IMG/VR virus record: IMGVR_UViG_3300033120_000611
DNA from: a virus
Taxonomy: Duplodnaviria > Heunggongvirae > Uroviricota > Caudoviricetes
Length of the DNA stretch: 64,000 nucleotides
Reading direction: 5' to 3' (one strand)
The notes under the pieces were generated by a model. The model made no database searches and had not been told where the DNA came from. It saw only the letters and a program-made list of their open reading frames with translations. Position 1 is the stretch's first letter; each line of letters begins with the position of its first letter. This document shows, in pieces, positions 1-64,000 of this stretch. Made by a program: the position numbers and the translations under genes.

Positions 1-50
1 ATCTCTCCCTGTGAATTTTGCAGTTATGCTTTTCATTTTGTTGATTTTTG

Positions 51-121
51 CACCCACCCCAAGATTCGAACTCAGATCTTAGGTTTTGGAGACCTCTATT
101 CTACCATTGAACTAGGCGGGT
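51..121 (-). tRNA. tRNA, probable Trp (anticodon CCA)
   Basis: Reverse complement shows a 7-bp acceptor stem (ACCCGCC/GGTGGGT), a GTTCGAATC T-loop with a 5-bp T-stem, and an anticodon loop cuCCAaa. The anticodon stem is imperfect, so the isotype is tentative. Confidence 0.6.
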
Positions 122-282
122 GTGTGATTGTTGTTTAACTCCGGAAATCAACCGGCCAATATGTCAATGAACTAAAATAAGCTTAAGAGACCAGTCAGAA
201 TCCTCAAAGGATATCCACCTCAAGGGCTTCTATCCTATGTGATATTCTCGTTTTAATCCTACTGTCACAGTCTCTTGTGCGC

Positions 283-357
<75 letters not shown>

Positions 358-361
358 GATA

Positions 362-401
362 TTAAAAAACCCCTCTTTTGTGGAGAGGGGTTTTATATTT
401 T
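362..401. terminator. bidirectional rho-independent terminator hairpin
   Basis: CCCCTCT-tttgtgg-AGAGGGG stem-loop flanked by TTTTTT on the minus strand and TTTTATATTTT on the plus strand. It lies immediately downstream of the minus-strand operon that ends at 541. Confidence 0.6.
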
Positions 402-540
402 GAATATATAAAGTTATCACTCTCATGTTCGTATAGGCGTAGCTAGGGCATCAAATCCGGGGATCTGTGACCAATTATAACTATGCACGAGACATTTCAT
501 ACTGCGAAGATAGCAATAATTTTGATATTTCCAAACTTTA

Positions 541-1104
541 TCAAAAATCAATTACAAGTCCATCTCTACTACCCTCTATTTCAGTAGGTACAAAAGTCTT
601 TGGAATCGGCTTGGGTACTAGCTCTTTTATGGCCTCAATGGCTATATTACGAGAAGAAGTTGGTACAACATAGGAGTATTTTAGCTTTTCCCCAGTTTTA
701 TAGAAATGGGTAAGCAAGAATAAATCCTTTTCATAACAATCTTCTAACCACTGATCTAGATCAAAAATACCTAAATCATGTAATACCTGAAGACCATAGC
801 AGTTTGCCTCCCATTCGTAATCTAGGAGCCTTCTAAGCAACTCTTCATCCGGATTCTTATGTAGAACTGATCCTAGCTCTTTTAGAGCCTCATCAGTCCC
901 CCATTGAACAGCATGACCTATCATGTGTAGTACATTGAAGAGCTCATCTTCGTCATTCATGTCGAAGTTGATCCATATTTTTGTTCCGTTTAGATCTCCT
1001 TTGAAGTAGGGATTGAGGGTCTTTGAGTCAATCAGGATGATACCCATCCCAGTCGCATAGTCCCTAACCCTATGTAGTATCTGGGTGAATTTTCCTGTTT
1101 CCAT
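541..1104 (-). CDS. hypothetical protein, last gene of the ABC operon; contains an HMIGH (HxxxH) motif, possible metal-binding or peptidase-like
   Basis: 187-aa ORF whose start overlaps the stop of the ATPase gene (translational coupling). The only motif seen is LHMIGHAVQWG; no confident family assignment. Confidence 0.5.
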   Translation of the reverse strand: METGKFTQILHRVRDYATGMGIILIDSKTLNPYFKGDLNGTKIWINFDMNDEDELFNVLHMIGHAVQWGTDEALKELGSVLHKNPDEELLRRLLDYEWEANCYGLQVLHDLGIFDLDQWLEDCYEKDLFLLTHFYKTGEKLKYSYVVPTSSRNIAIEAIKELVPKPIPKTFVPTEIEGSRDGLVIDF

Positions 1105-1901
1105 TATATTATACTCTCAAGATAGTTTACAATGTCATTGAATTGAGTGCTCTTTCTTATTGCCGGCGTTCTGATTCCAAGATCTACCTTCACATGTTGC
1201 TTAATCTGACTAGGGCCAGCTTGCATGATATAAATATCATTTGCTACTGCAACTGCCTCATATGGATCATGTGTCACTAGAACTATTGTTGGATTTAGAT
1301 CCTTAACTTCACCATTATGAAATAGCTCAATTAAGAAGTCCTGCATCTTCCGGCGTGTTGTTGTGTCCAAGGCTGAGAATGGTTCATCCATTAGGATCAT
1401 CTTAGGATTAGCGACTAGCGATCTTGCTATAGCTACTCTCTGAAGCTGTCCACCAGATAAAGCCGGGCCTTTGGCGTATTTCTTCTCATGGCCCTCAAGT
1501 CCTACGATCTTTATCATGTTCATAGCTTGTTCGACAGCATCTTTTCTCTTATATCCCTTTAGGGTAAGAGGAAGAGCTACATTGTCCAGAACGCTATACC
1601 ATTCTAAAGAGGAAGGCATTTGAAATACCATGGGTATTGTATCTTTGTTGGTGAGGTGTCTTCCTTCATAAAAGATCTCGCCAGAGGTTGGCTTTTGTAA
1701 GCCTGTGAAGTATTTTAGAAAAGTTGATTTACCACATCCAGATGGTCCCATAAGTGCTACGAATTGTCCCTTATCTGGTACATCCTCTATAGCAAAATTT
1801 ATGTTATCAAATAGATTATATGGCTTACCATTCTTATCTAAATATGTCTGAGTGATGTTCTTCAACTCAAGTATGTTAGCTGATCCACTATAGTTACTCA
1901 T
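1104..1901 (-). CDS. ABC transporter ATP-binding protein, NitT/TauT (SsuB/TauB-like) family
   Basis: Walker A GPSGCGKST, ABC signature LSGGQLQRVAIAR, Walker B ILMDEPFSALD and an H-loop VTHD, in a 265-aa protein. Confidence 0.9.
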   Translation of the reverse strand: MSNYSGSANILELKNITQTYLDKNGKPYNLFDNINFAIEDVPDKGQFVALMGPSGCGKSTFLKYFTGLQKPTSGEIFYEGRHLTNKDTIPMVFQMPSSLEWYSVLDNVALPLTLKGYKRKDAVEQAMNMIKIVGLEGHEKKYAKGPALSGGQLQRVAIARSLVANPKMILMDEPFSALDTTTRRKMQDFLIELFHNGEVKDLNPTIVLVTHDPYEAVAVANDIYIMQAGPSQIKQHVKVDLGIRTPAIRKSTQFNDIVNYLESII

Positions 1902-2101
1902 ATTTTACCTTCTTTAATTAAACCCTCTACAATTACTACCGGAATAAGACCAATAGTTATAGTAGTAGTAAATGCTGCTAATCCTCCTACTATACCAATA
2001 CTAGTACCTGGGTATGATATATTTAGGATTAACCCACCAATAAAAAGAGTTAAATCTATAGTTATAGCCATACCATATGCTATTCTAGATGTAATTTTCA
2101 T
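1898..2101 (-). CDS. small hydrophobic membrane peptide (2 predicted TM helices) nested between permease and ATPase genes
   Basis: 67-aa ORF. Its start and stop codons overlap the neighbouring genes (ATGA overlaps) and it is very hydrophobic. Confidence 0.5.
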   Translation of the reverse strand: MKITSRIAYGMAITIDLTLFIGGLILNISYPGTSIGIVGGLAAFTTTITIGLIPVVIVEGLIKEGKI

Positions 2102-2862
2102 GAGTATTTGAATTTAAAACCTATCCGGTCAAGCCATTTGAAAATCTGATCCTGGATCACACCAATAATAATGATAATGACTATAGCATCATAGGCTATA
2201 CCTATATTGGCTTGCCTTTCTGCTAGTTGAATCATATGGCCTAAACCACCTTGATCATTTTTCATCTCAGCTACTATTATATATGTCCAGCTAATACCAA
2301 TAAGAATACGAATGTCATCAGATAGTCTTGCGATTACTGATTCCCATTGAACATACCGGAAAGTTTGCCATCTACTAGCTCCTAATGTTTGCATCATCTG
2401 TAAGTGAACAGTATTAACCTCATCAATTCTCTGAACTATGACTGGAACTAGGTAAACCCAGATACCAAAAGCTAGAAAATGGATTTTAGTCCATAGTGTT
2501 AATCCACTTATAGCAATAAAAAGTCCACCAAGTGCTGTAATTGGAACAAATCTTAGAGAATCTATCTGCTGACTAAACATAGATCGAGTAGTTTTGAATA
2601 AGCCTAAAGCAAATCCAAATGGTAAAGCAAATAGTATTGCCTCAAGATACCCAGCAAAGTTTAGCTTAATAGAGAACCAGATATTATCTATCAGATTATT
2701 CTCAGGGTTAGGATCACTTACCACCTTACCTAAAGCATCTATACACTTTTCCGGCGATGGAAGTATATGGCTATTAACAATCTCGAGTGAAGAAATAATG
2801 TACCAGGCGACTAGTAAAACTAGCCAACCTGATACATTAAGGAATGATGATTTCATTACCAA
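2098..2862 (-). CDS. ABC transporter permease (SsuC/TauC-like)
   Basis: 254 aa with multiple TM segments and an EAA-like loop region (LGASRWQTFRYV). Its position between the SBP and ATPase genes supports the call. Confidence 0.8.
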   Translation of the reverse strand: MVMKSSFLNVSGWLVLLVAWYIISSLEIVNSHILPSPEKCIDALGKVVSDPNPENNLIDNIWFSIKLNFAGYLEAILFALPFGFALGLFKTTRSMFSQQIDSLRFVPITALGGLFIAISGLTLWTKIHFLAFGIWVYLVPVIVQRIDEVNTVHLQMMQTLGASRWQTFRYVQWESVIARLSDDIRILIGISWTYIIVAEMKNDQGGLGHMIQLAERQANIGIAYDAIVIIIIIGVIQDQIFKWLDRIGFKFKYS

Positions 2863-4406
2863 ACAAAATTCACGTCTGTTCTTCTATTCTTGTCCTGGCA
2901 CTCGTCTGTTAGCTCAGTACATAGTGGATTACTGTATCCATTACCTACAACTATAAACTTATTCCTATTAAACTTATGCTCAGCTACTAAGTAGTTTACT
3001 ACTGATTGTGCTCTAGCTTCAGAAAGAGGTTTGTTTATTACTGCAGTACCTTTATTATCAGTATTACCTTCTACTCTTATACGAGCTTGAGCAAAACCTT
3101 CAGCCAGGCCTGTTACTTCTCTATCAATTATAGTCTTGGCTTGATCATCCAGAACTGATGAATTGAATGCAAAGTTGAGCGTTATATGCTTAGTTCCTTG
3201 TGCAGGAGCCTTCTTCTCTACTTCTGTAGGTGGAGTAAAGGTAGCTACTGGCGCTGTAGATTGATTAGGATCCTTAGCCAGATCAGTAAGAAGTATATCT
3301 TCTATCACTGAAGCATCATTTACTTCTCTCCATGCTGCAGGAACTGAGGCAAGTTTAGCATCTGTATACTTTACAGCCATACGGCCATACATCTTTTCTC
3401 CAGTTACACCAGTGTACGTAGCATCAAGACCAAAGAACACTTTGTTATCCTGAAGAGTACAGAACCTAACTTTAGTTGAGCTAATTGCAGCTACATCTTC
3501 AGGGAAGTCAAAGTATTTAGAGAATAGAGCATTTGCCTCTTTACGAGCTGTGGTACTACTATTGATTTCCCCATTACCTTTCATCCAGGCAGAAATAACC
3601 TTAGTTATCTTCTCTCTCTTTGCTTTTAGATTATCAGCTGTTACCAGAAGACCGTCTGCAATGATCTGAGTAGCTGTAGCTGTACTTACAAGCACTGATG
3701 ATCCAGGAACAGCTGCTACGCAATCTGCATCATCTGGAGCCCATACTAAAGCTGCATCACATGAATTAGATTTAAAAGCTGCAGCTGCTTCAATACCATC
3801 CTTTACTTTATATGGAATTATATCAGCCATAGTAAGGCCGGATGTCTCCAGAAAGTTAATTAGGAGAGTATTTGATGCGGTACCTACTGCATAAGCTACT
3901 TTTTTACCTTTGAGATCGGAAGCCTTAGTAATACCTTTAGTCACTACGAGAGCATCTGCTCCACGACTTTCATTCACTTTGAATATTACTTTGGTTTTAG
4001 TCTCAAGTAGTTGAGAACTCGAACTCATTTCTATGGGTAGAGCATCAATAGTACAGTATACAAGATCCAGTACTCCAGCTGTAAGGCCGGCACGTGTATC
4101 ATTTACTGCATCCATTTTTTTGATCTGAAGCTTCACGCCATACTCAGTATAAAGACGACTACTTGTATTAGGTTCCATACCACCATTCATGAGGATCAGA
4201 CCCTCCATTCCCGGGAAAGTATTATAAGCTACTACTACATCAGCATCTTTGTTGATATCCAGCTTAGTAGCTGCTGCAGTTTTACTTGCTTTATCAAATG
4301 TATTCGTCTTGGAAAGGTACTTATGTCCAAAGAACAGACCTATTCCGAGGACAATCGCTATGATTGCCCAGCCCACTGGGGCTATTGATTTAAAAGGATT
4401 ATTCAT
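2856..4406 (-). CDS. membrane-anchored SsuA/NMT1-like substrate-binding protein fused to a C-terminal OmpA-like peptidoglycan-binding domain
   Basis: N-terminal TM helix, then a periplasmic-binding-protein-like body of about 330 aa, then a C-terminal stretch with the OmpA_C hallmark pattern (ITLNFAFNSSVL...RIRVEGNTDNKGT..NKPLSEARAQSVVNYL...RRTDVNFV). Confidence 0.75.
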   Translation of the reverse strand: MNNPFKSIAPVGWAIIAIVLGIGLFFGHKYLSKTNTFDKASKTAAATKLDINKDADVVVAYNTFPGMEGLILMNGGMEPNTSSRLYTEYGVKLQIKKMDAVNDTRAGLTAGVLDLVYCTIDALPIEMSSSSQLLETKTKVIFKVNESRGADALVVTKGITKASDLKGKKVAYAVGTASNTLLINFLETSGLTMADIIPYKVKDGIEAAAAFKSNSCDAALVWAPDDADCVAAVPGSSVLVSTATATQIIADGLLVTADNLKAKREKITKVISAWMKGNGEINSSTTARKEANALFSKYFDFPEDVAAISSTKVRFCTLQDNKVFFGLDATYTGVTGEKMYGRMAVKYTDAKLASVPAAWREVNDASVIEDILLTDLAKDPNQSTAPVATFTPPTEVEKKAPAQGTKHITLNFAFNSSVLDDQAKTIIDREVTGLAEGFAQARIRVEGNTDNKGTAVINKPLSEARAQSVVNYLVAEHKFNRNKFIVVGNGYSNPLCTELTDECQDKNRRTDVNFVW

Positions 4407-4413
4407 TTCTTGA

Positions 4414-5370
4414 TTATGATTTATTAAAGAATTTTTGTCTTACCGGTTGACCTACAGGAACCTGGGCATTCAGGTCTACTCCCACTGTAAGTGGAAGATT
4501 ATTAGCATTCATGTAATTCTGAAGTTCTGTAAGACCTGCATCAATATTAGCCTGTTTTTCAACAGCAATACTATCAGTTAAAGTCTTAGATCTCTTCTCG
4601 AATCCATCAATGTAACCTATATATTGAGTGGTCTGCTCTTCGAGTTCTTTAATAGACTGACCATAAGCTCTAGCAGCTTCATTATCTGAATTAATAAAGT
4701 CCTCAGCGCTTTTCAGGCCCTTGAAGATTTCCTTATTTAATTCAAATTCTTTACGCTTACTATCGATCTGGTATGTTAGCCTATCAATTGTAGTAGATGA
4801 AGCCTCAGCTAAATTCTGCATGAGCTCCAAACTTGTGTATGTTCTATCCAGGAGTGGTTTAAGCCTATCCATTCTACCCTTATCAGTCTGAGCCTTTAGA
4901 CCCTCAGTGCCAGCTATACTCTGCTTACCTTGTTTATAGGCAGCAGCTGCTAGTTCCATATGACTTTTATAGGATTCTTTTAAAGTCTCCATCTCTCTTT
5001 CACCTTTTTGCTTCTTGCCTAACAATACATCAATAGATTTATTTAGCTTCCTTAGCTTATTAGTTAGAAAATCAACATATCTATCCATAACTGATAGGGG
5101 ATCCATCTTGATCATGAGGTTACGTAACTTTACCTGTAAGGTAATGATAGAACTCCAAACCATAAATGGATTAAGTATAGCATAGAGAGTAATAAAAGCC
5201 AGAGGTATACCAAATCCAAGGAAGATATAAATATTCTTCATAGCTTCTATGATCTCTGGTAGAAATGCATTCACCACCTTAGCACCTATAAATAAGGTAC
5301 CTAAGATTATAGCAACAGCTATAACCTTTTGCATTGGTGTGCTCGGTTTAGTTATATCAGATGCTTGCAT
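4414..5370 (-). CDS. membrane-anchored coiled-coil protein (N-terminal TM hairpin plus long heptad-rich region)
   Basis: 318 aa. The first ~70 aa are hydrophobic (two TM segments); the rest is charged with coiled-coil character (K/E/Q-rich). No enzyme motifs. Confidence 0.55.
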   Translation of the reverse strand: MQASDITKPSTPMQKVIAVAIILGTLFIGAKVVNAFLPEIIEAMKNIYIFLGFGIPLAFITLYAILNPFMVWSSIITLQVKLRNLMIKMDPLSVMDRYVDFLTNKLRKLNKSIDVLLGKKQKGEREMETLKESYKSHMELAAAAYKQGKQSIAGTEGLKAQTDKGRMDRLKPLLDRTYTSLELMQNLAEASSTTIDRLTYQIDSKRKEFELNKEIFKGLKSAEDFINSDNEAARAYGQSIKELEEQTTQYIGYIDGFEKRSKTLTDSIAVEKQANIDAGLTELQNYMNANNLPLTVGVDLNAQVPVGQPVRQKFFNKS

Positions 5371-5995
5371 TGGCTTTGAGATATTGGTTTATCTTTGCCA
5401 CTCTATCTGCTATAATAGACCGGACATTAGTGAGGGAATACTGGAATGCTTGTTTCTCAACATTAATAGCATTAGTTGAGTCAAACACCTCTTTAGTAAG
5501 AGTTTGTGATTGCTGATTGTTAGCTTCTATCTCAGCTGCTAATTGCTGGTTCCTCTTAGCAAGATCAGCTATTTTCTGATTCTTAGCATCTATATCAGAT
5601 GCTATTACTGCAGCTTCCTCCTGGTTAAAGGATTGTTCTTCCTCAGCGAGTTTAGAGAGATAGTAGTTAGCTGATTGCTCGAGATCAGCAGGCTTAACTC
5701 CCATAGACTTAGCAGCAGAATAAGCTAGCTCATATTTAGCTTGCTCACCTATTGCCTTACCATCCATATCAAGTAAAGTCTTATTGAATTCGAAAAAATC
5801 AAAGCCTGGTTGATTATTCTTCTCCAAAACTTCAGAGAGATAATCATCATAGTTGCGACTCGCATTACCTACCGGTAGCTTACCTAACGGTTGTAATGGA
5901 GCTACAATAGTAGCAGCTGGCTTAGCTGTTGGTGAAGTTACTTCCACCTCCTCATCAGGCTTGAGGAATCCTATTTTCTGTAGGAAATTTGCCAT
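5357..5995 (-). CDS. soluble coiled-coil protein, PspA/IM30-like architecture (weak)
   Basis: 212 aa with a long Q/E/A-rich heptad region (AEIEANNQQSQTL...) and the conserved upstream motif before its ATG. Confidence 0.5.
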   Translation of the reverse strand: MANFLQKIGFLKPDEEVEVTSPTAKPAATIVAPLQPLGKLPVGNASRNYDDYLSEVLEKNNQPGFDFFEFNKTLLDMDGKAIGEQAKYELAYSAAKSMGVKPADLEQSANYYLSKLAEEEQSFNQEEAAVIASDIDAKNQKIADLAKRNQQLAAEIEANNQQSQTLTKEVFDSTNAINVEKQAFQYSLTNVRSIIADRVAKINQYLKANASI

Positions 5996-6024
5996 TGTTG
6001 TAGTTTGTTGTTGGTTAAAAAATA

Positions 6025-6405
6025 TTAGAATGTCTGAACTGGCTGCTTTGGAACTCTAGGGAATCTCTTCTCTACTTCAGTTACAAATAGCTTACCTGTA
6101 GACACCTCAGAATTTTCCGGAATATCTATGGTCATAATAGTCTTACCATTACGAGCATTATCCAGGGCTATCCTACGGCCTTCCTTTTTATCAAATTTGT
6201 CTGGAGCAACTGGAGACTGAATGTCTACTATAGCTCCTGTATGAGTAAACCGGAGTAGACCAGTCTTACCTTTAAAGCATATAGCTTGCCCTACATGAAT
6301 TTGATTCCCCTTAACAAGACCTGCCAGGGTTAGACGATTTTTGTTTTTCTTCGTCACATCAGGATAGTAGAAAAACACTACGTCCTGATCTATTTTTTCC
6401 GCCAT
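6025..6405 (-). CDS. hypothetical protein, first gene of the tRNA-flanked operon
   Basis: 126-aa ORF preceded by an A-rich upstream motif. Confidence 0.5.
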   Translation of the reverse strand: MAEKIDQDVVFFYYPDVTKKNKNRLTLAGLVKGNQIHVGQAICFKGKTGLLRFTHTGAIVDIQSPVAPDKFDKKEGRRIALDNARNGKTIMTIDIPENSEVSTGKLFVTEVEKRFPRVPKQPVQTF

Positions 6406-6492
6406 GATTGTTGGTTTTAAAACAGTTAATAAAAATTCTTCCGCTCCATTAATCGGATTTGGACATGTTCCAACCCCTTAATATTGCGATTG

Positions 6493-6564
6493 TGACCCTA
6501 CCAGGAATCGAACCTAGATCCACAGATTAGAAATCTGTTGCTCTATCCGTTGAGCTATAAGGCC
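6493..6564 (-). tRNA. tRNA-Arg (anticodon TCT)
   Basis: Reverse complement has a GGCCTTA acceptor stem, TAGCTCAACGGATAGAGC D-arm, anticodon stem ACAGA/TCTGT with loop ttTCTaa, and a GGTTCGATTCC T-arm. Confidence 0.8.
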
Positions 6565-6629
6565 TGGATGGGAGGAGTGGGTTCTAGCCACTACAGCTCC
6601 CACATGACTAGACTTCGTTGGCACTACAG

Positions 6630-6815
6630 TCAAGTCTTTTTTGTTGGTTTACTTCTTTTAGGAGATGGTGACCCACTTTCAACACCTCGATAATTTCCAA
6701 AAGGACTTCCTTCTACAAAGCTTTCACTTACCCTACCTTGTCTATAAGAAAAATCAGCTTCTCTAGGCTGTCCATATGACTTGCCTATATGTCTGCTGCC
6801 TACGGTTGTAAACAT
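6630..6815 (-). CDS. small basic protein (61 aa, SPSPKRSKPTKKT tail)
   Basis: Internal ATG of the 86-aa track ORF. The conserved upstream motif (AATCTCAAAACAAATAGTT-ATG) sits exactly before this ATG and not before the upstream one. Confidence 0.45.
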   Translation of the reverse strand: MFTTVGSRHIGKSYGQPREADFSYRQGRVSESFVEGSPFGNYRGVESGSPSPKRSKPTKKT

Positions 6816-7001
6816 AACTATTTGTTTTGAGATTAAAGAATATTTTTCAAGAAAAAGAGCGGGTCTTCCCACTTTTATGATAAGACCCAACCCTTTTTTA
6901 ACCCACGAATGTGTCGATCAGTGCTAATATGAAGCAGATCACAACAAATATGATTATAGAGTAGTATGGATCACAATTTTTTAGTTGCATGAGTCAAAAT
7001 T

Positions 7002-7247
7002 TTATGGTAAATTACCGGCGATGAATCTTGCATCATCACCAAAGTATCTAATTGTCGGTGTATTAGGAATTATCATTCCAGGAAACATTACACTGATATA
7101 ATGCTTTTCCTCTTCATTCACTATTTCAACTTCTCCTACATAGTAAATTGAATATTTACTGTCATCCTTGAATGGAGAGGAATGACCAGGACTCCATTGC
7201 ACTTGGTACAACTTACCTGAGTTAGGATCTTTACTTGTTATTAACAT
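7002..7247 (-). CDS. hypothetical small protein
   Basis: 81-aa ORF in the minus-strand gene array. Confidence 0.4.
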   Translation of the reverse strand: MLITSKDPNSGKLYQVQWSPGHSSPFKDDSKYSIYYVGEVEIVNEEEKHYISVMFPGMIIPNTPTIRYFGDDARFIAGNLP

Positions 7248-7331
7248 GATTGATGATTATACGAGATAGAGAAAAAAAGACTAGAGAAGCTTCTCAGCCT
7301 CTCTAGTCCAACTAGGTTGTAAGAAAATGAA

Positions 7332-7589
7332 TCAGACCTCCAAGGTACCAGCTACAGATTCTATAATAGGGGTCAAACCCACTCCATGCAAAGAGAAGCC
7401 CACAAACTCAGCCATGAAACCTACTATTGTAGATTCAGCATGTACGTGACTTAGAGCTACACCTAACGCGGCTATTGTCAAACCTACGATCACACGATGT
7501 CTTTTCGAGTGATCCTTACCAAATAGGTGATTGCTTACATGCTTAGGTAAGTTTAATGCATTAGCAATTGCTGTTAAGAATTTTTTCAT
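7332..7589 (-). CDS. hypothetical small protein with a hydrophobic core (possible membrane protein)
   Basis: 85-aa ORF containing GLTIAALGVALS and VGFMAEFVGFSL hydrophobic segments. Confidence 0.45.
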   Translation of the reverse strand: MKKFLTAIANALNLPKHVSNHLFGKDHSKRHRVIVGLTIAALGVALSHVHAESTIVGFMAEFVGFSLHGVGLTPIIESVAGTLEV

Positions 7590-7638
7590 AACAAACTAGT
7601 TTATGATGAACAATAAAAACAGCCGGAAGCCGGATTGA

Positions 7639-7803
7639 TCAATCAATCTGGCGAATTTGGGAGAATGGAATCTCCTTCACTCCATCTTTGGTCGAGTGAG
7701 CCCTCACTAAGTTTTTGTGATGATCGAACTCTATTCTTGTTACTTCTGTGAGAGATAGCTCATCAATAGCATTGCCTGTTGGTGAATAAGTAATGGTCTT
7801 CAT
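7639..7803 (-). CDS. small hypothetical protein (54 aa), not in the ORF track
   Basis: I translated it by hand: MKTITYSPTGNAIDELSLTEVTRIEFDHHKNLVRAHSTKDGVKEIPFSQIRQID. It is preceded by a perfect copy of the upstream motif TTTTTTAACCACAAAAACAATTTTAAA-ATG. Confidence 0.45.
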   Translation of the reverse strand: MKTITYSPTGNAIDELSLTEVTRIEFDHHKNLVRAHSTKDGVKEIPFSQIRQID

Positions 7804-7935
7804 TTTAAAATTGTTTTTGTGGTTAAAAAATAAAAGTGATGTATTTGGGTTCGACCCACAACCTTATTTCAGTTGATAATCAAAAAAGGAAAGCCTATAT
7901 TGCTATAGACTTTCCAATTATTAAGCACGGTCAGC

Positions 7936-8304
7936 TTATTTAGCGCCCAGCTCTTCCTTGAACTCTTCTTCGAGCTCATGGAGTGCTTCCTGCGCATCTT
8001 CCTGGTCATTGTCACCAGAGTCAGAGATATCTGTATCCGCATGCTCCTGGTCGAGGGCCGGTGTAGGTTTGCCTTCATTCACCCATGCGTCATATGACTC
8101 AGCGAAGCGGTTGTCTCCATTACCTTTTGTCCAGGCCTGGTAGTCAGCTTCTACAGCTGCATCTTCAGACTCTTTCTCAGAGTACGGGATCATATCCATT
8201 GATACCAAAGCCCTGCCTTCAGCGAGGAGTTCAGTCTTGAGTAATGCGCCTGCTGCGAGTATGGCGGCTGTCCTTGTTGTGTTTTTTTGCGTGATCTTTT
8301 TCAT
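7936..8304 (-). CDS. hypothetical acidic protein, paralog A of a tandem pair
   Basis: 122 aa. Shares N-terminal MKIT-R/KT-AAGAL-TE--AEG-AL and the internal motif DKPTPALD-EHA with the downstream gene. Upstream motif present. Confidence 0.6.
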   Translation of the reverse strand: MKKITQKNTTRTAAILAAGALLKTELLAEGRALVSMDMIPYSEKESEDAAVEADYQAWTKGNGDNRFAESYDAWVNEGKPTPALDQEHADTDISDSGDNDQEDAQEALHELEEEFKEELGAK

Positions 8305-8375
8305 TGCAAATTTTGTTGAAGATTAAAAAATAAAAAATTGTGAAAATACTTTGTCTCGTTCTCTAGGTCAGATAC

Positions 8376-8663
8376 TTAGGCCAGTTCACCCACTTCGATG
8401 TTGGCATGTTCCGCATCCAAAGCTGGAGTTGGTTTATCCTGTGACATCCAGTGATTAAAGGCTTGTACGAAGCCTTCTGCTTCTCCTTCTGATTGGCCGG
8501 CTGCCCATGCACCATGGGATTTTTTCCATGCTTCTTCAGTCAGATCGATCAGATCTTTTGGTACGCCTCCATTGTTATGAAGAGCTTTACCCTCAGCCAT
8601 GATCTCTGTCATAAACAGTGCTCCTGCAGCTAGCTGACTTGCTGTCCTTTTTGTAATTTTCAT
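8376..8663 (-). CDS. hypothetical protein, paralog B of the tandem pair
   Basis: 95 aa sharing the same motifs as 7936-8304. Upstream motif TTTTTTTAACCATAAAACAAATCGTA-ATG. Confidence 0.6.
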   Translation of the reverse strand: MKITKRTASQLAAGALFMTEIMAEGKALHNNGGVPKDLIDLTEEAWKKSHGAWAAGQSEGEAEGFVQAFNHWMSQDKPTPALDAEHANIEVGELA

Positions 8664-8709
8664 TACGATTTGTTTTATGGTTAAAAAAATAAAAACGATT
8701 AAGAGTGAA

Positions 8710-8970
8710 TTACTTCACTTTGTGGTCTATCTCCACCTCTTTGATCTCTTCACTAGAGTTGATACCATCATATCTTACGATATAATCGTGATCACCACAG
8801 CCACAGAATGAGACAGCCGGAGTATCTATCACTATAGCTTGTTTGCTTAGCTTAGTCTCTATTACATCTCCGGGATGATATGAGGCGACTTTAGGTTTAG
8901 CACTTGAACATGCTGCGAAAGAAAGAACACATAGGGCGAGGACTGTGAATCTGAGAAATTTGCTTTTCAT
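8710..8970 (-). CDS. small lipoprotein
   Basis: Signal peptide with a lipobox-like LSFAAC followed by Ser (MKSKFLRFTVLALCVLSFAACSS). 86 aa. Confidence 0.55.
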   Translation of the reverse strand: MKSKFLRFTVLALCVLSFAACSSAKPKVASYHPGDVIETKLSKQAIVIDTPAVSFCGCGDHDYIVRYDGINSSEEIKEVEIDHKVK

Positions 8971-9093
8971 GGCAATTTTGTTTTTTTAGTTAATAAATGA
9001 AATAGGGATGTTTATTACCTATAATCAAGGGCCGCTATCCCTCATGCATACACTAACTATCAATACAGAATCATTAAGTATACGACTGTTAAC

Positions 9094-9381
9094 CTACTTG
9101 TAAATGGATGTCGGGTAGACCCTCAAGGCCATCTTAAGCGAGTCAAGTGTCAGTGAGTCATAAGATACATAGTTGTTGATATCAACTGAAAAAGTACGAT
9201 GTAATCTTGTACCCTCTTTGTAAAATGTGACTATATGTATTTCAGGGTTTCCTATGTCTATTGCTAAATCCTCGGGAGCCGCATAGTCTAGGAAAAATGA
9301 TCCTATACCTAATACGAGGATTAGGAATAGTCCAAGGAACTTACCCTGATTTGGTTCTATTTTAGGGAATCTACTTATCAT
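9094..9381 (-). CDS. small membrane protein (N-terminal TM anchor)
   Basis: 95 aa; FLGLFLILVLGIGSFF is a hydrophobic helix. Overlaps the upstream gene by 4 nt. Confidence 0.45.
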   Translation of the reverse strand: MISRFPKIEPNQGKFLGLFLILVLGIGSFFLDYAAPEDLAIDIGNPEIHIVTFYKEGTRLHRTFSVDINNYVSYDSLTLDSLKMALRVYPTSIYK

Positions 9382-9773
9382 ATTAGTGGTTCGTTTTTAA
9401 GTGTGACAGCAATACCATATGCAAAAGCCAGAATTACTGCTACCATAGTATTTAATATCCATCCCATTTCATATGATTGTAGTATCGTAGCTTCAAAATA
9501 TTCCGGGAAGAAGTAAGTAGCTCCTACGAATATAATGGGAAAGAAATGTAACACCATAGCCCAGGCTGCACCCTTACGATATATCCTGGCTGGTACGAGC
9601 TGAGCATAACCAATAATATATATAAGACCTATAGTGATAAGGAATGCAATATCTATATACAATCCTTCCTTATAAGATTCCCACATAGTTGGTTTCTCAT
9701 TCGTAGCCATAGCTGCAAGGGGCATTATCTGACTTGATACGAGAATTACAAAAAAAGTAAAGAGTTTGTTCAT
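9378..9773 (-). CDS. integral membrane protein (about 4 TM helices)
   Basis: 131 aa with four hydrophobic stretches. Upstream motif present. Confidence 0.5.
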   Translation of the reverse strand: MNKLFTFFVILVSSQIMPLAAMATNEKPTMWESYKEGLYIDIAFLITIGLIYIIGYAQLVPARIYRKGAAWAMVLHFFPIIFVGATYFFPEYFEATILQSYEMGWILNTMVAVILAFAYGIAVTLKNEPLI

Positions 9774-10141
9774 GACGATTTTTTTAGTGGTAAATAAAAA
9801 TCACTCCCTCAAAGATTTAACTTTGTACGATGTAGCCGTACCACTTTCGTAGACGGGAGTGATTAAACTGTATAAGAAGAGTAAACCAATTAGGTACATG
9901 TACTAACAACTCTTAGGCCTAGGGCTATGTTGAAAGCTATCCTCTCCAGTAGGCGCGTAGTTCTTGGCAACCGCAACCATCATGTTTGTGTAGGCCTGTC
10001 GCACCGGCTATCCGGTAGGCCTTACATAAGTAGGTGTACAACGATGAGACATGGTCGTACCTCCCCCACTTGATCAACTTCCCCAACAAACTTGTAATCC
10101 CTACAAGAAACAAATGGGAATGAATATAATTTGTTATTATT

Positions 10142-10555
10142 TTACTCTACGCCAGTAATCTCATTCTGTTCAGCATCTGGAATGTTGGCTGCTTCAATGT
10201 TACTCTCGCTTAAGTAATGCACTGCATCACTAAGAGTATCACTTGACGTTAAATATTTCCGGAATTGATCTATAGTATAAGTACGCGGCATAGGTAGGCC
10301 CAACCTTTCGTGGTCTGATATCTCATCAAGCTTATTGATGGTGAGCTGGAGTTTGAAGAATGTTACATTATTGACTACAACTAAGACTGGCCTGTCCCAA
10401 AAGGCAAATACTGCTACGGGATTAGTCTTCTGAGTTGATACAATAAGGACATCAGCATTCTCCGGATCATCTACTCTTGGCCTGATAAACCATACCATGT
10501 TGGGATAGATTTTATGTAGGAACCATCCGATCCTTTCGAGTTGTTCTGTGTACAT
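10142..10555 (-). CDS. hypothetical protein
   Basis: 137-aa ORF. Confidence 0.45.
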   Translation of the reverse strand: MYTEQLERIGWFLHKIYPNMVWFIRPRVDDPENADVLIVSTQKTNPVAVFAFWDRPVLVVVNNVTFFKLQLTINKLDEISDHERLGLPMPRTYTIDQFRKYLTSSDTLSDAVHYLSESNIEAANIPDAEQNEITGVE

Positions 10556-10566
10556 TTTATGTCAGT

Positions 10567-10893
10567 TTAAAATAATGCTGTTACTTCTAAGTTATGGTAG
10601 GATTTAGCTAGGTGGCTATTAGGATCTGTTATAGCATTATAGTTCTCCATATAATAGCCATGATTAGACCTATTTTTATGAATCTCTTGTGCTGCTTCAC
10701 AGAATTGTGAGTATGAAAGCTCTGTGGGAGTTTCTTCCCATGTTTGGTATGATGGTGGTACAAACTCACCTGGATTGATTAGCCTTTGGAGCTCATTTTC
10801 AATCCAGGTTTTGTCTGTTGATACTACTTCGATAGAGCCAGGAATACCAGTAGGCACGCCTTTAGGCTTTCTCAATATTATGTGAACTCTCAT
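10567..10893 (-). CDS. hypothetical protein
   Basis: 108-aa ORF. Confidence 0.4.
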   Translation of the reverse strand: MRVHIILRKPKGVPTGIPGSIEVVSTDKTWIENELQRLINPGEFVPPSYQTWEETPTELSYSQFCEAAQEIHKNRSNHGYYMENYNAITDPNSHLAKSYHNLEVTALF

Positions 10894-10894
10894 A

Positions 10895-11260
10895 CTAATG
10901 AGGATGAACAGTTATAGATTGATCACCACCAACTACTTCAAAGTCCTGACTATTATTATAGATTGGAGCTATTGGAGAGTTATTCACAGTACGATACGCT
11001 CTATAGGACAAAGTATAATGTCCAGTAGGTACATTTCCCATATCAAATACCCTTGTATCATACACAAGACCATCTTGTTGAGAGATGGTTTGTGACTGAG
11101 AAAGAGTCACTATAGCCTCATAAGGCTGAGTGAACTTGGTTGATGCATCTACTTTGACATATACATGTCCAGTAGAGTTTGAAGTTTTTGAGCATCCTGT
11201 TGCCTGTATAAGACAACCTACGAGGATAATGGCTACTATGAGCCAGATAAATTTTTTCAT
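10895..11260 (-). CDS. lipoprotein
   Basis: Signal peptide with lipobox (MKKFIWLIVAIILVGCLIQATGCSK). 121 aa. Confidence 0.55.
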   Translation of the reverse strand: MKKFIWLIVAIILVGCLIQATGCSKTSNSTGHVYVKVDASTKFTQPYEAIVTLSQSQTISQQDGLVYDTRVFDMGNVPTGHYTLSYRAYRTVNNSPIAPIYNNSQDFEVVGGDQSITVHPH

Positions 11261-11463
11261 CGTCTTGAGTTTTTATTATTAGGAATTAGTTTACAATCTT
11301 TTTGGAGTATTTCATCTTTCTCGATAAGCATTCTCCCTGCTTGTATTAGCCATTTTCCAGCTTCTTCTGGGTCGCCTTCATCTAGCTGTATTCTAGCACG
11401 CTTATATCCTTCAGATAGTATCTCATTAAAGGATAGCTCTCTTAATTCTTTCTGGATATCCAT
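11257..11463 (-). CDS. small hypothetical protein
   Basis: 68 aa; overlaps the downstream gene by 4 nt. Confidence 0.4.
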   Translation of the reverse strand: MDIQKELRELSFNEILSEGYKRARIQLDEGDPEEAGKWLIQAGRMLIEKDEILQKDCKLIPNNKNSRR

Positions 11464-11473
11464 ATGCTAGAAT

Positions 11474-11689
11474 TTAATCGGTCATTGAATCACCTATACC
11501 TTTATACAAAGTAACAGCATCAATAGGACCTACTACCATAACTGAATCTTCAGCTATAACTACATCAGTTTGATCAGCTATAGATAATAACTGATTAATG
11601 GTAGATGCTAGTGTAGTCATCTTATCTACAGCCTCTTGACTAGTGTTTGGTATAGTATCAAGGACATATTTGATCTTTGGAGTTGACAT
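11474..11689 (-). CDS. small hypothetical protein
   Basis: I trimmed the start to the internal ATG (MSTPKIKYV...) that follows the upstream motif and avoids a 50-nt overlap with 11700-11966. Confidence 0.4.
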   Translation of the reverse strand: MSTPKIKYVLDTIPNTSQEAVDKMTTLASTINQLLSIADQTDVVIAEDSVMVVGPIDAVTLYKGIGDSMTD

Positions 11690-11699
11690 ATAATAGAGT

Positions 11700-11966
11700 T
11701 TAGATTTGTTGAAATCCTTCTGAGCTAAGTCTAACCTTAAGCTCTCCATTTGATTGTCCTATCAGTGACACACGTTCTCTTTGATCTACCCAGCTTTCAG
11801 CCTGTTGTATAAGATCATTAATAACATGTATAGCATCAGCTTCAGTAGCAGATTTCTCTATTGAAAAGTTAGCCGCTCCAGTATGACTCAGCTGTACTTT
11901 AATAGGTTCACCAAAAATTACCTGAATTAAAAAGGGATAACCCTTATACTGAATAGTCTTTTTCAT
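11700..11966 (-). CDS. hypothetical protein
   Basis: 88 aa. Upstream motif TTAACTCAAAACAAAACAAAG-ATG. Confidence 0.5.
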   Translation of the reverse strand: MKKTIQYKGYPFLIQVIFGEPIKVQLSHTGAANFSIEKSATEADAIHVINDLIQQAESWVDQRERVSLIGQSNGELKVRLSSEGFQQI

Positions 11967-12460
11967 CTTTGTTTTGTTTTGAGTTAAATTTTATGCCCTC
12001 TGCACTCTATGTAGCCTGTGGATTACTCCTGGAATTTTATTCCTCGCTACATAGCCTACCCTTGGGAAGCTAGATAACTCCAGTAAGTTCAATGATACGC
12101 AATTGCTACATTGACTATTTAATCACACTTGCAAGCGATTAGTGATCTGGTTTATTAACTAGGAGGTTTCTAAGCCTCTAGGTTGTGGTGCATTACATTG
12201 TGTGGTAGGATCGTCCTACATCTTCCGTCATCATCAAGTGGTGCCTTTTGCAATTACGTATATTGGAATTCTAATCGGTTTCCATCTAAAATTCCTTGCA
12301 GTTACACTCTAACCTTCGACTTCATGAGACAGCAGCTCTATTCTTGAGCTACACACAATACGATTAACTTATGCCTAAGTCTAATCGATATTTAAAAAGT
12401 ATTTGAGTACCCCGGCGAAGAAAGCGTAAACTCCGCCAGGGATTGAAACTCAAAACATCT

Positions 12461-12832
12461 TTATATTTGAACAGGTTTATATCCTTTCTTAGCCCAGTGA
12501 TCTATTAGAGCAAAGTATGGCTTCAGATAGTATTGAGCATCTTTTACGTGCCTTATCTGATCATCTTCAGATTCATATCCAAGGCCTATTACTTGTACAG
12601 CCCATAGAGTACATTTTACATTAGACCAACCAGTAGTATAGTGAGAATTAGGCGTAGCTATAGCAGCTCCTATTGTATCAAACCAATTCGCACCAAGCTC
12701 ACTTACTGTTGGAGTAGCATATGATGTTTCATGGACTTGTTTACCCCAGAATGCTGCAGCTTCCCTATCTAACTCATGTAGAGGAATAGGATGATCTACA
12801 CTATTTGTGATTTGAAATGAATTAAATGACAT
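12461..12832 (-). CDS. hypothetical protein
   Basis: 123 aa. Upstream motif TTAACTCAAAACAAAATTGCT-ATG. Confidence 0.5.
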   Translation of the reverse strand: MSFNSFQITNSVDHPIPLHELDREAAAFWGKQVHETSYATPTVSELGANWFDTIGAAIATPNSHYTTGWSNVKCTLWAVQVIGLGYESEDDQIRHVKDAQYYLKPYFALIDHWAKKGYKPVQI

Positions 12833-12954
12833 AGCAATTTTGTTTTGAGTTAATTAAAATAGTAAACACCCGGGGATATGCTGCCCCTACAGCCATGGTT
12901 AGCTGGTGTTTTGAGTCTATAAATAAAAGAACAACAGAGCAAGAACGTTAGTCC

Positions 12955-13137
12955 TTAGCCATTGCTGCAAGTAGCACGGCATGCAGGACGATTGTCGAGG
13001 CAGCAGTTAGATACAGGCTTTTTAGGCGTCATATCCTGACATGCAGCACCACAACCACCGGCAAAAGCGAATTGGCCACCAGAGATAGGAGCAGCAGAGT
13101 TGATCTTTCCCATCAGGTAATTTACGAGTGAGCGCAT
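12955..13137 (-). CDS. Cys-rich small peptide with a double-glycine-type leader (bacteriocin/microcin-like precursor architecture)
   Basis: 60 aa: a leader MRSLVNYLMGKINSAAPISGG, then a core QFAFAGGCGAACQDMTPKKPVSNCCLDNRPACRATCSNG with 6 Cys. Upstream motif present. Confidence 0.4.
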   Translation of the reverse strand: MRSLVNYLMGKINSAAPISGGQFAFAGGCGAACQDMTPKKPVSNCCLDNRPACRATCSNG

Positions 13138-13646
13138 AGCAATTTGATTTTATGTGATAAAAAAATGAAAACAAGTCTTATTGCTGACAATACGTTATCA
13201 GCCGGTACGAGATAGTTATTAGTAATATCCACTCTCATGTATGTCGTATTTGTGAGGCCCCATATCTTAGGATCTGGTTGTTCACCAAATTCTTCGATGT
13301 ATATATCTGTGGTATGATCGTAGGAGTCTACAGAGGCTCCATGCGTACGATCTGGCGAATGATTAATCATCCTACCAGCATACTCAGCACAGAAATTAGT
13401 ATAGTCCACTGTATAGAGAATGTGTTGATGCCAAACCTGGTCAATCTTATCAGAGGGAGCTACTTTACCATATTCGATAGCTAAATACATGAACTTCTTG
13501 TACTCATCTATTATATCTAAAGTCTCCTGCATAGTCCAGCCATTAGCTATAGCTAGTTTCTCTTCAAATCTTTTTCCGGGATGTACATCATACCCTGCAT
13601 CAAAGCTATAAGCCTTAATGTTCTCATATAATGTCAGATTTTTCAT
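13122..13646 (-). CDS. hypothetical protein
   Basis: 174-aa ORF with a WHQHIL motif. No confident family. Confidence 0.45.
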   Translation of the reverse strand: MKNLTLYENIKAYSFDAGYDVHPGKRFEEKLAIANGWTMQETLDIIDEYKKFMYLAIEYGKVAPSDKIDQVWHQHILYTVDYTNFCAEYAGRMINHSPDRTHGASVDSYDHTTDIYIEEFGEQPDPKIWGLTNTTYMRVDITNNYLVPADNVLSAIRLVFIFLSHKIKLLCAHS

Positions 13647-14050
13647 GGCTGCTCGTAATCTCTTAGTAGTTCGAATTCAGCATAGTCTTTGAAAGCTGCA
13701 CCAGGTATGATAGGCTTAAGAGCCACATACATCTTACAGATATCCACGCCATTTTCGTAAAAGGTTTGTTCGAGCTTATTACCGAGGTGTATACAAATCA
13801 ACTCACATGATGTCATCTCATCCAGTCCATGTTTCATGACATTATTGATGATCTTATTATCTATGAGGAATCCCTGGTCATTGAGTTTATTGAGACATGT
13901 AATCTCAACAGTATATTCGTACTGAGAGTGACCTATATCCTTGCACTGATTAGGCGCTTGCAGATCAGTTTCAATAGTACCGAATCTTTTCATCACAAAT
14001 TTCTCAGAGACTGGTGTCCTAGAGATTTTATTATTGAAATGAGTATTCAT
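13643..14050 (-). CDS. hypothetical protein
   Basis: 135-aa ORF with a 4-nt overlap to the next gene. Confidence 0.45.
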   Translation of the reverse strand: MNTHFNNKISRTPVSEKFVMKRFGTIETDLQAPNQCKDIGHSQYEYTVEITCLNKLNDQGFLIDNKIINNVMKHGLDEMTSCELICIHLGNKLEQTFYENGVDICKMYVALKPIIPGAAFKDYAEFELLRDYEQP

Positions 14051-14056
14051 ATACCT

Positions 14057-14275
14057 TTACTTTTTGAGTTTAGGAATTGCTTTGGCCCGGTTGAGTTTCT
14101 TATTCCTCTTGCGTACCTCACGATACTGCTCTATAGAGCTACAGTGATACTTCTGCATCAGTCGCTTCATAGTTTTGGAATAGCCATAAGCTTCTTTGAA
14201 AAGCTTGCCCTTGGACTTCTTAGGGACTTTTTCATCAGATGTTGATTTCTCAACTACTTCATCAGGAGTATTCAT
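14057..14275 (-). CDS. small highly basic protein (possible nucleic-acid-binding)
   Basis: 72 aa, K/R-rich (KKSKGKLFKEAYGYSKTMKRLMQKY...RKRNKKLNRAKAIPKLKK). Confidence 0.4.
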   Translation of the reverse strand: MNTPDEVVEKSTSDEKVPKKSKGKLFKEAYGYSKTMKRLMQKYHCSSIEQYREVRKRNKKLNRAKAIPKLKK

Positions 14276-14302
14276 CTTTGATTTTTATGATTGGTTATTA
14301 AA

Positions 14303-14680
14303 TTATTTGAAGAGATCTGTGATATCGATGGTATTCATAACATTAGAAAGTTTAAACACATACTGATGCTCACCAGTTAAAACCGATTTAGCTTCAATAG
14401 CTAATATTCTAAAACCCATTGATAGTATAAGCTTAAGCTCATCCTTCTTGATCCAGTCTGATATCTCCTTGATAGACTTAAAGGCAGATAGATGTAATCC
14501 AGGTTGGAAATCATCCCCAATACCTTTATCTTTCCATGGAACAGGAAATCCAGTCTTGTGTCTATGAATCATGTCTTGTAACTTAGCAACATTTCTAATT
14601 TTACTATTTCCACATACTTGAGAATGGAATAAACCATACCCATCATCTGGATGTTGTATACGTATCATTACAGTTTCCAT
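14303..14680 (-). CDS. hypothetical protein, tandem paralog 1
   Basis: 125 aa. Begins M-x-x-x-IRI-HP-DG-G-F and ends IDIT-LF, matching the adjacent gene. Confidence 0.5.
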   Translation of the reverse strand: METVMIRIQHPDDGYGLFHSQVCGNSKIRNVAKLQDMIHRHKTGFPVPWKDKGIGDDFQPGLHLSAFKSIKEISDWIKKDELKLILSMGFRILAIEAKSVLTGEHQYVFKLSNVMNTIDITDLFK

Positions 14681-14683
14681 ATA

Positions 14684-15055
14684 CTAAGTAATAAATTCAT
14701 TTGTAATGTCGATCTTACTTAGAATATCATCTTTCCGGAATGCTACTTGCTGCTGACCTATAATGGCATTATCCACAGATATAGAATATATCTTGAAACC
14801 TCTATCCACTATCGCCTTAAAGCCATTAGGATAGAATCCCTTGAATTGTTCCACATCTTTATAGGCACAATAATGATCATCAGTGCAACCTGGACAGTCC
14901 TCAACAAGATTTAACTTATTGGGAAGAGCATACCCATCTAAAGCTTTACTAAAATCATTTTGAGCAATAGCATCAAAAATGGAAAAACCATATGTAGAAT
15001 TGAACACCCCTTGTCCGTCCTCAGGATGCTCAATTCTTATTAGACCTTGCTCCAT
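14684..15055 (-). CDS. hypothetical protein, tandem paralog 2
   Basis: 123 aa. Same N- and C-terminal signatures as 14303-14680 (MEQGLIRIEHPEDGQGVF...KIDITNEF). Confidence 0.5.
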   Translation of the reverse strand: MEQGLIRIEHPEDGQGVFNSTYGFSIFDAIAQNDFSKALDGYALPNKLNLVEDCPGCTDDHYCAYKDVEQFKGFYPNGFKAIVDRGFKIYSISVDNAIIGQQQVAFRKDDILSKIDITNEFIT

Positions 15056-15057
15056 AG

Positions 15058-15429
15058 CTACTGATTATCGTTTATTATAATAGTTGCTAGACTTGTATCA
15101 TCATTCCACCTACATGATCCTACTAAACGATCACCATCTAGTACCCACATAGTATCCATATAAATGGATACTTCATAGCTAACAGGATGAGCCGTATTAT
15201 GTTTGTATGGTGGATAAATATGAGCATAGTATCCATGTTCGTTCTGATATGTCTCATCATTGGCTTCCTTTACAGAAACTCCACAAGATACAAGATACAT
15301 AGCATATGTATGTCTCTTATTTACCTCATGAATGCCTTCAAATGATACATCATCCCTATGATCGTATGCTATTGCTAGAGAGAATACCGCTATTGCGATA
15401 ATTACTCCCCAAAAGATTTTTGCTTTCAT
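15058..15429 (-). CDS. secreted or membrane-anchored protein (N-terminal signal peptide)
   Basis: 123 aa; MKAKIFWGVIIAIAVFSLAIAYD is a signal-peptide-like N-terminus. Confidence 0.5.
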   Translation of the reverse strand: MKAKIFWGVIIAIAVFSLAIAYDHRDDVSFEGIHEVNKRHTYAMYLVSCGVSVKEANDETYQNEHGYYAHIYPPYKHNTAHPVSYEVSIYMDTMWVLDGDRLVGSCRWNDDTSLATIIINDNQ

Positions 15430-15455
15430 TGCTGCTTGTTTTTTGAGTTGATTAA

Positions 15456-15725
15456 TTATTCCCTTAGTCCTAAATAGTGAAATGGATCTTGTCCGTAGTC
15501 TTCATGCTCATTATCCGGCCCATTATCATCATCCGGAAATGCCTTATCCCACTCCTCATCTGTTATTCCGGTGAGAATGAATTCTCTTTCACCAGCAGTC
15601 AGATTAGGGAAGATTTGTTGTATGTTCTCATTACCTTTGAGATATCTATCCCACTGCTCCTGAGTTATATCGAGTTCCAGAGATCTAGTTATATTAGAAA
15701 TCTGTGATGTACGTGTGATTGTCAT
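15456..15725 (-). CDS. small acidic hypothetical protein
   Basis: 89-aa ORF. Confidence 0.4.
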   Translation of the reverse strand: MTITRTSQISNITRSLELDITQEQWDRYLKGNENIQQIFPNLTAGEREFILTGITDEEWDKAFPDDDNGPDNEHEDYGQDPFHYLGLRE

Positions 15726-15736
15726 TATGCTATAAT

Positions 15737-15949
15737 TTAGTCAGTGAAATGATCCTGGATAAATCCTCTGAAGTAAGCCTTAAACTCTTCTGGGAGTTCA
15801 GATGCTTCTAAATGAGATAACACAATGAATTGAGGAAACTCTGGATGATTCTCAGCTGCTCTGGTATATCCAAAGTGTGTGAGATAGTCCTTGATATTCT
15901 CCTCTGTCAGATGAGGATGCTCTTGTTGAGCTATTAGTAGTGTACTCAT
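15737..15949 (-). CDS. small hypothetical protein
   Basis: 70-aa ORF. Confidence 0.4.
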   Translation of the reverse strand: MSTLLIAQQEHPHLTEENIKDYLTHFGYTRAAENHPEFPQFIVLSHLEASELPEEFKAYFRGFIQDHFTD

Positions 15950-15950
15950 T

Positions 15951-16187
15951 TTAGGGTATCTTTGTCCATTTCTTAACTTCTCTTGCTACAGCAAATATCA
16001 AAGCAAAGATTACGAATGTAAGGGCCGGTTCGTCACCCATTACTATTTGTACCATACTAGATAGTATAATAAGAATAACGAGTGAGCTCAACATCAGAGC
16101 AAATGATGAGATAAAATTAATTACCTCTTTTATAGTGAATGTTCGCATTATGCTATAGTTTAGAGTTTTGATTGGCAATAAGTACAC
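15951..16187 (-). CDS. small membrane protein
   Basis: 78 aa with two hydrophobic helices. Confidence 0.4.
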   Translation of the reverse strand: MYLLPIKTLNYSIMRTFTIKEVINFISSFALMLSSLVILIILSSMVQIVMGDEPALTFVIFALIFAVAREVKKWTKIP

Positions 16188-16417
16188 TTAGGAGCTGGTT
16201 GATCCGGTGCTCCACATCTTTTACAGTCTATCAGGTTCGCCTGAGTCTTGTTCTTACCATTAGAAGGAGAATAAAACACATCACCAATCAGATAAGTTAG
16301 GATAAGGAGTAGAATACTGGGAAGAATAGTTGACAGTGTAATAGTTTCCATAATGCTATAAGTATTAGTTTGGTTTTGAGTAATTTTAAACACATCAGCT
16401 ATCTCCGCTTTTCTCAT
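16160..16417 (-). CDS. small membrane protein with a C-terminal CxxC...CxxC zinc ribbon
   Basis: 85 aa with a TM helix (LSTILPSILLLILTYLIG) and CKRCGAPDQPAPKCTYCQ. Upstream motif present. Confidence 0.45.
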   Translation of the reverse strand: MRKAEIADVFKITQNQTNTYSIMETITLSTILPSILLLILTYLIGDVFYSPSNGKNKTQANLIDCKRCGAPDQPAPKCTYCQSKL

Positions 16418-16757
16418 CTATATCATGTGGTACAATCTAACACATTAATAATCAATTTTTTGAACAAAACATTTAAAACTTGGAGAGAATTAACCCTCCA
16501 AGCCTAAATTAGTTAGCATTGTTCCACCATTGATCTGCATCAATGTCACGGATGACTACTATTCTGTTCATAATGAATTGATTTATAGTGAGATGATTAA
16601 ATACGAATAGAAAGATAGGAAGGACGAGAGCTTTGAAGCCTGGTCCTGTCCTACCCTATTGCCAAGCGGAGCAATATTGTTTGTCTCCATCGTGTGTGAG
16701 TGTGAGACTAACCTGTTGATTAACAGGCTAATCTCATGACACACATATTAGGAAAAC

Positions 16758-17093
16758 TTAATTCTCTTTAGATAGTCTTGTGAGCATTTCTTCCATAGTC
16801 TCCTCTGTACCATCTTCTCTCTTGAATGTAGGATTGGCTGCAGGCTTCTGGCTATTCATCTGTGCCTTGTACACTATACCACTAGCTATTACTAACAGCT
16901 TAGTAGCAAAGCCTGCTCCCTGTATCTCCCCATCAGTGAGAGTATCATCATCCTGGATGATAGATGCTAAGGCAGCTTTGGAATGTGCTATGATACTCTC
17001 CATGCTCATTGTGTCCAGTAAAGCCATAAGCTTTGGATCTACAGTATGAGGAAGAAGGGATACGATTATTGCTTTTGCGAATTGTTCATGCAT
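16758..17093 (-). CDS. hypothetical protein
   Basis: 111-aa ORF with upstream motif; flanked by about 330-bp noncoding gaps on both sides. Confidence 0.45.
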   Translation of the reverse strand: MHEQFAKAIIVSLLPHTVDPKLMALLDTMSMESIIAHSKAALASIIQDDDTLTDGEIQGAGFATKLLVIASGIVYKAQMNSQKPAANPTFKREDGTEETMEEMLTRLSKEN

Positions 17094-17432
17094 GGCTAAT
17101 ATGTTTTGAGTGTGACCTTAGTTATAACTAAACGCCTTGGGCTTAACACAGTTTATACTCTCCCAAGAGAGTTGAAGATAGGTTAGATAACAGAGACCAC
17201 ATCAGTGGTGCTTTAGCTCTGGTCATTACTGACGAAAGCCAGACTACAAAGATGTATGGACCACAAGCACAGTGTTTCATATCTTTTTGTCTCTATTACC
17301 CAACCATTAGTTCTTCATGTCCAACATGTCAGCCTGAGCCGGATGATCTATCCAGGCCCGGCCAATCATGTCTTAAGCAGCAGTGTATTATAGATTATAG
17401 GACACACGCTAAAGGGGACTAGCCCCTTGGGC

Positions 17433-17744
17433 TTAGTCCTCTATTACCAGCGTACCCTTGCCTCCACCTTGCAGGTTAGGATCATTGGAGTCGTACCAGT
17501 AGCCTTTAGGGCCTACCTTGTATCCTGTCTTCAGAGCGGTAAACTCTCCATTCGCTTCGAATGCCTCCTTACGGAAATCATCCCAACGCTCGAGGTTAAC
17601 CATACCTGATGTACCATTCTCCAGCTTGATGACCTTGACAGCAACTGTCAGGTTAGGATAGTTCATCTTTGCATCCTTGATGGAGTCTACATTTCTGTTT
17701 GATCCCGAAGCTATTTTTGCGAGATCGGCGAATTTTAATGCCAT
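17433..17744 (-). CDS. hypothetical protein (103 aa)
   Basis: I trimmed the start to the internal ATG (MALKFADLAKIA...), which is preceded by the conserved motif. The longer track ORF would read through the GGGGTAT repeat region. Confidence 0.45.
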   Translation of the reverse strand: MALKFADLAKIASGSNRNVDSIKDAKMNYPNLTVAVKVIKLENGTSGMVNLERWDDFRKEAFEANGEFTALKTGYKVGPKGYWYDSNDPNLQGGGKGTLVIED

Positions 17745-17776
17745 TGTTGAAAAATTTTGATTAATTAATAAATAGG

Positions 17777-17891
17777 TGGGGATATACCCCGTAGCAAGAT
17801 TTGACGGGGGTAGCAATGAGGAACAGGTTCTATATACCACACGCATGGGGGTATTTTGCTAATAGATAATTTGGACCGGGGTATTGTATAT
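17777..17891. promoter_or_regulatory. divergent switch region with repeated GGGGTAT-type elements (putative operator or iteron sites)
   Basis: Palindrome GGGGATATACCCC (17777-17789), then CGGGGGTAGCAAT, TGGGGGTATTTTGC and CGGGGTATTGTAT, within 115 bp. The region lies between the last minus-strand gene and the first plus-strand genes. Confidence 0.45.
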
Positions 17892-18045
17892 CAGAAGGAA
17901 ATGATTATGTTTGTATAAAATTACAACATGGCTGAACTAAAACATGATTACTTCCTTATAGAGGGAGTTAAGATAGAGATCTACCCGGGTAAGATTCTTA
18001 CTAATCAGGAGGCAGAAATACTTAAAAGATATTTAAAGAAAAATA

Positions 18046-18459
18046 ATGGCTAAACAAAACTACCTAAACTTCGTATTGAACTACGGTGTGTATCCATACG
18101 ATGTTATGTTCTCCTTTGGGGAGACAGATAAGCAACTCTTCTCTAGGTTAGAGAAGGTTGTTCCTGATCAATATAAGGATGATATTAAGCTATGTGCTCT
18201 CAACAATAGAGCAGGCATTTGTATCCAGTTTGGATTTGGAGCAAGTATAATTAGAATGCCTAATATCCCTAAGACTCCCTTTGATCAGGATACCTTAGCA
18301 CACGAGATCTTTCATGCTGTATCCGGTCTCCTTAGAAGGATTGGCCTGGAGCATACATCAGATAGTGAAGAGGCGTATGCCTATGCTATAGGATTCCTAA
18401 CGAAAGGAGCCTATGAAGCGATTGATAAATTCAAAAAGAAAAGGAGAGTAAGGAAATGA
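18046..18459 (+). CDS. putative zinc metallopeptidase-like protein (HExxH motif)
   Basis: 137 aa with LAHEIFHAVSGL (HExxH plus a downstream E in GLEH). First gene of the plus-strand block. Confidence 0.5.
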   Translation: MAKQNYLNFVLNYGVYPYDVMFSFGETDKQLFSRLEKVVPDQYKDDIKLCALNNRAGICIQFGFGASIIRMPNIPKTPFDQDTLAHEIFHAVSGLLRRIGLEHTSDSEEAYAYAIGFLTKGAYEAIDKFKKKRRVRK

Positions 18460-18762
18460 AAGGAGTTATTATAGTCCTATGGGTTTGTCTATGGAAGATA
18501 AACCAGTTCTACGACCTGCCAGCGGTAGTTCCTCAGATGCCAGTTTACATCTGGTACAAAAGAAAAAGTAAGACAAAAAGAAAAACAAGTATGGTAAAAG
18601 ATTCAGCTCCATATCCTATTAACTCAAGGTCACGCAAAGTTAATAAAAAAGAATTTAGAAGTCAAGCAAAGTAAGTCAAGTCACTGATAATAGTTGTTAA
18701 GTAATGTTAAAGCTATTGACAATCCAAAATAAGTGTTGATCTTTGCATCATAAAACAAAGAA

Positions 18763-19113
18763 ATGTCAAATTTAAAAAACCAAGTTAAAGCGTCTAGCAG
18801 ACAACCGATTAGAAAACTTTCAACTCTAGATGTTGCCGGACCAACTCAGGACAAGGCAGTCAAGTCTGAAGGTATCATATCTAACCAGCTTCGCAGGGCA
18901 TATACTGCAGTTGACTCTATAGAGGGAACTCTGGCATCTTTACAGAACCGGGTAAACGCATTAGAGAACAACCTTGGGCTGGATCCAACAGATATAGTTT
19001 CTCAGGATCAGCCAGCTGAAGGACCACACTTTGCTAACCTTAATGACAGACTGGAATCTATACAGAGAAACCTTCATAATGTTGAAGGACGTCTGTATGA
19101 AATTCTAGGCTAA
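18763..19113 (+). CDS. hypothetical protein with a coiled-coil region
   Basis: 116 aa. Upstream ATCATAAAACAAAGAA-ATG. Confidence 0.45.
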   Translation: MSNLKNQVKASSRQPIRKLSTLDVAGPTQDKAVKSEGIISNQLRRAYTAVDSIEGTLASLQNRVNALENNLGLDPTDIVSQDQPAEGPHFANLNDRLESIQRNLHNVEGRLYEILG

Positions 19114-19197
19114 GAATACTGGGCCATCTCTGCTAAATATTTAATAACAGTCCAGAGCTGCGAGAGTGTAAGAGGCCCTTCTTTTTAAACCATCAAC

Positions 19198-19512
19198 ATG
19201 AACATAAATAAAATAAGACCTACCAAGAATCGCCTTGTAGTTGAGAAGCTTGCTGAAGAGGAGTACAAGACTGCAGGAGGGATTATCATCCCGGATGTTA
19301 GCCTTTCCAAATTTGATGGAGGGGCAGTCGTGCAGGAAGATCCTGAGAAACCTACCTTTCGTGCCAAAGTCCTATCAGTAGGACCTGATGCAAAACTGGA
19401 GCCAGGTCATATCATCCTACTCATGAAGTACGCCGGCACAGTCATTGACGAACAATTCGATAAGTATCTTCTTATCAGGGAAGATGATGTCGTAGCATTT
19501 ATAGAAGACTAA
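19198..19512 (+). CDS. groES: GroES/Hsp10-family co-chaperonin
   Basis: 104 aa aligning by eye to the GroES pattern: KIRPTKNRLVVEKLAEEEYKTAGGIIIPD (compare [24 protein letters not shown]) and C-terminal YLLIREDDVVAFIED (compare YLILREDDILAVIE). Confidence 0.85.
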   Translation: MNINKIRPTKNRLVVEKLAEEEYKTAGGIIIPDVSLSKFDGGAVVQEDPEKPTFRAKVLSVGPDAKLEPGHIILLMKYAGTVIDEQFDKYLLIREDDVVAFIED

Positions 19513-19862
19513 TGGCAACAGTATACAAATGGACACCCAAGACTTCATCTAAGGTGGACCAGGCAGCTAAACTACTTAAGATCTACTGTGTACTCAATAA
19601 TATGAGTCCAAGTGAAACTAGTATCATGGTATGTGCATACATCATGGTGTATGGACTTAATGACCAGGTTAAGGCTGATATACTCCGGGCCGGAATTATG
19701 GGTAAGGCATCCTCATTAAAGAATGAGATCTATACCCTAAGGAGAATGGGTATGCTGGAGGGAGTTGGAGACAACACTCAGATATCATCAAAGATAGTTC
19801 CACGTGGAACAGAAGCTCTAACTCCTCAGACAGTAGTAATGGTTAACCTAGATAATAGATAA
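19512..19862 (+). CDS. hypothetical protein
   Basis: 116-aa ORF whose start overlaps the groES stop. Confidence 0.45.
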   Translation: MATVYKWTPKTSSKVDQAAKLLKIYCVLNNMSPSETSIMVCAYIMVYGLNDQVKADILRAGIMGKASSLKNEIYTLRRMGMLEGVGDNTQISSKIVPRGTEALTPQTVVMVNLDNR

Positions 19863-20071
19863 TGGAAGGATTCGATTTAAACCAGAAGATAGAGATGACC
19901 ATTGGGGATTTCCTAAAACCTTATGAGGTATTAGAAGATGAACTTAAGAATATGGTTGTCAAGGCCATAGACTCTGGAGTTGACTTTGGTCCTATGGTGA
20001 ACCTGGCTAGCCTTATCACCATGCAAAAATTTACAAGTCTCGTTAAATACTATAAGGGTAATGCTGGGTAA
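19862..20071 (+). CDS. small hypothetical protein
   Basis: 69 aa; start overlaps the previous stop. Confidence 0.4.
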   Translation: MEGFDLNQKIEMTIGDFLKPYEVLEDELKNMVVKAIDSGVDFGPMVNLASLITMQKFTSLVKYYKGNAG

Positions 20072-20408
20072 GTTTGCATTCACTAATAAACGTGTGTCGG
20101 AAAAACTAAACATTAATGAGGAGAAAGTGGCATTAGTGATGGAATTTTTCAGCACGGAACTTAATAGAGAAATGGTAGAATGTAACCACGCCTTTCTATT
20201 TGTCCGGGGCCTTGGAACATTTGGAATGAGTCTAATGACTATAGAGAAGAGATTAAAGACTATGATCAAACTCTATATAGCTTCAGATAAAAATACTAAG
20301 TTTGCTAAGGGATATAGGAATGAAGTATTCAACCTCCTGAGAATGAGAAAGATCGTTAGTGATCGCCGGGAGGAAAACAAACAACTAAGAGATGTATCAA
20401 AAGATTAA
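20061..20408 (+). CDS. hypothetical protein
   Basis: 115-aa ORF. Confidence 0.4.
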   Translation: MLGKFAFTNKRVSEKLNINEEKVALVMEFFSTELNREMVECNHAFLFVRGLGTFGMSLMTIEKRLKTMIKLYIASDKNTKFAKGYRNEVFNLLRMRKIVSDRREENKQLRDVSKD

Positions 20409-20658
20409 GATGATCATTAGGGGTAACTGGTATCGCTATAAAGGTAAGAACCAGAAGCTCTACCATGATCGAATGAGTCACTGCCTGGTATGTCCATATA
20501 ACTCCTCGAAGGCCAAGAAGAACTTGGCACAGAAGCTTTGGTCCTTGCTAGGAGATTTTTGTATGGAGTGTGGCTGCTTCCTGGAAGCAAAGACCCGGGA
20601 ACCATTATCAGAGTGTCCACTACTTAAGTGGGAACAAGCAAAAGAAAACCAACTATAA
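20392..20658 (+). CDS. small Cys-rich zinc-ribbon protein
   Basis: 88 aa with CLVCP...CMECGC...C arrangement. Confidence 0.45.
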   Translation: MYQKIKMIIRGNWYRYKGKNQKLYHDRMSHCLVCPYNSSKAKKNLAQKLWSLLGDFCMECGCFLEAKTREPLSECPLLKWEQAKENQL

Positions 20659-20897
20659 TGAGAGTAATAATAGACACTAAACAAAAGACAGTAGAGGTCT
20701 TAGATGAAGTCAAGATACATGAGCTGTATAGAGAATTACAGGAGATGTTAGGACTAGATCTGGAATACTACAAAATCAAACAACATATAGAAACTGTTAC
20801 AGTTCCCTATACATTTTATAATCCATATCCATGGCCTACGAACGTAGCAGATCCTACTATGTGTATCCATGCATGTGAAGTTATGCAACTAAATTAA
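20628..20897 (+). CDS. hypothetical protein
   Basis: 89-aa ORF. Confidence 0.4.
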   Translation: MGTSKRKPTIMRVIIDTKQKTVEVLDEVKIHELYRELQEMLGLDLEYYKIKQHIETVTVPYTFYNPYPWPTNVADPTMCIHACEVMQLN

Positions 20898-20907
20898 ACC
20901 AACAGAC

Positions 20908-21183
20908 ATGCCAGTTAATAAAGAACAATCGAAGAATAAGGATCGCAGGAGAACTAGGTCCTTGTTTATAACAGAGCTCTCCTCTATAATTGAGGTTCAT
21001 GATGATGAGACTATTGCTATGCACCTAATAAATATATTGCGTAGTAAGGGTAAGATCGTAGGATCAAATCCGGATGGTACACCTATCTATAGAGATCCAT
21101 TCTTCATCACTGATGCGGAGCTACTAAAGGACACTGAGAATTATAGTCAACAAAAAAATTCAATAGACGAAGAAGAAGAATAA
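20908..21183 (+). CDS. hypothetical protein
   Basis: 91 aa with a basic N-terminus and acidic C-terminus. Confidence 0.4.
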   Translation: MPVNKEQSKNKDRRRTRSLFITELSSIIEVHDDETIAMHLINILRSKGKIVGSNPDGTPIYRDPFFITDAELLKDTENYSQQKNSIDEEEE

Positions 21184-21184
21184 C

Positions 21185-21505
21185 ATGAAAGAACTAATAG
21201 AACCACAACTAGCTCAGCTAGAATCTGACATAGATGTATATAATACATTTCTGAATCACCCGGCCGTCCCAAGAAAAGATAGGGAGGTAGTATCATTAAA
21301 GCTCGTGAAGAGTTTGATCACGTTTGCCGCCTTTCATGATCTGGTTCCGGAATATGTTCCTAAGGGTGGAACTATACAGCTACTAGGAGCTGGCTTAAAC
21401 CGTGCAGCTAATTTTGTATCCATCGAAAACGGACAGGTAAAGATATCGCCAGAGTATGACGAGATGCTAAAAGAACAACAAGCGCTTATAAACAAGGGGA
21501 AGTAA
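21185..21505 (+). CDS. hypothetical protein
   Basis: 106-aa ORF. Confidence 0.4.
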   Translation: MKELIEPQLAQLESDIDVYNTFLNHPAVPRKDREVVSLKLVKSLITFAAFHDLVPEYVPKGGTIQLLGAGLNRAANFVSIENGQVKISPEYDEMLKEQQALINKGK

Positions 21506-21768
21506 TGCCTAGATGGTTTCGTGCTAATGCACTTATGGAAAGTACTAAAGATATTGAGAATCGAGAGACTCTTAATATTCCTGATCTCCCAATAGATAAG
21601 ATTTGGGATTCAATAGTTATTGACCTAGATAAGATCGTAAGCTACTGCCCCGACTATGATAAGGAGGGAAGTAGAGTTGATGGTCAGTGTGAAGTTACAA
21701 TGGTGCATGGAGGATATATAACTCTCGATGTATCATTCGACACGCTAGATAAAAGAGTAAGAAGTTAA
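21505..21768 (+). CDS. hypothetical protein
   Basis: 87-aa ORF. Confidence 0.4.
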   Translation: MPRWFRANALMESTKDIENRETLNIPDLPIDKIWDSIVIDLDKIVSYCPDYDKEGSRVDGQCEVTMVHGGYITLDVSFDTLDKRVRS

Positions 21769-21777
21769 AATAAAAAT

Positions 21778-22110
21778 ATGGGTAATAAATGTCACTGCGG
21801 TTACGAAATTAAAACTCCACATGAACAGAACATGTTTGCTAAGTGGGAGTGTGCTAGAGCCATTGAGTTAAACAGAGGATTCAATGTTCCAGCTACAAAT
21901 AATACATTCTCTGCTTCCCGGGTAAATCTTGGGATGGGATCACTGACATGTTCACATGATGGGACTCCACCAGAGTTAGATGATGTGGATGAGGATGAGC
22001 AATCATTTGCTAGTCAGTTCGTACAAAAGTACGATAAGCCTCAGCAAGAGGAAAAGCCAAAGGAGGATAAGCCAACTGACCCAGGCAATAGATGGAACTC
22101 AATAACATAA
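21778..22110 (+). CDS. hypothetical protein with an N-terminal CxC/H cluster and an acidic tail
   Basis: 110 aa with MGNKCHCGYE...WECARA and a DEDE-rich C-terminal half. Confidence 0.4.
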   Translation: MGNKCHCGYEIKTPHEQNMFAKWECARAIELNRGFNVPATNNTFSASRVNLGMGSLTCSHDGTPPELDDVDEDEQSFASQFVQKYDKPQQEEKPKEDKPTDPGNRWNSIT

Positions 22111-22150
22111 TATGTGTAGACTACTAAGAAAACTATTTAGGAGAAAGAAG

Positions 22151-22480
22151 ATGGCAAATAAATATATTACAGCAAAGCTAGACTGGGCTGAGAAGCAACT
22201 AGCTAAATGGGAGAAGTATCTGGATGAAAATCCATATGATGAACTTATAGATCGTATTGCTTTAAAGGAATTAAAGAATGGTGGTGTCATACCTGTCACT
22301 GCAGCTTCAATAGAACAACAACAGAAAAACCAACGAGAGACAATGAAAGAATACCTCGCTCTGTTAGCCATTGTAAAGAAGTACCGGAATGATGAAGACC
22401 TTCTAGACGAGAAGGGATCTGGTACATATGGTGATGTACAGGAGAGTGTCCGGATGAAAAACTCGAAGGGAGATGGATAA
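22151..22480 (+). CDS. possible terminase small subunit (by position only)
   Basis: 109-aa helical, charged protein immediately upstream of TerL and overlapping it. Start chosen at MANKYI rather than the upstream Met. Confidence 0.3.
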   Translation: MANKYITAKLDWAEKQLAKWEKYLDENPYDELIDRIALKELKNGGVIPVTAASIEQQQKNQRETMKEYLALLAIVKKYRNDEDLLDEKGSGTYGDVQESVRMKNSKGDG

Positions 22481-24629
22481 AAAGAAAGCTCAGCTTTATA
22501 TCAACATGGATAAAGCTGATATCCCAATTACGATTGTGGATAAGAAAGGCAATATAGATGAAGAAGCATCTATTGCCGCAGATCCAAGATGGCTACCATT
22601 TTGGCAAGAAGAAGAACGTAAAGTTCTTGAGGGAGTAACTATTGATGGATTTCACTTCACTGGTTGGTTATATTGGCATATCAATCACTGGTGGATAAAT
22701 AAAGATAGAAAGCTTCCTAATGGAGATATCATTCCTGGTGAGGGCCGGCCGGATCTTCGTGATAATGAGTTAATCATTAATGATGGATTGAGAAAGGCCC
22801 AGGATCCAGAGAATAGGAGACACCTCCTTATTTTAGGAGCACGTCAGATATCTAAGACAACCTTTGAGGCTTCCTTCTTAGGAAGGAGTGGTCTCATCTA
22901 CAAGGGTTCTCAAAACCTAATCCTATCTACAGGACAGGGAGACTTAAATAACATTACTGCATCACTTGACTTCGGACTATTAAATTGTTCGAAGTATTTC
23001 TATGTCAATAGAATTAATAAAGACTGGAAGGATGAGCGTGTTGTACTTGGTACGGAGACTAAGGGACGTGATAGAAAGGTTTGGTCACAATACATTATAC
23101 GTAATACATCTGCTGGCCAGAACACAGAAGCAGGCGCTGGTGTTACTATTAAGTCTGGTGTATATGATGAGATAGGAAAAAGAAAATGGCTTGAATCATT
23201 CAAGGCTGCAGAAAAAGCTATGGTATCCAGATATGGTATCAGAGCTGTATTTATTGCAGTAGGAACTGGAGGATCATTTGAAAATGGAGAGGATGCTAAG
23301 AGAGCATTCTTCAATCCAGCTGCAGGTAAGTTTGTAGAATATGTTCAACCAAGTGGTCAGGTTACAGGACTATTTATCTCTGGCCTTTATCGTCAAGACT
23401 GTAAAGTGGAAACTACTTTAGGAGACTTCCTAAAGACTGACGCAGCTAGAGAGATACTGGGTGATAGCATCCCGGATAATATACCAGAAGATTCTGAGCT
23501 GTATAGAACTGTACTCCACATAGCTGATAAAGAGAAAGCGTACAAGGAGATTATGAAGGATCGTGAAGCTGCTAGGCTAGATCCAGATCCAAGATTATAC
23601 ATTAAGACAATAGCCTACGATCCTCTAACAGTAGATGAGATCTTCTTAACTGATAGTAATAATCAGTTCGCACACTTATTTGAGGATCTTAAGAAGCATG
23701 AGACTGATATAAGTGAGAACCTTAATCCACGTCCAGTAGAACTTGGAAGAGAACCTGATCAGTCTGTGAGTTATAAGTTCTCTGAGAAGACTCCAGTATT
23801 TAATCTTCCTATCAATAATAAAACTCTTACAGATGCTCCAGTACTAATCTACGAGGAGCCTATAAAAGGTTTACCATACTCAACATATGTATGTGGTATT
23901 GACCCATACAACCAAGATAGATCTTCTGACCGTGAACCATCTCTTGGTGTATGTTATATCTATAAGAGGATGCATGATCCATTTGGTAACTTCCAGAATG
24001 CTATAGTTGCTGGATATGCCGGCCGTCCTGCTACAGTAAATGATTTCTATAAGATCTGTGAAGGAATGATAGAACTCTATGGAGCAGTAGCCCTACCGGA
24101 AAATGAAAGCTCAATTATACAATACTTTATTACAAGAAAGAAAGAACACTTACTATTTGATTCTCCATCACTTACACGTTATATAAATCCAAGTTCCACT
24201 ACTGCCAGCCGGCAGAAAGGTTTGGCTGCCACTACTCCTAACCAGAGACACTGCATGAAACTCATGCTGCAGTATGCTGAGGAGCCAATCATAGAAGTTT
24301 TCAGGAATGGTACAGAGCTGCAGAAGTTTGGCCTCATCAGAATCCCGGATAAGATGCTCATACAGGAAATGATGAACTATAGGGGCAAAGATAGTAATGC
24401 AACACGTGGGGTCCATGATGGCAACTTTGACCGGATCTGTGCATTTGGACATTGCCTTACCCTGGCTAACTATCTGGACAGAGATTACCCGGTCCTTGGG
24501 TATACTAAGCAGGAACAGCAACAACCAAGTAGAACTGTAATATCTCCATTTGGAGTTACTCGCACAACAGGTGGTCAACCTATATCTCCATTCAATTTTG
24601 GTAAACGTGGAGGTAGGTCAGTCTTTTAA
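22473..24629 (+). CDS. terL: terminase large subunit (ATPase plus nuclease domains)
   Basis: 718 aa. Walker-A-like LILGARQISKTT near the N-terminal third and a nuclease-domain-like YVCGIDPYNQD...D-rich region in the C-terminal half. Position before portal fits. Confidence 0.7.
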   Translation: MDKKKAQLYINMDKADIPITIVDKKGNIDEEASIAADPRWLPFWQEEERKVLEGVTIDGFHFTGWLYWHINHWWINKDRKLPNGDIIPGEGRPDLRDNELIINDGLRKAQDPENRRHLLILGARQISKTTFEASFLGRSGLIYKGSQNLILSTGQGDLNNITASLDFGLLNCSKYFYVNRINKDWKDERVVLGTETKGRDRKVWSQYIIRNTSAGQNTEAGAGVTIKSGVYDEIGKRKWLESFKAAEKAMVSRYGIRAVFIAVGTGGSFENGEDAKRAFFNPAAGKFVEYVQPSGQVTGLFISGLYRQDCKVETTLGDFLKTDAAREILGDSIPDNIPEDSELYRTVLHIADKEKAYKEIMKDREAARLDPDPRLYIKTIAYDPLTVDEIFLTDSNNQFAHLFEDLKKHETDISENLNPRPVELGREPDQSVSYKFSEKTPVFNLPINNKTLTDAPVLIYEEPIKGLPYSTYVCGIDPYNQDRSSDREPSLGVCYIYKRMHDPFGNFQNAIVAGYAGRPATVNDFYKICEGMIELYGAVALPENESSIIQYFITRKKEHLLFDSPSLTRYINPSSTTASRQKGLAATTPNQRHCMKLMLQYAEEPIIEVFRNGTELQKFGLIRIPDKMLIQEMMNYRGKDSNATRGVHDGNFDRICAFGHCLTLANYLDRDYPVLGYTKQEQQQPSRTVISPFGVTRTTGGQPISPFNFGKRGGRSVF

Positions 24630-24708
24630 GTGACCTAAGTGAAATAACTGATTGATTTTAAAAGGCGGTCTTTTTTCTTTAGATTCGTCTAAAATCTAAT
24701 ACTCATTA

Positions 24709-27588
24709 ATGAATTCTTTTCCACTCTATGGTGGGGCTAATCATCCACTCATGCCAATCCAGATGCTCTCTATTAAAGAGAAGGATAAGGAATGGAAGAT
24801 GAGATGCATGGATGCCCTGGAGTCATTTGGTCATGCTCAGTTCCTCGAGAATTTTAATATACTCGAGAACTACAGGATGGTTAATAATGAGTTCCTATAT
24901 AAACATTACTTCTTTACTGACTCAGTAACTGATCTAGCTGAACAAACAGCTCAGGAGTTTGGAGCTCCACCTTATCTACGTAACTACGATATGATAGGAA
25001 AGGTAATTAAATTCCTTTCAGGTGAGTATCAACAACGTCCGGATATATTTCGGGTTGCTGCTATAGATGAGTTCTCAGTTAACCAGTACCAAGAAGAAAA
25101 GGGACAGCTACTAAAAGATACAGTCATCACTAAAATACAAGCCGGGATAAAGAGCAAGCTAGTAGCTATGGGCCTTAATCCGGATAGGAATGATTTTGGA
25201 TCACAGGAGGAACAACAACAATACCAACAACAACTTAGTGAAGAAACCCAGAAACTTACGCCAGCGTCTATCCAGACCTACATGGCAGAGAAGTATCTAT
25301 CAGTTCCAGAGAAGTGGGGTGAGCTAGTAATAAAACTAGACAAGCAGAGATTCAATACTCCTGAGATGGAGATGATTGAGTTTGAGGATATGCTAATAGC
25401 TGATAGGGCCTTTAGGCACTTTTATCTTAAAGCTAATGGACTTGGATATGGACAGGAAACCTGGAACCCCACAAGAACATTTTTCCATAAGTCTCCTGAC
25501 GTAAGATACGTTGAAGATGGTAACTACGTAGGTAGAGTATTCTATTTATCTGTGGCTGATATCGTTGGAAGATATGGGCACAAAATGAGTGTTAGTGATA
25601 TTGAAAGCCTATATGGTAACTACTTAGAGAGAAAGAATAAAAAGGGTGGTGGTCTGACTGAAGATGCATTCTTCCAGACAGTTAAGGTTCCATACGAGAA
25701 CTTCCCGGAAATGTCTAGGACAGTTAATGCTCTTGGATTTAACCCACATACTGGACTAAAGGAAAACATTAGTGGATCAGGTGCTCAGCTATCTAACCAG
25801 GATATAGATGTTTTATTCAACTCATCTTCAAGTGCATACAACCTATCTGGGTTAATTCTTTGCACTGAGGGATACTGGAGAAGCCAAAAGAAAGTTGGAT
25901 TCCTTATTATGACAGATCCTGATACAGGAGAAGTTATAGAGGAAATGGTTGATGAGACATTCATAGTCCCAAGTTTTATTCAGGAAGTTGATGATGATCC
26001 AAGTTTTGATGATCTAGTATATCACCCTCAGAAGAAGATGAATACTATCCGCTGGACCTGGGTAAATGAGGTCTGGGGTGGAATAAAGATCAATGCCGGC
26101 AATAGGGAGAGAGCTATGGAAGATAGAACAATGGGAGCATTATATATCGATGTAAGACCTCTTCCATTCCAATTCAAGGGAGACATCAATCCATTTGAAG
26201 TTAAGCTTCCTGTATGTGGAGCTGTATTTAATAATAGAAACGCACAGTCAATGTCTGTAGTTGATCTTGGTAAGTCCTACCAAATCCTCTACAACGTTTT
26301 CATGAATAAGATATTCCAGTTGTCTACAACAGACATGGGTAAGTTCTTACTACTGGATCCAAGAATGCTTCCTAATGATAAGGACCTTGGTGGTCCGGAT
26401 GCATTACAGAAGTGGGTAACTATCACAAAGGAAACTAAGATAGGTCAGATTGATACATCACCTGGCGCTAGGCCTGGATCAAACTATAATCAATTTGGAG
26501 TTCAGGATCTTCGTGAGTTTGACTCCATTAAAGCTACTGTAGAAATCGCCTCTCTAATCGAGCAGGCCTTCCTATATCAAGTTGGATTAAGTCAACAAAG
26601 ACTTGGACAAGATAATACTAACATGACAGCTACTGGAGTCATGCAGAATCTGCGTGGATCAACAGCTATGACTGAATCATGGTTCACTCGCTTTACTAAC
26701 TATAAGAGACGTGTACTTCAAATGAATCTTGATATAGCACAGTACTGTTCTGTGACAGATAGAGATATGACCCTATCTCTCGTTCAGGATGATATGTCTA
26801 GGGAGTACATGAAGATAAATGGTCTTGAATTACTTAATAGTCAGCTGGGTGTTCTTGTATTCAATTCACAGGAATTGATTAGACAAACAGAAATGCTTAA
26901 GGAGCTCGTGTTGAAGAATAATACAAGTAATAGTCCATTATCATCTCTAGCAGAAGTTATCTTCTCTGGAAGCCCGGCAAGGATAATTGAAGCTATTAAG
27001 AAGGGAGAGGCTGAGATTAATAGACAAATCCAAGAAAAGAATCAGCACGAACAACAAATGCTCGCTCAGAAGGCTCAACAAGATCAAGCAGCTAAGGATA
27101 AACAAAATGCTTGGCAGGCTGAACAGAATGAACTTGATAGAGAGAATAAGATCAGAGAGAAAGAAATCTCTGTACTTAACTTTGACCAGGATGTTCAGAA
27201 CAATGGCCAGATCGATGTTATCGATATTGGTAATCTTCAATTGGATAAACAAAGGCTGGCTGCAGATCAGGTTAGAGCTCAACAAGATAGTATACAATCG
27301 AGAATAGATAGTGCTCAGAAAAGTGCTATTGAAACTAAGAAGCTTGATGCTCAGAAAGAACTAGCTGATAAGCAACTACAAGCTAAGGATAAGGAAGCAG
27401 CTGCTAAACAAGAGATCGAGAATAAGAAGTTGAAGCAAATACAAGTTCAGAATGCTAACCAGATCAAGCTCTCACAGATGGAATCTGCTAGGGCCGAAAG
27501 AGAGTCGAAGAACAAGATAGCAATTGAAAAATTAAAAGCTAAGACTGCTATGAAGAAGGCAGCTAAGGCTAAACCAAAAGCTAAGTAA
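24709..27588 (+). CDS. portal protein candidate with a long C-terminal K/Q/E-rich coiled-coil extension
   Basis: 959 aa, immediately after TerL. The C-terminal ~200 aa are low-complexity coiled coil. No motif-level confirmation. Confidence 0.5.
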   Translation: MNSFPLYGGANHPLMPIQMLSIKEKDKEWKMRCMDALESFGHAQFLENFNILENYRMVNNEFLYKHYFFTDSVTDLAEQTAQEFGAPPYLRNYDMIGKVIKFLSGEYQQRPDIFRVAAIDEFSVNQYQEEKGQLLKDTVITKIQAGIKSKLVAMGLNPDRNDFGSQEEQQQYQQQLSEETQKLTPASIQTYMAEKYLSVPEKWGELVIKLDKQRFNTPEMEMIEFEDMLIADRAFRHFYLKANGLGYGQETWNPTRTFFHKSPDVRYVEDGNYVGRVFYLSVADIVGRYGHKMSVSDIESLYGNYLERKNKKGGGLTEDAFFQTVKVPYENFPEMSRTVNALGFNPHTGLKENISGSGAQLSNQDIDVLFNSSSSAYNLSGLILCTEGYWRSQKKVGFLIMTDPDTGEVIEEMVDETFIVPSFIQEVDDDPSFDDLVYHPQKKMNTIRWTWVNEVWGGIKINAGNRERAMEDRTMGALYIDVRPLPFQFKGDINPFEVKLPVCGAVFNNRNAQSMSVVDLGKSYQILYNVFMNKIFQLSTTDMGKFLLLDPRMLPNDKDLGGPDALQKWVTITKETKIGQIDTSPGARPGSNYNQFGVQDLREFDSIKATVEIASLIEQAFLYQVGLSQQRLGQDNTNMTATGVMQNLRGSTAMTESWFTRFTNYKRRVLQMNLDIAQYCSVTDRDMTLSLVQDDMSREYMKINGLELLNSQLGVLVFNSQELIRQTEMLKELVLKNNTSNSPLSSLAEVIFSGSPARIIEAIKKGEAEINRQIQEKNQHEQQMLAQKAQQDQAAKDKQNAWQAEQNELDRENKIREKEISVLNFDQDVQNNGQIDVIDIGNLQLDKQRLAADQVRAQQDSIQSRIDSAQKSAIETKKLDAQKELADKQLQAKDKEAAAKQEIENKKLKQIQVQNANQIKLSQMESARAERESKNKIAIEKLKAKTAMKKAAKAKPKAK

Positions 27589-28118
27589 TGTTTGACAAAG
27601 TCATAGAATTTCTACTATCGATGTGGAACCACATCATCCCCTTCTATGTAATTGAAGAGGCTAATGAAGCAGTAGTACTAAGACTAGGAAAATTCAAATG
27701 TACCTCAAAGCCAGGCTTCTACTGGAAGATACCATTTGCTGATGTAGTTAAAGAGCATCATGTTGTTTGGCAAACTATAAACTTGCATCCACAATCACTA
27801 ACTACAAAAGATGATAGTGGTATTGTTGTAAAGGCTATAATCAAATTCAAAGTAGGTGATATAAAAGTATTCATACTTGAGGTGTGGGATAGTCCAGATG
27901 CAATCTCTGATATGACTATGGGTATTATCCGGGATGAAGTGATGGAGCATACATGGCAACAGATCAGGGATGGCAAGCTTGATAAAGTTATTAGCCGGAA
28001 GGTAAAGGCTGAAGCTAAGCGCTGGGGAATAGAGGTTGATACTGTAACATTAATTGATATGGCTATCATGCCTTCATTCAGACTATTCAATGAAACCAAA
28101 AATCATATTGTTGATTAG
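27588..28118 (+). CDS. SPFH/band-7 (prohibitin/stomatin-like) domain protein
   Basis: 176 aa with the pattern EANEAVVLRLGKFKCTSKPGFYWKIPFADVV...TKDDSGIVVKAIIKFKV, typical of the SPFH beta-sheet core. It lacks the long C-terminal coiled coil of cellular homologs. Confidence 0.55.
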   Translation: MFDKVIEFLLSMWNHIIPFYVIEEANEAVVLRLGKFKCTSKPGFYWKIPFADVVKEHHVVWQTINLHPQSLTTKDDSGIVVKAIIKFKVGDIKVFILEVWDSPDAISDMTMGIIRDEVMEHTWQQIRDGKLDKVISRKVKAEAKRWGIEVDTVTLIDMAIMPSFRLFNETKNHIVD

Positions 28119-28452
28119 TATTCTCTTTGTACTTATCTCCTCATGTCCAGCACAGAAGGGTAAGCATAAAGAGTTTAAGGTGTATCCATTTGGATGTACC
28201 ATATACGTCTTCACTGACTCAACTGACTATGTGAAGACGACAGGAGATTCAATACCGGCCTACAATGATTGTCAGACAATTCCCTTTGATAAAGGATTTG
28301 CCTTATTCTTACGTAATAAGGAATGCTTGGACCATGAGACGATTCACTTAACTTGGTTTATTTTGGACTTTTACCAGGTAAAAATAGACGTTGATAACCA
28401 TGAAATCCAGGCCTATCTATTCGAGTATATCAAATCTGAAATAAATAAATGA
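28090..28452 (+). CDS. lipoprotein (moron within the head module)
   Basis: Signal peptide MKPKIILLISILFVLISSC with lipobox ISSC. 120 aa from this ATG; the track ORF begins earlier inside the SPFH gene. Confidence 0.5.
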   Translation: MKPKIILLISILFVLISSCPAQKGKHKEFKVYPFGCTIYVFTDSTDYVKTTGDSIPAYNDCQTIPFDKGFALFLRNKECLDHETIHLTWFILDFYQVKIDVDNHEIQAYLFEYIKSEINK

Positions 28453-28543
28453 TCAGTTATGCTATAATAGTGATTCTGGATAAGCTTGTTTTGATAAGTG
28501 TAAAATCTTCCGTATCATTGTATTACACAACCAACTACAATAA

Positions 28544-29758
28544 ATGTTCACAGCAGGAGTAAGTCAAATGGATGACAGCCTTTTAGATGCGGCTTTTGGC
28601 GTTGCGCCAGCAGCAGATGCAACAAAGGCAGATCCAAAGCCAGTAGATAAACTGGCAAATTCAAGCGCTGATAGCGCAGGAGATGGAAAAGGACCTGGAG
28701 CACAAGCAGCACCGGCTAAGCAAGATAATGCAGACGTTGATGCTAATTTAGACTCAGATGTAGATCCATTGGATATTGCTTTTGGGACAAAGGCTGATAC
28801 GACAGTAGATGCTAATGACCAAGATCAAGGTAAAGATCCTAAAGCTACTCCAGCAAAGAAAGCTACCTCAGCTGAGAATATTGAAGTAGACTTTGAAGCT
28901 ATGTACAACTACATGGTCGATAAGAAAATCTGGAATGAAGTAACTCTTCCGGATGATGTGGAGTGGAATGAAGAAACATATCTTCTTGCTCAGAAACTTC
29001 AGGTAACTTCTGAAGTAGAAGCTGAACGTGAAAGGACTGGTCCTTATGGTAAGAAGATTATGGAGTATGAGCAGAATGGTGGCCCGGTTAAGGAACTACT
29101 AAAGATCTTCGCAGAACAAGAAACGATTCAAGATTTTGATATTAGTGAAGCTGATGGTCAAGAAACTTTCCTTCGTGCTTATCTAGAAAATCAAGGAGCT
29201 TCTGAGAAGAGTATAGATAGAACTATTGAGGGACTGAAGAACCAAGGTGCTGAAGCTTTGAAAGAAGAAGCTGAGGAAAGAAAGGCCCTATGGGATGCTG
29301 AGTATAAGGAAGGCATTGAAGCTGAACTTAAGGCTCAGAAAGAAAGAGCAGAGGCTGCTCAAAGATCTGTAAAGGAATTCCAAAAGAAGATAACTGAGAG
29401 TCTGACTGCAGACACTTCTGTTTCTCTTAAGGAAAGACGTGAGCTACAAAACTATCTACTTAACTATTCAAATCAGTTAGGTGGTAAACCAGTAACTCAA
29501 TTCTATGCAGATACTCTTGAGATCCAAAAGAATCCGGAACAGTTCATAGAACTAGCTAAGTTCGTGAAAGGTTTGAAGGATGGATCTTATAAGAAGAAAA
29601 TTGAGAGCCAGGCTAAGAAGGAAACCCAAGCAGCTACATTCATGAAGATCAAGAATGGTAATGCCCTTAAGGTTACTTCCGGAGACAAGATCGATGTACA
29701 ACGCAACGATAATAGTGGAGTAGACTTCGCAAGTTTATTCACTAAAAAGAAAAGATAA
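28544..29758 (+). CDS. scaffold-like acidic coiled-coil protein
   Basis: 404 aa. The N-terminal 120 aa are D/A/K-rich and disordered; the rest is E/K-rich and helical. Sits immediately upstream of the capsid candidate. Confidence 0.45.
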   Translation: MFTAGVSQMDDSLLDAAFGVAPAADATKADPKPVDKLANSSADSAGDGKGPGAQAAPAKQDNADVDANLDSDVDPLDIAFGTKADTTVDANDQDQGKDPKATPAKKATSAENIEVDFEAMYNYMVDKKIWNEVTLPDDVEWNEETYLLAQKLQVTSEVEAERERTGPYGKKIMEYEQNGGPVKELLKIFAEQETIQDFDISEADGQETFLRAYLENQGASEKSIDRTIEGLKNQGAEALKEEAEERKALWDAEYKEGIEAELKAQKERAEAAQRSVKEFQKKITESLTADTSVSLKERRELQNYLLNYSNQLGGKPVTQFYADTLEIQKNPEQFIELAKFVKGLKDGSYKKKIESQAKKETQAATFMKIKNGNALKVTSGDKIDVQRNDNSGVDFASLFTKKKR

Positions 29759-29782
29759 TAAATACTGAAAAATACAAACTAA

Positions 29783-31411
29783 ATGGCACTACAGTCAATC
29801 CCTACCTTCAACAGTTATAATAACAATGTCATTGTTAGACAAACTGAGTTCCGTCCTGGACAAATGACCGATGCTAACTCTATATACGCCCTGTTTAATA
29901 GAGATAGATTCAATGTAAATAGAGGAATGATCTCAGCTTGGAACCAAGCTAAGGTACTTCAAACTCCTCTGTTTAACTTAACAGAGGCACAGAACAACAC
30001 AATCTATGTCAATGGTGCTGAAGGCGAATTTGAATTCGCTATGCCATATGTACTAGATTTCCCACGTATCATGGAAGACGTAACAGATCCTCTTGATACT
30101 AAGCCAGGACTTGGTGGAGTTCCATTTGAGATCAAGGTAAACCTTGATGTATACAAGCCGGGTGACCACTTAACTTATGATCGCCTTAACGGGGTACAAG
30201 TAAGGGTAATGAATGTACCAGTAAGACCTGATGGTTCTGGATTCATCCTGACTGTTTCCCTAATTACTTCTGACCAAAAGAAGAAGTATTTCCCTAAGGG
30301 TAAGCTCGCTAATGGTGTACAACTAATTAAGGTTGGACAAGATACTGGTGGTGAGTTTGGTAAGGACTTCTCTAGTATCTCTGATGACACTGGTATGATC
30401 ACCATGCGTCACAGGATTGGTGCTGAGCGTGGTGTAACTGCAGCAATGACTGCATATGCAAACATGCTAGAACTTCCTACCGGATCAAACCCAGGCCTAC
30501 AAAAAGCATTTGCTAAGTATGACCTGCTAGGAAAGCAAGCAGTTGAAACATTTATTCATATTGATGAGAAGACTGGACAAGCAGTTGCTGGTTCAGCAAT
30601 GTGGGCTCCTACTGTACTCTCTCTGATCTTCCAGGAACTAGCTAAGCTAGAAGAAAGTGATCTGATGTGGGGACATGGTGGATTCATCCAAGGAGCAGGT
30701 AATAAGATCGTCATGCTAAGCCCAGGATTCTATCCTCAGCTAAAGAGAGGTCAATACCACAGAATTTCAAGATGGACAAGAGGAGTAGTAGAATCTATAC
30801 TTGGTAACCTGTATTCAGGTACTCTAATTCCTCCTACGGAAAGAAAGACTAAGATCAAGTGCGGTATGGGTGCTCTTACTGAGCTATACAAGATCTTCGC
30901 ACAAGAACTTGCTCAAATACCATTCCTAACAAGAACTGCAGATATTGGTGCTATCACTGGTGATGCAATGAACCTGGCTGTAGCTTATCGTGTTGTAAGC
31001 TTCATGTTCCCTGCAGCTGGTACAGTTACCCTTGAATATGAACCAGCATTTGACTCTTGGAACACTAGAGCTACTGACTCTCCAATGATAGGTATGTATC
31101 CTATCCACTCTTATAGCGCAGCTATTCTTGACGTAACAGATGAGAACTACACTAACGCAACTAAGAAGTCTGATAAGATAATCTATGCTGAGGGAGCTAA
31201 TAAGGCATCTAACGTATTCATGGTTAAGCCAAGCGCTCGTAAGTCTACTACTTGGGGTACTGTAAATGGTACAGAACACATGCTAGGAGAAGCAATGATG
31301 CATGGTATGCAGTCCGCTAACCTTGAGCCAGGATTTACAATCTGGGCAAAGAATCAATCTAGCGTTTGGATTGAGGACCTTACAAGATGCGTACTGATCG
31401 AACTAAGATAA
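29783..31411 (+). CDS. major capsid protein candidate
   Basis: 542 aa in the canonical position after portal and scaffold. Followed by a hairpin terminator. No motif confirmation possible by eye. Confidence 0.5.
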   Translation: MALQSIPTFNSYNNNVIVRQTEFRPGQMTDANSIYALFNRDRFNVNRGMISAWNQAKVLQTPLFNLTEAQNNTIYVNGAEGEFEFAMPYVLDFPRIMEDVTDPLDTKPGLGGVPFEIKVNLDVYKPGDHLTYDRLNGVQVRVMNVPVRPDGSGFILTVSLITSDQKKKYFPKGKLANGVQLIKVGQDTGGEFGKDFSSISDDTGMITMRHRIGAERGVTAAMTAYANMLELPTGSNPGLQKAFAKYDLLGKQAVETFIHIDEKTGQAVAGSAMWAPTVLSLIFQELAKLEESDLMWGHGGFIQGAGNKIVMLSPGFYPQLKRGQYHRISRWTRGVVESILGNLYSGTLIPPTERKTKIKCGMGALTELYKIFAQELAQIPFLTRTADIGAITGDAMNLAVAYRVVSFMFPAAGTVTLEYEPAFDSWNTRATDSPMIGMYPIHSYSAAILDVTDENYTNATKKSDKIIYAEGANKASNVFMVKPSARKSTTWGTVNGTEHMLGEAMMHGMQSANLEPGFTIWAKNQSSVWIEDLTRCVLIELR

Positions 31412-31428
31412 TCGACAATACAACATAT

Positions 31429-31460
31429 GGCCGGAGGAGTGATAACCTCCGGTCTATTTA
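31429..31460 (+). terminator. hairpin terminator/attenuator after the capsid gene
   Basis: GGCCGGAGG-agtgataa-CCTCCGGTC followed by TATTTA. Confidence 0.45.
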
Positions 31461-31485
31461 AACCAACCAACAAAATCAAAAACAT

Positions 31486-32397
31486 ATGGCTTTAAGTTTT
31501 CAGACTTATATCGTAAGACCAAGGATCTCTGATACAGAGGAAGACCAAGTATTACAAGCTTTAGGAAAAGCTGGAATGTCTAAATTTGCAGGCTGCCCTG
31601 ATACAATTAATGGAGCAGTCTTTGACAGGACATTGGATAGATTTCTTACAGGGTTTGATGAGAATCATCCGGATGTATTAAATCTTCCAGAAGATGAAAG
31701 GCTTGCTAGACAAGCTGAGATCAAAGAAGAAAGAGAGTTCCTCGAAAAGGAACTTGGTAAAAGTCTTCACCACACAAATACAGACTTCTGGGAAAATCTT
31801 CAGATAGTACTTGATCGTGGTAAAATGTTTAATACAGCTATACCAATGGATAGAATCAAGGTATCTGTATTGAGGGCCGGAAAGATTGTACCTCTATCAA
31901 AGGAGGATATAGACAATCCGGACTATAATGGAACATCCTTCTACATAGGAACTGAATTCGATGATGTAGATGATAAGGTTCTAACAAGAACCAAGGAAAG
32001 AGAGGTGGCTATCAAAACTGAAGAGCTACTTGAGAAGTTCTCGTATGCAGTTGAGATATCTAAATATCTCGGTATAGATGGAGTATCAGAAAGAATGCCT
32101 AGAGCAAATATGGATGATATCTTATCTACATGGCTAGAGAACTCTCCAAAGCATAAGGAGAAATTCCTGGATGCTATGAAGGAGACAGAAGATTTTATCA
32201 GACTCTCTAACAAGTTTAAGGAGTTCAGATCACTCAGACTAGTTAACTTCGAGGATGGTAAGTTTGTGGCCGGCAAGACTAAGCTCGCAGCTACTGAGAA
32301 ACTTTCTGTAAAGAAACTACTTGGAGCTGATCCAAACATGCAAGCTGTACTTGCTCAACTATTAGAAGATTCAAAAGAACTCAGAAATAAAAACTAA
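31486..32397 (+). CDS. structural hypothetical protein (head-associated)
   Basis: 303-aa charged protein following the capsid gene. Confidence 0.4.
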   Translation: MALSFQTYIVRPRISDTEEDQVLQALGKAGMSKFAGCPDTINGAVFDRTLDRFLTGFDENHPDVLNLPEDERLARQAEIKEEREFLEKELGKSLHHTNTDFWENLQIVLDRGKMFNTAIPMDRIKVSVLRAGKIVPLSKEDIDNPDYNGTSFYIGTEFDDVDDKVLTRTKEREVAIKTEELLEKFSYAVEISKYLGIDGVSERMPRANMDDILSTWLENSPKHKEKFLDAMKETEDFIRLSNKFKEFRSLRLVNFEDGKFVAGKTKLAATEKLSVKKLLGADPNMQAVLAQLLEDSKELRNKN

Positions 32398-32403
32398 TGA
32401 CTC

Positions 32404-33075
32404 GTGACCTCAGCAGACGCTTATACTTCCTTTTTACAATCGGCTAACAAGCTGAATAGTAATGATGATGTCAATGTAGACACTGGAAGATTCGTATTGC
32501 TTTATAATAAATGGGCAAGAGTTTGGTTAGAGCAAAGAGTTCGTAGAACAAAAAGTTCGCAAAAGATAGATGAGATCCAGCAACTGGTCAAGAAGAAAAT
32601 TCCTCTTACAATTGCTAGTGTTACATCTGATTATATAAACTTCCAATTACCAAAAGATTGGTTTGATCACATAGGTGGTTACGCAGTTTGTACCCGAGGT
32701 ACCTGCACTGGTAGGAAGATTAATTCGGATCAGGTCAAGAATGACAACGAGAGACTAGTGCTCTTCGATGACAACTGGAGACCTGATTTTGATTTTGAGT
32801 GGTTACCAATCACTATTGGAGCAGACGCAGTTCAGGTCTACTTCAAAGACTTTACAGTTCAGGAGTTCTTCCTGGATTATTATAAGTACCCTAGAGACAT
32901 AGACATAGCAGGTTATATCCGTCCGGATCTGAACCCATCTATAACTATTGATCCTGAACTAGATGATATCTATGTAAATGAAATCATCGATCTTGTTGTA
33001 GCTGATGTATCAAGGATATATCAGAATAATGATAAGACTCAACTTGACCTTAATAGAATTCAACAAAACAATTAA
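32404..33075 (+). CDS. structural hypothetical protein
   Basis: 223-aa ORF. Confidence 0.4.
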   Translation: MTSADAYTSFLQSANKLNSNDDVNVDTGRFVLLYNKWARVWLEQRVRRTKSSQKIDEIQQLVKKKIPLTIASVTSDYINFQLPKDWFDHIGGYAVCTRGTCTGRKINSDQVKNDNERLVLFDDNWRPDFDFEWLPITIGADAVQVYFKDFTVQEFFLDYYKYPRDIDIAGYIRPDLNPSITIDPELDDIYVNEIIDLVVADVSRIYQNNDKTQLDLNRIQQNN

Positions 33076-33085
33076 ATAAACACTC

Positions 33086-35134
33086 ATGTCATTTGTACAA
33101 CAAAACCGTCCCTATGAGAGACACATGGTAACTAATATACCAACTCTCCTTCCTGCGGGTAGACACCTGTCAGACCTGGCGGTTGGACAGATAGGTATCT
33201 TTGATGCTAAGACTAATCTCTCAGTAACAGCACCTACTTACCAAACTAATAAGGCAATCTATATTGCTCAGGGAACTCCTGACAGGTCTGCTTATGCACC
33301 TGGTGCCGGCATACCTAATATCTATAGGAAGACACACATTATACCAGGAAAGAATATCAAGGCCCTGCATGGCAAGAAAGCTAGCAGAGGACGTGGTGAA
33401 ATCGTAACTCTTGGTTATGATGGAGTAGATGTATCAAAGACTCTCTCAGCTAAACCTGGAGAAACTTTCTACTACTACATTCGTCTTACCGGTGAGCCTA
33501 TCTATAACCTAATGCCAGATAGAAGTAGAGGTGAGATCATTATGGGTGCAGTACAAATGCCTTGTGCAGATGACTGTACAGATAGCTGTGGAACAGTTGA
33601 CTGTAATGTGATAGTGGATAAGATCATAGAAGACTTTAATGGTGTTCTGATCGATGGAGAAATCTTTGGTGGAAAGCAACTTACTGGTGGACAACCAGCT
33701 AGGGATTATGTTAAGCTTACTAAGCTTGTACATTGTGATACACCAGCCAGCCTTACTGTAACTCAGTATGAGCAATATACAATAGATGTAACTGATGATG
33801 GATCAGATTATTCTCTAGGCCTTGTTCAGGCTCAATATCCTGGACTAGGAGTATACAGACTCAATAGAGTAGGACTTGTATCTACCTATGCATTTGTACA
33901 GATCCAAAGTGCTGGTGCTCCGGCTGACTATAACCAGGCAGCAGGAACAGTAATACCAAACTGTACAACTTGTCCAGCTGGTGCTACATCTCACCCTGCA
34001 TCTGCAGAGTTTACACTTAGAACTGAAGCAGTTCTAAGCTCTGGTCAACTGACTGCTCTGAATACTGTCCTATCTGCTCTATCAGGAGAAACTAGTCATA
34101 CAGTAACCCTACTACAACTTGATACACTTACAAATGTAGCTACTTACCAGATTAACATTCTGCCTTCAACAGCAGCTGGCGCTGTAGCATCAACAATAGA
34201 TACTGCAATCACAACTGCAGGTACTGTTAGTCAGTATGTTGTAGGATCAACTACACTAGTAGGTGTTACTGCTCCTTACTGTACTCTAGCTGCTTCAAAT
34301 ATCGCATGGAACTCTCCTACTGAGAACTTCTGTAATACTGTACAAGTACAGTTTACAATCACTGTAGCAGATAGCGAATGTGATAATACAGGTGCTGATG
34401 TTCTTGCTCAACTGCAAGCTGCATATGCAACTATACCTACAGACTATGGTACTGCAACAGGTACAGTAGCTCTAACAACTGCCGGAACTTGTTCAAATGT
34501 ATTCACGCTTACTACACAAAGCAAGAACTGTGTATCTGAAGGATGTGCTCCAGAAGATGTACAATTCCCTTACGTACCAGCTTGGCAAGGACAAGCATGG
34601 ACCCAAGTAGCTCTTCCAGAAGGAACAGGAAACTGTGTATGCGGTATCCAAGCTGAAAGTTCATTTACTACAAGAAGAGAAACAGCTTGTACATTTGGAT
34701 ACTGGGCTCGTCAGGTAGACTGGGTTCACATTGAGTTCAGCTCACATAATCCAGACTGGAGATCAACAGATATCTGTACTCTTGATCCTATCGCGACAAG
34801 AATACAAAATGGTGCTCAACCTAATGGTGATGGTCCATATGTTGTACGTCTCGAGAAGCAAGATAGAATGTATGATGGAGACTACTTCTATCTACAGGCT
34901 AATCTGAGAGAAGCGTTTGACTTCTACTTCGAAGCTAGGTTTGATACCTACTATGATATGGTATCTCTTGAGTATGAGTTTGACTACTACTCAAACCAGT
35001 GGTTCGGACAGAAGGATCATGACTCTTACCTGCAACATTTCTGGTTCCCAGAAACCCAGGCAACTGCTCTGATCAATGCGCTGAACACTTACGCTGCTAG
35101 TTCTCCGATCAACGTTGATCCAATAGTTCTCTAA
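33086..35134 (+). CDS. large structural protein with a T/A/S-rich beta-repeat region (decoration or tail component)
   Basis: 682 aa. The central ~300 aa are T/A/V/S-rich with recurring TxT/TVT strands and many Cys. Followed by a strong terminator. Confidence 0.45.
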   Translation: MSFVQQNRPYERHMVTNIPTLLPAGRHLSDLAVGQIGIFDAKTNLSVTAPTYQTNKAIYIAQGTPDRSAYAPGAGIPNIYRKTHIIPGKNIKALHGKKASRGRGEIVTLGYDGVDVSKTLSAKPGETFYYYIRLTGEPIYNLMPDRSRGEIIMGAVQMPCADDCTDSCGTVDCNVIVDKIIEDFNGVLIDGEIFGGKQLTGGQPARDYVKLTKLVHCDTPASLTVTQYEQYTIDVTDDGSDYSLGLVQAQYPGLGVYRLNRVGLVSTYAFVQIQSAGAPADYNQAAGTVIPNCTTCPAGATSHPASAEFTLRTEAVLSSGQLTALNTVLSALSGETSHTVTLLQLDTLTNVATYQINILPSTAAGAVASTIDTAITTAGTVSQYVVGSTTLVGVTAPYCTLAASNIAWNSPTENFCNTVQVQFTITVADSECDNTGADVLAQLQAAYATIPTDYGTATGTVALTTAGTCSNVFTLTTQSKNCVSEGCAPEDVQFPYVPAWQGQAWTQVALPEGTGNCVCGIQAESSFTTRRETACTFGYWARQVDWVHIEFSSHNPDWRSTDICTLDPIATRIQNGAQPNGDGPYVVRLEKQDRMYDGDYFYLQANLREAFDFYFEARFDTYYDMVSLEYEFDYYSNQWFGQKDHDSYLQHFWFPETQATALINALNTYAASSPINVDPIVL

Positions 35135-35156
35135 TAGAGCTCTAATTTTATAATCA

Positions 35157-35196
35157 GAGGGGCAGGCAGTCATTCTGCTCTGCCCCTTTTTATTTT
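35157..35196 (+). terminator. rho-independent terminator
   Basis: AGGGGCAG-gcagtcattctgct-CTGCCCCT followed by TTTTTATTTTT. Confidence 0.7.
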
Positions 35197-35203
35197 TCGA
35201 ATA

Positions 35204-35665
35204 ATGGCATCTAAAGATAAAGGAAGACCTGAACTATCAGTTATAAAGAAAGCAGTACTTCGCCTAGTACAAGGTCTAGTTTCAAAAAGTATATATCGTG
35301 GCATAGAGATTATAATGTCTCCATGTTGCAAAGTATATTTTACGAACTATGATATATCTTGTGATCCGGATAATCCTGGTAACTACATTGTTACTGTAAC
35401 AATTAATACACCACTATACTTATTAAATAAGGGAGTAGTTCAGTTAGGTGTTGGTTCCTATCAATCCAAGCATATAGACTATGTAGATGGAAGTACAACA
35501 TTAACATTTACAAATGTCGTTGCTGATCCAAGCGATACTCACTTATCAGTAGTAGCATTTATGGGATTGTTTCCAGAAGGTGATGTGAACTTTACTTCTA
35601 TTACTTACAGGATATCTAGTGACGTATCTCCTATTCCTGACCCAGTATTCCCAACCTGTCCATAA
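35204..35665 (+). CDS. structural hypothetical protein
   Basis: 153-aa ORF. Confidence 0.4.
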   Translation: MASKDKGRPELSVIKKAVLRLVQGLVSKSIYRGIEIIMSPCCKVYFTNYDISCDPDNPGNYIVTVTINTPLYLLNKGVVQLGVGSYQSKHIDYVDGSTTLTFTNVVADPSDTHLSVVAFMGLFPEGDVNFTSITYRISSDVSPIPDPVFPTCP

Positions 35666-35676
35666 AAAACAAAATA

Positions 35677-36258
35677 ATGACTGAGCTATTTGCACACAGA
35701 CAAAACATATTCATAGGCCTCTTTGGAAAGAAGGCTGGCCTTAAGCTACTACACTGGCTGGATCCATGCTGCACAAACTTCTGTGATGATGTTAAAGAGT
35801 GTGTGGGTATAACCTCTTCAGGTGATGCTTCACTATTCCTAACTCAGACCGGAACATTTGCATCTCCACAAGGAGAAACAGTAGCAACAGTTAATCTAAC
35901 ATCTTCTCAGATCTTAGCGCTTAACTCTACACCAGTACAATTGATTGCTGCTCCAGGAGCAGGTAAGGCCATAATAGTAGATGAGATTCTATTCAAGATG
36001 AATTTCGTTACTTCAGCCTATACTGGATCTAATGCAGTAAATTTTAAGTATACCGATAACTCAGGTCAAAGTGTAGCAGCTGCAGTACCATCTAGTATAC
36101 TAGATATAGCATCTGGAAGCTCTACATTTGTAACTGCAGGTAGTACTCACACACTAACAGCTAATGCTCCGGTAGTAGCTGTAGTTGGAACAGCAGACCC
36201 AGCAGCAGGTGGTGGTAATGCTACACTCACAATAAAGTATCGTATAGTAACACTATAA
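35677..36258 (+). CDS. structural hypothetical protein (G/A/T/S-rich, beta-rich)
   Basis: 193-aa ORF. Confidence 0.4.
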   Translation: MTELFAHRQNIFIGLFGKKAGLKLLHWLDPCCTNFCDDVKECVGITSSGDASLFLTQTGTFASPQGETVATVNLTSSQILALNSTPVQLIAAPGAGKAIIVDEILFKMNFVTSAYTGSNAVNFKYTDNSGQSVAAAVPSSILDIASGSSTFVTAGSTHTLTANAPVVAVVGTADPAAGGGNATLTIKYRIVTL

Positions 36259-36268
36259 ACCAATAACA

Positions 36269-36493
36269 ATGGCATTAACAAATGAAGGTAAGCTACAAGA
36301 TAATGTAGCATTTATAAAGGCTCTGCTAGAAAAGCAGATAAGCTGTTGCAATGATGTAGTTGCAGCTAGCTGGATGCATGATCAGTCTGATGTAGATGTT
36401 TATGTATTAGTTCACTCTGATGGAACTGTAGTAGTAAAGGATTCTCCAACAGGAGCTATTCAAACTAGTCCAGATCTTCCTCTCAAACCATAA
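36269..36493 (+). CDS. small structural hypothetical protein
   Basis: 74-aa ORF. Confidence 0.35.
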   Translation: MALTNEGKLQDNVAFIKALLEKQISCCNDVVAASWMHDQSDVDVYVLVHSDGTVVVKDSPTGAIQTSPDLPLKP

Positions 36494-36495
36494 TA

Positions 36496-38304
36496 ATGAT
36501 AGATCCAAAGAATATTAATCGCCTCAGGATACTTGATTCTGTTCTTATCCCGGATAATTATATCCCACAAAGAAAAGGACAGACTACTTCTCTGCCGGCC
36601 CTATTTCGTAGATTGATGGATAACTACCTTAACACAGATTGCTGTGCAGGGCAGGATCCAGCATTCTGTAATGCAGTAGTTGCTTGTGGTGGTGGAGGGA
36701 TAGTCGAGATGAAATATAAGAATCTTCTCGCAGCTATACTATCTTCATCTCTTATACCAGGTCAGCAAATACTTCTAACAGACTATCGTACTTCACATTA
36801 TATACAATACTCTGGTCCTGGTCCTACAGGTGTAGGTGGTGAATCTATTCACCTTGGTCCAGTAGAACCTCTACTACTTACTGTTATAAGTAATAATCAA
36901 CTAGCTAAAGAAGCTAGATCAGCATTACATCCAGAAGATACGATCTACTATGTGGCAGATCTGCCTAATAAAGATTTCGATTATGCAGCTATATCTGGTA
37001 AAGGATTAATTATCTATAGAGAAAGTTCCGCTTTAAAAACTGCAAGAGACTTTGACTGGAGGAATGTAGTTTTCCGTAGGTGGGAGACATCTGTAGGTAG
37101 TGGAAACTTCTGGGCTGTAAAACCAGTAGCCGGAGCAGCATTTGTGGATGTTACTACTTACCAAAATGTTGGAGGAGTTTATAACGTAACTATAAAAAGT
37201 CCTACAGGGGGAGATCCGAACTTTGATAATTACTGGAATGATAATACTGTATTTGATACAAACTTTGTATCAATTGTAAATATACAACAAGGATTTGGAA
37301 ATACCTTTTCTAGATTTACTCCAAGTGGAGGATTCATGTTCGAATTTAATTCAAATCAAGTTGCGTATAATACAGTAGTATCAGATAATATTTATCTCAA
37401 CTCCTTTGCAGATTTTACTAACAATAGCATAATAGCTCTATCTGATCAGGATGGACTAGCTGCAAATGTAGTAGGTGGATGTAGTCAGAATATAGCTAAA
37501 AGTCTTTCTGGAAATCAAGTTCAAGGAATTGATGGTAATAATTGTGGTGTTAACGGAGTGATAACATCTAACTATGGTGGAAGAATAGTAGATAACCAGG
37601 TTGAAACTATATCTGATAATATGGTACATTCTATTGATACTAATGCTGGGGTTACTATAGCTAGCTCACTAATTAGTGGAAATGTTGGATCTGTAATTAA
37701 TAATAACTCTGGCATAAGCGTGATACAAAATAATCAAGTATCAAGTATCTTCCAAAATGTAGTTGCAGTAATAGGTGGTAATGCTGGATTTGCAATAACA
37801 TTTAATAACGGACCAAATGATATATCAGCTAATACTGTACAATCTATAAGTAGTAATCACAATACTGGTGCTATAACTCAAAATGTTGCTGACTATATAC
37901 ATGATAATGATGCAAACGTTTTTGATATATCTGGTAATGTTTGCAATGAAATAAGTGGTAATGCTAATGGTGGTAAAATTACTAATAATACTTTTGGAGA
38001 CTCAATTGTATTTAACACTGGTTCTGGTGACATTGATAGTGTTTCAGGAATACAGTTCAGAAGTGTAACACTTGCTGGGGATGTTTTTCAATCATCTAAT
38101 GTAAACTTTAATACAGTAAACATTACAGATGATGTGATTAATACGACCTTTAATGGTCTTATAACAAATAAGACATTAACTCCTACAGCTAGTATATCTG
38201 GTCTTGGACCATCTATTGTAAAGTACGATAATGGCCTAATGGAGTTTGTTGAGGAGATATTAACTGGTGGAGTAGTAACATACTCTCTTCCGGTTACATC
38301 GTAA
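36496..38304 (+). CDS. tail fibre/spike protein with parallel beta-helix-like N/G/S/V repeats
   Basis: 602 aa. The C-terminal two-thirds carry repetitive ~20-25-aa N-rich units (NQVxxIxxN..., GNVxxxI.NN.G...) typical of right-handed beta-helix tailspikes. Confidence 0.55.
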   Translation: MIDPKNINRLRILDSVLIPDNYIPQRKGQTTSLPALFRRLMDNYLNTDCCAGQDPAFCNAVVACGGGGIVEMKYKNLLAAILSSSLIPGQQILLTDYRTSHYIQYSGPGPTGVGGESIHLGPVEPLLLTVISNNQLAKEARSALHPEDTIYYVADLPNKDFDYAAISGKGLIIYRESSALKTARDFDWRNVVFRRWETSVGSGNFWAVKPVAGAAFVDVTTYQNVGGVYNVTIKSPTGGDPNFDNYWNDNTVFDTNFVSIVNIQQGFGNTFSRFTPSGGFMFEFNSNQVAYNTVVSDNIYLNSFADFTNNSIIALSDQDGLAANVVGGCSQNIAKSLSGNQVQGIDGNNCGVNGVITSNYGGRIVDNQVETISDNMVHSIDTNAGVTIASSLISGNVGSVINNNSGISVIQNNQVSSIFQNVVAVIGGNAGFAITFNNGPNDISANTVQSISSNHNTGAITQNVADYIHDNDANVFDISGNVCNEISGNANGGKITNNTFGDSIVFNTGSGDIDSVSGIQFRSVTLAGDVFQSSNVNFNTVNITDDVINTTFNGLITNKTLTPTASISGLGPSIVKYDNGLMEFVEEILTGGVVTYSLPVTS

Positions 38305-38312
38305 TTAAAATT

Positions 38313-38594
38313 ATGGAAAAGGTAACTCTTATTTTTAGAAAAGAATTTGTAGGTTTTATCCTCACAATCGGGGCAATGATATTAACTGGAATAGCTTTAA
38401 GGGCATACATACATGACTCTAAGTTAGATCCTACAGCTATGTCCTTACTAATAGCACCTATTGGTGCTGGTGGATTACTCTTCTATGGAATAAGAACTAC
38501 TGAAGGATATTTGAATAATAAGTTAAGTGAGAGCACAGCGCCCAAGCAGCAATATGAACAAACTACTAGAATTACTGAACATGTTGGCAACTAA
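38313..38594 (+). CDS. holin-like small membrane protein (2 TM)
   Basis: 93 aa with two hydrophobic helices and a charged C-terminus. Located just upstream of the endolysins. Confidence 0.45.
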   Translation: MEKVTLIFRKEFVGFILTIGAMILTGIALRAYIHDSKLDPTAMSLLIAPIGAGGLLFYGIRTTEGYLNNKLSESTAPKQQYEQTTRITEHVGN

Positions 38595-38826
38595 TGATGA
38601 TAGATTTAGTTTTGTAACCGGGAGTATTTTCGGTACGAGTCTATTCATAGGAATGGAGTATCAACTATTTCATAGCATTATATCATTCCTAGGGAGTTGT
38701 GTTATAGCACTATTCTCTGGATTTTTTGGTGTCCTTGGCAAGGATGCCTATAATGCTGCTCTCGTGTGGAGCAAAGAAAAACGTTTACAATGGAAAACCA
38801 AAAAAAGACCTTCACAGAGAAAGTAA
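38554..38826 (+). CDS. second holin/antiholin-like small membrane protein (2 TM)
   Basis: Start chosen at the ATG (MNKLLELL...); the track ORF starts at an upstream GTG. It has two hydrophobic helices and a very basic C-terminus (KKRPSQRK). Confidence 0.4.
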   Translation: MNKLLELLNMLATNDDRFSFVTGSIFGTSLFIGMEYQLFHSIISFLGSCVIALFSGFFGVLGKDAYNAALVWSKEKRLQWKTKKRPSQRK

Positions 38827-39530
38827 CTTCGATAGAAGACTTTCTAGTAAAGCAAATACGTTGGGTATTGGCTGTACTAGTGGTACTGATAATTGTACTT
38901 GGAGCTGTAACTTGTAATAGAAGCAAGAAGGCAGACTCTCTAAGAAAACAACTCGAGCAAACCTTTGTAGTCACTAAGGAGAAAGATAAAACTATAGCTA
39001 CACAAACTCAACTACTTACAACTAAAGATGATGCTTTAGTTAAGCAGATAGAGAAGACTGAGCAGCTAAAGAATCTTAAATCCCAGGTGACGTACAAAAC
39101 CGTTACGGTTATTGAAAAGGTGTTCGTACCACTAACAGACTCTACTTCTCATAAGTATATATCTGTAGTAGACTCAGTTGCCGGCAAACCTGATACAACT
39201 AATTACATGGCTATACCAGCTCTAGTATCAGTAGATAATAACTTCTATCACTTCGATGGCACAATTGATAGGGGTGGCCTTACACTAGATAGCTTATCTA
39301 TCCCGGATAGTACTTCAGTATCAATAGGAGATACTAAATCCCTATTCAAGAAACAATCAATAGTCAGGATCACTCACTCAAATCCATTTATCAAAACTAT
39401 AGATATGCATAATGTCGTAGTGGATGATGAGAGCTCTAAGAAGCAATGGAAGACATTTGCTATAGGAGGTGGAGTTGTTCTGGGCCTGGATGCTATAATA
39501 ATAGGCGCTTATATTTGGACACATCACTAA
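38790..39530 (+). CDS. spanin-like protein: N-terminal membrane anchor, coiled-coil middle, C-terminal TM helix
   Basis: A TM segment near the N-terminus (WVLAVLVVLIIVLGAVTC), a K/E/Q-rich coiled coil, and a C-terminal TM (FAIGGGVVLGLDAIIIGAYIW). It sits between the holins and the endolysins. Confidence 0.4.
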   Translation: MENQKKTFTEKVTSIEDFLVKQIRWVLAVLVVLIIVLGAVTCNRSKKADSLRKQLEQTFVVTKEKDKTIATQTQLLTTKDDALVKQIEKTEQLKNLKSQVTYKTVTVIEKVFVPLTDSTSHKYISVVDSVAGKPDTTNYMAIPALVSVDNNFYHFDGTIDRGGLTLDSLSIPDSTSVSIGDTKSLFKKQSIVRITHSNPFIKTIDMHNVVVDDESSKKQWKTFAIGGGVVLGLDAIIIGAYIWTHH

Positions 39531-39540
39531 AGGATAAACA

Positions 39541-40056
39541 ATGGCAGACATAAAACTATTAGCTCCTAAGATTGCCCAGTGGGAGGGAAAATACGTAGAT
39601 GATCCCCTAGACAAGGGTGGAGCAACAAACATGGGAGTTACAATATCTACTTGGCAACAACTTGGGTATGATAAGAACCATGATGGGCACATTGATAAAC
39701 AGGATATCAAACTTCTTGATTATAACGATTTTAGTATTATCTTGCGAAAGTATTGGGATACATGGCAAGCAGATAATATTGTGAATCAGTCTATAGCAAA
39801 TATACTTGTTGACTGGGTCTGGGGATCCGGGAAGTGGGGGATTATTATTCCTCAACGTATACTTGGTGTAGTAGCTGATGGATCAGTAGGACCTAAAACT
39901 ATTGATGCTCTAAACCGGGCTAATCAGGAAATACTATTTAAGTCTATCTTTGCAGCTAGAGTTAAGTTTTTAAATGATATTGTAGCCAATGATCCAAAAC
40001 AGAAGAGATTTCTTCAGGGTTGGATGAATCGGTTAAATTCATTTACCTTTGCATAA
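39541..40056 (+). CDS. endolysin, glycoside hydrolase family 108 N-domain plus peptidoglycan-binding domain
   Basis: N-terminal [21 protein letters not shown] (GH108 pattern EGG-Y--D--D-GG-T--GIT) and C-terminal [14 protein letters not shown] (PG-binding, ADG--GP-T pattern). Confidence 0.8.
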
Positions 40057-40071
40057 ATCAAACAAACATAA

Positions 40072-40602
40072 ATGTTCTTGACAGTCAACCAACTAGAAGA
40101 AGCAGCGCCATACATAGGTTATAAAAGAATCGAGCTAATCCTTCCAAATTTCAATGCTACTTGTGCTAAGTACAAGATCGATAATTATTATCGTATTGCT
40201 CACTTCCTTACTCAGCTTATCGTAGAGTCAAACTATCTTAGGCTTATTCAGGAACCTGGAAATGGGCATGAGTATGAGAGTATAGAAGAGTTAGGTAATA
40301 CCCAAAAAGGAGATGGTAGAAAATATATCTCCCGGGGATATATAAAACTACTCGGAAGAAAGGCCTATGAAGAGTATAGTAAGTTCTCAAGCGTGGATGT
40401 ATTAAACTATCCACACTTTGCAACAACACCTAAGGTTGCAATGGATATCTCTGGATGGCTTTGGGATAGTAACAAACTTAATGAGGCAGCTGATCGTGAT
40501 GATATATTTGAAGTTACCAGGTTACTAACCGGTGGTGAATTTATCATGAGAGAAAGAATGGACGTTCTAGCTAAAGTTAAGAAAGTATTAGGTATAAAGT
40601 AA
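40072..40602 (+). CDS. GH19 chitinase-like lysozyme (second muralytic enzyme)
   Basis: AHFLTQLIVESNYLRLIQEPGNGHEYE...LGNTQKGDGRKYISRGYIKLLGRKAYEEY matches the GH19 lysozyme catalytic core pattern (AAFLAQ--HES-----EE...GN---GDG--YRGRG-IQLTG--NY). Confidence 0.75.
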   Translation: MFLTVNQLEEAAPYIGYKRIELILPNFNATCAKYKIDNYYRIAHFLTQLIVESNYLRLIQEPGNGHEYESIEELGNTQKGDGRKYISRGYIKLLGRKAYEEYSKFSSVDVLNYPHFATTPKVAMDISGWLWDSNKLNEAADRDDIFEVTRLLTGGEFIMRERMDVLAKVKKVLGIK

Positions 40603-40661
40603 GATCACTGATCTCAGTGACTGAATTGTAAAAGTGGTTTTAAATCCGTATATTGTAAGTT

Positions 40662-41282
40662 ATGGCAGGTACTCTTAATATAGACTTCGAAATTCTTGGC
40701 TGCAGTTCTAACTGCAAGTCATTGAGAGTATTAGATCTAACTAACTACGCCAACTATAGTCTTAGTCCAGTTTATATTGATATCATAGCTCCGGGCCTTC
40801 AGTTTCCAACTTCGAGGAATTATCAGAGAAATGCTATCAATACATTCAATACAAATGACCTAGGACTATCAGATGTGACAGACCCGGCATACCTAGGAAA
40901 TATTCCAGATGGAATATACAAGGTATGTGTAAGAGTATTACTGGGCTATGTTTCACCACTAGCTCCGAATGCTACACCTTCTCCAATACAGACATCAGTT
41001 TATACTGATCCTGTATATGCAGATAACTGTAAGTACTGGTTGCAAGATTGTGAATTGAGATGTGCTATAGCTAGGAAGCTTCTATCAGTTGACTTAACAT
41101 GTCAACCATGTAGAAAGACTTTAGTAGTTGATCTACAAGAGATCCAGCTATTCCTGGATGCAGCCCAGGCTCAGGTTGAAAACTGTAATGTCAATAAGGC
41201 AATGGAGTATTTCAGACGTGCTACAAAACTATTAGAAAGACTTACGAACCCATCTAAGGATGGAGGGTGTAAGGATTGTTAA
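40662..41282 (+). CDS. Cys-rich structural protein (fibre or adaptor candidate)
   Basis: 206 aa with 12 Cys, including CELRCAIARK, CQPCRK and a C-terminal GGCKDC. Confidence 0.4.
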   Translation: MAGTLNIDFEILGCSSNCKSLRVLDLTNYANYSLSPVYIDIIAPGLQFPTSRNYQRNAINTFNTNDLGLSDVTDPAYLGNIPDGIYKVCVRVLLGYVSPLAPNATPSPIQTSVYTDPVYADNCKYWLQDCELRCAIARKLLSVDLTCQPCRKTLVVDLQEIQLFLDAAQAQVENCNVNKAMEYFRRATKLLERLTNPSKDGGCKDC

Positions 41283-41300
41283 TGATAAAAACCAAAGATC

Positions 41301-41525
41301 ATGGCAAATTGTTCCCAATGTGGAAAGAATGTAGGTTGCGGATGTAACCTTGTAAATGGCCTCTGTGCCCAATGCAGGAAAGATAATAGAGAGAAGGAGG
41401 TAGGGACTACTCCTCAGACTGCAGAAGTTATTGAACTAAGTCCACAAGTAAAACCGGATCATAGCATTGCTTTACGTAATGCAGCAAGGTCCATAACCCC
41501 AGTTATATTAGGTGCCGCAAGATAA
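41301..41525 (+). CDS. small Cys-rich zinc-ribbon-like protein
   Basis: 74 aa with CSQCGKNVGCGCNLVNGLCAQC at the N-terminus. Confidence 0.4.
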   Translation: MANCSQCGKNVGCGCNLVNGLCAQCRKDNREKEVGTTPQTAEVIELSPQVKPDHSIALRNAARSITPVILGAAR

Positions 41526-41781
41526 TGAAATATGTTCAACTTGTAATATCTGTTCAGATGTTCAGCAATCTCTTCGCGATAAACTAATAGATATCGCTGA
41601 TGCTAAACTATATAATGCAAGGTTTGAGCTTAACCGGTTTGTTGATTTTGAATTGTACCTTTTACTTAGGGCCTATAGTCCTATGGTAAAAAACATATGT
41701 AAAGATATGAACTGTAATTTCTGCTATGGCTGGGATACAGAATCAGTTATAGAACGAGTAAAAATATTAACAGTAGCATGA
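41512..41781 (+). CDS. small Cys-rich protein
   Basis: 89 aa with CSTCNICS...CKDMNCNFC. Confidence 0.4.
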   Translation: MPQDNEICSTCNICSDVQQSLRDKLIDIADAKLYNARFELNRFVDFELYLLLRAYSPMVKNICKDMNCNFCYGWDTESVIERVKILTVA

Positions 41782-42566
41782 GTGTCAAACCTTTAAATTG
41801 TTTTCCAAAGCCACAACAAACTTGTGGTAAAGTAATCCCAGATGCTTGCGTAAGTGTAAGCGCCTGGCCAGATTGCTTTAGGACTCATGATCCAGACTGC
41901 TGCTATCGTCAGATTGACTTCAATGATGAAGCTGGTTATCAGATTTGTTTACTGAAGGGAAGTGTCACAACTATACTGGATAGTATAGATCTAAGTACAC
42001 TAACTGGTTGTACTGCTGGTGAAGGAACTCCTGGCGAAGTAGTTATAACTCCAGTCAAGGGAACTGTGGTAGAAGAGTTTCAAAACATATATGATCTCAT
42101 ATGTGGACTACAAACTAATCTTGATATACCTTTATCTGGTATTGACTTCTCATGTCTTGTAGATAAATGTGGAACACCTATAGGAACCTTAGGACAACTC
42201 CTACAGGCTATGGTTAATCAAGTATGCCAGAATGTAGGAAAAGAATATGTTGTTACTCTTAAACAGAGTGGAACACTTGCACCAGTACCTACTATACTTA
42301 CTGACACACTAGATCTTTCAAGTAACCACTTAGTTTGGAGTTGGAGTGGTACAGGTATTTATGTTTTAACTGCTACTGGTCCATTAGCTGGTATCTTTGC
42401 GAATGATAAGACATTCATACAGATAGGACAGACAGGAGCCGGTACAAATCAAATAACTGCTACTAAAGCTAGCAACAGTACTATTATTATTAATACCACA
42501 GCAGCTGGTACATTAACTAATGGTATTTTAAATGAAACAAGTTTCCTCATTAAAGTATATCCTTAA
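41778..42566 (+). CDS. Cys-rich N-domain plus T/G/S-rich beta C-domain protein (tail fibre-like)
   Basis: 262 aa. The N-terminus is NCFPKPQQTCGK...CVSVSAWPDCFRTHDPDCCY. The C-terminal half is T/G/A/N-rich strands (TGAGTNQITATKASNSTIIINTTAAGTLTNG). Confidence 0.45.
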   Translation: MSVKPLNCFPKPQQTCGKVIPDACVSVSAWPDCFRTHDPDCCYRQIDFNDEAGYQICLLKGSVTTILDSIDLSTLTGCTAGEGTPGEVVITPVKGTVVEEFQNIYDLICGLQTNLDIPLSGIDFSCLVDKCGTPIGTLGQLLQAMVNQVCQNVGKEYVVTLKQSGTLAPVPTILTDTLDLSSNHLVWSWSGTGIYVLTATGPLAGIFANDKTFIQIGQTGAGTNQITATKASNSTIIINTTAAGTLTNGILNETSFLIKVYP

Positions 42567-42568
42567 TC

Positions 42569-43399
42569 ATGTGCTACTCATGCGGTGATCCTTATTGTAC
42601 TGGTAATCCATGTGGTGGATACAGAGGTTATAATAGAATCTATCCAGCTCCATTTAATAGGGAAGTGTGCGGTCCTAATGTGCCACCACGTCCAAATCCA
42701 TGTGTCCCCTGTGGACCATGTAATGATAATGGATGCCTTCAAAGAATAACAACTAATTGTGTCTTCACTGTAAATCCATACTCATGTATAGGATCTGCAG
42801 CAGGAGATCCACTCACAACTGTATTGGCATTAATAAATGCCAAGTGCGAAGCCACGCAAGCTTGCTGCACAACTATAAATAGTCAAGGTCTATTATATAA
42901 CGATAATGAGGTTGAATCATTCGTATACCCCAACCATCCAACATTAGTGAAGTCATTTAATAATGATTACATAACTAATAATGGATTAGTGGTTGGAGAT
43001 ATTATAGAAGTAACAGCATCATTAAAGAGTACTAATGAAGAATCAAGTAATCTAGCGTTTAAGATTTATAATGGTACAACTTTAATATATACTCTACCAA
43101 TACCACTTGTAGTAACTGATGTTCAAGATGTTTATACGTTTAATGCAAGGTTGAATGTCACTAGCACAACATCTGTCAGACTAATAGCAACTGCATCGTA
43201 TCTAGATGATACAGAAAACACATTTGGATCCTCACTTCTTACTTCAACAACTAGAACTGGTGGAGCCTGGAAAAATGCTATTACCGGATTAGACTTTACT
43301 AATCTAACTGTTGCTATAGAGTTAGTACCTAGTGTAAATGAATTAGGTGGTGAGCTAGACGAGTTTATAGTAGAATTCAAAAAGAAATTGATTCCTTAA
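42569..43399 (+). CDS. Cys/Pro-rich N-domain plus beta-rich C-domain protein (receptor-binding candidate)
   Basis: 276 aa. The N-terminus is MCYSCGDPYCTGNPCGG...CGPNVPPRPNPCVPCGPCNDNGC (17 Cys in about 100 aa). The C-terminal part is N/T/S/V-rich. Followed by a terminator. Confidence 0.45.
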   Translation: MCYSCGDPYCTGNPCGGYRGYNRIYPAPFNREVCGPNVPPRPNPCVPCGPCNDNGCLQRITTNCVFTVNPYSCIGSAAGDPLTTVLALINAKCEATQACCTTINSQGLLYNDNEVESFVYPNHPTLVKSFNNDYITNNGLVVGDIIEVTASLKSTNEESSNLAFKIYNGTTLIYTLPIPLVVTDVQDVYTFNARLNVTSTTSVRLIATASYLDDTENTFGSSLLTSTTRTGGAWKNAITGLDFTNLTVAIELVPSVNELGGELDEFIVEFKKKLIP

Positions 43400-43435
43400 A
43401 AGGGGCACAGAGTTGTTGGTTCGCTCATGTCCCAC

Positions 43436-43467
43436 TCCTTGTCTCTTACGGGGCAAGGAGTTTTTTA
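43436..43467 (+). terminator. rho-independent terminator
   Basis: CTCCTTG-tctcttacgggg-CAAGGAG followed by TTTTTTATTT. Confidence 0.7.
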
Positions 43468-43470
43468 TTT

Positions 43471-43872
43471 ATGGCAAAGAAAAGAACATCAGGTAGTAGA
43501 TCAAGAGAGGCCTTCTTAAGAAAGGCCGGGATAGCTTATGCCAAGACCTTAACAGAAAAAGCTACAAAGTGGGAGCTTATCTTTAAGGAGATTCTCGAGC
43601 AGGCTAAGATTCCATATGTTTTCCAATTTCCGATAGTATGCGAACAAAACTTCTTGTATATTGTAGACTTCTATCTACCAACATACAATGTAATATTTGA
43701 GTTGGATGGCGCTCAGCATTCTACTAAGGATGCTATCAAGTATGACAAGGCCAGGACTAAAAGGCTCAATGATATTGGACTTACAGTTAAGCGTATAAGG
43801 AATTCGACTGTACATCTAGTTACTCCTAAACTCATACATAGTTTTCTTGAAACTACAATGTTAAGAAAATAA
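43471..43872 (+). CDS. DUF559/Vsr-like (restriction-endonuclease-fold) nuclease, homing-endonuclease-like
   Basis: 133 aa with the pattern FQFPIV...YIVDFYLP..NVIFELDGAQH....D.AR...L...G..V.RI, matching the DUF559 core (Q-PI--Y--DF-----IIE-DG-QH---D--R---L---G--V-R). Confidence 0.6.
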   Translation: MAKKRTSGSRSREAFLRKAGIAYAKTLTEKATKWELIFKEILEQAKIPYVFQFPIVCEQNFLYIVDFYLPTYNVIFELDGAQHSTKDAIKYDKARTKRLNDIGLTVKRIRNSTVHLVTPKLIHSFLETTMLRK

Positions 43873-43939
43873 AAAGTTTGGTAATCTAAATAATTACCTG
43901 TACATTTGCTGATCCGATTTTAAACAAATCCAAATACAT

Positions 43940-45082
43940 ATGCCACAAGTAGATTACGTTAGTACGTATTTAACTGAGAATTTTGAAACCATTCAAAAGG
44001 CAAGACAGCTACCGGGCTTCAGCTGGAAGCCTATCGTAGAAGAAATAGTTGCCCTATTTCCACAATCAAAACTAGATCCCACCTATTCAGTACATAGAGA
44101 TAGAGTAAGGAATAACTTCCTACACTTACGTAAACGTAAGAAGGCTGAGAAGCCACTAGAGGCTAGTGTTACTAAGATAACACCAGCTCAACTCTTAAGT
44201 GCTCATAGAACGCCTATTGAGATACCTAAGTACGAATATATTGACACGTACAATAAAAAGAGCTTCACTCCAATCCCGGGTGAGGATCCAGAGTTTACAG
44301 AATGGAAGCTTGAAAAACACAAAGCAAAGCGCCAGGAGGGCATGCACATCGTAATTGGATGTATGCACCTGCCGGCAGTAAACAAACCCTTCTTTGAGGC
44401 CTTTCTGAAGTTCCTGAATGATGCTAGAGATGTTCTTAAGGGTATTCACCTAATAGGAGATATCATAGATTGCAAATCCCTATCTCAGCATGATAATGGC
44501 CAGGTGTCTGATATTACTCTGGATCAGGAGTATAAGGAATCAAATATCTATCTTGATCGTATTGATGCCCTACTTAGACCAGGTGTGGAGAAGAATTATA
44601 TATGGGGTAACCATGAGCAGAGATACGAGAGGATTATAAAGAAGGTTGACATCTCAAAGTTCGGCCGGGCCTTACTATCTCCTACAGAGGGGTGTAGGTT
44701 TGCCCAGAGAGGATATACAATCCAGGAAGACTATCAGAATGGTAAGATACAGCTTGGTAAACATCTAGATCTAGTTCACGGTCAATACATTACGCAGAAC
44801 TCTGCTAAGAAACATCTAGATGTCTATAAGAAGTCTATTATGTTTGCCCACACCCATAAGATGGGAGCTCACTTTGATGGTGACAAAGCTTCCTTTAACA
44901 TTGGTTGGATGGGAGATAAAGACAACTCAGCCTTTAGTTACTCTAGCAGGATCACTAAGTCTCAATGGCAGAATGGTTTCGCAGTTGTTAATATCGATAG
45001 TGATGGAGTATATCATACACAGCTAGTCCAGTGGTATAATGATAAGTTCGTCTTTGGAACTATGATATACGATGGAAAATAA
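43940..45082 (+). CDS. calcineurin-like metallophosphoesterase with an N-terminal extension
   Basis: 380 aa. Motifs in order: GCMHLP, GDIID (GDxxD), GNHE, VHGQ, and FAHTH (GHxH-like). Confidence 0.7.
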   Translation: MPQVDYVSTYLTENFETIQKARQLPGFSWKPIVEEIVALFPQSKLDPTYSVHRDRVRNNFLHLRKRKKAEKPLEASVTKITPAQLLSAHRTPIEIPKYEYIDTYNKKSFTPIPGEDPEFTEWKLEKHKAKRQEGMHIVIGCMHLPAVNKPFFEAFLKFLNDARDVLKGIHLIGDIIDCKSLSQHDNGQVSDITLDQEYKESNIYLDRIDALLRPGVEKNYIWGNHEQRYERIIKKVDISKFGRALLSPTEGCRFAQRGYTIQEDYQNGKIQLGKHLDLVHGQYITQNSAKKHLDVYKKSIMFAHTHKMGAHFDGDKASFNIGWMGDKDNSAFSYSSRITKSQWQNGFAVVNIDSDGVYHTQLVQWYNDKFVFGTMIYDGK

Positions 45083-45302
45083 GTTTGATATAAAGATCAC
45101 AGGACTTTATGTAAAGCTGTATATCAATGATACACTTTATGTAATGTTTAACCAAGTTGAATTCAAGGGATTACAATCTTGGAGGATGGGGAAGAATTGG
45201 TTTGTCATAGAAATTTACATCAAGGACCTAACTATAACTCTCGAGTTTGATAGCAAAGAAAAGTGGGAAGCAATTCTAAAACTCCTCGATGAGAACTTGT
45301 AG
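45072..45302 (+). CDS. small hypothetical protein
   Basis: 76 aa; start overlaps the previous gene. Confidence 0.4.
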   Translation: MENKFDIKITGLYVKLYINDTLYVMFNQVEFKGLQSWRMGKNWFVIEIYIKDLTITLEFDSKEKWEAILKLLDENL

Positions 45303-45432
45303 TCCTGGTTTATATGAACTCCTTAAGGTTAGTAATATTTACAAGCCCGGTAAGCTTACTTCTGAAGATCTTAGAAAGATGTTAGAAGCTCTTGCCAATG
45401 ACAAACCAAAAGATATTAAGTCAAAAAAGTGA
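45289..45432 (+). CDS. small overlapping ORF (47 aa), not in the track
   Basis: ATG at 45289 in the +1 frame relative to the preceding gene. I translated it by hand: MRTCSPGLYELLKVSNIYKPGKLTSEDLRKMLEALANDKPKDIKSKK. Confidence 0.25.
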   Translation: MRTCSPGLYELLKVSNIYKPGKLTSEDLRKMLEALANDKPKDIKSKK

Positions 45433-45480
45433 CTTCACTGACCGGCTTGTCGAAGTGCCTATTTTTGACTATATTGTGAT

Positions 45481-46173
45481 ATGCCAATCACAATTAGACA
45501 GGCCATAAGCCAAATCCAAACCGACCTTAAATCCACAATGGATACCCGGATAGCTCCTAAAGCTATCTGGAATAAGTATGTCTTTAACCTGGCCAGCATC
45601 CTTAAACAAGTTAATGAGACTAGACGAGTTTGGAAATCTTCTGACGTCTGGCAGAAGATCCATTGTTTAGAAATGGAGACTGTTCCTGCTACAGATTGTA
45701 GTGAGATAGCGCCTCTAGTCAAAGAATATATATCCAAGAGTAGGCTAAAGATTCCTGCTACTTATACCTCAGCTGCCGGTGATATGATCCGGGATATAAA
45801 CTCTATCTTCCCATATGGTAAAGAGTATCGCTTAGTAACTCCAAAGGAGTACAAGAAGATTAGGGAAAGAGAATTTCAGAATAAGAAAATTGGTTACGCT
45901 TTTATCATAGATAACTATCTCTATCTACCAGACTCAGAGATAGAGAAAGTAGCTGTGACTGGAGCATTTATAAATCCAAAAGAAGTAGGAATACTGAATG
46001 GTGATGAACCATGTAAGCCCTTCCTTGATTACCAATTCTACATGCCGGAGTATCTAATAAAGGTGGCCCATGATATGGTACTTCAAGATCTAGCTTCTGT
46101 AAATCAGAAGGTTGTGAAGGATGAGGATACAGATCTAAACGAGAATTCAAGAGGACAACAACCAACAAAATAA
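45481..46173 (+). CDS. hypothetical protein
   Basis: 230-aa ORF. Confidence 0.45.
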   Translation: MPITIRQAISQIQTDLKSTMDTRIAPKAIWNKYVFNLASILKQVNETRRVWKSSDVWQKIHCLEMETVPATDCSEIAPLVKEYISKSRLKIPATYTSAAGDMIRDINSIFPYGKEYRLVTPKEYKKIREREFQNKKIGYAFIIDNYLYLPDSEIEKVAVTGAFINPKEVGILNGDEPCKPFLDYQFYMPEYLIKVAHDMVLQDLASVNQKVVKDEDTDLNENSRGQQPTK

Positions 46174-46655
46174 TGCCGGCAAAGAATAGTATAGGAAAGT
46201 TTCATGGTAGACATCCATTCATCGAGAAGAAGCTCTGGAAGAAATATGTGAAGCAGACTGAGAATCCAGTTAGCTATGAAGAGTTTAAACTAATCATAGC
46301 AGCATCTCTGCAAGAATTACAATCCTGGGTCCTGAAGGATCCAATAGGTTTTCAATTCTCACCAAAGCTTGGCCGGATAGCTATAAATAAATTTAAGATG
46401 TATGAAGGATTCAAAACCTTTATACATAAAAAAGGAATTGGTCGTATACAGAATCATAATCTTCACTCTGATGAGCATGCATTCAAAATACAATGGTTTC
46501 ACTCTCAGACCTCACATAAGAGTAGGATGCCATACTGGTTCTTTAGAGCTGAGAGATCTTTTAACCGAGATCTTGCCAGGGTACTAAAAGGAGGTAAAGC
46601 TCCGGAATTTAATTCCTTTATGCAAGATCACTTTGTACAAAAACTACCTAGTTAA
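46173..46655 (+). CDS. hypothetical protein
   Basis: 160 aa; start overlaps the previous stop. Confidence 0.45.
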   Translation: MPAKNSIGKFHGRHPFIEKKLWKKYVKQTENPVSYEEFKLIIAASLQELQSWVLKDPIGFQFSPKLGRIAINKFKMYEGFKTFIHKKGIGRIQNHNLHSDEHAFKIQWFHSQTSHKSRMPYWFFRAERSFNRDLARVLKGGKAPEFNSFMQDHFVQKLPS

Positions 46656-47548
46656 TGGATATTATAAACTTCATTTCATCTGATAGGTTACTATCCCAGA
46701 TACAGGAGGACTTATCTTCTTATGATGCTAATAATCAATTAGATCCTGGAAGATGGTATGACTTTATCAAGAAGATTGTATCTGATCTTGGTATCTATTG
46801 CTATGAACGTAAATATGAACTAGTATGGTTAAAAAACTCTACCGGTAAGTTACCATGTAACTTTCAAGTACTGGATAGTGCATTCATGGTTAGTACAACT
46901 GAATGTCTAAATGGTTGTCCTCCAGGTGAAGGTCCACTTCACTTCCAGGGAAAGAGTATAATCTGGAATGATACTACTACTGCCTGTGCATTCCAAGACA
47001 CTAAGTGTAATGAGGGATGTGAGGATTATAGAACATGTACTGTCAATTCATTTCAAGAAATTACCGTCAGGGAGTATGTTCGTGGCTTACCTTATACCTA
47101 TTCTTTACCTCTCATATATCCTCTACACATCAATAGAAGGAATTCTAAAAGTTGGTGCCTTCCTCATTCAATATGTTTTGGATCTAAAGCAAAGGATGAG
47201 ATAAGCATAGCTAATGGAACTGTATACACTAACTTTGATGAAGGTGTTGTACTTCTTAACTACTACGCGTATCCATACGATGATGAGGGCCTTCCTATGA
47301 TCCCGGACAATCCAAAGATACAATTAGCTGTAGAACAATATATAAAATGGAAAGCATTTGAGATACTATGGACTAATGGTGATGATGCTGGGGCACAATC
47401 TAAGATGCTATACTTTAAGAACGAATTTCAAACAACTTCATATCCGGATGCTGAGTATTATGTCAAGCTGACATCTATGAGTGATATGATGAACATGGCT
47501 AGAACTAATAGGAGACGCCTTAGTATCTACCAACTTATACAAAAGTAA
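46655..47548 (+). CDS. Cys-rich hypothetical structural protein
   Basis: 297 aa with CLNGCPPGEG...CAFQDTKCNEGCEDYRTC. Its start overlaps the previous stop, and its stop abuts the giant gene. Confidence 0.45.
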   Translation: MDIINFISSDRLLSQIQEDLSSYDANNQLDPGRWYDFIKKIVSDLGIYCYERKYELVWLKNSTGKLPCNFQVLDSAFMVSTTECLNGCPPGEGPLHFQGKSIIWNDTTTACAFQDTKCNEGCEDYRTCTVNSFQEITVREYVRGLPYTYSLPLIYPLHINRRNSKSWCLPHSICFGSKAKDEISIANGTVYTNFDEGVVLLNYYAYPYDDEGLPMIPDNPKIQLAVEQYIKWKAFEILWTNGDDAGAQSKMLYFKNEFQTTSYPDAEYYVKLTSMSDMMNMARTNRRRLSIYQLIQK

Positions 47549-50500
47549 ATGGCCAAGAAAGAACCAAATATTCCTATAGCTGGGATGGTGGATGTACACC
47601 CAATGAATATAAAGGATAATCAATATCCTCTTATGTTGAATGGTAATATACAGACAGATATCAGCTCAGGAATTACTCTTACTAACGAACACTCTAATCT
47701 GCTCTGCAATAACTTGCCGGCGGGATACTCTCTTATTGGATCTCTATTTGTTCCAGGAGATAATATTACATACGTATGGCTTGTAAATAGAGATAATAAT
47801 AAATCTCAGATTGGGTACCTATCGGAATATATTCTAGATGAGGACCAAGACGAGTATATCGATAATACATGTAATGAGTGTGTAAAGAAAAAGCAAGAGG
47901 CTATCCCACTGGAAAAGAGGGATCAGTCTGAGCTATGTCAATACACATGTATCTCTGCAGCAGATTGCCTTGCTTTTAATATAGACTTCCCTGTAAGGAA
48001 AGCTGTTATAAAGAAGGATAATTGTGGTGATACTCTATATTTTACTGACTTCCTTAATCCAGTTAGGGCTCTTAAGCTTACACTAGACCATAAGATTGAC
48101 GATACTCAACGTACTGTTATAACTCCAGCTACATGTGATGATCCGGCTGTATATGCATCATACTGCAGTTATAATGACCTTGACTGTATTCAGATACTCC
48201 TATTCCCACAAGCTAATCACATAGGAGTCACACCAGAGTTAATATCATCTGGTGGAACTCTACGTGCCGGGACATACCAGCTAGCTGTAGCTTATGCTAC
48301 TAAGGATGGCCATAGAGCTACAAGGACATTCTCTGTATCTAATCCAGTTAGTATATTTGATCCTCATCAAACGGTTACAAGCCAGCTAGATTATACAACA
48401 GACCTATCTATCAAATTTCTAATAGAGAATCTTGATAATAAAGAGTATAGATTTATTGATGTATTTGTAATAGCTACTATCAATAGAGTTGGATCGGTTA
48501 AGCAATATGGTCCCATAGATATAAGCGCTGTTAAAGATGGAACTCTTGAGTATAGAGTTTCAGACTTTGAAAAGGGAATGGATGTATCCATAGATGATGT
48601 TTTCCAGAACTTCCCTATATATGAGAAAGCTCAGGAGATTACATCTGCAGGTGACACACTACTATTAGGTAATCTCACTGGCCCCCGAGATCTCAATCTA
48701 CAAAGAGCTGTTAATAATCTATCTCCTACTGTGAGATGGTCTACCGCAGAAGCTCCAGAGGATATATATGCTGATGGTATAGCTGATGCTAATTCTCGTG
48801 GTTATCTTAGAGATGAGGTATATCCATTAGGAATAGTTTTCGAAAGAAACAACACTCAATATACATGCGCCTTTCCTCTAATAGGAAGGGATATAGATGT
48901 TGTATTCTGGCCTGAAACTCAAGGACCTGATGTACTTCCAGATGGAACTAATATTTTATTCAGGGGTATATGGAACCAATATCTAGCTGCAAATGGTGGT
49001 TATGATACTGGATCTATAGTTACTTACAATGGAGACTACTACGTAAGTACAGCTGATAATAATGGTAATATTCCTGGTGGCCCAGATTGGAGTAGCATCA
49101 CTGCTGGTGATCCTATCTACTTCTATAGTACCGGATCATTTAGTGATATATCTACAGTTAATGGGGCTGATGCATTTCAGTATCCTGGATGTGCTAGTGA
49201 CCCTGATTATAACTTAAGATGGAAGGTATATAACACAGCTAATAATTTAGGGCAGCTTCCTTGCACAACAGCTATCAATAGTGGATTAAGTTGCGTCTTA
49301 AAGACTGTCCATATAGGTTGCTCATCATATACATTTAAGTCATCTACATTACTATTAGAATCTCAAACTGGGGATTTTGTAGTTGGAGATGTATTAACTG
49401 GATCTGGTGGTGTAGGAACTATCCTATCCATTTCACAGCAACATGGTCTAATACCATATGTCACACTTGATACGACTACTATTACTGGTGGCTCTTCTGC
49501 ATTCGCTAATGGAGATAATATAACTGGTAGCATTAGTGGAGCTACAGCTACAGTGTCTATATTTAACTTAGGAGACACTCCACCTAATGACTGCTACATT
49601 TCATCAACTGATACTGGAGATTGCGCTACTAACTATCCAACTCCATATGATGATCCATCACTAGCTCCAAGTGATCCACTTTGCTCAGACCCAAATCCAG
49701 ATCCACAACCAAAGAAGGATCCAGATTGTAATACCCCTAATGTAAGACCTCAATCATTAGCTGCATCTTCTGGTATTTTGTGTGTTGATGGCCAGTTACT
49801 TGAGTACCCAAATAACTTAAGTGAGCCATATGCGTATAGGACTTCTTTTAAACAGAAGGAAGTTATACCTCTTCAAACTAATGATTACTATGTATATAAT
49901 CTTAGTAGATTAATTACTGCAGTTCCAACTCCACCATCACCAACCCCAACTCTATCCGGAGGACCGTTTGAAGGTAGTATCCCAAGACTAGCTACAAATA
50001 ATGGTACTTGGATCTGGCCTGGTGGAAACTTTAGTCCTACACCAATTAATAACTTATCAACTCAATCCCTACAGGTTCCACCTATAACAGAGAATCAGGG
50101 TTGCTCAGAATATAATAGTACTACTCTTGCAACAATAAATGTTGTTGGTGATGGACCTAGATACTTTCTAGGTGATTCAATAGATCCTCCAGTTGGTAGT
50201 ACTGGATGTTCATTCTGTAGTACTGGATGTTCTGGTGACTTTAGTGATTGCGATCCTATTGCACCAGCATCAGATTACTGGGGTATAGGTGCTCAGACAT
50301 TTATAGGAACAACTGACAGAAATACGACTGGATATCAAAGTAGATGGTATAAGATAAATGCCACTACTCCTTCAATGATAATCAAGATGAAGCTTGGATT
50401 TTCTGATTCTACAACGTTTGCAGATGGAGATCTAAGAATAGATGTATATGCTGGAAATCCATTTGGTATTCCAGTTTATTCAACAGGTACAGATTCAGTC

Positions 50501-53500
50501 TCTCCTGCTGACTATTGCTATACTGCCGGCGGTACGGTTGATACTGGAGTTCTTGTAATAGGAGATGTAGCTGGATCTGTTACTACAACTACACATAATG
50601 GAGCAACACTTCCACAAGAACCACTAATACAAGGTCTTGATTATTATATTCATATATATCTGCTTCCAGCAGGTACAGCTAAACTAAATGGTCCAGCTTA
50701 CTATAACTGTTACCATGATGGTGCAAGTACAACTAGCCCGGCTAGTAAAGCTACCACATGTTACCTAGTTCGTTATGCATGGGCTAACTTCTGTATTGAA
50801 TATCCTACAGCCAGTACAACTAAGACTGTTACTACACCTGCGATTAGTTCAATGAGTTGTGAGTACGATATCATTTATAGAATAAAAGAGGTCCCTAATG
50901 TTGCTTGTAATCTAAGTCCATTTGAATATGGTAACTTTGCTTTCTGGCAATCAGAGACTAAAACATATCCACAAAACCCAGAAGTATGGGGAGAAATGTG
51001 TGGAAAACAGATTAGGCACTTTAAGTTCCCAGACTGTCTGGTATCTTATCTTCAAGATGAAGATCAGATAAATCTTGGAGTAGCCGGTGGAGATTCTGGA
51101 TACACTGCTAACAATGCTCGTAAGGCTAGAGTATATCCTATGGGGTGGAAGATTGATCCAGAGGATGTTAAGGCCTGGCTAGTATGGGCTGTAAGTGAAG
51201 GTCTTATTACTGAGTCTGAGAGACTATCTATTACAGGTTATAAACTCGTTAGAGGTAATAGAGTTGGTAATAAATCGATACAAGCTAAGGGACTACTATA
51301 TGATATGTTCCGGTACAAGCAAAGAGATTGGGTGAATGGAACATTTTCTAATATACCATACTACTTTGCTAACTATCCATTTAATGACCTAAGGCCAGAT
51401 CCATATCTTTCAGAGAGTGGACTTGGTGCTATCCAAGCTCCTGAGAATGGAGCTGGTAATAGTAAGTATGCATTCCTATCACCTGATACGACTTTTAATT
51501 CTCCTACCTTAGGAACTGAATTAAAGCTTGAAGCAGCTAACTTTGGTGATAGTCTCGGACAGTTCTATGAAGTACTTAACCATCCTAAGTGGGTTCTACT
51601 TGGTAATGGAGGTATTATACTAGTAGGTGTATTAGCTGGTATACAACTAAGCGCTGACCTACTTGTTCTTCTTGGACAGCTATATGGTACTCAGATCGTT
51701 GGTTTAGCAGATAGTATACCTACAGGATTTATTATAGGGCTTGTTGGTGGTATATTGAATCTAGTTCCGAATCTATTCAAGTACATGCATGACTGGAATA
51801 CTCTAATAACAAACTTTGGAGTTCCATTTAACTTTGCTAGATACTATGCTGCAGTAGGTAACTACCATAGCTCAGGTATAACTGGACAGATACTAAATGA
51901 TGCTTCCAATAAGAGAAGACCCATAGGAACCTATAGCTATCTACTATCAGGTAATATAAGCCTATCTAGTAGTGGTGTCCTGGAAAGGATTAATAACTAT
52001 GAGAGAGAGGACTCAGTATATATAGATCTTGGGGATCTAAGCCAGGGATTTGTATATGCAAGTACAGCCATAGATAGAGCTGTAAAGGGAGATTTTAGTA
52101 AGTTTACTCTTACAGCTAGTACAAGTAACAATGGCCCGGGATGTAGCATGACTGATAGGGGAGGAACAGTGGCATCATTATATGCTTCTATCAAGAGTAG
52201 TGTTCCAGACCAGTATGGGTCTATACAAGATATACAGTGGCTATTCACCGGTAAGTATGTAGCTATAGATTGGGATAGTCAACAAGCAGAGCAATGTGAT
52301 CCTATCTATGGTGGTGATACATTTATATCAAGAATGACTCAGAAGAGAAAGCTTCCATTCTTCCTTGATAATCCTGTTGGTGTTGATACAAGTGTAGATT
52401 TCCAATATCAACATTTAAGTAATATCACTGATGCTAACTTCTTTGTTAACTCTGTTGGTGAGTCTAGCCTTAACTCTAGCGCAATCCAGTTTAAAACTGT
52501 AGAGCATAATCTACAATATTGCGGAGCTGGATCTGGAGATGGAAAGATCTATATCAAGGGATATATGTATCTATTCTCTTACGGAATAGTTTCGTTCATT
52601 GGCGAATCTGATTTCAATCTGAACTTCAGGTACGCTGAAGATACTAAGTTCAGAGACTTCTACCCACATAATAGTGACGTAGAAAACTGGACTCAGGAAT
52701 ACCGTATACCAATAGAAACTCCCAATGCGTATTTATACAATAGAGATTACTCTAAGCAAAATACAGAGAATGTCTTCTGTACACAGCCGGTGATATACCA
52801 TAATGATGATTGTAACTTCATGTATAAGAATAGAATAATCAATTCTATAACTGATACTGATTCAGACTTCTACATGGATAACTGGAGAATATTTTTAGCA
52901 GAGGATAAGAAGGATTTTGATCTAGTAAATGGTCAGCTTACTGGTCTAGATGGTATAGAGAGGGAGAAGGTATTAGTAAGATTTGGAAATACGTATAATA
53001 TATTCAATGCCTTTTATACTATTGATACTGGACAAGGTACTGCTCAAATAGGCACTGGATCTATGTTCGCTCAGAAGCCTGAGGAGTATGCTAAGACAGA
53101 ACTTGGATATGGTGGAACAGAACACCATGCTTTTGCATCAACTCAGTTTGGACACTTCTGGGTGGATGCTAGAAGAAGTTCTGTATTCATGTTACCTCCC
53201 GGATCTGGAGCTGCAGAGGAAATATCATCTAGTTATAATAACTTCTTTAATAATAACCTACCATTTTATATATTAAAGGATTTCCCTCAGTACAATGTGG
53301 ATAATAACTATAAGGATATAGGTATAACTTTAGTATGGGATAATAGGTTTGACAGACTAATACTCACAAAGCTAGATTATGCATTAAGGTCATTTTATAG
53401 AAATAAGATAACTTATGACGGGTCTAATTTCCTACTTGATGGAACTATAGTGCAACTGACTGATGAAGAGTACTTTTGTAATAAGTCATGGACAATAGGA

Positions 53501-54202
53501 TACTCTCCTTTAACCAAGTCATGGATAGGGTTCTACTCATTTGTTCCAAACTATTATATCAGCTATGAGAATTACTTTCAATCTGGAGTTAACTCTGTAA
53601 GGCCGGGAGCAGATAGGATTGGTATATGGAATCACCTTATTACTAACAAATCATACCAGGTTTATTACGGCACCCTATATCCTTTCATAACTGATGTAGT
53701 AGTGAAGGACCAGCTAGTTAACAAGCAATTACAATCCATAGAATACCAAGCAGACTTTTTAAGGTTTCAAGATGACTTTGATTATTTTTACAATCCTGGA
53801 GTTACTTTCAACAAGATGGTCATCTGGTCTGAGAACCAAAATTCTGGCGTACTTAACCTTGTACCTCAGGTACCGAACGACCTTAGTCAAGCTGTACGCT
53901 ACCCAATGTACAATTCTGGTTCCACTACTATTATGGTAACTAGGAAAGAGAATAGTTGGAGAGCCAATCAGTTCTCGGATATAGTAGCTGATAAGTATAG
54001 TAATGTGCCACCAATGATCTTAGGTTGTCATCCATACCTCAAAGAGGTAAATATGAATGCTGTCAATTATAATAAGCCTACGTTCCAAAGAAGTAGATTT
54101 ACTTCAGACTACTTTACTCTAAGATTGATAAATGATCAGTACAGTAACTATAAAATAATCGATAAGTGGTTCTTATCAAATAACATCATATCAACAACAT
54201 AA
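47549..54202 (+). CDS. giant virion protein (2217 aa): G/T/S/N/Y- and Cys-rich, with an internal ~60-aa hydrophobic TM-like segment; tail, muzzle or ejection (cargo) protein candidate
   Basis: Single uninterrupted ORF. Extracellular-type composition and a Pro/Asp-rich linker (CSDPNPDPQPKKDPDCNTPN). A hydrophobic block WVLLGNGGIILVGVLAGIQLSADLLVLLGQLYGTQIVGLADSIPTGFIIGLVGGILNLVPNLF maps to about 51586-51780. No RNAP-type DxDGD motif found. Confidence 0.6.
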   Translation: MAKKEPNIPIAGMVDVHPMNIKDNQYPLMLNGNIQTDISSGITLTNEHSNLLCNNLPAGYSLIGSLFVPGDNITYVWLVNRDNNKSQIGYLSEYILDEDQDEYIDNTCNECVKKKQEAIPLEKRDQSELCQYTCISAADCLAFNIDFPVRKAVIKKDNCGDTLYFTDFLNPVRALKLTLDHKIDDTQRTVITPATCDDPAVYASYCSYNDLDCIQILLFPQANHIGVTPELISSGGTLRAGTYQLAVAYATKDGHRATRTFSVSNPVSIFDPHQTVTSQLDYTTDLSIKFLIENLDNKEYRFIDVFVIATINRVGSVKQYGPIDISAVKDGTLEYRVSDFEKGMDVSIDDVFQNFPIYEKAQEITSAGDTLLLGNLTGPRDLNLQRAVNNLSPTVRWSTAEAPEDIYADGIADANSRGYLRDEVYPLGIVFERNNTQYTCAFPLIGRDIDVVFWPETQGPDVLPDGTNILFRGIWNQYLAANGGYDTGSIVTYNGDYYVSTADNNGNIPGGPDWSSITAGDPIYFYSTGSFSDISTVNGADAFQYPGCASDPDYNLRWKVYNTANNLGQLPCTTAINSGLSCVLKTVHIGCSSYTFKSSTLLLESQTGDFVVGDVLTGSGGVGTILSISQQHGLIPYVTLDTTTITGGSSAFANGDNITGSISGATATVSIFNLGDTPPNDCYISSTDTGDCATNYPTPYDDPSLAPSDPLCSDPNPDPQPKKDPDCNTPNVRPQSLAASSGILCVDGQLLEYPNNLSEPYAYRTSFKQKEVIPLQTNDYYVYNLSRLITAVPTPPSPTPTLSGGPFEGSIPRLATNNGTWIWPGGNFSPTPINNLSTQSLQVPPITENQGCSEYNSTTLATINVVGDGPRYFLGDSIDPPVGSTGCSFCSTGCSGDFSDCDPIAPASDYWGIGAQTFIGTTDRNTTGYQSRWYKINATTPSMIIKMKLGFSDSTTFADGDLRIDVYAGNPFGIPVYSTGTDSVSPADYCYTAGGTVDTGVLVIGDVAGSVTTTTHNGATLPQEPLIQGLDYYIHIYLLPAGTAKLNGPAYYNCYHDGASTTSPASKATTCYLVRYAWANFCIEYPTASTTKTVTTPAISSMSCEYDIIYRIKEVPNVACNLSPFEYGNFAFWQSETKTYPQNPEVWGEMCGKQIRHFKFPDCLVSYLQDEDQINLGVAGGDSGYTANNARKARVYPMGWKIDPEDVKAWLVWAVSEGLITESERLSITGYKLVRGNRVGNKSIQAKGLLYDMFRYKQRDWVNGTFSNIPYYFANYPFNDLRPDPYLSESGLGAIQAPENGAGNSKYAFLSPDTTFNSPTLGTELKLEAANFGDSLGQFYEVLNHPKWVLLGNGGIILVGVLAGIQLSADLLVLLGQLYGTQIVGLADSIPTGFIIGLVGGILNLVPNLFKYMHDWNTLITNFGVPFNFARYYAAVGNYHSSGITGQILNDASNKRRPIGTYSYLLSGNISLSSSGVLERINNYEREDSVYIDLGDLSQGFVYASTAIDRAVKGDFSKFTLTASTSNNGPGCSMTDRGGTVASLYASIKSSVPDQYGSIQDIQWLFTGKYVAIDWDSQQAEQCDPIYGGDTFISRMTQKRKLPFFLDNPVGVDTSVDFQYQHLSNITDANFFVNSVGESSLNSSAIQFKTVEHNLQYCGAGSGDGKIYIKGYMYLFSYGIVSFIGESDFNLNFRYAEDTKFRDFYPHNSDVENWTQEYRIPIETPNAYLYNRDYSKQNTENVFCTQPVIYHNDDCNFMYKNRIINSITDTDSDFYMDNWRIFLAEDKKDFDLVNGQLTGLDGIEREKVLVRFGNTYNIFNAFYTIDTGQGTAQIGTGSMFAQKPEEYAKTELGYGGTEHHAFASTQFGHFWVDARRSSVFMLPPGSGAAEEISSSYNNFFNNNLPFYILKDFPQYNVDNNYKDIGITLVWDNRFDRLILTKLDYALRSFYRNKITYDGSNFLLDGTIVQLTDEEYFCNKSWTIGYSPLTKSWIGFYSFVPNYYISYENYFQSGVNSVRPGADRIGIWNHLITNKSYQVYYGTLYPFITDVVVKDQLVNKQLQSIEYQADFLRFQDDFDYFYNPGVTFNKMVIWSENQNSGVLNLVPQVPNDLSQAVRYPMYNSGSTTIMVTRKENSWRANQFSDIVADKYSNVPPMILGCHPYLKEVNMNAVNYNKPTFQRSRFTSDYFTLRLINDQYSNYKIIDKWFLSNNIISTT

Positions 54203-54624
54203 TGGAAAGCAAACCTAAACTGGTATTAAAGCTACCAGAAGTAAAAGAAGGAACTCCATCTGCATTTATTAACTGCATATTGACTAGTGCAGTCATAGTG
54301 CATCAAATGCATCTAAGCGTGGAAGGACCATCTGCTTATGAAAAGCACAAAGCTTTAAATGATCTATATGAAGCATTACCGGATCATGCAGATTCTATTG
54401 CTGAAGCATACCAGGGACATAAGGGAATTATAATAAAACCCTATCCAAGTATGGATCAAACAAAGTACATGAATATGGATCCACTACAGTTTGTTGAATG
54501 GTTACTTAATTATGTTGAGAACACAAGAGGGTCTATGGGAACTGTATCGATGATACAAAATTTAATAGATGAACTTGTACAATCAATAGCATCAACCAGA
54601 TACAAACTGAAATTTTTGAAATAA
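54202..54624 (+). CDS. small helical protein with weak Dps/ferritin-like four-helix-bundle resemblance
   Basis: 140 aa. VHQMHLSVEGPSAYEKHKALNDLYEAL...DSIAEA loosely follows the Dps pattern (FHW-V-G--F---H-LFEE-Y-EL---D-IAE). Start overlaps the giant gene's stop. Confidence 0.35.
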   Translation: MESKPKLVLKLPEVKEGTPSAFINCILTSAVIVHQMHLSVEGPSAYEKHKALNDLYEALPDHADSIAEAYQGHKGIIIKPYPSMDQTKYMNMDPLQFVEWLLNYVENTRGSMGTVSMIQNLIDELVQSIASTRYKLKFLK

Positions 54625-54745
54625 CATCCTAATGCAAATAAGTTCAACAATGTTCATAATATTGATTATATTAGGTTCAGCTATTGTTGGATACGTATTT
54701 TACAAATATGATGATAGTGAAATTGACGACCTTTAATATAATACA

Positions 54746-57700
54746 ATGAAAGATAAATTACCGACAGCAAAGTCTGGAATACATATCAATCCCAAGAACA
54801 AGGGAAAGTTTAACGCTACTAAGAAAGCTACAGGAAAGACTACTGAGGAATTAACTCATAGTAAGAATCCTGTAACTAGGAAACGTGCTATCTTTGCACA
54901 GAATGCAAAGAAGTGGCATCATAAAAAGAATGGTGGTAGGATTCCCTATGCTGCACTTGGAGATCAAATCTCTGTCAATGGTGGTGGATATAACTGGAAT
55001 ACTAATGATCCAAACGCTCCACAAGCTCCGGACCCAGGATATCCATATAACATACCAGTTGCTAATCAGAGTTTAAATACTTCTGCTGCATTACCTCCAT
55101 CTACTGATAATACTCCAGCTCCAGGTAATGGACCTGTTCCTTTATCTACTAGGAGAAATCCTAGGAACTACTGGCCTCTTGGATATAATCCAGGAATGGC
55201 TGCATATAGTTTTGATAAAGCTGCTGATGCTAGGGTAGCCGGTCAACGTACAACTGATCCTACTTTACAAAATCAATACCATCATGAGATGGTGGGTAAT
55301 AATGTTGCCGGCGCTGGATATACTATGGCTTCTGTATTTAATGGAGTAGAGAATATACTTGGTCCAATATCTGCAGAGATAGCTACTAGAAGAGCTAATA
55401 TGAATGAGAGAGCCGCCTTTAATCGTAATAATAGAGAGAGAGCTGAAGTTAATCCATATAGAGGAGATGATTCTCAATTAGGTAATGGTACAAGAGCTGC
55501 ATATGAATATGGTGGAATGGTTCCATCATTTGAATATGGTGGAGTTCCTACAGAAGGGAGTGACTTTGATTCAGAGAATCCTAATGTCATAACAGAACGT
55601 GGAGAAACTATTACAGATCCTACAAGAGGTCCTATGGGTCCAAATGGGCCTACTGGTGTAGTTGTTCATGACCAGACTGGAGATTTACACTCAGCCCCAT
55701 CTGGTGGTAACTCTTATAGACTTGGACCAGACTCTGTTATTCACTCTAAGAGTCTTGGAGTTACTGTAGCTGACTTTGTAAAGTATGCTGCAGGTTTTCC
55801 TAATGCTGATTTTATAGTTGGTAAGATAGCTGCCAAGTTCCCTAACCCAGATCGTAAGGTATCCTTTGCTCAACTAGCTTCTGTATTTGATACAAGTGAT
55901 CTTGTAAAAGAAGTTGGTAAGATAGCAAAGAAGGCCAATAAGATTGACGAGAAAAGTCTTGGTACAGATGATACTCATATCACTCAGGTGACTGATAAGC
56001 TCAATAAGAAGACTCTTGCCCACCAGGATGAAGAGACTAAACAGGAGATAGAAGCTAATGCGCAAGTAGCTGGTCCGGATGGACCTATACATAGGATGGC
56101 TGAACATCTCAAGAAGACTGGAGCATATGGAGAAGAAGTAAAGAATGATGATGGCTCTGCGAAATATGGGAAGAAGATAATGAAGGGGAAGAAACTTCTT
56201 CTACCAACTGCAGGCAATGGTGCTAAGATCAAATCTGCTATACATGAGAATGCATATAGGATTGATCCTAACGAGTCTGGAGATTATGGAGAAGATAAAG
56301 TAGCTCAAAGACTTTTAAATCAGGGATTTACACCTGAAGAAGCTAGTCATATCATAGATAGATCAAAAGATCCTTTAGCTACTAATATGCCGGCATCAGT
56401 AGCCCCGGTGGATGGAGGTATTGGTTACATGCCTGGTCTTGATGAATTAAATCTATACAGTGGTAATAAGGACTTACTTCATATTGATAAGTATAGACCT
56501 GATGCTAATCTAAATGCACGTCAACCATTTGACGAATCTCAGGCAGATCAATCTAATTACAAAATGGGTGGAAAGATAAAGAAATACGCAAGAGGTGGAA
56601 AGAGGATATCTGTTCCAACTAATGATACTAATCTGGATAATGAACTTCCTCCAGATACAATACCATTAGATCCTAACTTCGGTGGAGATCCAAATGATAC
56701 ACAAGACTATAGTATCATAGATAAGAGTGGTGCTCCTGCAACTACTCCATCTCCACAAGGATTTGGTATGCCCATCTATAATAATGGGGTATACGCTAAT
56801 ACCGGATATAATGATATGACATCTGATGAGTATGACATGCTGTACCCTAATATGCAAAATGCAGATAGGGAGGCTGGTAGACAACTTGTAAGAAGTGGAC
56901 AGATCATTCCTTCTGGAGACTTCACAAAGGTTCCAACTATATACCACCAACCACTTAACCCGGCTGGTACATATGGTGCAGCTATGCCATGGGAGAAACT
57001 TGCTAGTGATCCTAATAGTGGTCGTGGATACTATAAAACATATGCTCAAGACTATAAGGCAAATCAGATCTTCAAGAAGAATTTTGCTGAGCTGACTCCG
57101 CAAGAGCAAGCACAAGTTACTGGATGGAGCCCAGTTCAAAAGAATAAAGCCGGCCAGTATGAAGTTGATCCAGGTTATGTAAAGTATCACCAGAGTAGGT
57201 ATAACCAAGCCTTACAAGAAGAACATCCCGGATATCACTACTATGATCCAAATGGAGATCCTAATAAGAATCCTTGGAGTATAGATGCTAAGTCTGGAGA
57301 GATTACTACAAATGAGCCATGGCTTGTTCGTAAATCTTATGGTAGTGTAGGGGCACCTGCAATGGAATACTCTAAGAGTGAACCAGTTGTATATGTGAAT
57401 GAGGCTGGTAAAAAGGTCGTAGCGCCTACTCAACCAGTTCAACCTGCAGATCGTCCAGCTTCACCGGGGATGGCTATTAGAAGAAGGATTTACCAAGAAG
57501 GTCTTGATCCAAGACAGATTATCTCGCCCCTGGCTGCTTTGTTTGAGCCTAGGGAAGCAGTGCCTTATATAGAAGATCAAGGTGCTAAGGATGCTCTTGC
57601 TATGACTACAAGACAAAGATTTACTGATATACAGCCAGGCCTCAATAGAATAACTAGGGGAGCTCAGGCTGCTACTAGATATAATCCTCAGAATAATCAA

Positions 57701-58216
57701 GCTTACAATGCTCAGGTAGCTGCTAATGCTTGGACAGCTGAGAATGAACTACAGGGTCAGAAGTTCAATAATGATAATCAGATTGAACAAACCTATAATG
57801 ATCGTCAGGCTCAACTTAGACAAGCGGCCGGCACTAATAAGGCTAGAGCTCTTGATACTCTTGCTCAAAGAACTGCTACTGCAAAGTGGAAGAAGACTGC
57901 TATGGATATCAATGCTTTAGGTGAAATTGGAAACAAGAGTCTCCAGAACAGCTTAGAGAACAAGACTGCAGCTTTATACCAAGATATGTTCCCTAACTAT
58001 GGATATGATCCCTTTACAGGAACTACCTTTACAGGAGGCTCAGCCGGATATCCACAGATTGGTCCTTCTACTAGAACTGAACATAGTAGAGTTGTTAAGA
58101 AGGAGGATGATGGATCTGAGACTACTACCATAACATATAGGGATGGTACTGTCCACAGTATCAAGACTCCAAGAAAGAAGTTCGGGGGTAAACTACCCAA
58201 GAAGAAATCAAAATAA
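54746..58216 (+). CDS. large low-complexity virion protein (1156 aa), internal/ejected cargo-protein candidate
   Basis: Basic N-terminus (KNKGKFNATKKATGK), long N/P/G/Q/Y-rich disordered segments, short repeats (YEYGGMVPSFEYGGVP), and a basic C-terminus (KKFGGKLPKKKSK). Confidence 0.5.
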   Translation: MKDKLPTAKSGIHINPKNKGKFNATKKATGKTTEELTHSKNPVTRKRAIFAQNAKKWHHKKNGGRIPYAALGDQISVNGGGYNWNTNDPNAPQAPDPGYPYNIPVANQSLNTSAALPPSTDNTPAPGNGPVPLSTRRNPRNYWPLGYNPGMAAYSFDKAADARVAGQRTTDPTLQNQYHHEMVGNNVAGAGYTMASVFNGVENILGPISAEIATRRANMNERAAFNRNNRERAEVNPYRGDDSQLGNGTRAAYEYGGMVPSFEYGGVPTEGSDFDSENPNVITERGETITDPTRGPMGPNGPTGVVVHDQTGDLHSAPSGGNSYRLGPDSVIHSKSLGVTVADFVKYAAGFPNADFIVGKIAAKFPNPDRKVSFAQLASVFDTSDLVKEVGKIAKKANKIDEKSLGTDDTHITQVTDKLNKKTLAHQDEETKQEIEANAQVAGPDGPIHRMAEHLKKTGAYGEEVKNDDGSAKYGKKIMKGKKLLLPTAGNGAKIKSAIHENAYRIDPNESGDYGEDKVAQRLLNQGFTPEEASHIIDRSKDPLATNMPASVAPVDGGIGYMPGLDELNLYSGNKDLLHIDKYRPDANLNARQPFDESQADQSNYKMGGKIKKYARGGKRISVPTNDTNLDNELPPDTIPLDPNFGGDPNDTQDYSIIDKSGAPATTPSPQGFGMPIYNNGVYANTGYNDMTSDEYDMLYPNMQNADREAGRQLVRSGQIIPSGDFTKVPTIYHQPLNPAGTYGAAMPWEKLASDPNSGRGYYKTYAQDYKANQIFKKNFAELTPQEQAQVTGWSPVQKNKAGQYEVDPGYVKYHQSRYNQALQEEHPGYHYYDPNGDPNKNPWSIDAKSGEITTNEPWLVRKSYGSVGAPAMEYSKSEPVVYVNEAGKKVVAPTQPVQPADRPASPGMAIRRRIYQEGLDPRQIISPLAALFEPREAVPYIEDQGAKDALAMTTRQRFTDIQPGLNRITRGAQAATRYNPQNNQAYNAQVAANAWTAENELQGQKFNNDNQIEQTYNDRQAQLRQAAGTNKARALDTLAQRTATAKWKKTAMDINALGEIGNKSLQNSLENKTAALYQDMFPNYGYDPFTGTTFTGGSAGYPQIGPSTRTEHSRVVKKEDDGSETTTITYRDGTVHSIKTPRKKFGGKLPKKKSK

Positions 58217-58281
58217 TTAATTTAAGTGAAAGCACTGATTTATTTGGAAATAGTGTTTTTATCCATTAAATTCGCCTCTCC

Positions 58282-59997
58282 ATGCCAGTAACGTTCGAAA
58301 CAGACTTAAAAGATCTTAAGGAATTTGGATATGTTCCACAGATTCCTATCCAAGCTTTATTCCAAAACCTGGGATATAAGCAGCAAAGATATGATCAGGC
58401 CGCTCAGGATATTCAACATCAGCTTGATAATCTATGGGATATACCATCCTATGGACAGGATACTGTTCGTAAACAACAGATTATTGATGATGTTAATTCC
58501 AAGCTAAAAGACTTTGCCGGTAAAGATCTAGGAACTGATCAAAGAGCTAGAGCTGATTTACAAGCTCTCATAGGTCAGACAATTAATTCCCCAGATCTTC
58601 AGGGTATTGCTGCCAGGGGAACTTGGTATAAGCAACTCCAAGCTAAGAGAAGAGAACTAACTAAAGATGGTTCCTCAATAGCACCATGGAATGATCCGGC
58701 TCAGAACCCCGAGGTAAATGCTTATTTCAGTGGAGCAGTTCCATTCGACCCTAACAAAAGGTTCGATCACCTTGATGTTACTAAGGATGTGGATATGAAT
58801 GAGTTTGGCAAACAAGTAAATGCTACTGTTCCTGAATCTGAATGGATCGCAAAGAGGGGTATGTATAATGACAAGTTCAAAGCTAAGGGAGAGAATACTC
58901 TGACTGCAGCATATCTTGAAAGACTACAGAATAATCCAGCGGCCCTAAGAGAACAAAGATCAAAGTTTGATTATGAGAATGCCGGAACAAACTGGAAAGA
59001 CGTGGGTAATAGGGAGTATATGGCAACAAGACTTAGTGCTCTACAGAACGTCAATATGATTAAGCAGAAGCAATCTCTCAAACCACCTACAACTCCAGAT
59101 GAGAAAGCTATGTACGCTGCTGAGCTGGAAGATGCTACTAATGCAGTAACTGAATTAGATCAGCAACACCAGTATAGTGATCCATCTATACGTAAGGAGA
59201 AAGCCTTTAAAGATTACCTTACTAGCCTAGCAGCAAATCATGCTAGAGCTACTATGTACCATAATAATACTGAGCATACCTTAGATGATGTAGATAAGAT
59301 GGGCATTCAATTACAGAATGACCTTAAGAAGATATCTGCAGAAGGTGACAAAGAGATTAGAGTCAATGATGCTAAGGAAGCTGCTAAGAGTGGCGGGGGA
59401 GCTTTTGGATCTATATTACTAGATGATTTTATGAGAAGTCTTAAAGCGCCTACTGGATCAGTTTCTGGTGACTCTAAGTTCTTTACACTAATAGCTGGTA
59501 AGAAGTATGATGCTAGTAATCCATTAACAACTAAGGATCTCGCTAAGGACCTGAATATTCCTAATGCAGAATCAATAGCTGGAGATAATAGCTGGACTCC
59601 TATCAACCACGTTCCGGAGGTAGTAAATAAAGCTGTAGGCCAATTAAGTATAAAAACTGAAGATGGCGTAACTATTCACCCGGCAAATTTGGTTACTGAC
59701 GAAAAAAGTAATAGACTTGTATTCAAGTCTGCTGATGGAAAGACTATAGGTTATGTGGTTAATGTTCCAAACACTGATGGATCTGTTACTAAACAGTTCC
59801 AAACTATGGACCTGGATGCTGCTAGAACCCATGCACTTATAGGAACATCTAAGGCAGCTCAACAAGCTATCCTTAATTATACAGAAAATGATTTTAATAA
59901 CAGGGAGGCTGTAAAGGCTTCAAAGAAACCTGCAGCTACAGTAGTTGCTGCTCCTAATGCAGCTTATACAAATCCTAAAGATACAACCAACTTCTAA
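58282..59997 (+). CDS. virion-associated hypothetical protein (571 aa)
   Basis: Charged, helical ORF between the two large proteins. Its stop overlaps the start of the next ORF (TAATG). Confidence 0.45.
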   Translation: MPVTFETDLKDLKEFGYVPQIPIQALFQNLGYKQQRYDQAAQDIQHQLDNLWDIPSYGQDTVRKQQIIDDVNSKLKDFAGKDLGTDQRARADLQALIGQTINSPDLQGIAARGTWYKQLQAKRRELTKDGSSIAPWNDPAQNPEVNAYFSGAVPFDPNKRFDHLDVTKDVDMNEFGKQVNATVPESEWIAKRGMYNDKFKAKGENTLTAAYLERLQNNPAALREQRSKFDYENAGTNWKDVGNREYMATRLSALQNVNMIKQKQSLKPPTTPDEKAMYAAELEDATNAVTELDQQHQYSDPSIRKEKAFKDYLTSLAANHARATMYHNNTEHTLDDVDKMGIQLQNDLKKISAEGDKEIRVNDAKEAAKSGGGAFGSILLDDFMRSLKAPTGSVSGDSKFFTLIAGKKYDASNPLTTKDLAKDLNIPNAESIAGDNSWTPINHVPEVVNKAVGQLSIKTEDGVTIHPANLVTDEKSNRLVFKSADGKTIGYVVNVPNTDGSVTKQFQTMDLDAARTHALIGTSKAAQQAILNYTENDFNNREAVKASKKPAATVVAAPNAAYTNPKDTTNF

Positions 59998-62900
59998 TGC
60001 CAGAAAATATAGATCTCCTTTATACGAAGCTATCTGCTAAGCAAGGTATCAATCTACCGGATATTCAAACCTTTAAACAAAGGTATGATAATCCAGATGG
60101 AATGGCCTTGCTACATAGCAAGATGTCTAACATGGCTAATGTAAATATACCTGACCTTGAAACATTTAAGGGAAGATATATGAGTCCTCAGGGAACGCAG
60201 GCTACTCAATCAGCTGAACCTGATTATGATTTTATTAAGAGTCTCTATGATAAGAAACCTATATCTGAGGCTGTTTCAACTATACTTGGGGATACCCCTG
60301 ATGTCCCTGAAAAGCCAGTAAAGACTGGAGAACCAACTGGTGATCCATTCATAGATGCTGGTATGTATGTATACAACAAATTCTTTAATAAGGAGTTTGA
60401 TAAAGAAGCAGCTAAATCAGCCGGAGATAAGTTTGATGCATATCAACAACCATCAAAACCTGAGGCTTTGCCTACATTCTCATCTCCAGAGCAGGAGAGA
60501 GATTATCATCTTACTAAGATTAAGGACGTAACTGCTAAGACAGATAGCGCTCTTAATAACATCATTAGGGCTTCTGGCGCAGAACCAAGTCCGACTAGTC
60601 AGAAAATCTTTGCTGCCGGCCTTGGACTTAATACTGAGTTCACTCAAAATAGTGATGGAGAACTAATAAAGGTTTATAAGCCTCTACCTGGTGCTCCAAA
60701 TGTTCAACAGATTGAAGATCAGAAAAAGCAGGTAGCTGACTTCTATGCTAATAAGATAGATGAGGTAGATAAGAAGTACGACAAGAGTGTACATGATCTA
60801 TACTCTACATTTGGTGTAAGCCTTGTCCCTAACTTTGTTAAGGAATTACTTCCGGACCCTAATATAGCTAAGCTTAATGGAGATAAGAAAAAAGAGATAG
60901 GAGATATTATTACTGAACGTGATAAGACCCTATCTTTACTAAATACCAAGCTACTTGATACTACACCTATATCAAAGTATGATGAGGATGGAGTTGATAT
61001 CAGTAAGATATCTAGTATAACAAATAATGATAACCTAAGTGCTCAGGATAAGATAGCTAAGTTATCACAATCTATTGATCACTTTAAGGCTGTAAATAAA
61101 GACCTTAAACTAGACATTGATCCTCAGACTCAAAATTCTGAGTTTATGTCTGCTGCCCAACAGCGTGGTATAGATCTAATGTATGCTGATAATCCTAATG
61201 TTCAGGCAGTTAAGAAGGATGTCTATGGACATTACATTAAGGATGGTCTTGGATACTCAGATGCAATTACAAGACAACAAGCATTATATGTAGGAGCTGT
61301 TGATCTATTCAATAGAGCTAGCTCTGAAGTTGAAGCCGGAATTGAATCCCTTAAATCTAATAATAGGGAGATGGCTCAATACCAGAATATTATAACCGGT
61401 GGTAAGCCAGTTAAGCTTGGTCCTAATCTTGTTACTCCAGAGAAGGCTAGAGAGAAGCTACAAGAACTAGCTGCTCTTAATACTTCTATCACTGAAGCTA
61501 TCAAGTCACAAAGAGATTACAAAGATAATCTCCAGTCTATCATAGATGATAAGACTCTTTCATATCAATCTCAGTTAAAGCAACAGGAGAGAGTTAATAA
61601 GCTTAGCGCTTACGCACCAATAACTACAAGACTCACTGAGTCAATATCAGATATATCAGCTAATCTGGCTAAGGCAGAAGTATCAAGAATCCAGGACTGG
61701 ACAGCTGCGGATAATAAAGCTGCAGCTCTACATGAGATTCTAACTAATGACTTTGATAAGGCTTTTATCAAGACTCAGGTCATGGATAAGTTCGATAATA
61801 CATTGAAGACTTATGCTGAAGAAGAAGCCATACAACTATATGATGATAAGGGAAACTGGAATCCATATGTAAATCCACAAGCTATTTGGTACAATACAGT
61901 TAAGACTGGTATTGAGAGTGAGATACTTGGGGGATTTATGTCAGCTGGGAAGTACCTAGCTGATCCTTTGTTTAAGGGATTAGATGCTGCTATTACAAGA
62001 GGAGCTGATAACCTTATGACTAAGGTTGCCGGGCCATATGATTTTGAGACTGCTTCATTAGGAAGATCTGCTTTCAAAGTCGGAGGTGGTATACTACAAG
62101 ATGGTATTATCAAAGCTGGTAACTTTGCTACTCAGGGATACGTAGCCACAATGCTTCCTACATACATGATGTATGGTGATCAAATGATAGATCAGGAACT
62201 TGCTAAAGGCCTAAGCTATCATGATGCCCATGAGGTAGGAAAGTATAGAGCTTATGTAGAAGGATTTACTGAGCTTGCATTTAAGAATGAAATGAACTTC
62301 TTTAACCAGACTATTGGTTCAGGAGGTATAAGAAACTTTGCTCACCTAGCAGAAGATGATGTTTATCGTAGACTTATCCTGGATGCTTCTACAAGGAAGT
62401 TTGGAACAGAGATGGGACTTAAGGTAGCCAATGCATATTTTACTGGTGGTAAGGTAGCTAAAGAAGTTATAAAGGTACTTGCTGAGGAAGCTGGGGAAGA
62501 AATAGAAGGTAATGTACTAAATGCTAAGGTAGTAGATCCAATAGCTAAGAAAGCTCAACCTGGCTACTTATCTTCTGAAGATCTAACCTTTCAGAATGCT
62601 ATTAATACTGCCATTACAACTGCAGCTACTATGCTTCCAATGGGAGGCACGATGGGATTAAATATACACAAGGAGAACTTGTCTGCAAGAGAGCAGGCTA
62701 GATTTACTATTGGCCAGAACCCAGAAACATATCTAACAACTCTATTATCTGCATATAATGCCGGAGCTATCTCAAAGCCTGACTTTGAGAGACAGGCAGC
62801 TGCAGTTAATACTTATAAGACTGCTCACGACACTGCTTTAGGTATTGCATCCCAGAATCCAAACTGGCACATGTACAACCAACAAGAAAGAGATCTTCTT

Positions 62901-64000
62901 TCTTTCAGGTTGTTTAACAACTTAGCTACGCAGGAAAGACTATCTAAGAATCTTGCTGAGGCTCAAACTGACGAACAAAAGGCTACTCTAGTTAAGTCCC
63001 TGGACTTCCTATCTTCAAACTTTCTAGAATTAACTAGTAAGGGTGTATACAAGTCAGAAGAAGATCGGGTATCCCATAAAACAAAAGAGTTAAACTACTA
63101 TGTAAATCCTGAATCTCTGAAGGTATACAATGATGTAACTACCCTGGCCAACATAGGCAAGCAACTTGTTAGTGAGGTGACTAATGAGCCTAGTCAGAAA
63201 CTAAAGGACCTATATAATCAGAAATCTGAGTTAGTTGCTAATAGGATAAAAGAAGTACGTGCTGCTGAAGAAGAAGCGGCTAAACCAGAAACTGATAAGG
63301 CTGATGCTAATAATGAAGCTAGGACTATAGGTATAGTAAGAGATGGTAAGGAGGAAACATTGGATATGAATACTCCATACTACGCATCACGTATAGAAGA
63401 TGTATCTACTACCGGTAAGAAAATAATAACCAGGCCAGAAATAACTATTCTCCATGATAATGGAGATGGTACTGTGCTAGTATCTAGTAATGGAGAAACA
63501 GCTACTCTACCTAAAGATGATCTAAGTAAATTCAAGTTTACCAAGAAGAGTACTATCGAAACTATGAGGAAGGCTGGTGATCCTAAAGCATTTGCTTTTG
63601 ATCACGAGAATGATGTATTCTCATATGACTTTAATAGCGCTACTGAGGATCGTCCTAAGACAGTTGAGGGTCGTATAAAGTATAATCCTACTTCAAATGC
63701 TATAGAGCTTGTGTACAAGAATAGCAAGGGAAAGACTTTATCTTATAAACTAAGTAAGTCAGACCTAGCTAAACTATCTGATAATAGTTCACGTCTCAAG
63801 TTTAAGAGAACATTAGAGACTGATGCTGAGTATGGAGCTAAGCAAGCTATTCTCCAGAAGGAAGCTAGTGCAACAAACTTTGATAATCTACAATCTCAAT
63901 CAGCTAGACGTGCTGAGTTTATAAAGCAATATATAGACTCTAAGGTAGAGTCTTTGAAAGCTAATAGGGAACAAGTACGACTAACTGAAAATAGTCTTCT
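59997..64000 (+). CDS. very large ORF (more than 1334 aa), truncated by the window end; virion/cargo protein candidate
   Basis: I translated it by hand from the ATG at 59997 and it stays open to 64000 with no stop. It is absent from the ORF track, presumably because it is incomplete. K/E/D-rich and helical. Confidence 0.6.
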   Translation, partial: MPENIDLLYTKLSAKQGINLPDIQTFKQRYDNPDGMALLHSKMSNMANVNIPDLETFKGRYMSPQGTQATQSAEPDYDFIKSLYDKKPISEAVSTILGDTPDVPEKPVKTGEPTGDPFIDAGMYVYNKFFNKEFDKEAAKSAGDKFDAYQQPSKPEALPTFSSPEQERDYHLTKIKDVTAKTDSALNNIIRASGAEPSPTSQKIFAAGLGLNTEFTQNSDGELIKVYKPLPGAPNVQQIEDQKKQVADFYANKIDEVDKKYDKSVHDLYSTFGVSLVPNFVKELLPDPNIAKLNGDKKKEIGDIITERDKTLSLLNTKLLDTTPISKYDEDGVDISKISSITNNDNLSAQDKIAKLSQSIDHFKAVNKDLKLDIDPQTQNSEFMSAAQQRGIDLMYADNPNVQAVKKDVYGHYIKDGLGYSDAITRQQALYVGAVDLFNRASSEVEAGIESLKSNNREMAQYQNIITGGKPVKLGPNLVTPEKAREKLQELAALNTSITEAIKSQRDYKDNLQSIIDDKTLSYQSQLKQQERVNKLSAYAPITTRLTESISDISANLAKAEVSRIQDWTAADNKAAALHEILTNDFDKAFIKTQVMDKFDNTLKTYAEEEAIQLYDDKGNWNPYVNPQAIWYNTVKTGIESEILGGFMSAGKYLADPLFKGLDAAITRGADNLMTKVAGPYDFETASLGRSAFKVGGGILQDGIIKAGNFATQGYVATMLPTYMMYGDQMIDQELAKGLSYHDAHEVGKYRAYVEGFTELAFKNEMNFFNQTIGSGGIRNFAHLAEDDVYRRLILDASTRKFGTEMGLKVANAYFTGGKVAKEVIKVLAEEAGEEIEGNVLNAKVVDPIAKKAQPGYLSSEDLTFQNAINTAITTAATMLPMGGTMGLNIHKENLSAREQARFTIGQNPETYLTTLLSAYNAGAISKPDFERQAAAVNTYKTAHDTALGIASQNPNWHMYNQQERDLLSFRLFNNLATQERLSKNLAEAQTDEQKATLVKSLDFLSSNFLELTSKGVYKSEEDRVSHKTKELNYYVNPESLKVYNDVTTLANIGKQLVSEVTNEPSQKLKDLYNQKSELVANRIKEVRAAEEEAAKPETDKADANNEARTIGIVRDGKEETLDMNTPYYASRIEDVSTTGKKIITRPEITILHDNGDGTVLVSSNGETATLPKDDLSKFKFTKKSTIETMRKAGDPKAFAFDHENDVFSYDFNSATEDRPKTVEGRIKYNPTSNAIELVYKNSKGKTLSYKLSKSDLAKLSDNSSRLKFKRTLETDAEYGAKQAILQKEASATNFDNLQSQSARRAEFIKQYIDSKVESLKANREQVRLTENSL

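Follow-up and report, generated by a model that had tools for sequence, protein, structure and literature searches.

The small early-side genes of this phage are preceded by a repeated A/C-rich sequence, and the question that it raises is whether such a repeat acts as a promoter, as a signal for translation, or as both. The phage is crAss-like and probably infects a Chitinophagaceae-like bacterium of the phylum Bacteroidota. In the window, by which is meant the whole stretch of 64,000 nucleotides that was analysed, the repeat takes the form of a cassette of ~30 bases comprising a T-run, TTAAC and an A-rich stretch, located ~20 bases 5' of the start codons. The reading favoured here, with a probability of roughly 0.5, is that the cassette has two modules, a short leader lacking a Shine-Dalgarno (SD) sequence and a phage-specific site for the mRNA 5' end, which together head the early-side units.

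A 20-mer position weight matrix (PWM) derived from the motif yielded 12 distinct sites of at least 14 bits, against 0.39 +/- 0.69 expected from 100 dinucleotide shuffles, and a reversed-PWM control yielded 0; all 12 sites were in the sense orientation and ended 4-29 nt 5' of an ATG. In a leave-one-out analysis 8 of the 10 seed copies ranked within the top 16 of 128,000 positions, and the non-seed sites (6815, 14275, 19198 and 31486) likewise lay directly 5' of ATGs. The minus-strand tally was 13 clear copies and ~4 weak ones (14050, the upstream ORF at 12896, 16351 and 17093). Across 26 copies from five related phage genomes AAC was found at -18 to -23 from the start codon (median -20), with information peaks at TT/AAC(C/T), at T in -6 to -4 and at A in +7 to +9 and +13; information in the T-run was low, about 0.6-1.1 bits per position. 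Relative to the start codon, A made up 58-84% at -14 to -6 and G was nearly absent from -29 to -4. The window-derived matrix also found copies in independent relatives, five of them in L020, with the ATG 18-21 nt past AAC. Gene duplication does not account for the repetition, because there are only two pairs of paralogs among the minus-arm proteins. Spacing and PWM counts bear out the contention of an earlier note that the conservation of the core goes beyond that of a generic A-rich leader; the precision of its placement does so too. At random positions, whether between or within genes, the motif does not reach the same frequency. The sequences quoted in that note were found on the minus strand directly 5' of the ATGs at 5995, 7803, 8663, 11966, 12832 and 15429, but the copy assigned to 16418 was misplaced, being actually at ~16369-16390, within ORF 16160-16417 and 30 nt 5' of an in-frame ATG at 16351; the 54-aa ORF that it proposed is present in the sequence (Table 1).

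Table 1. Motif copies and the pistol ribozyme in the window (slash, junction at which AAC or its equivalent begins; score, PWM bits)
Feature	Position	Strand	Sequence and start codon	AAC	Score	Remarks
Motif copy	5996..6027	-	TAATATTTTTT/AACCAACAACAAACTACAACA-ATG 5995	-21	22.0	
Motif copy	6406..6438	-	GAATTTTTATT/AACTGTTTTAAAACCAACAATC-ATG 6405	-22		86 nt 3' of tRNA-Arg
Motif copy, non-seed	6816..6845	-	ATATTCTTT/AATCTCAAAACAAATAGTT-ATG 6815	-19 (AAC-equivalent)	14.8	
Motif copy	7804..7835	-	TTTTATTTTTT/AACCACAAAAACAATTTTAAA-ATG	-21	22.8	54-aa ORF 7639-7803
Motif copy	8305..8335	-	TTTTATTTTTT/AATCTTCAACAAAATTTGCA-ATG 8304	-20	17.9	
Motif copy	8664..8694	-	TTTTATTTTTTT/AACCATAAAACAAATCGTA-ATG 8663	-19	22.0	
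Motif copy	8971..9002	-	TTTCATTTATT/AACTAAAAAAACAAAATTGCC-ATG 8970	-21	20.9	hairpin 5' of copy
Motif copy	9774..9802	-	GATTTTTATTT/ACCACTAAAAAAATCGTC-ATG 9773	-18	18.6	
Motif copy	11967..11996	-	CATAAAATTT/AACTCAAAACAAAACAAAG-ATG 11966	-19	17.3	
Motif copy	12833..12862	-	CTATTTTAATT/AACTCAAAACAAAATTGCT-ATG 12832	-19	20.6	
Tandem weaker copy	12897..12930	-	TTTTATTTATA/GACTCAAAACACCAGCTAACC-ATG 12896	-21	12.5	
Motif copy	13138..13169	-	TTTTCATTTTTTT/ATCACATAAAATCAAATTGCT-ATG 13137	-21	13.2	
Weak copy	14051..14078	-	CCTAAACTCAAAAAGTAAAGGTAT-ATG 14050	-20		within 3' coding end of upstream gene
Motif copy	14276..14302	-	taaTTTAAT/AACCAATCATAAAAATCAAAG-ATG 14275	-21		fills 27-nt intercistronic spacer
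Motif copy	15430..15455	-	taaTTAATC/AACTCAAAAAACAAGCAGCA-ATG 15429	-20	15.9	fills 26-nt intercistronic spacer
Pistol self-cleaving ribozyme and leader	17094..17172	-				ribozyme 17111-17172; 43.6 bits, gathering score 34.5
Plus-arm copy, short spacing	19182..19197	+	TTTTTAAACCATCAAC-ATG 19198		13.9	
Plus-arm (late-side) copy	31455..31485	+	TATTT/AAACCAACCAACAAAATCAAAAACAT-ATG 31486		14.5	

An important consideration is which genes carry the motif. With a loose motif definition it was found 5' of 11/19 minus-arm genes with an upstream spacer of at least 20 nt and in 2/22 of those with abutting or overlapping starts; the figures for plus-arm genes were 1/18 and 1/31, and the difference between spaced genes of the two arms (11/19 versus 1/18) has a Fisher p of 0.001. 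There is no copy at 17846, the first gene of the minus arm, and the tRNA-Arg of that arm has none of its own. The suggestion that almost every early-gene start bears the motif was therefore overstated, as it marks the start of minus-arm expression units and is rare at abutting and plus-arm genes, but an enrichment by arm is borne out by the strong bias to the early side. That the minus arm would constitute the early time class is argued by analogy with phi14:2, in which the virion RNA polymerase transcribes the equivalent arm. A few plus-arm genes do carry the leader: the copy at 31486 is directly past the capsid-gene terminator and is kept 5' of the L018 ortholog, and that at 19198 precedes a Cpn10-like gene and is kept in L020. 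On the minus arm six ABC-transporter genes of host origin form an operon that is colinear with a Chitinophagaceae chromosome; the copy at 5995 stands at its head and is the sole one in the operon. Others follow terminators, the copy at 6815 being 17 nt past a terminator-like hairpin (6873-6858) and that at 7803 ~50 nt past a strong terminator (7915-7888), with no further conserved sequence between the strong terminators and these two copies; the copy at 9773 is immediately past a long hairpin (-25 kcal/mol), and there, as in some other copies, the T-run also serves as the terminator tail.

The role of the A-rich module as a leader is well supported. Four-base SD cores occur 5' of 9/90 genes, as compared with 16% of random 17-mers, and G falls to 10% in -20 to -1 from 19% overall; the depletion of SD cores and the A-rich upstream region agree with the earlier proposals that SD sequences are absent and that initiation is of the SD-independent Bacteroidota type (PMC6847099). 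Initiation in the Bacteroidia involves an A-motif at -14 to -11 and an A at -6, and the position of the phage A-tract matches the preference of Bacteroidia ribosomes for upstream adenines (PMC6847099). Module 1, which may be written AAC(C/T)(A/C)-N-AAAAC(A)AA-N5-8-ATG, would be the entire 5' leader of ~20 nt, G-poor and unstructured, with its A-tract at about -14 to -6, where SD-ignoring ribosomes favour adenines; it would act in the RNA, as the region where translation initiates, and hence the distance to the ATG would be fixed. The choice previously offered between promoter and translational enhancer does not hold for one single element, but the TTAAC..AAAAC part does appear to be a transcribed leader, because it keeps a constant 18-23 nt from the ATG and because it is present in intercistronic spacers of 16-29 nt, once in coding sequence, 5' of a small number of late genes and also in phi14:2. 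At some copies a separate promoter would hardly fit or would not fit at all, namely those in the 26-29 nt spacers (14275 and 15429), the coding-embedded copy (14050) and the TTAAC-type leaders in the 16-18 nt gaps of phi14:2, so that module 1 evidently works without module 2.

Where a promoter is absent, a pistol ribozyme or processing at a tRNA 3' end might make the same short leader from a read-through transcript. The predicted cleavage of the ribozyme in the window, at GG^UCACA, leaves UCACACUCAAAACAUAUUAGCC-AUG, a motif-type leader of 22 nt for gene 16758-17093. A pistol ribozyme in L017 would leave a 19-nt leader with the same CA-Y-AAAAC sequence, and it precedes the ortholog of the motif-bearing gene 12461-12832 (44.5% identity, E = 2e-32); these two cases resemble the motif partly through a constraint of the fold, since a CACA stem strand is common to both. 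Cleavage by other viral pistols that lack an SD leaves ^UCACUAAAACAACCAUU-AUG and ^UUCACAUAAAAAAACACAACU-AUG, and in L015 a tRNA 3' end is 22 nt 5' of an ATG and is followed by TAACCAAA. As the ribozyme and tRNA ends fall at AAC and not 5' of the T-run, the latter appears to be dispensable for the leader.

Module 2, a T-run whose final TT immediately precedes AAC, would lie outside the mRNA and fill the slot of a -7/-10 element and its spacer, and the T-run with the TT/AAC junction would set the mRNA 5' end. The pistol-derived leaders, the tRNA 3' end and the substitute element in the corresponding slot of L300, described below, would put the mRNA 5' end at AAC. The T-run is regarded as a candidate promoter; module 2 is most likely a compact early-class promoter or initiator, distinct from the host sigma-A promoter. 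Plus-arm genes carry TAnnTTTG boxes with an invariant G and an upstream ACTGA element, and this G is absent from the T-run in 26/26 copies. A Bacteroidia genome locus reads TAAATTTG-TATT-AACAACAATTAAAC...ATG, and there a canonical promoter sets the predicted start at AAC under the promoter-to-start spacing rule of PMC6847099. The slot can apparently hold a different element, as in L300, a more distant relative with a 40% ortholog of gene 12461-12832, whose small genes have a hairpin, then GTTACCCATTA (a repeated 11-mer) and then a TTAAC/A-rich leader of 18-30 nt. Module 2 may be read by a virion RNA polymerase of the kind that transcribes the equivalent phi14:2 arm; for the early 5' ends of phi14:2, which had been mapped by primer extension, "no detectable common upstream motifs" were reported. 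No virion polymerase gene was recognised within the window, the DFDxD motif was found in none of its long plus-strand ORFs, and its 2217-aa ORF had no Pfam or PDB match.

It is possible, but doubtful, that the whole block including the T-run is transcribed from distant promoters and serves solely as an SD-independent ribosome-loading site, in which bS1 and the 30S platform bind single-stranded RNA rich in U and in A, TTAAC is a specific enhancer and the hairpins either stabilise the RNA or act as leaky terminators. The strictly fixed distance to the ATG, the constant sense orientation with the ATG always 3', the fit of the A-tract to the Bacteroidia initiation motif, the copies in 16-29 nt spacers, within one coding sequence and at two late-side genes (one directly past the capsid-gene terminator), the TTAAC-type leaders in phi14:2 and L300 regardless of upstream sequence and the tRNA-Arg without its own copy would all be accommodated. 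However, neither the strong arm bias nor the lack of T-run/TTAAC at the capsid and portal genes, which are highly expressed, is explained, and the single copy at the head of the host-derived operon, the copies after strong terminators and the ribozyme and tRNA ends at AAC rather than 5' of the T-run all tell against it. Those ends, being positionally equal to AAC, would also suit a host or phage endoribonuclease that cuts long early transcripts at UU/AAC to give monocistronic mRNAs with a 20-nt leader, in the way that the pistol ribozyme and tRNA processing act elsewhere on the arm, as would the information maximum exactly at TT/AAC and the motif in short intercistronic spacers; this is unlikely, as no nuclease of UU/AAC specificity can be cited, none of the screened ORFs was recognised as encoding a nuclease and a continuous precursor is not assured, because terminators precede several copies.

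Several copies (5995, 7803, 8304 and 8663) read TATTTTTT-AACC-A, which could be viewed as a weak host sigma-A variant, TAnnTTTG with T for G, a 4-nt AACC spacer and a start at the A that follows, so that host RNA polymerase would read the early-side genes; Chitinophagaceae loci do have boxes with A for G (TACATTTAC). This is very unlikely, for the G at -5 that is nearly invariant in Bacteroidia promoters (PMC6847099) is missing from every one of the 26 copies but present in six plus-arm -7 boxes read by eye (17928, 18763, 28544, 43940, 45481 and 58282). Furthermore, the copies have neither a conserved TA at -12/-11 nor a -33 element, and a sigma-70-type scan gives fewer sites than shuffles. 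Promoter/stem-loop cassettes of T4-type phages have been proposed as homology for shuffling, and the 30-nt block might similarly be kept mainly as homology for shuffling small ORFan genes, with expression a secondary role. The minus-arm genes are indeed ORFans, and the arm is a mosaic when relatives are compared, both in the genes that it contains and in their order: a homolog was detectable for 7/41 proteins (6 within the interval 5996-17130) in four relatives, of which about 5.6-5.9 kb of minus arm each was covered, and one homologous pair is in switched order. As the main reason for the repeat this is very unlikely, since the fixed ATG distance, the match between A-tract and ribosome and the arm bias are left unexplained, and it is compatible with the two-module cassette rather than a true alternative to it.

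Some individual copies have features of their own. The gene starting at 8663 is a paralog of 7936-8304, the copy at 11966 closes a non-coding gap of 494 nt, and the copy at 13137 overlaps the 3' end of ORF 13122-13646. The short upstream ORF with its ATG at 12896 spans the next motif copy and stops just past the ATG at 12832, and the leader of 14275 is kept in the L020 and L018 orthologs.

The window derives from a crAss-like phage, a member of a group that is among the most abundant of Bacteroidota viruses, and its genes lie in two arms. Plus-strand genes run from 18046 onward and include those for the large terminase, the portal and a major capsid protein with a Crass_capsid domain; the minus-strand genes run from 17846 down to 1 and are mostly small ORFans. 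The minus arm lies opposite the capsid arm, the same layout as in phi14:2, the sole crAss-like phage to have been studied experimentally, in which the genes opposite the capsid arm form the early class and are transcribed by an injected virion RNA polymerase (Drobysheva et al., bioRxiv 10.1101/2020.03.07.982082). The minus arm is called early here by that analogy, and its timing should not be read as a result. The host is probably a member of the Chitinophagaceae, since a six-gene ABC-transporter operon, which looks like a host-derived auxiliary operon, is colinear with a chromosomal operon in two Chitinophagaceae genomes (loci L142 and L143; 40 - 73% amino-acid identity). A Bacteroidota host is indicated, indirectly, by three signs, namely this operon, the predicted TTTG/TAnnTTTG promoters of the plus arm and the Crassvirales capsid and tail-ring domains. 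The phage copy of the operon has an extra 67-aa ORF inserted (1898-2101). In the two chromosomal loci a TA(C/T)ATTTAC box, with A in place of the Bacteroidia-consensus G, ends 4 - 6 nt before the ATG of several host genes, the mRNAs of which would be leaderless or nearly so. The tRNA-Arg of the window resembles that of the gut crAss-like phage cr126_1 (87% over 58 nt), and none of the three tRNA genes of the early-side arm has a motif copy of its own.

The motif, a T-run followed by TTAAC and an A-rich stretch about 20 nt before the ATG of small minus-arm genes, is real, specific, conserved and composite. A 20-mer matrix derived from ten copies found 12 distinct sites of at least 14 bits, compared with 0.39 +/- 0.69 in dinucleotide shuffles and none with the reversed matrix used as a control, and on leave-one-out 8 of the 10 copies fell within the top 16 of 128,000 positions. 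All strong sites, non-seed sites alike, are sense-oriented to their arm and end 4 - 29 nt before an ATG. When a simple EM motif finder was run over all upstream regions the signal was too diluted. The copies quoted in the earlier note are where it placed them, except that the one assigned to 16418 is actually inside the ORF beginning there and precedes an internal ATG (16351) by 30 nt. Its statement that almost every early gene bears the motif was an overstatement: by a loose definition the motif stands before 11 of the 19 minus-arm genes with a spacer of at least 20 nt and before 2 of the 22 with starts that abut or overlap the previous gene, and there is no copy before the first minus-arm gene (17846). 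The corresponding plus-arm figures by the same loose definition are 1/18 and 1/31 (Fisher p = 0.001), so that the proposed early-block enrichment emerges as a strong minus-arm bias and not as exclusivity, there being a few plus-arm copies (31486, 19198). The absence of SD sequences was borne out, 4-base SD cores being depleted (9 of 90 genes, against 16% of random 17-mers); there are only two SD 5-mer matches, one in a terminator stem and the other in a coding overlap.

Some 16 phages with terminases 68 - 74% identical to that of the window were present in a large protein collection and four were examined (a further genome, L013, is identical to the window and carries no information). The minus arms of all four carry the same element ahead of mostly non-homologous small genes, for example CTATTTATTAACCACTAAAACAATCGTT-ATG and GATTATTAACCATAAAACCAATAACAAA-ATG, and a search with the matrix made from the window picks them up, AAC being followed by the ATG after 18 - 21 nt. 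When 26 copies from the five genomes were aligned, AAC lay at -18 to -23 (median -20) and information peaked, in positions relative to AAC, at TT|AAC[CT], at T in -6 to -4 and at A in +7 to +9 and +13. There are only two paralog pairs among the minus-arm proteins of the window and therefore gene duplication does not account for the similarity of the copies. A weaker form related to the motif, TTAACAAYTAAAAC, occurs about 20 nt before the ATG of the phi14:2 early genes g002-g004, including in spacers of 16 - 18 nt. Wider searches yielded little: a near-identity search of GenBank phages with the window gave a tRNA match only, scanning IMG/VR and JGI metagenomes with the terminase gave only distant relatives of 34 - 41% identity, one of which (L003) uses SD sites, a 174-aa early protein had no match in IMG/VR, and exact-protein look-ups with three window proteins found no record. 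A scan of IMG/VR for TTAACCAYAAAAC..ATG gave mostly single, chance-level matches, the multi-copy loci being AT-rich genomes or unclassifiable, and one for GTTACCCATTA..ATG gave single matches only.

Features located in the window and in the phages compared with it
Feature	Location	Strand	Remarks
Pistol self-cleaving ribozyme (RF02679)	window 17111-17172	-	Rfam 43.6 bits, gathering threshold 34.5
Second pistol ribozyme	L017 3556-3611	-	56.2 bits, above gathering score; predicted 19-nt leader
GT(T/C/A)ACCCA(T/C)TA, six copies	L300 2000-3770 (Logan SRR13838937)	+	each after a hairpin, 18-30 nt before a small-gene ATG
Plus-arm signal: (A/C)ACTGA(T/C) or AAGTGA, then TTG, then TAnnTTTG with G	window, before 17928, 18763, 24709, 28544, 40662, 43940, 45481, 58282	+	
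Divergent region	window 17847-17927; L017 5074-5384; L018 5732-6166; L020 5703-5938		
Six-gene ABC-transporter operon	window 541-5995	-	ATPase, permease, substrate-binding/OmpA fusion, three others; colinear with Chitinophagaceae loci L142, L143
tRNA-Trp, tRNA-Met, tRNA-Arg	window 50-121, 283-358, 6492-6564	-	early-side arm
CrAss_Ring_1 tail protein	window 46655-47548	+	
Four very large ORFs	window 47549-54202, 54746-58216, 58282-59997, 59997->end	+	no Pfam or PDB match, no DFDxD
IHF/HU-like gene	window 54202-54624		

The part of the element that runs from AAC to ATG is very probably (about 0.8) a short leader of standard type that works without an SD. In Bacteroidia the ribosome makes no use of SD sequences and favours adenines at -14 to -11, with -12, -13, -6 and -3 significant (Baez et al. 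2019, PMC6847099), and sequestration of the anti-SD has been described in Bacteroidia (PMC7797042). In the 19 spaced minus-arm genes A makes up 58 - 84% of positions -14 to -6, and between -29 and -4 there is hardly any G. The A-tract thus coincides with the favoured positions -14 to -11 and -6; the same A peak is found window-wide, with 50 - 68% A at -13 to -10 in all other gene classes. The fixed distance from AAC to ATG is as expected of a signal that is read jointly with the start codon, and so is the occurrence of the AAC/A-tract part where a promoter has little or no room, in spacers of 26 - 29 nt (14275, 15429), inside coding sequence (14050) and before two plus-arm genes (31486, 19198). 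The likeness to the Bacteroidia initiation region extends to low G and low structure near the start and to the inferred Bacteroidota host. However, the phage element adds a TTAAC(C/T)(A/C) core at -18 to -23 and a T-run, neither of which belongs to the described host signal, and it is limited to one gene class. Nor is the host preference for A at -3 followed, as 53% of the 19 spaced genes have G there and 32% have A, on a numbering in which the base before ATG is -1, which equals or differs by at most one base from that of PMC6847099, where the first base of the start codon is 0.

A semi-conserved block, AT(T/C)G(C/T)N-ATG, occupies -8 to -1 of the motif-bearing genes (ATTGCT, ATTGCC, ATCGTA, ATCGTC, TTTGCA) and is also seen in the related phage L020 (AATCGTT); the known preference for A at -3 does not explain it. 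The epsilon enhancer of the T7 gene 10 leader, TTAACTTTA, works with a strong SD in E. coli and is likewise a TTAAC-containing, U/A-rich element some 20 - 25 nt before the ATG that boosts initiation, but it has an SD partner, whereas the phage motif has none and the host ribosome uses none. Pairing of UUAACCACA with helix 30/31 of 16S rRNA was rejected, the match being near chance and the target strand buried. A tandem second copy of the motif (12894-12930, minus strand) precedes a short upstream ORF (ATG 12896) that crosses the next motif copy and stops just past the ATG of the gene at 12461-12832; it may serve for coupling or encode a regulatory leader peptide. The SD-free A-rich initiation region is itself already known, and if the element has only a leader role it represents a well-defined, modest extension of the known Bacteroidia initiation signals. 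The leader module is a compact and portable SD-free initiation signal that could be of use in gene calling, for the choice of start codons and for small ORFs, and in the design of expression in Bacteroidota.

Three kinds of evidence, all of them read from sequence, point to an mRNA 5' end at AAC. The most detailed comes from pistol ribozymes, which have been suggested, though not established, to process mRNAs close to phage genes (PMC6765202). The window pistol is a full-length match with no non-canonical pairs flagged, in which stems P1, P2 and P3 and the G-U cleavage dinucleotide are all present, and its predicted G^U cleavage would leave UCACACUCAAAACAUAUUAGCC-AUG, a 22-nt leader that parallels the AACUCAAAACAAAAUUGCU-AUG of gene 12832. 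The 45-aa ORF (17143-17280) that overlaps it is probably not a gene. The second pistol, in the related phage L017, precedes an ortholog of the motif-bearing window gene 12461-12832 (44.5% identity, E = 2e-32), and therefore the ribozyme and the T-run module hold the same place before the same gene. Both lie in the early-side arm directly upstream of an ORF, with predicted A-rich leaders of 19 - 22 nt. Stems P2 and P3 could be closed by script in 27 viral pistols; in 16 of these the predicted cut falls 17 - 46 nt before an ORF, and those lacking an SD would leave ^UCACUAAAACAACCAUU-AUG and ^UUCACAUAAAAAAACACAACU-AUG. The two pistols found here, both above the gathering score of the family, are not the motif; each would stand in for its upstream module and yield the same type of short leader. 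The presence of a pistol in one phage where the ortholog in another has the motif suggests a definite job for this class of ribozyme. The second kind is a tRNA in the related phage L015: between its 3' end and an ATG there are 22 nt, beginning with TAACCAAA. The third comprises the more distant relative L300, in which a different repeat fills the upstream slot, and a Bacteroidia genome with TAAATTTG-TATT-AACAACAATTAAAC...ATG, where a canonical box plus four bases puts the predicted start at AAC. No description of the TTAAC core at fixed distance, its class bias in a crAss-like clade or its interchangeability with pistol ribozymes was found in the literature.

What the upstream module does is less readily established, and that the T-run and TT|AAC junction form an early-class promoter or initiator is a tentative reading, held at somewhat under even odds, with the remainder shared among three alternatives: that the block as a whole serves translation alone, that it is a site of RNA processing, or that it is a host promoter in a weak variant. 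The motif marks the heads of units: in the six-gene host-derived operon a single copy is present, before the first gene, with a leader remodelled relative to the host's own, and the copies at 6815 and 7803 come after strong terminators, the intervening sequence having no other conserved feature. The minus-arm T-run is at the same distance from the leader as the -7 boxes of the plus arm. The Bacteroidota sigma-A promoter has a -33 TTTG lying 19 - 21 nt upstream of a -7 TAnnTTTG in which T-12, A-11, T-8, T-7, T-6 and G-5 are near-invariant (PMC6847099). In the motif there is no G anywhere in -6 to -1 before AAC in 25 of the 26 copies, the TA is not fixed and the G of the -7 box never occurs in the T-run; nor is there a -33 TTTG, no conservation being found beyond -9 relative to AAC in the 26 copies, with which inspection of the full spacers agrees. 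The motif matches neither box of the sigma-A promoter. Plus-arm spacers have Bacteroidota -7 boxes with the invariant G and an (A/C)ACTGA(T/C) element ahead, for example TACATTTG, TATTTTTG, TATGTTTG and GATCTTTG, with predicted leaders of 9 - 40 nt. As the T-run has neither the G of the box nor the -33 element, the two arms use different upstream signals. Other known promoters fared no better: a sigma-70 scan gave fewer sites than shuffles, and an ECF-sigma AAC...CGT promoter would need a spacing of 16 - 17 nt where the motif has 12, would require CGT, which most copies lack, and would start transcription within the gene.

That the T-run is a mere intrinsic terminator tail was also considered and rejected, since a hairpin lies directly ahead in only some copies (9773 and arguably 8970); at 6815 and 7803 a terminator with its own T-tail is 17 - 50 nt upstream, and 5995, 8304, 13137, 14275 and 15429 have no hairpin. 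Virion-polymerase promoters of the N4 type have a conserved short hairpin with a 5 - 7 bp stem and a 3-nt loop, whereas here neither the sequence nor the size nor the distance of the hairpins is constant and about half of the copies have none; a promoter of this type was rejected. The non-canonical RNA polymerases of phiKZ/AR9-type phages have compact promoters and T7-type promoters extend into the transcribed region, and like these the element is a short AT-rich single block, abutting or including the start and repeated before many early genes; their distance to the start codon is variable, however, whereas here it is fixed to about 2 nt, and here the greater part of what is conserved lies beyond the proposed start, on its downstream side. 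T4-type phages have cassettes of promoter and stem-loop between small early ORFs and resemble the present case in the repeated succession of hairpin, early expression signal and small ORFan and in a hyper-variable early region that is mosaic among relatives, but theirs are host sigma-70 early promoters with SD sites. Against a promoter it may be said that the T-run carries little information, that some copies lie in very short spacers, that the arm begins with a gene that has no motif and that early motifs were not found in phi14:2, and the proposed 5' end at AAC is drawn from nucleotide patterns. None of these points touches the leader reading.

A narrower version, that the T-run/TT|AAC junction is the early promoter (initiator) for an injected virion RNA polymerase of this crAss-like lineage, with GTTACCCATTA filling the slot elsewhere, is rather unlikely, at perhaps one chance in four. 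It would imply selection for a 5' end some 20 nt ahead of the start codon in all early mRNAs, with promoter, pistol ribozyme and tRNA punctuation as interchangeable means to it, since SD-blind Bacteroidia ribosomes would load best on short A-rich leaders. [quoted passage not shown] However, the early 5' ends of phi14:2 had "no detectable common upstream motifs" (bioRxiv 10.1101/2020.03.07.982082), whereas the T-run/TTAAC junction is a candidate for one here. A virion polymerase gene was not found within the 64-kb window: Pfam and PDB gave no match for the large plus-strand ORFs, and no long plus-strand ORF has the D[FY]DxD catalytic motif. An ORF of 2217 aa was rejected as the polymerase for these reasons; it adjoins the CrAss_Ring_1 gene downstream and matches only a PHROG 'virion structural protein'. 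Another is cut off by the window end after at least 1334 aa. Were the virion-polymerase promoter correct, the pistol ribozymes would gain a concrete biological role. As a class-specific, clade-conserved repeat whose junction corresponds to the predicted ribozyme and tRNA 5' ends, the element provides a concrete candidate sequence for how the injected polymerase of crAss-like phages finds the early genes.

The more distant relative L300, a short contig with a 40% ortholog of window gene 12461-12832, has before every small gene a hairpin, then a sharply conserved GTTACCCATTA and then an 18 - 30 nt TTAAC/A-rich leader; it keeps the leader type while its upstream slot holds a different promoter-like element. 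GGTA(A)CCCCATTGCC is found once each in L017 (5235) and L020 (5854), in the divergent region upstream of the first early-side gene. This inter-arm region carries repeated boxes of the ATACCCC(C)/GGGGGTAT type in all the relatives, which may be bound by a regulator, belong to an origin or act as start signals. In L015 (plus strand, 4447) and L018 (plus strand, 4418) a motif-like TTTT(T)AACACAAAA(A)CC occupies equivalent positions on the other strand of the early-side arm, with no ATG at the usual distance; it is possibly the start signal of an antisense or non-coding RNA. The early side of the window also includes a 494-nt stretch with no plausible ORF and no Rfam match (11967-12460), and gaps of 1.0 - 1.3 kb lie at a comparable place in L017 (3542-4575), L018 (2875-4147) and L020 (4126-5225); in phi14:2 abundant early non-coding RNAs are produced from long intergenic regions.

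Follow-up and report, generated by a model that had tools for sequence, protein, structure and literature searches.

The 3' part of the window (the whole 64,000-nucleotide stretch of DNA that was analysed) carries two tail ring protein homologues followed by five plus-strand ORFs, of 2217, 140, 1156 and 571 aa and one open at 64000, together with a small ORF:

45481..46173, + strand: tail ring protein 2 homologue (Pfam PF25702 CrAss_Ring_2, E=2e-16, 60.8 bits, cutoff 27)
46655..47548, + strand: tail ring protein 1 homologue (Pfam PF24228 CrAss_Ring_1, E=4.8e-21)
47549..54202, + strand: predicted muzzle gene, 2217 aa
51584..51817, + strand: hydrophobic helical hairpin, muzzle residues 1346-1423 (Kyte-Doolittle, AF2)
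54202..54624, + strand: DUF5856 / ferritin-Dps-like gene, 140 aa
54632..54736, + strand: small ORF, 34 aa
54746..58216, + strand: cargo-protein-1-like (gp45-like) gene, 1156 aa
54758..54934, + strand: ultra-conserved basic module, residues 5-63 of the 1156-aa protein
58282..59997, + strand: gene in the cargo protein 2 (gp46) position, 571 aa
59997..64000, + strand: 5' part of the predicted virion RNAP fusion gene

The 140-aa gene and the 34-aa ORF, which separate the muzzle gene from that of the 1156-aa protein, were absent from an earlier note on this DNA. The gene order agrees with gp43-gp44-gp45-gp46-gp47 of crAss001 and with IAS virus, and is identical in a 50%-identical relative. In Bacteroides phage crAss001, gp43-gp50 comprise ring protein 1, the muzzle gp44, the cargo proteins C1 (gp45) and C2 (gp46), and the RNAP-associated gp47, gp49 and gp50 (Bayfield et al. 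2023, PMC10172136). We put at roughly 85% the probability that the block encodes a crassvirus tail-tip muzzle, two cargo proteins and the start of a virion RNAP, that is, the distal-tail and ejected-protein set of a crAss-like podophage. The upstream ring proteins 2 and 1, the profile and fold match to gp44 and the RNAP match to PDB 6VR4 bear out the earlier assignment to a crAss-like block of this composition.

The ring protein 1 gene lies directly 5' of the 2217-aa gene, as gp43 precedes gp44 in crAss001, and relative L009 repeats this order; the agreement with crAss001 in gene order extends from ring protein 1 as far as the first of the giant genes. As a single sequence the 2217-aa protein gave neither a Pfam nor a PDB match, and its link to the muzzle therefore requires a profile or a predicted fold. 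A 36-sequence profile of its family matched the muzzle protein gp44 in PDB 7QOK (E=1e-8) over three collinear stretches, with collinearity at both ends. An AF2 model of residues 1100-2217 (pLDDT 78) had 7QOK_A as its best Foldseek match (E=3.5e-21), with tail proteins (SU10, E1004, 7EY9) next in rank, and the predicted fold combines a beta-propeller with beta-rich domains, as in nozzle proteins. Additionally, the protein matched the virion structural protein family PHROG 37948 (E=4e-198), PF25731 crAss_MUZ is present in members of its family, and its csAssE-Sib homologue carries the annotation 'Muzzle protein'. By family profile and predicted fold the protein is homologous to the crAss001 muzzle and would act as an external, Cys-rich gatekeeper of the tail tip; unlike gp44 (1371 aa), it is 2217 aa long and bears the hydrophobic hairpin.

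The composition of the muzzle protein is as described earlier (G 8.0, S 8.0, T 7.8, N 7.4 and Y 6.3%, with 40 Cys). The three tail proteins encoded upstream reach about 5% Cys; by contrast, the 8236 residues of the four cargo and RNAP proteins include 2 Cys, with none in the 1156-aa and 571-aa proteins. The same contrast between Cys-rich tail and Cys-poor cargo/RNAP proteins is found in crAss001, where the cargo proteins are Cys-free, and in phi17:2 and Lbo-JY46. The earlier note had read the 2217-aa protein as an ejected cargo protein that penetrates a membrane. Its hydrophobic block and large size would fit this, and nothing else does; the reading is already contradicted by the present analysis, and we regard it as highly improbable, since profile and fold both give homology to a muzzle (a hexameric external tail-tip gatekeeper in crAss001), the gene sits immediately 3' of the ring protein 1 gene, the predicted fold is one typical for nozzle proteins, and the 40 Cys set the protein apart from a virtually Cys-free cargo set. 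Nor is the 2217-aa protein an RNAP; as the earlier note had stated, it lacks an RNAP signature, its sole D.D.D motifs being DEDQD (residue 97) and DTDSD (residue 1769).

The start of the 140-aa gene overlaps the stop codon of the muzzle gene. Its product matched Pfam PF19174 (E=5e-19) and PHROG 858 (E=1e-21), and scored 24.1 bits against PF00210 Ferritin, slightly below the cutoff of 24.5. The position of this domain is preserved in L009, where it is fused to His_Phos_1. The 34-aa ORF, a possible gene, encodes one hydrophobic helix (MQISSTMFIILIILGSAIVGYVFYKYDDSEIDDL) and is among the gene calls on the contig from which the window derives. In crAss001, by comparison, the muzzle gene is not followed by a Dps-like gene and such an ORF.

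The 1156-aa protein is encoded downstream of the muzzle gene, as is gp45 in crAss001, and its residues 12-58 matched gp45 residues 376-424 (53% identity, E=2e-8), which directly precede the portal-bound domain of gp45 (PMC10172136). The match falls in a basic module of ~50 aa that is 81% identical to residues 275-326 of IAS virus gp060. The module occurs in 1128 otherwise dissimilar proteins, at N-terminal, internal or C-terminal positions, and is 70-94% identical among the matches listed. Across 48 codons compared with IAS virus, 27 were identical, 14 differed synonymously and 7 non-synonymously. A second conserved region (residues ~890-1150) is common to the C-termini of many module-bearing proteins. 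Unlike gp45, the protein begins with the module and has no TM-like segment, the N-terminal TM helix of gp45 being absent; the Pfam C1 domain PF25725 was not detected in it even at E up to 10. The earlier note had called the protein a largely disordered capsid cargo with basic termini. Both ends are indeed basic (net charge +13 over the N-terminal 60 residues, +8 over the C-terminal 60), the disorder holds in part (31% of 41-residue windows are low in order-promoting residues), and the cargo assignment gains from the module held in common with gp45 and loses from the missing C1 domain. Sequence similarity through this module supports its reading as a cargo-protein-1-like protein.

By position the 571-aa protein is a putative cargo protein, in the place of cargo protein 2 (gp46), to which it showed no significant similarity (hhalign E=0.12, HMM E=3.2). 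Its homologues comprise 112 representatives of about 500-600 aa, and the family HMM matched an 845-aa protein of Lbo-JY46 (4e-43), a 993-aa protein of csAssE-Sib (6e-13) and Cellulophaga phi17:2 gp040 (8e-10), which is annotated 'virion structural protein'. The phi17:2 and csAssE-Sib genes stand immediately before a giant gene, and the Lbo-JY46 gene stands upstream of 1552-aa and 2748-aa genes. Long helices make up most of the AF2 model, for which Foldseek returned matches to crAss-like phage proteins only.

The last ORF was described earlier as open to the window end, and it is a stop-free frame of 1334 codons from an ATG at 59997 to 64000. Logan contig SRR32380196_3401 (90.7 kb) is the source contig, identical to the window over a 15.7-kb overlap. 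There the ORF continues ~10.2 kb past the window end to a full length of 4733 aa and is followed by a 1776-aa gene; the window holds its first 1334 residues, about the first quarter. Residues 2259-2387 matched crAss001 gp47 (E=4e-9) and residues 3287-4092 matched gp50 (E=4.5e-26), which an RNAP core HMM also matched (2e-63), so that by homology the protein is a fusion of a gp47-like N-terminal half with a gp50-like RNAP half. The protein also matched gp66 of Cellulophaga phage phi14:2 (PDB 6VR4, E=2.8e-25) over ~500 residues around the aligned DFDID motifs. This catalytic motif lies at residue 3777, about 7.3 kb past the window end, and DFDxD is present in 20/20 family members. The RNAP is located in the truncated ORF, where the earlier note had expected it, and its catalytic core is beyond 64000. 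In-window residues 1-1334 contain neither an RNAP core nor a D.D.D motif, and have no counterpart in gp66; family-wide conservation of the protein starts only at residue ~1045.

The phi14:2 gp66 protein is a virion-packaged single-chain RNAP with two barrels (Drobysheva et al., bioRxiv 10.1101/2020.03.07.982082). Its second barrel matched weakly here (E=0.65, residues 3066-3184), and, unlike gp66, the RNAP of the window phage occupies the C-terminal portion of a chain over twice the length of gp66. Counterparts of crAss001 gp47, gp50 and gp49 are all present, but the first two share one 4733-aa polypeptide encoded on the same strand; in some crAss-like phages all three RNAP-block proteins are fused into one polyprotein (bioRxiv 10.1101/2020.03.07.982082).

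The closest deposited genomes are Leptolyngbya phage Lbo-JY46, Cellulophaga phi17:2 / phi4:1 (Lightbulbvirus) and the epsilon crAss-like csAssE-Sib, with muzzle identities of 36%, 31% and 31% and TerL identities of 38%, 26% and 30%, respectively; none showed DNA-level similarity to the window. The TerL of the window phage shares no more than about 23% identity with Crassvirales TerL. Lbo-JY46, phi17:2 and csAssE-Sib each encode a homologue of the 571-aa protein, but the post-muzzle giant genes of these genomes do not show this fusion. The RNAP core HMM had no match among the giant proteins of the stretches examined in them, whose RNAP genes may be elsewhere.

The hydrophobic block of the muzzle protein noted earlier at residues 1347-1410 is real, its Kyte-Doolittle mean over 19 residues reaching 2.31. 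Its residues 1349-1411 (63 residues) contain no Lys and no Arg. In the AF2 prediction one helix spans 1353-1380 and a second 1393-1423; their bases are at pLDDT 81-93 and the tip that joins them is below 50. The segment is hydrophobic in 53/91 family members, including 29/29 of the closest, and is replaced by a ~42-aa non-hydrophobic link in distant members (21/91); a helical link of 19 to 180 residues occupies the site throughout the family. The hairpin is a clade-specific insertion, located in the stretch that runs collinear with the IG2/crass domains of gp44.

We favour, as the probable explanation, a purely structural role for the hairpin within the enlarged distal domain: its two helices, buried or lying between subunits, would hold the hexamer together or plug the channel without lipid contact. 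The well-predicted helix bases fit a packed element, the family-wide helical link with its non-hydrophobic forms and wide length range fits a loop-like insertion, and the crAss001 paper attributes length variation to segments inserted in the crass and IG2 domains (PMC10172136). Against this, the family-wide hydrophobicity that one would expect of a core element is not seen, and a 19-residue mean of 2.3 reached twice within 60 residues is unusual in a soluble beta-rich tail protein (maximum elsewhere in the muzzle protein 1.46).

An active membrane role, in which six hairpins (twelve helices) at the distal tail end would swing out on adsorption into the host outer membrane to open or anchor the channel, and would in this lineage assume the function ascribed to the TM helix of crAss001 cargo protein 1, appears unlikely. 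The stretch free of Lys and Arg, helices of ~28-31 residues and Lys/His with Trp/Tyr at both hairpin bases would suit membrane insertion, as would hydrophobicity retained in all 29 closest relatives despite sequence drift. By collinearity the hairpin also falls in the region that the crAss001 structure authors regard as the cell-contacting tip (PMC10172136). A TM-like segment occurs in the muzzle and in none of the cargo proteins of the window phage, L009, phi17:2 and Lbo-JY46, while crAss001 gp45 has one and the muzzle of IAS virus, of the crAss001 subfamily, does not; this complementarity is based on about five genomes, however, and csAssE-Sib fits it poorly (muzzle maximum 1.51, TM-like segment in a 2208-aa protein). 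The hairpin may just as well be buried, the first helix has a conserved Asp at its middle, and the hairpin must be dispensable for muzzle function in general, because 21/91 members carry the short non-hydrophobic link. The tail knob gp9 of phi29, a phage of Gram-positive hosts, is likewise a hexameric podovirus tail-tip protein with a hydrophobic, pore-forming segment, and would offer a parallel; in phi29, however, the element is a loop of a tube protein, not a hairpin of helices within a distal domain.

The homologies, gene order, catalytic motif, Cys pattern and predicted folds are results of the present analysis, whereas assembly as a hexamer, packaging, ejection and transcription are inferred from crAss001 and phi14:2. 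The whole block would be transcribed in a single plus-strand run downstream of the ring-protein genes. The 2217-aa protein, by analogy with gp44, would form a hexameric muzzle that closes off the tail barrel at its end and touches the cell surface, its region collinear with IG2/crass being about twice the gp44 length and bearing the clade-specific hairpin. The Cys-free 1156-aa (C1-like) and 571-aa (C2 position) proteins would be packed in the capsid and tail and exit before the DNA. In the 4733-aa protein, a gp47-like part would be joined to a two-barrel virion RNAP of the gp50 / phi14:2 gp66 type, and this RNAP part would be brought into the cell for early-gene transcription. The gene block is thus of an already known kind, and its unusual part is the hydrophobic helical hairpin predicted in the muzzle protein.

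The genes of 47549-64000 lie in a single unbroken run on the plus strand, and the earlier note had read them as the muzzle, cargo and virion RNA polymerase (RNAP) block of a crAss-like phage. This overall reading was right: the block belongs to a known kind of system, recognized by matches to a muzzle profile and fold, a cargo protein 1 (C1) module and virion RNAPs. The last gene is open at the window end, and an exact-match look-up with the 571-aa protein retrieved the source contig (Logan SRR32380196_3401, 90.7 kb), which is identical to the window across a 15.7-kb overlap. On this contig the open reading frame (ORF) extends to 4733 aa. A 1776-aa gene comes next, and beyond it gene orientation reverses.

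Features of the block and its setting in the window
50-121, 283-358 and 6492-6564, minus strand: tRNA genes Trp-CCA, Met-CAT and Arg-TCT, in the leftward-transcribed part of the window
22473: large terminase subunit (TerL), upstream of the block
24709: portal, upstream of the block
29783: major capsid protein, upstream of the block
upstream of the block: two endolysin-like genes
45481-46173: crAss ring protein 2 (PF25702, E=2e-16)
46655-47548: crAss ring protein 1 (PF24228 CrAss_Ring_1, E=4.8e-21)
47549-54202, plus strand: 2217-aa ORF
54202-54624, plus strand: 140-aa ORF, its start overlapping the stop codon of the 2217-aa gene
54632-54736, plus strand: 34-aa ORF, one hydrophobic helix
54746-58216, plus strand: 1156-aa ORF
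58282-59997, plus strand: 571-aa ORF
59997-64000, plus strand: open ORF, 1334 codons, no stop by the window end

Direct searches recovered little. Megablast of 40000-64000 found no DNA-level match among deposited phage genomes, and tblastn of the in-window 1334 aa or of the 571-aa protein gave no match in phage genomes. As single sequences, the four large proteins had nothing significant in PDB (best E=0.63, a tail sheath protein) and no match in Pfam, and of the four solely the 2217-aa protein matched a PHROG. Scans of 45000-64000 for regulatory signals were uninformative, with 65 promoter-like sites against 65.2 expected, and 18 weak terminator-like sites against 8.8 expected, nearly all of these within ORFs. 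At the protein level the nearest relatives were Leptolyngbya phage Lbo-JY46 (36% identity in the muzzle, 38% in TerL), the epsilon crAss-like phage csAssE-Sib (31% and 30%) and Cellulophaga phages phi17:2 and phi4:1 (31% and 26%), and TerL identity to classified Crassvirales was about 23%. The lineage is unclassified and stands near the epsilon crAss-like phages; the hosts of its closest isolates are a cyanobacterium and a marine member of the Bacteroidota.

The 2217-aa protein had been taken for an ejected protein; it is instead the muzzle, the external gatekeeper of the tail tip, where it would form a hexamer that closes the tail barrel, by analogy with the crAss001 muzzle. Its PHROG match is 37948 (virion structural protein; E=4e-198). 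The family to which it belongs numbers at least 160 metagenomic proteins, 1500-2500 aa long, and PF25731 (Crassvirus muzzle protein, crAss_MUZ) is present in several of them. The 2217-aa sequence by itself gave no Pfam match at E up to 0.1. A 36-member family profile, in contrast to the single sequence, aligned with the crAss001 muzzle gp44 (PDB 7QOK; E=1e-8); the three aligned stretches are collinear and lie toward the N- and C-terminal ends. The AlphaFold2 model of residues 1100-2217 (48-sequence alignment, mean pLDDT 78.4) shows a beta-propeller and distal domains like those of gp44; its best Foldseek match was 7QOK_A (E=3.5e-21, probability 1.00, TM 0.27), followed by the podovirus tail or nozzle proteins of SU10 and E1004 and the tail-protein entry 7EY9. 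The gene starts directly downstream of the ring protein 1 gene, and its csAssE-Sib homologue was annotated by the depositors as "Muzzle protein". By collinearity, residues ~436-1679 correspond to gp44 residues 392-966 at about twice their length. This part of gp44 falls within the IG2/crass-domain region (residues 318-1021), which Bayfield et al. (PMC10172136) assign to the cell-contacting tip and find prone to insertions.

An RNAP within this giant protein was also considered and rejected, as the protein has no DFDxD motif and was not matched by an RNAP core HMM run unfiltered with the E cutoff raised to 100. The earlier note's observations on the sequence hold: there is no RNAP signature, the D.D.D motifs are solely DEDQD (residue 97) and DTDSD (residue 1769), G, S, T, N and Y are abundant and there are 40 Cys, and a hydrophobic block is present at residues 1347-1410.

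AlphaFold2 models this block as a hairpin of two hydrophobic helices (1353-1380 and 1393-1423; 28 and 31 residues) of bilayer-spanning length, confident at the bases and with pLDDT below 50 at the tip. Residues 1349-1411 hold no Lys or Arg. The first helix peaks at a 19-residue Kyte-Doolittle mean of 2.31 and the second at 1.67, against a maximum of 1.46 elsewhere in the muzzle. We called a segment TM-like when this mean was 1.6 or more, and scored 91 family members for which the register could be established. The hairpin segment is TM-like in 53 of them, including all 29 closest relatives, in which its length is 73-75 residues without exception; 21 distant members, many of them PF25731-positive, have instead a non-hydrophobic link of about 42 residues. 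Because the TM-like character is found in every one of the closest relatives and the distant members have the non-hydrophobic link, we regard the hairpin as a clade-level elaboration: it is real and its character is conserved within a clade, as an elaboration of a variable link that is not universal in muzzle proteins. In the virion it may be buried or act as a plug, or it may enter the host membrane.

Cysteine content divides the proteins of the block sharply. The muzzle has 40 Cys in 2217 aa (1.8%) and three upstream tail proteins (40662-43399) have about 5%, with 1.22% over all upstream ORFs; in the 1156-, 571-, 4733- and 1776-aa proteins, 8236 residues in all, there are 2 Cys. The proteins of crAss001, phi17:2, Lbo-JY46 and L009, a relative at about 50% identity, divide in the same way. 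In crAss001 the external tail parts are disulfide-stabilised (PMC10172136), and the split fits external tail parts of this kind; we infer that it also fits Cys-poor cargo proteins that must unfold to pass the channel.

Two small ORFs separate the muzzle and cargo genes. The 140-aa gene encodes a DUF5856, ferritin/Dps-like protein; in L009 the same Dps-like domain occupies the same place (16819-17892), fused to a histidine phosphatase domain. The 34-aa ORF, for which the source contig also has a gene call, lies between the Dps-like and C1-like genes and encodes a hydrophobic helix with an acidic tail; it could represent a small membrane protein or have arisen by chance.

We read the 1156-aa product as a C1-like internal protein of rearranged architecture. 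A very basic module, GIHINPKNKGKFNATKKATGKTTEELTHSKNPVTRKRAIFAQNAKKWHH, makes up its first ~60 residues, and a search with this module returned 1128 proteins, with 70-94% identity in the 120 matches listed. Outside the module the carriers, 640-1790 aa long, are dissimilar. The module can be N-terminal, internal or C-terminal in them, and a diverged second copy often lies beside it. Some carry peptidoglycan-hydrolase domains (glucosaminidase, YkuD, amidase_2 or SLT), and in many PF25725 (Crassvirus cargo protein 1 domain) starts at the module end, as in one carrier (P0235) with the module at residues 241-300 and PF25725 from residue 289. The module is 81% identical to IAS virus gp060 and 53% identical to residues 376-424 of the crAss001 cargo protein gp45 (E=2e-8). 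These residues are not among the segments of crAss001 resolved by cryo-EM, and they sit just before the portal-bound domain at residues 425-552 (PMC10172136). Such identity might come from recent DNA transfer, an explanation we rejected from a codon comparison: 14 of 41 conserved codons, one-third, differ synonymously from those of IAS virus, and conservation is therefore at the protein level.

A second conserved region of the 1156-aa protein (residues ~890-1150) is common to the C-termini of many module carriers. The portal-binding C1 domain PF25725 was not detected in it, either within residues 1-300 at E up to 10 or over the full length at E up to 0.1. Likewise, the N-terminal TM helix of gp45 has no counterpart, the Kyte-Doolittle 19-residue maximum being 0.87 against 1.73 in gp45. 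The absence of Cys, the basic termini and the gene position after the muzzle gene are indirect signs that the protein may be packaged in the capsid and tail and ejected first. The idea that it is largely disordered was borne out in part only.

The 571-aa protein has the position and rough size of crAss001 gp46 (cargo protein 2), as a helical protein of the ~530-600 aa class placed before the first giant gene of the RNAP block. Its family comprises 112 representative sequences, mostly of 480-600 aa and conserved over the first ~350 residues, and the family HMM matched an 845-aa protein of Lbo-JY46 (4e-43), a 993-aa protein of csAssE-Sib (6e-13) and phi17:2 gp040 (8e-10), annotated as a virion structural protein. 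Gene order is shared as well: the window gene ends at the start codon of the 4733-aa gene, the homologue lies immediately upstream of a giant gene in phi17:2 and csAssE-Sib and upstream of the 1552-aa and 2748-aa genes in Lbo-JY46, and L009 has it in the same position. The AlphaFold2 model (pLDDT 79) consists mostly of long helices, and 8 of its 9 BFVD matches at E ≤ 0.001 come from phi17:2, Virus NIOZ-UU157 or uncultured crAss-like phages. A Foldseek comparison of this model with PDB yielded no significant match (best E ~0.3, long helical proteins including alpha-pore-forming toxin components, which we do not count as evidence). Nor was there significant sequence similarity to gp46 itself: hhalign of a 40-sequence profile against gp46 as a single sequence gave E=0.12 and a probability of 0.5%, collinear over 66-240 and 65-237, and the family HMM against gp46 gave E=3.2.

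The full 4733-aa product of the open ORF (P0001) is, judging from its sequence matches, a fusion of gp47-like and gp50-like parts. We assign it so because it matches the phi14:2 virion RNAP gp66 (PDB 6VR4; residues 3618-4112, E=2.8e-25), crAss001 gp50 (residues 3287-4092, E=4.5e-26 by BLASTP; core HMM against gp50, 2e-63) and crAss001 gp47 (residues 2259-2387, E=4e-9), and because DFDxD is present in all 20 of 20 homologues of 3666-4817 aa. Its DFDID at residues 3777-3781 aligns with the catalytic DFDID of gp66 (1361-1365) and lies at about position 71325 in window numbering, beyond the window. A candidate for the second of two double-psi beta-barrels in the chain is a weak match of residues 3066-3184 to gp66 803-921 (E=0.65), which precedes the catalytic barrel. 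RNAP-block proteins fused into one polyprotein have been reported from some crAss-like phages (bioRxiv 10.1101/2020.03.07.982082).

The earlier note had looked to the truncated ORF and the sequence past 64000 for the polymerase, and this expectation held, the polymerase being in that ORF with its motif beyond the window. The catalytic core (residues 3032-4486) begins and ends 9-13.5 kb downstream of the ORF start and is therefore wholly outside the window; the in-window residues 1-1334 showed no RNAP core (core HMM at noise level, sequence E=8 with negative scores) and no D.D.D motif. Of the RNAP fusion protein the window holds just the N-terminal quarter, which is non-catalytic. The first ~1000 residues are lineage-specific, covered by one homologue only and in part, and the conserved gp47-like region starts at about residue 1045. 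A short repeat occurs twice in the first ~60 residues (59997-60170), as …INLPDIQTFKQRY… and …VNIPDLETFKGRY…, and this repeat is shared by P0002, the only homologue that covers the N-terminus, within its match to residues 1-103. Past the window end, the 1776-aa protein (24209-29539 of L006, the sequence that runs on past 64000) has a PD-(D/E)XK nuclease domain (PF12705, residues 425-565, 27.5 bits against a cutoff of 22). It also shows weak similarity to crAss001 gp49.

The core HMM found no match in the giant proteins fetched from Lbo-JY46, csAssE-Sib and phi17:2, within the fetched stretches. The RNAP core readily matches gp50 and gp66 but not the fetched giant proteins of the phages closest in terminase and muzzle, which could reflect either a mosaic origin or RNAP genes that lie outside the fetched stretches.

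What the hairpin does can be approached by comparing where TM-like segments occur. In the window phage, L009, phi17:2 and Lbo-JY46 the muzzle has one and the cargo proteins encoded after it have none; crAss001 has one in gp45, at residues 136-158, and the muzzle of IAS virus, from the subfamily of crAss001, has none. Drawn from about five genomes, with csAssE-Sib giving no clean fit, this pattern of muzzle versus cargo is a hint that favours a membrane role for the hairpin. A bolder reading would make the muzzle a membrane-piercing device, in which the hairpin, an addition to the distal domain, inserts into the host outer membrane on contact and the C1 homologue has correspondingly lost its TM-bearing N-terminal part, so as to start at the basic module. 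Besides the window phage, it would apply to at least 28 metagenomic relatives and probably to phi17:2 and Lbo-JY46. We hold this reading to be unlikely as it stands, at roughly one chance in five.

The current picture of crassvirus virions is not overturned by any finding here. Most large unannotated genes of an unclassified crAss-like phage lineage of ~127 kb can now be named from this block, and a virion RNAP with the DFDID motif, joined to a gp47-like protein, is clearly identifiable in this lineage. For specialists in phage entry, two features stand out: a hydrophobic hairpin at the tail tip, coupled with cargo proteins that lack TM segments, and a basic module of ~50 residues that keeps 70-94% identity among the matches listed and recurs in more than 1000 otherwise unrelated cargo proteins.
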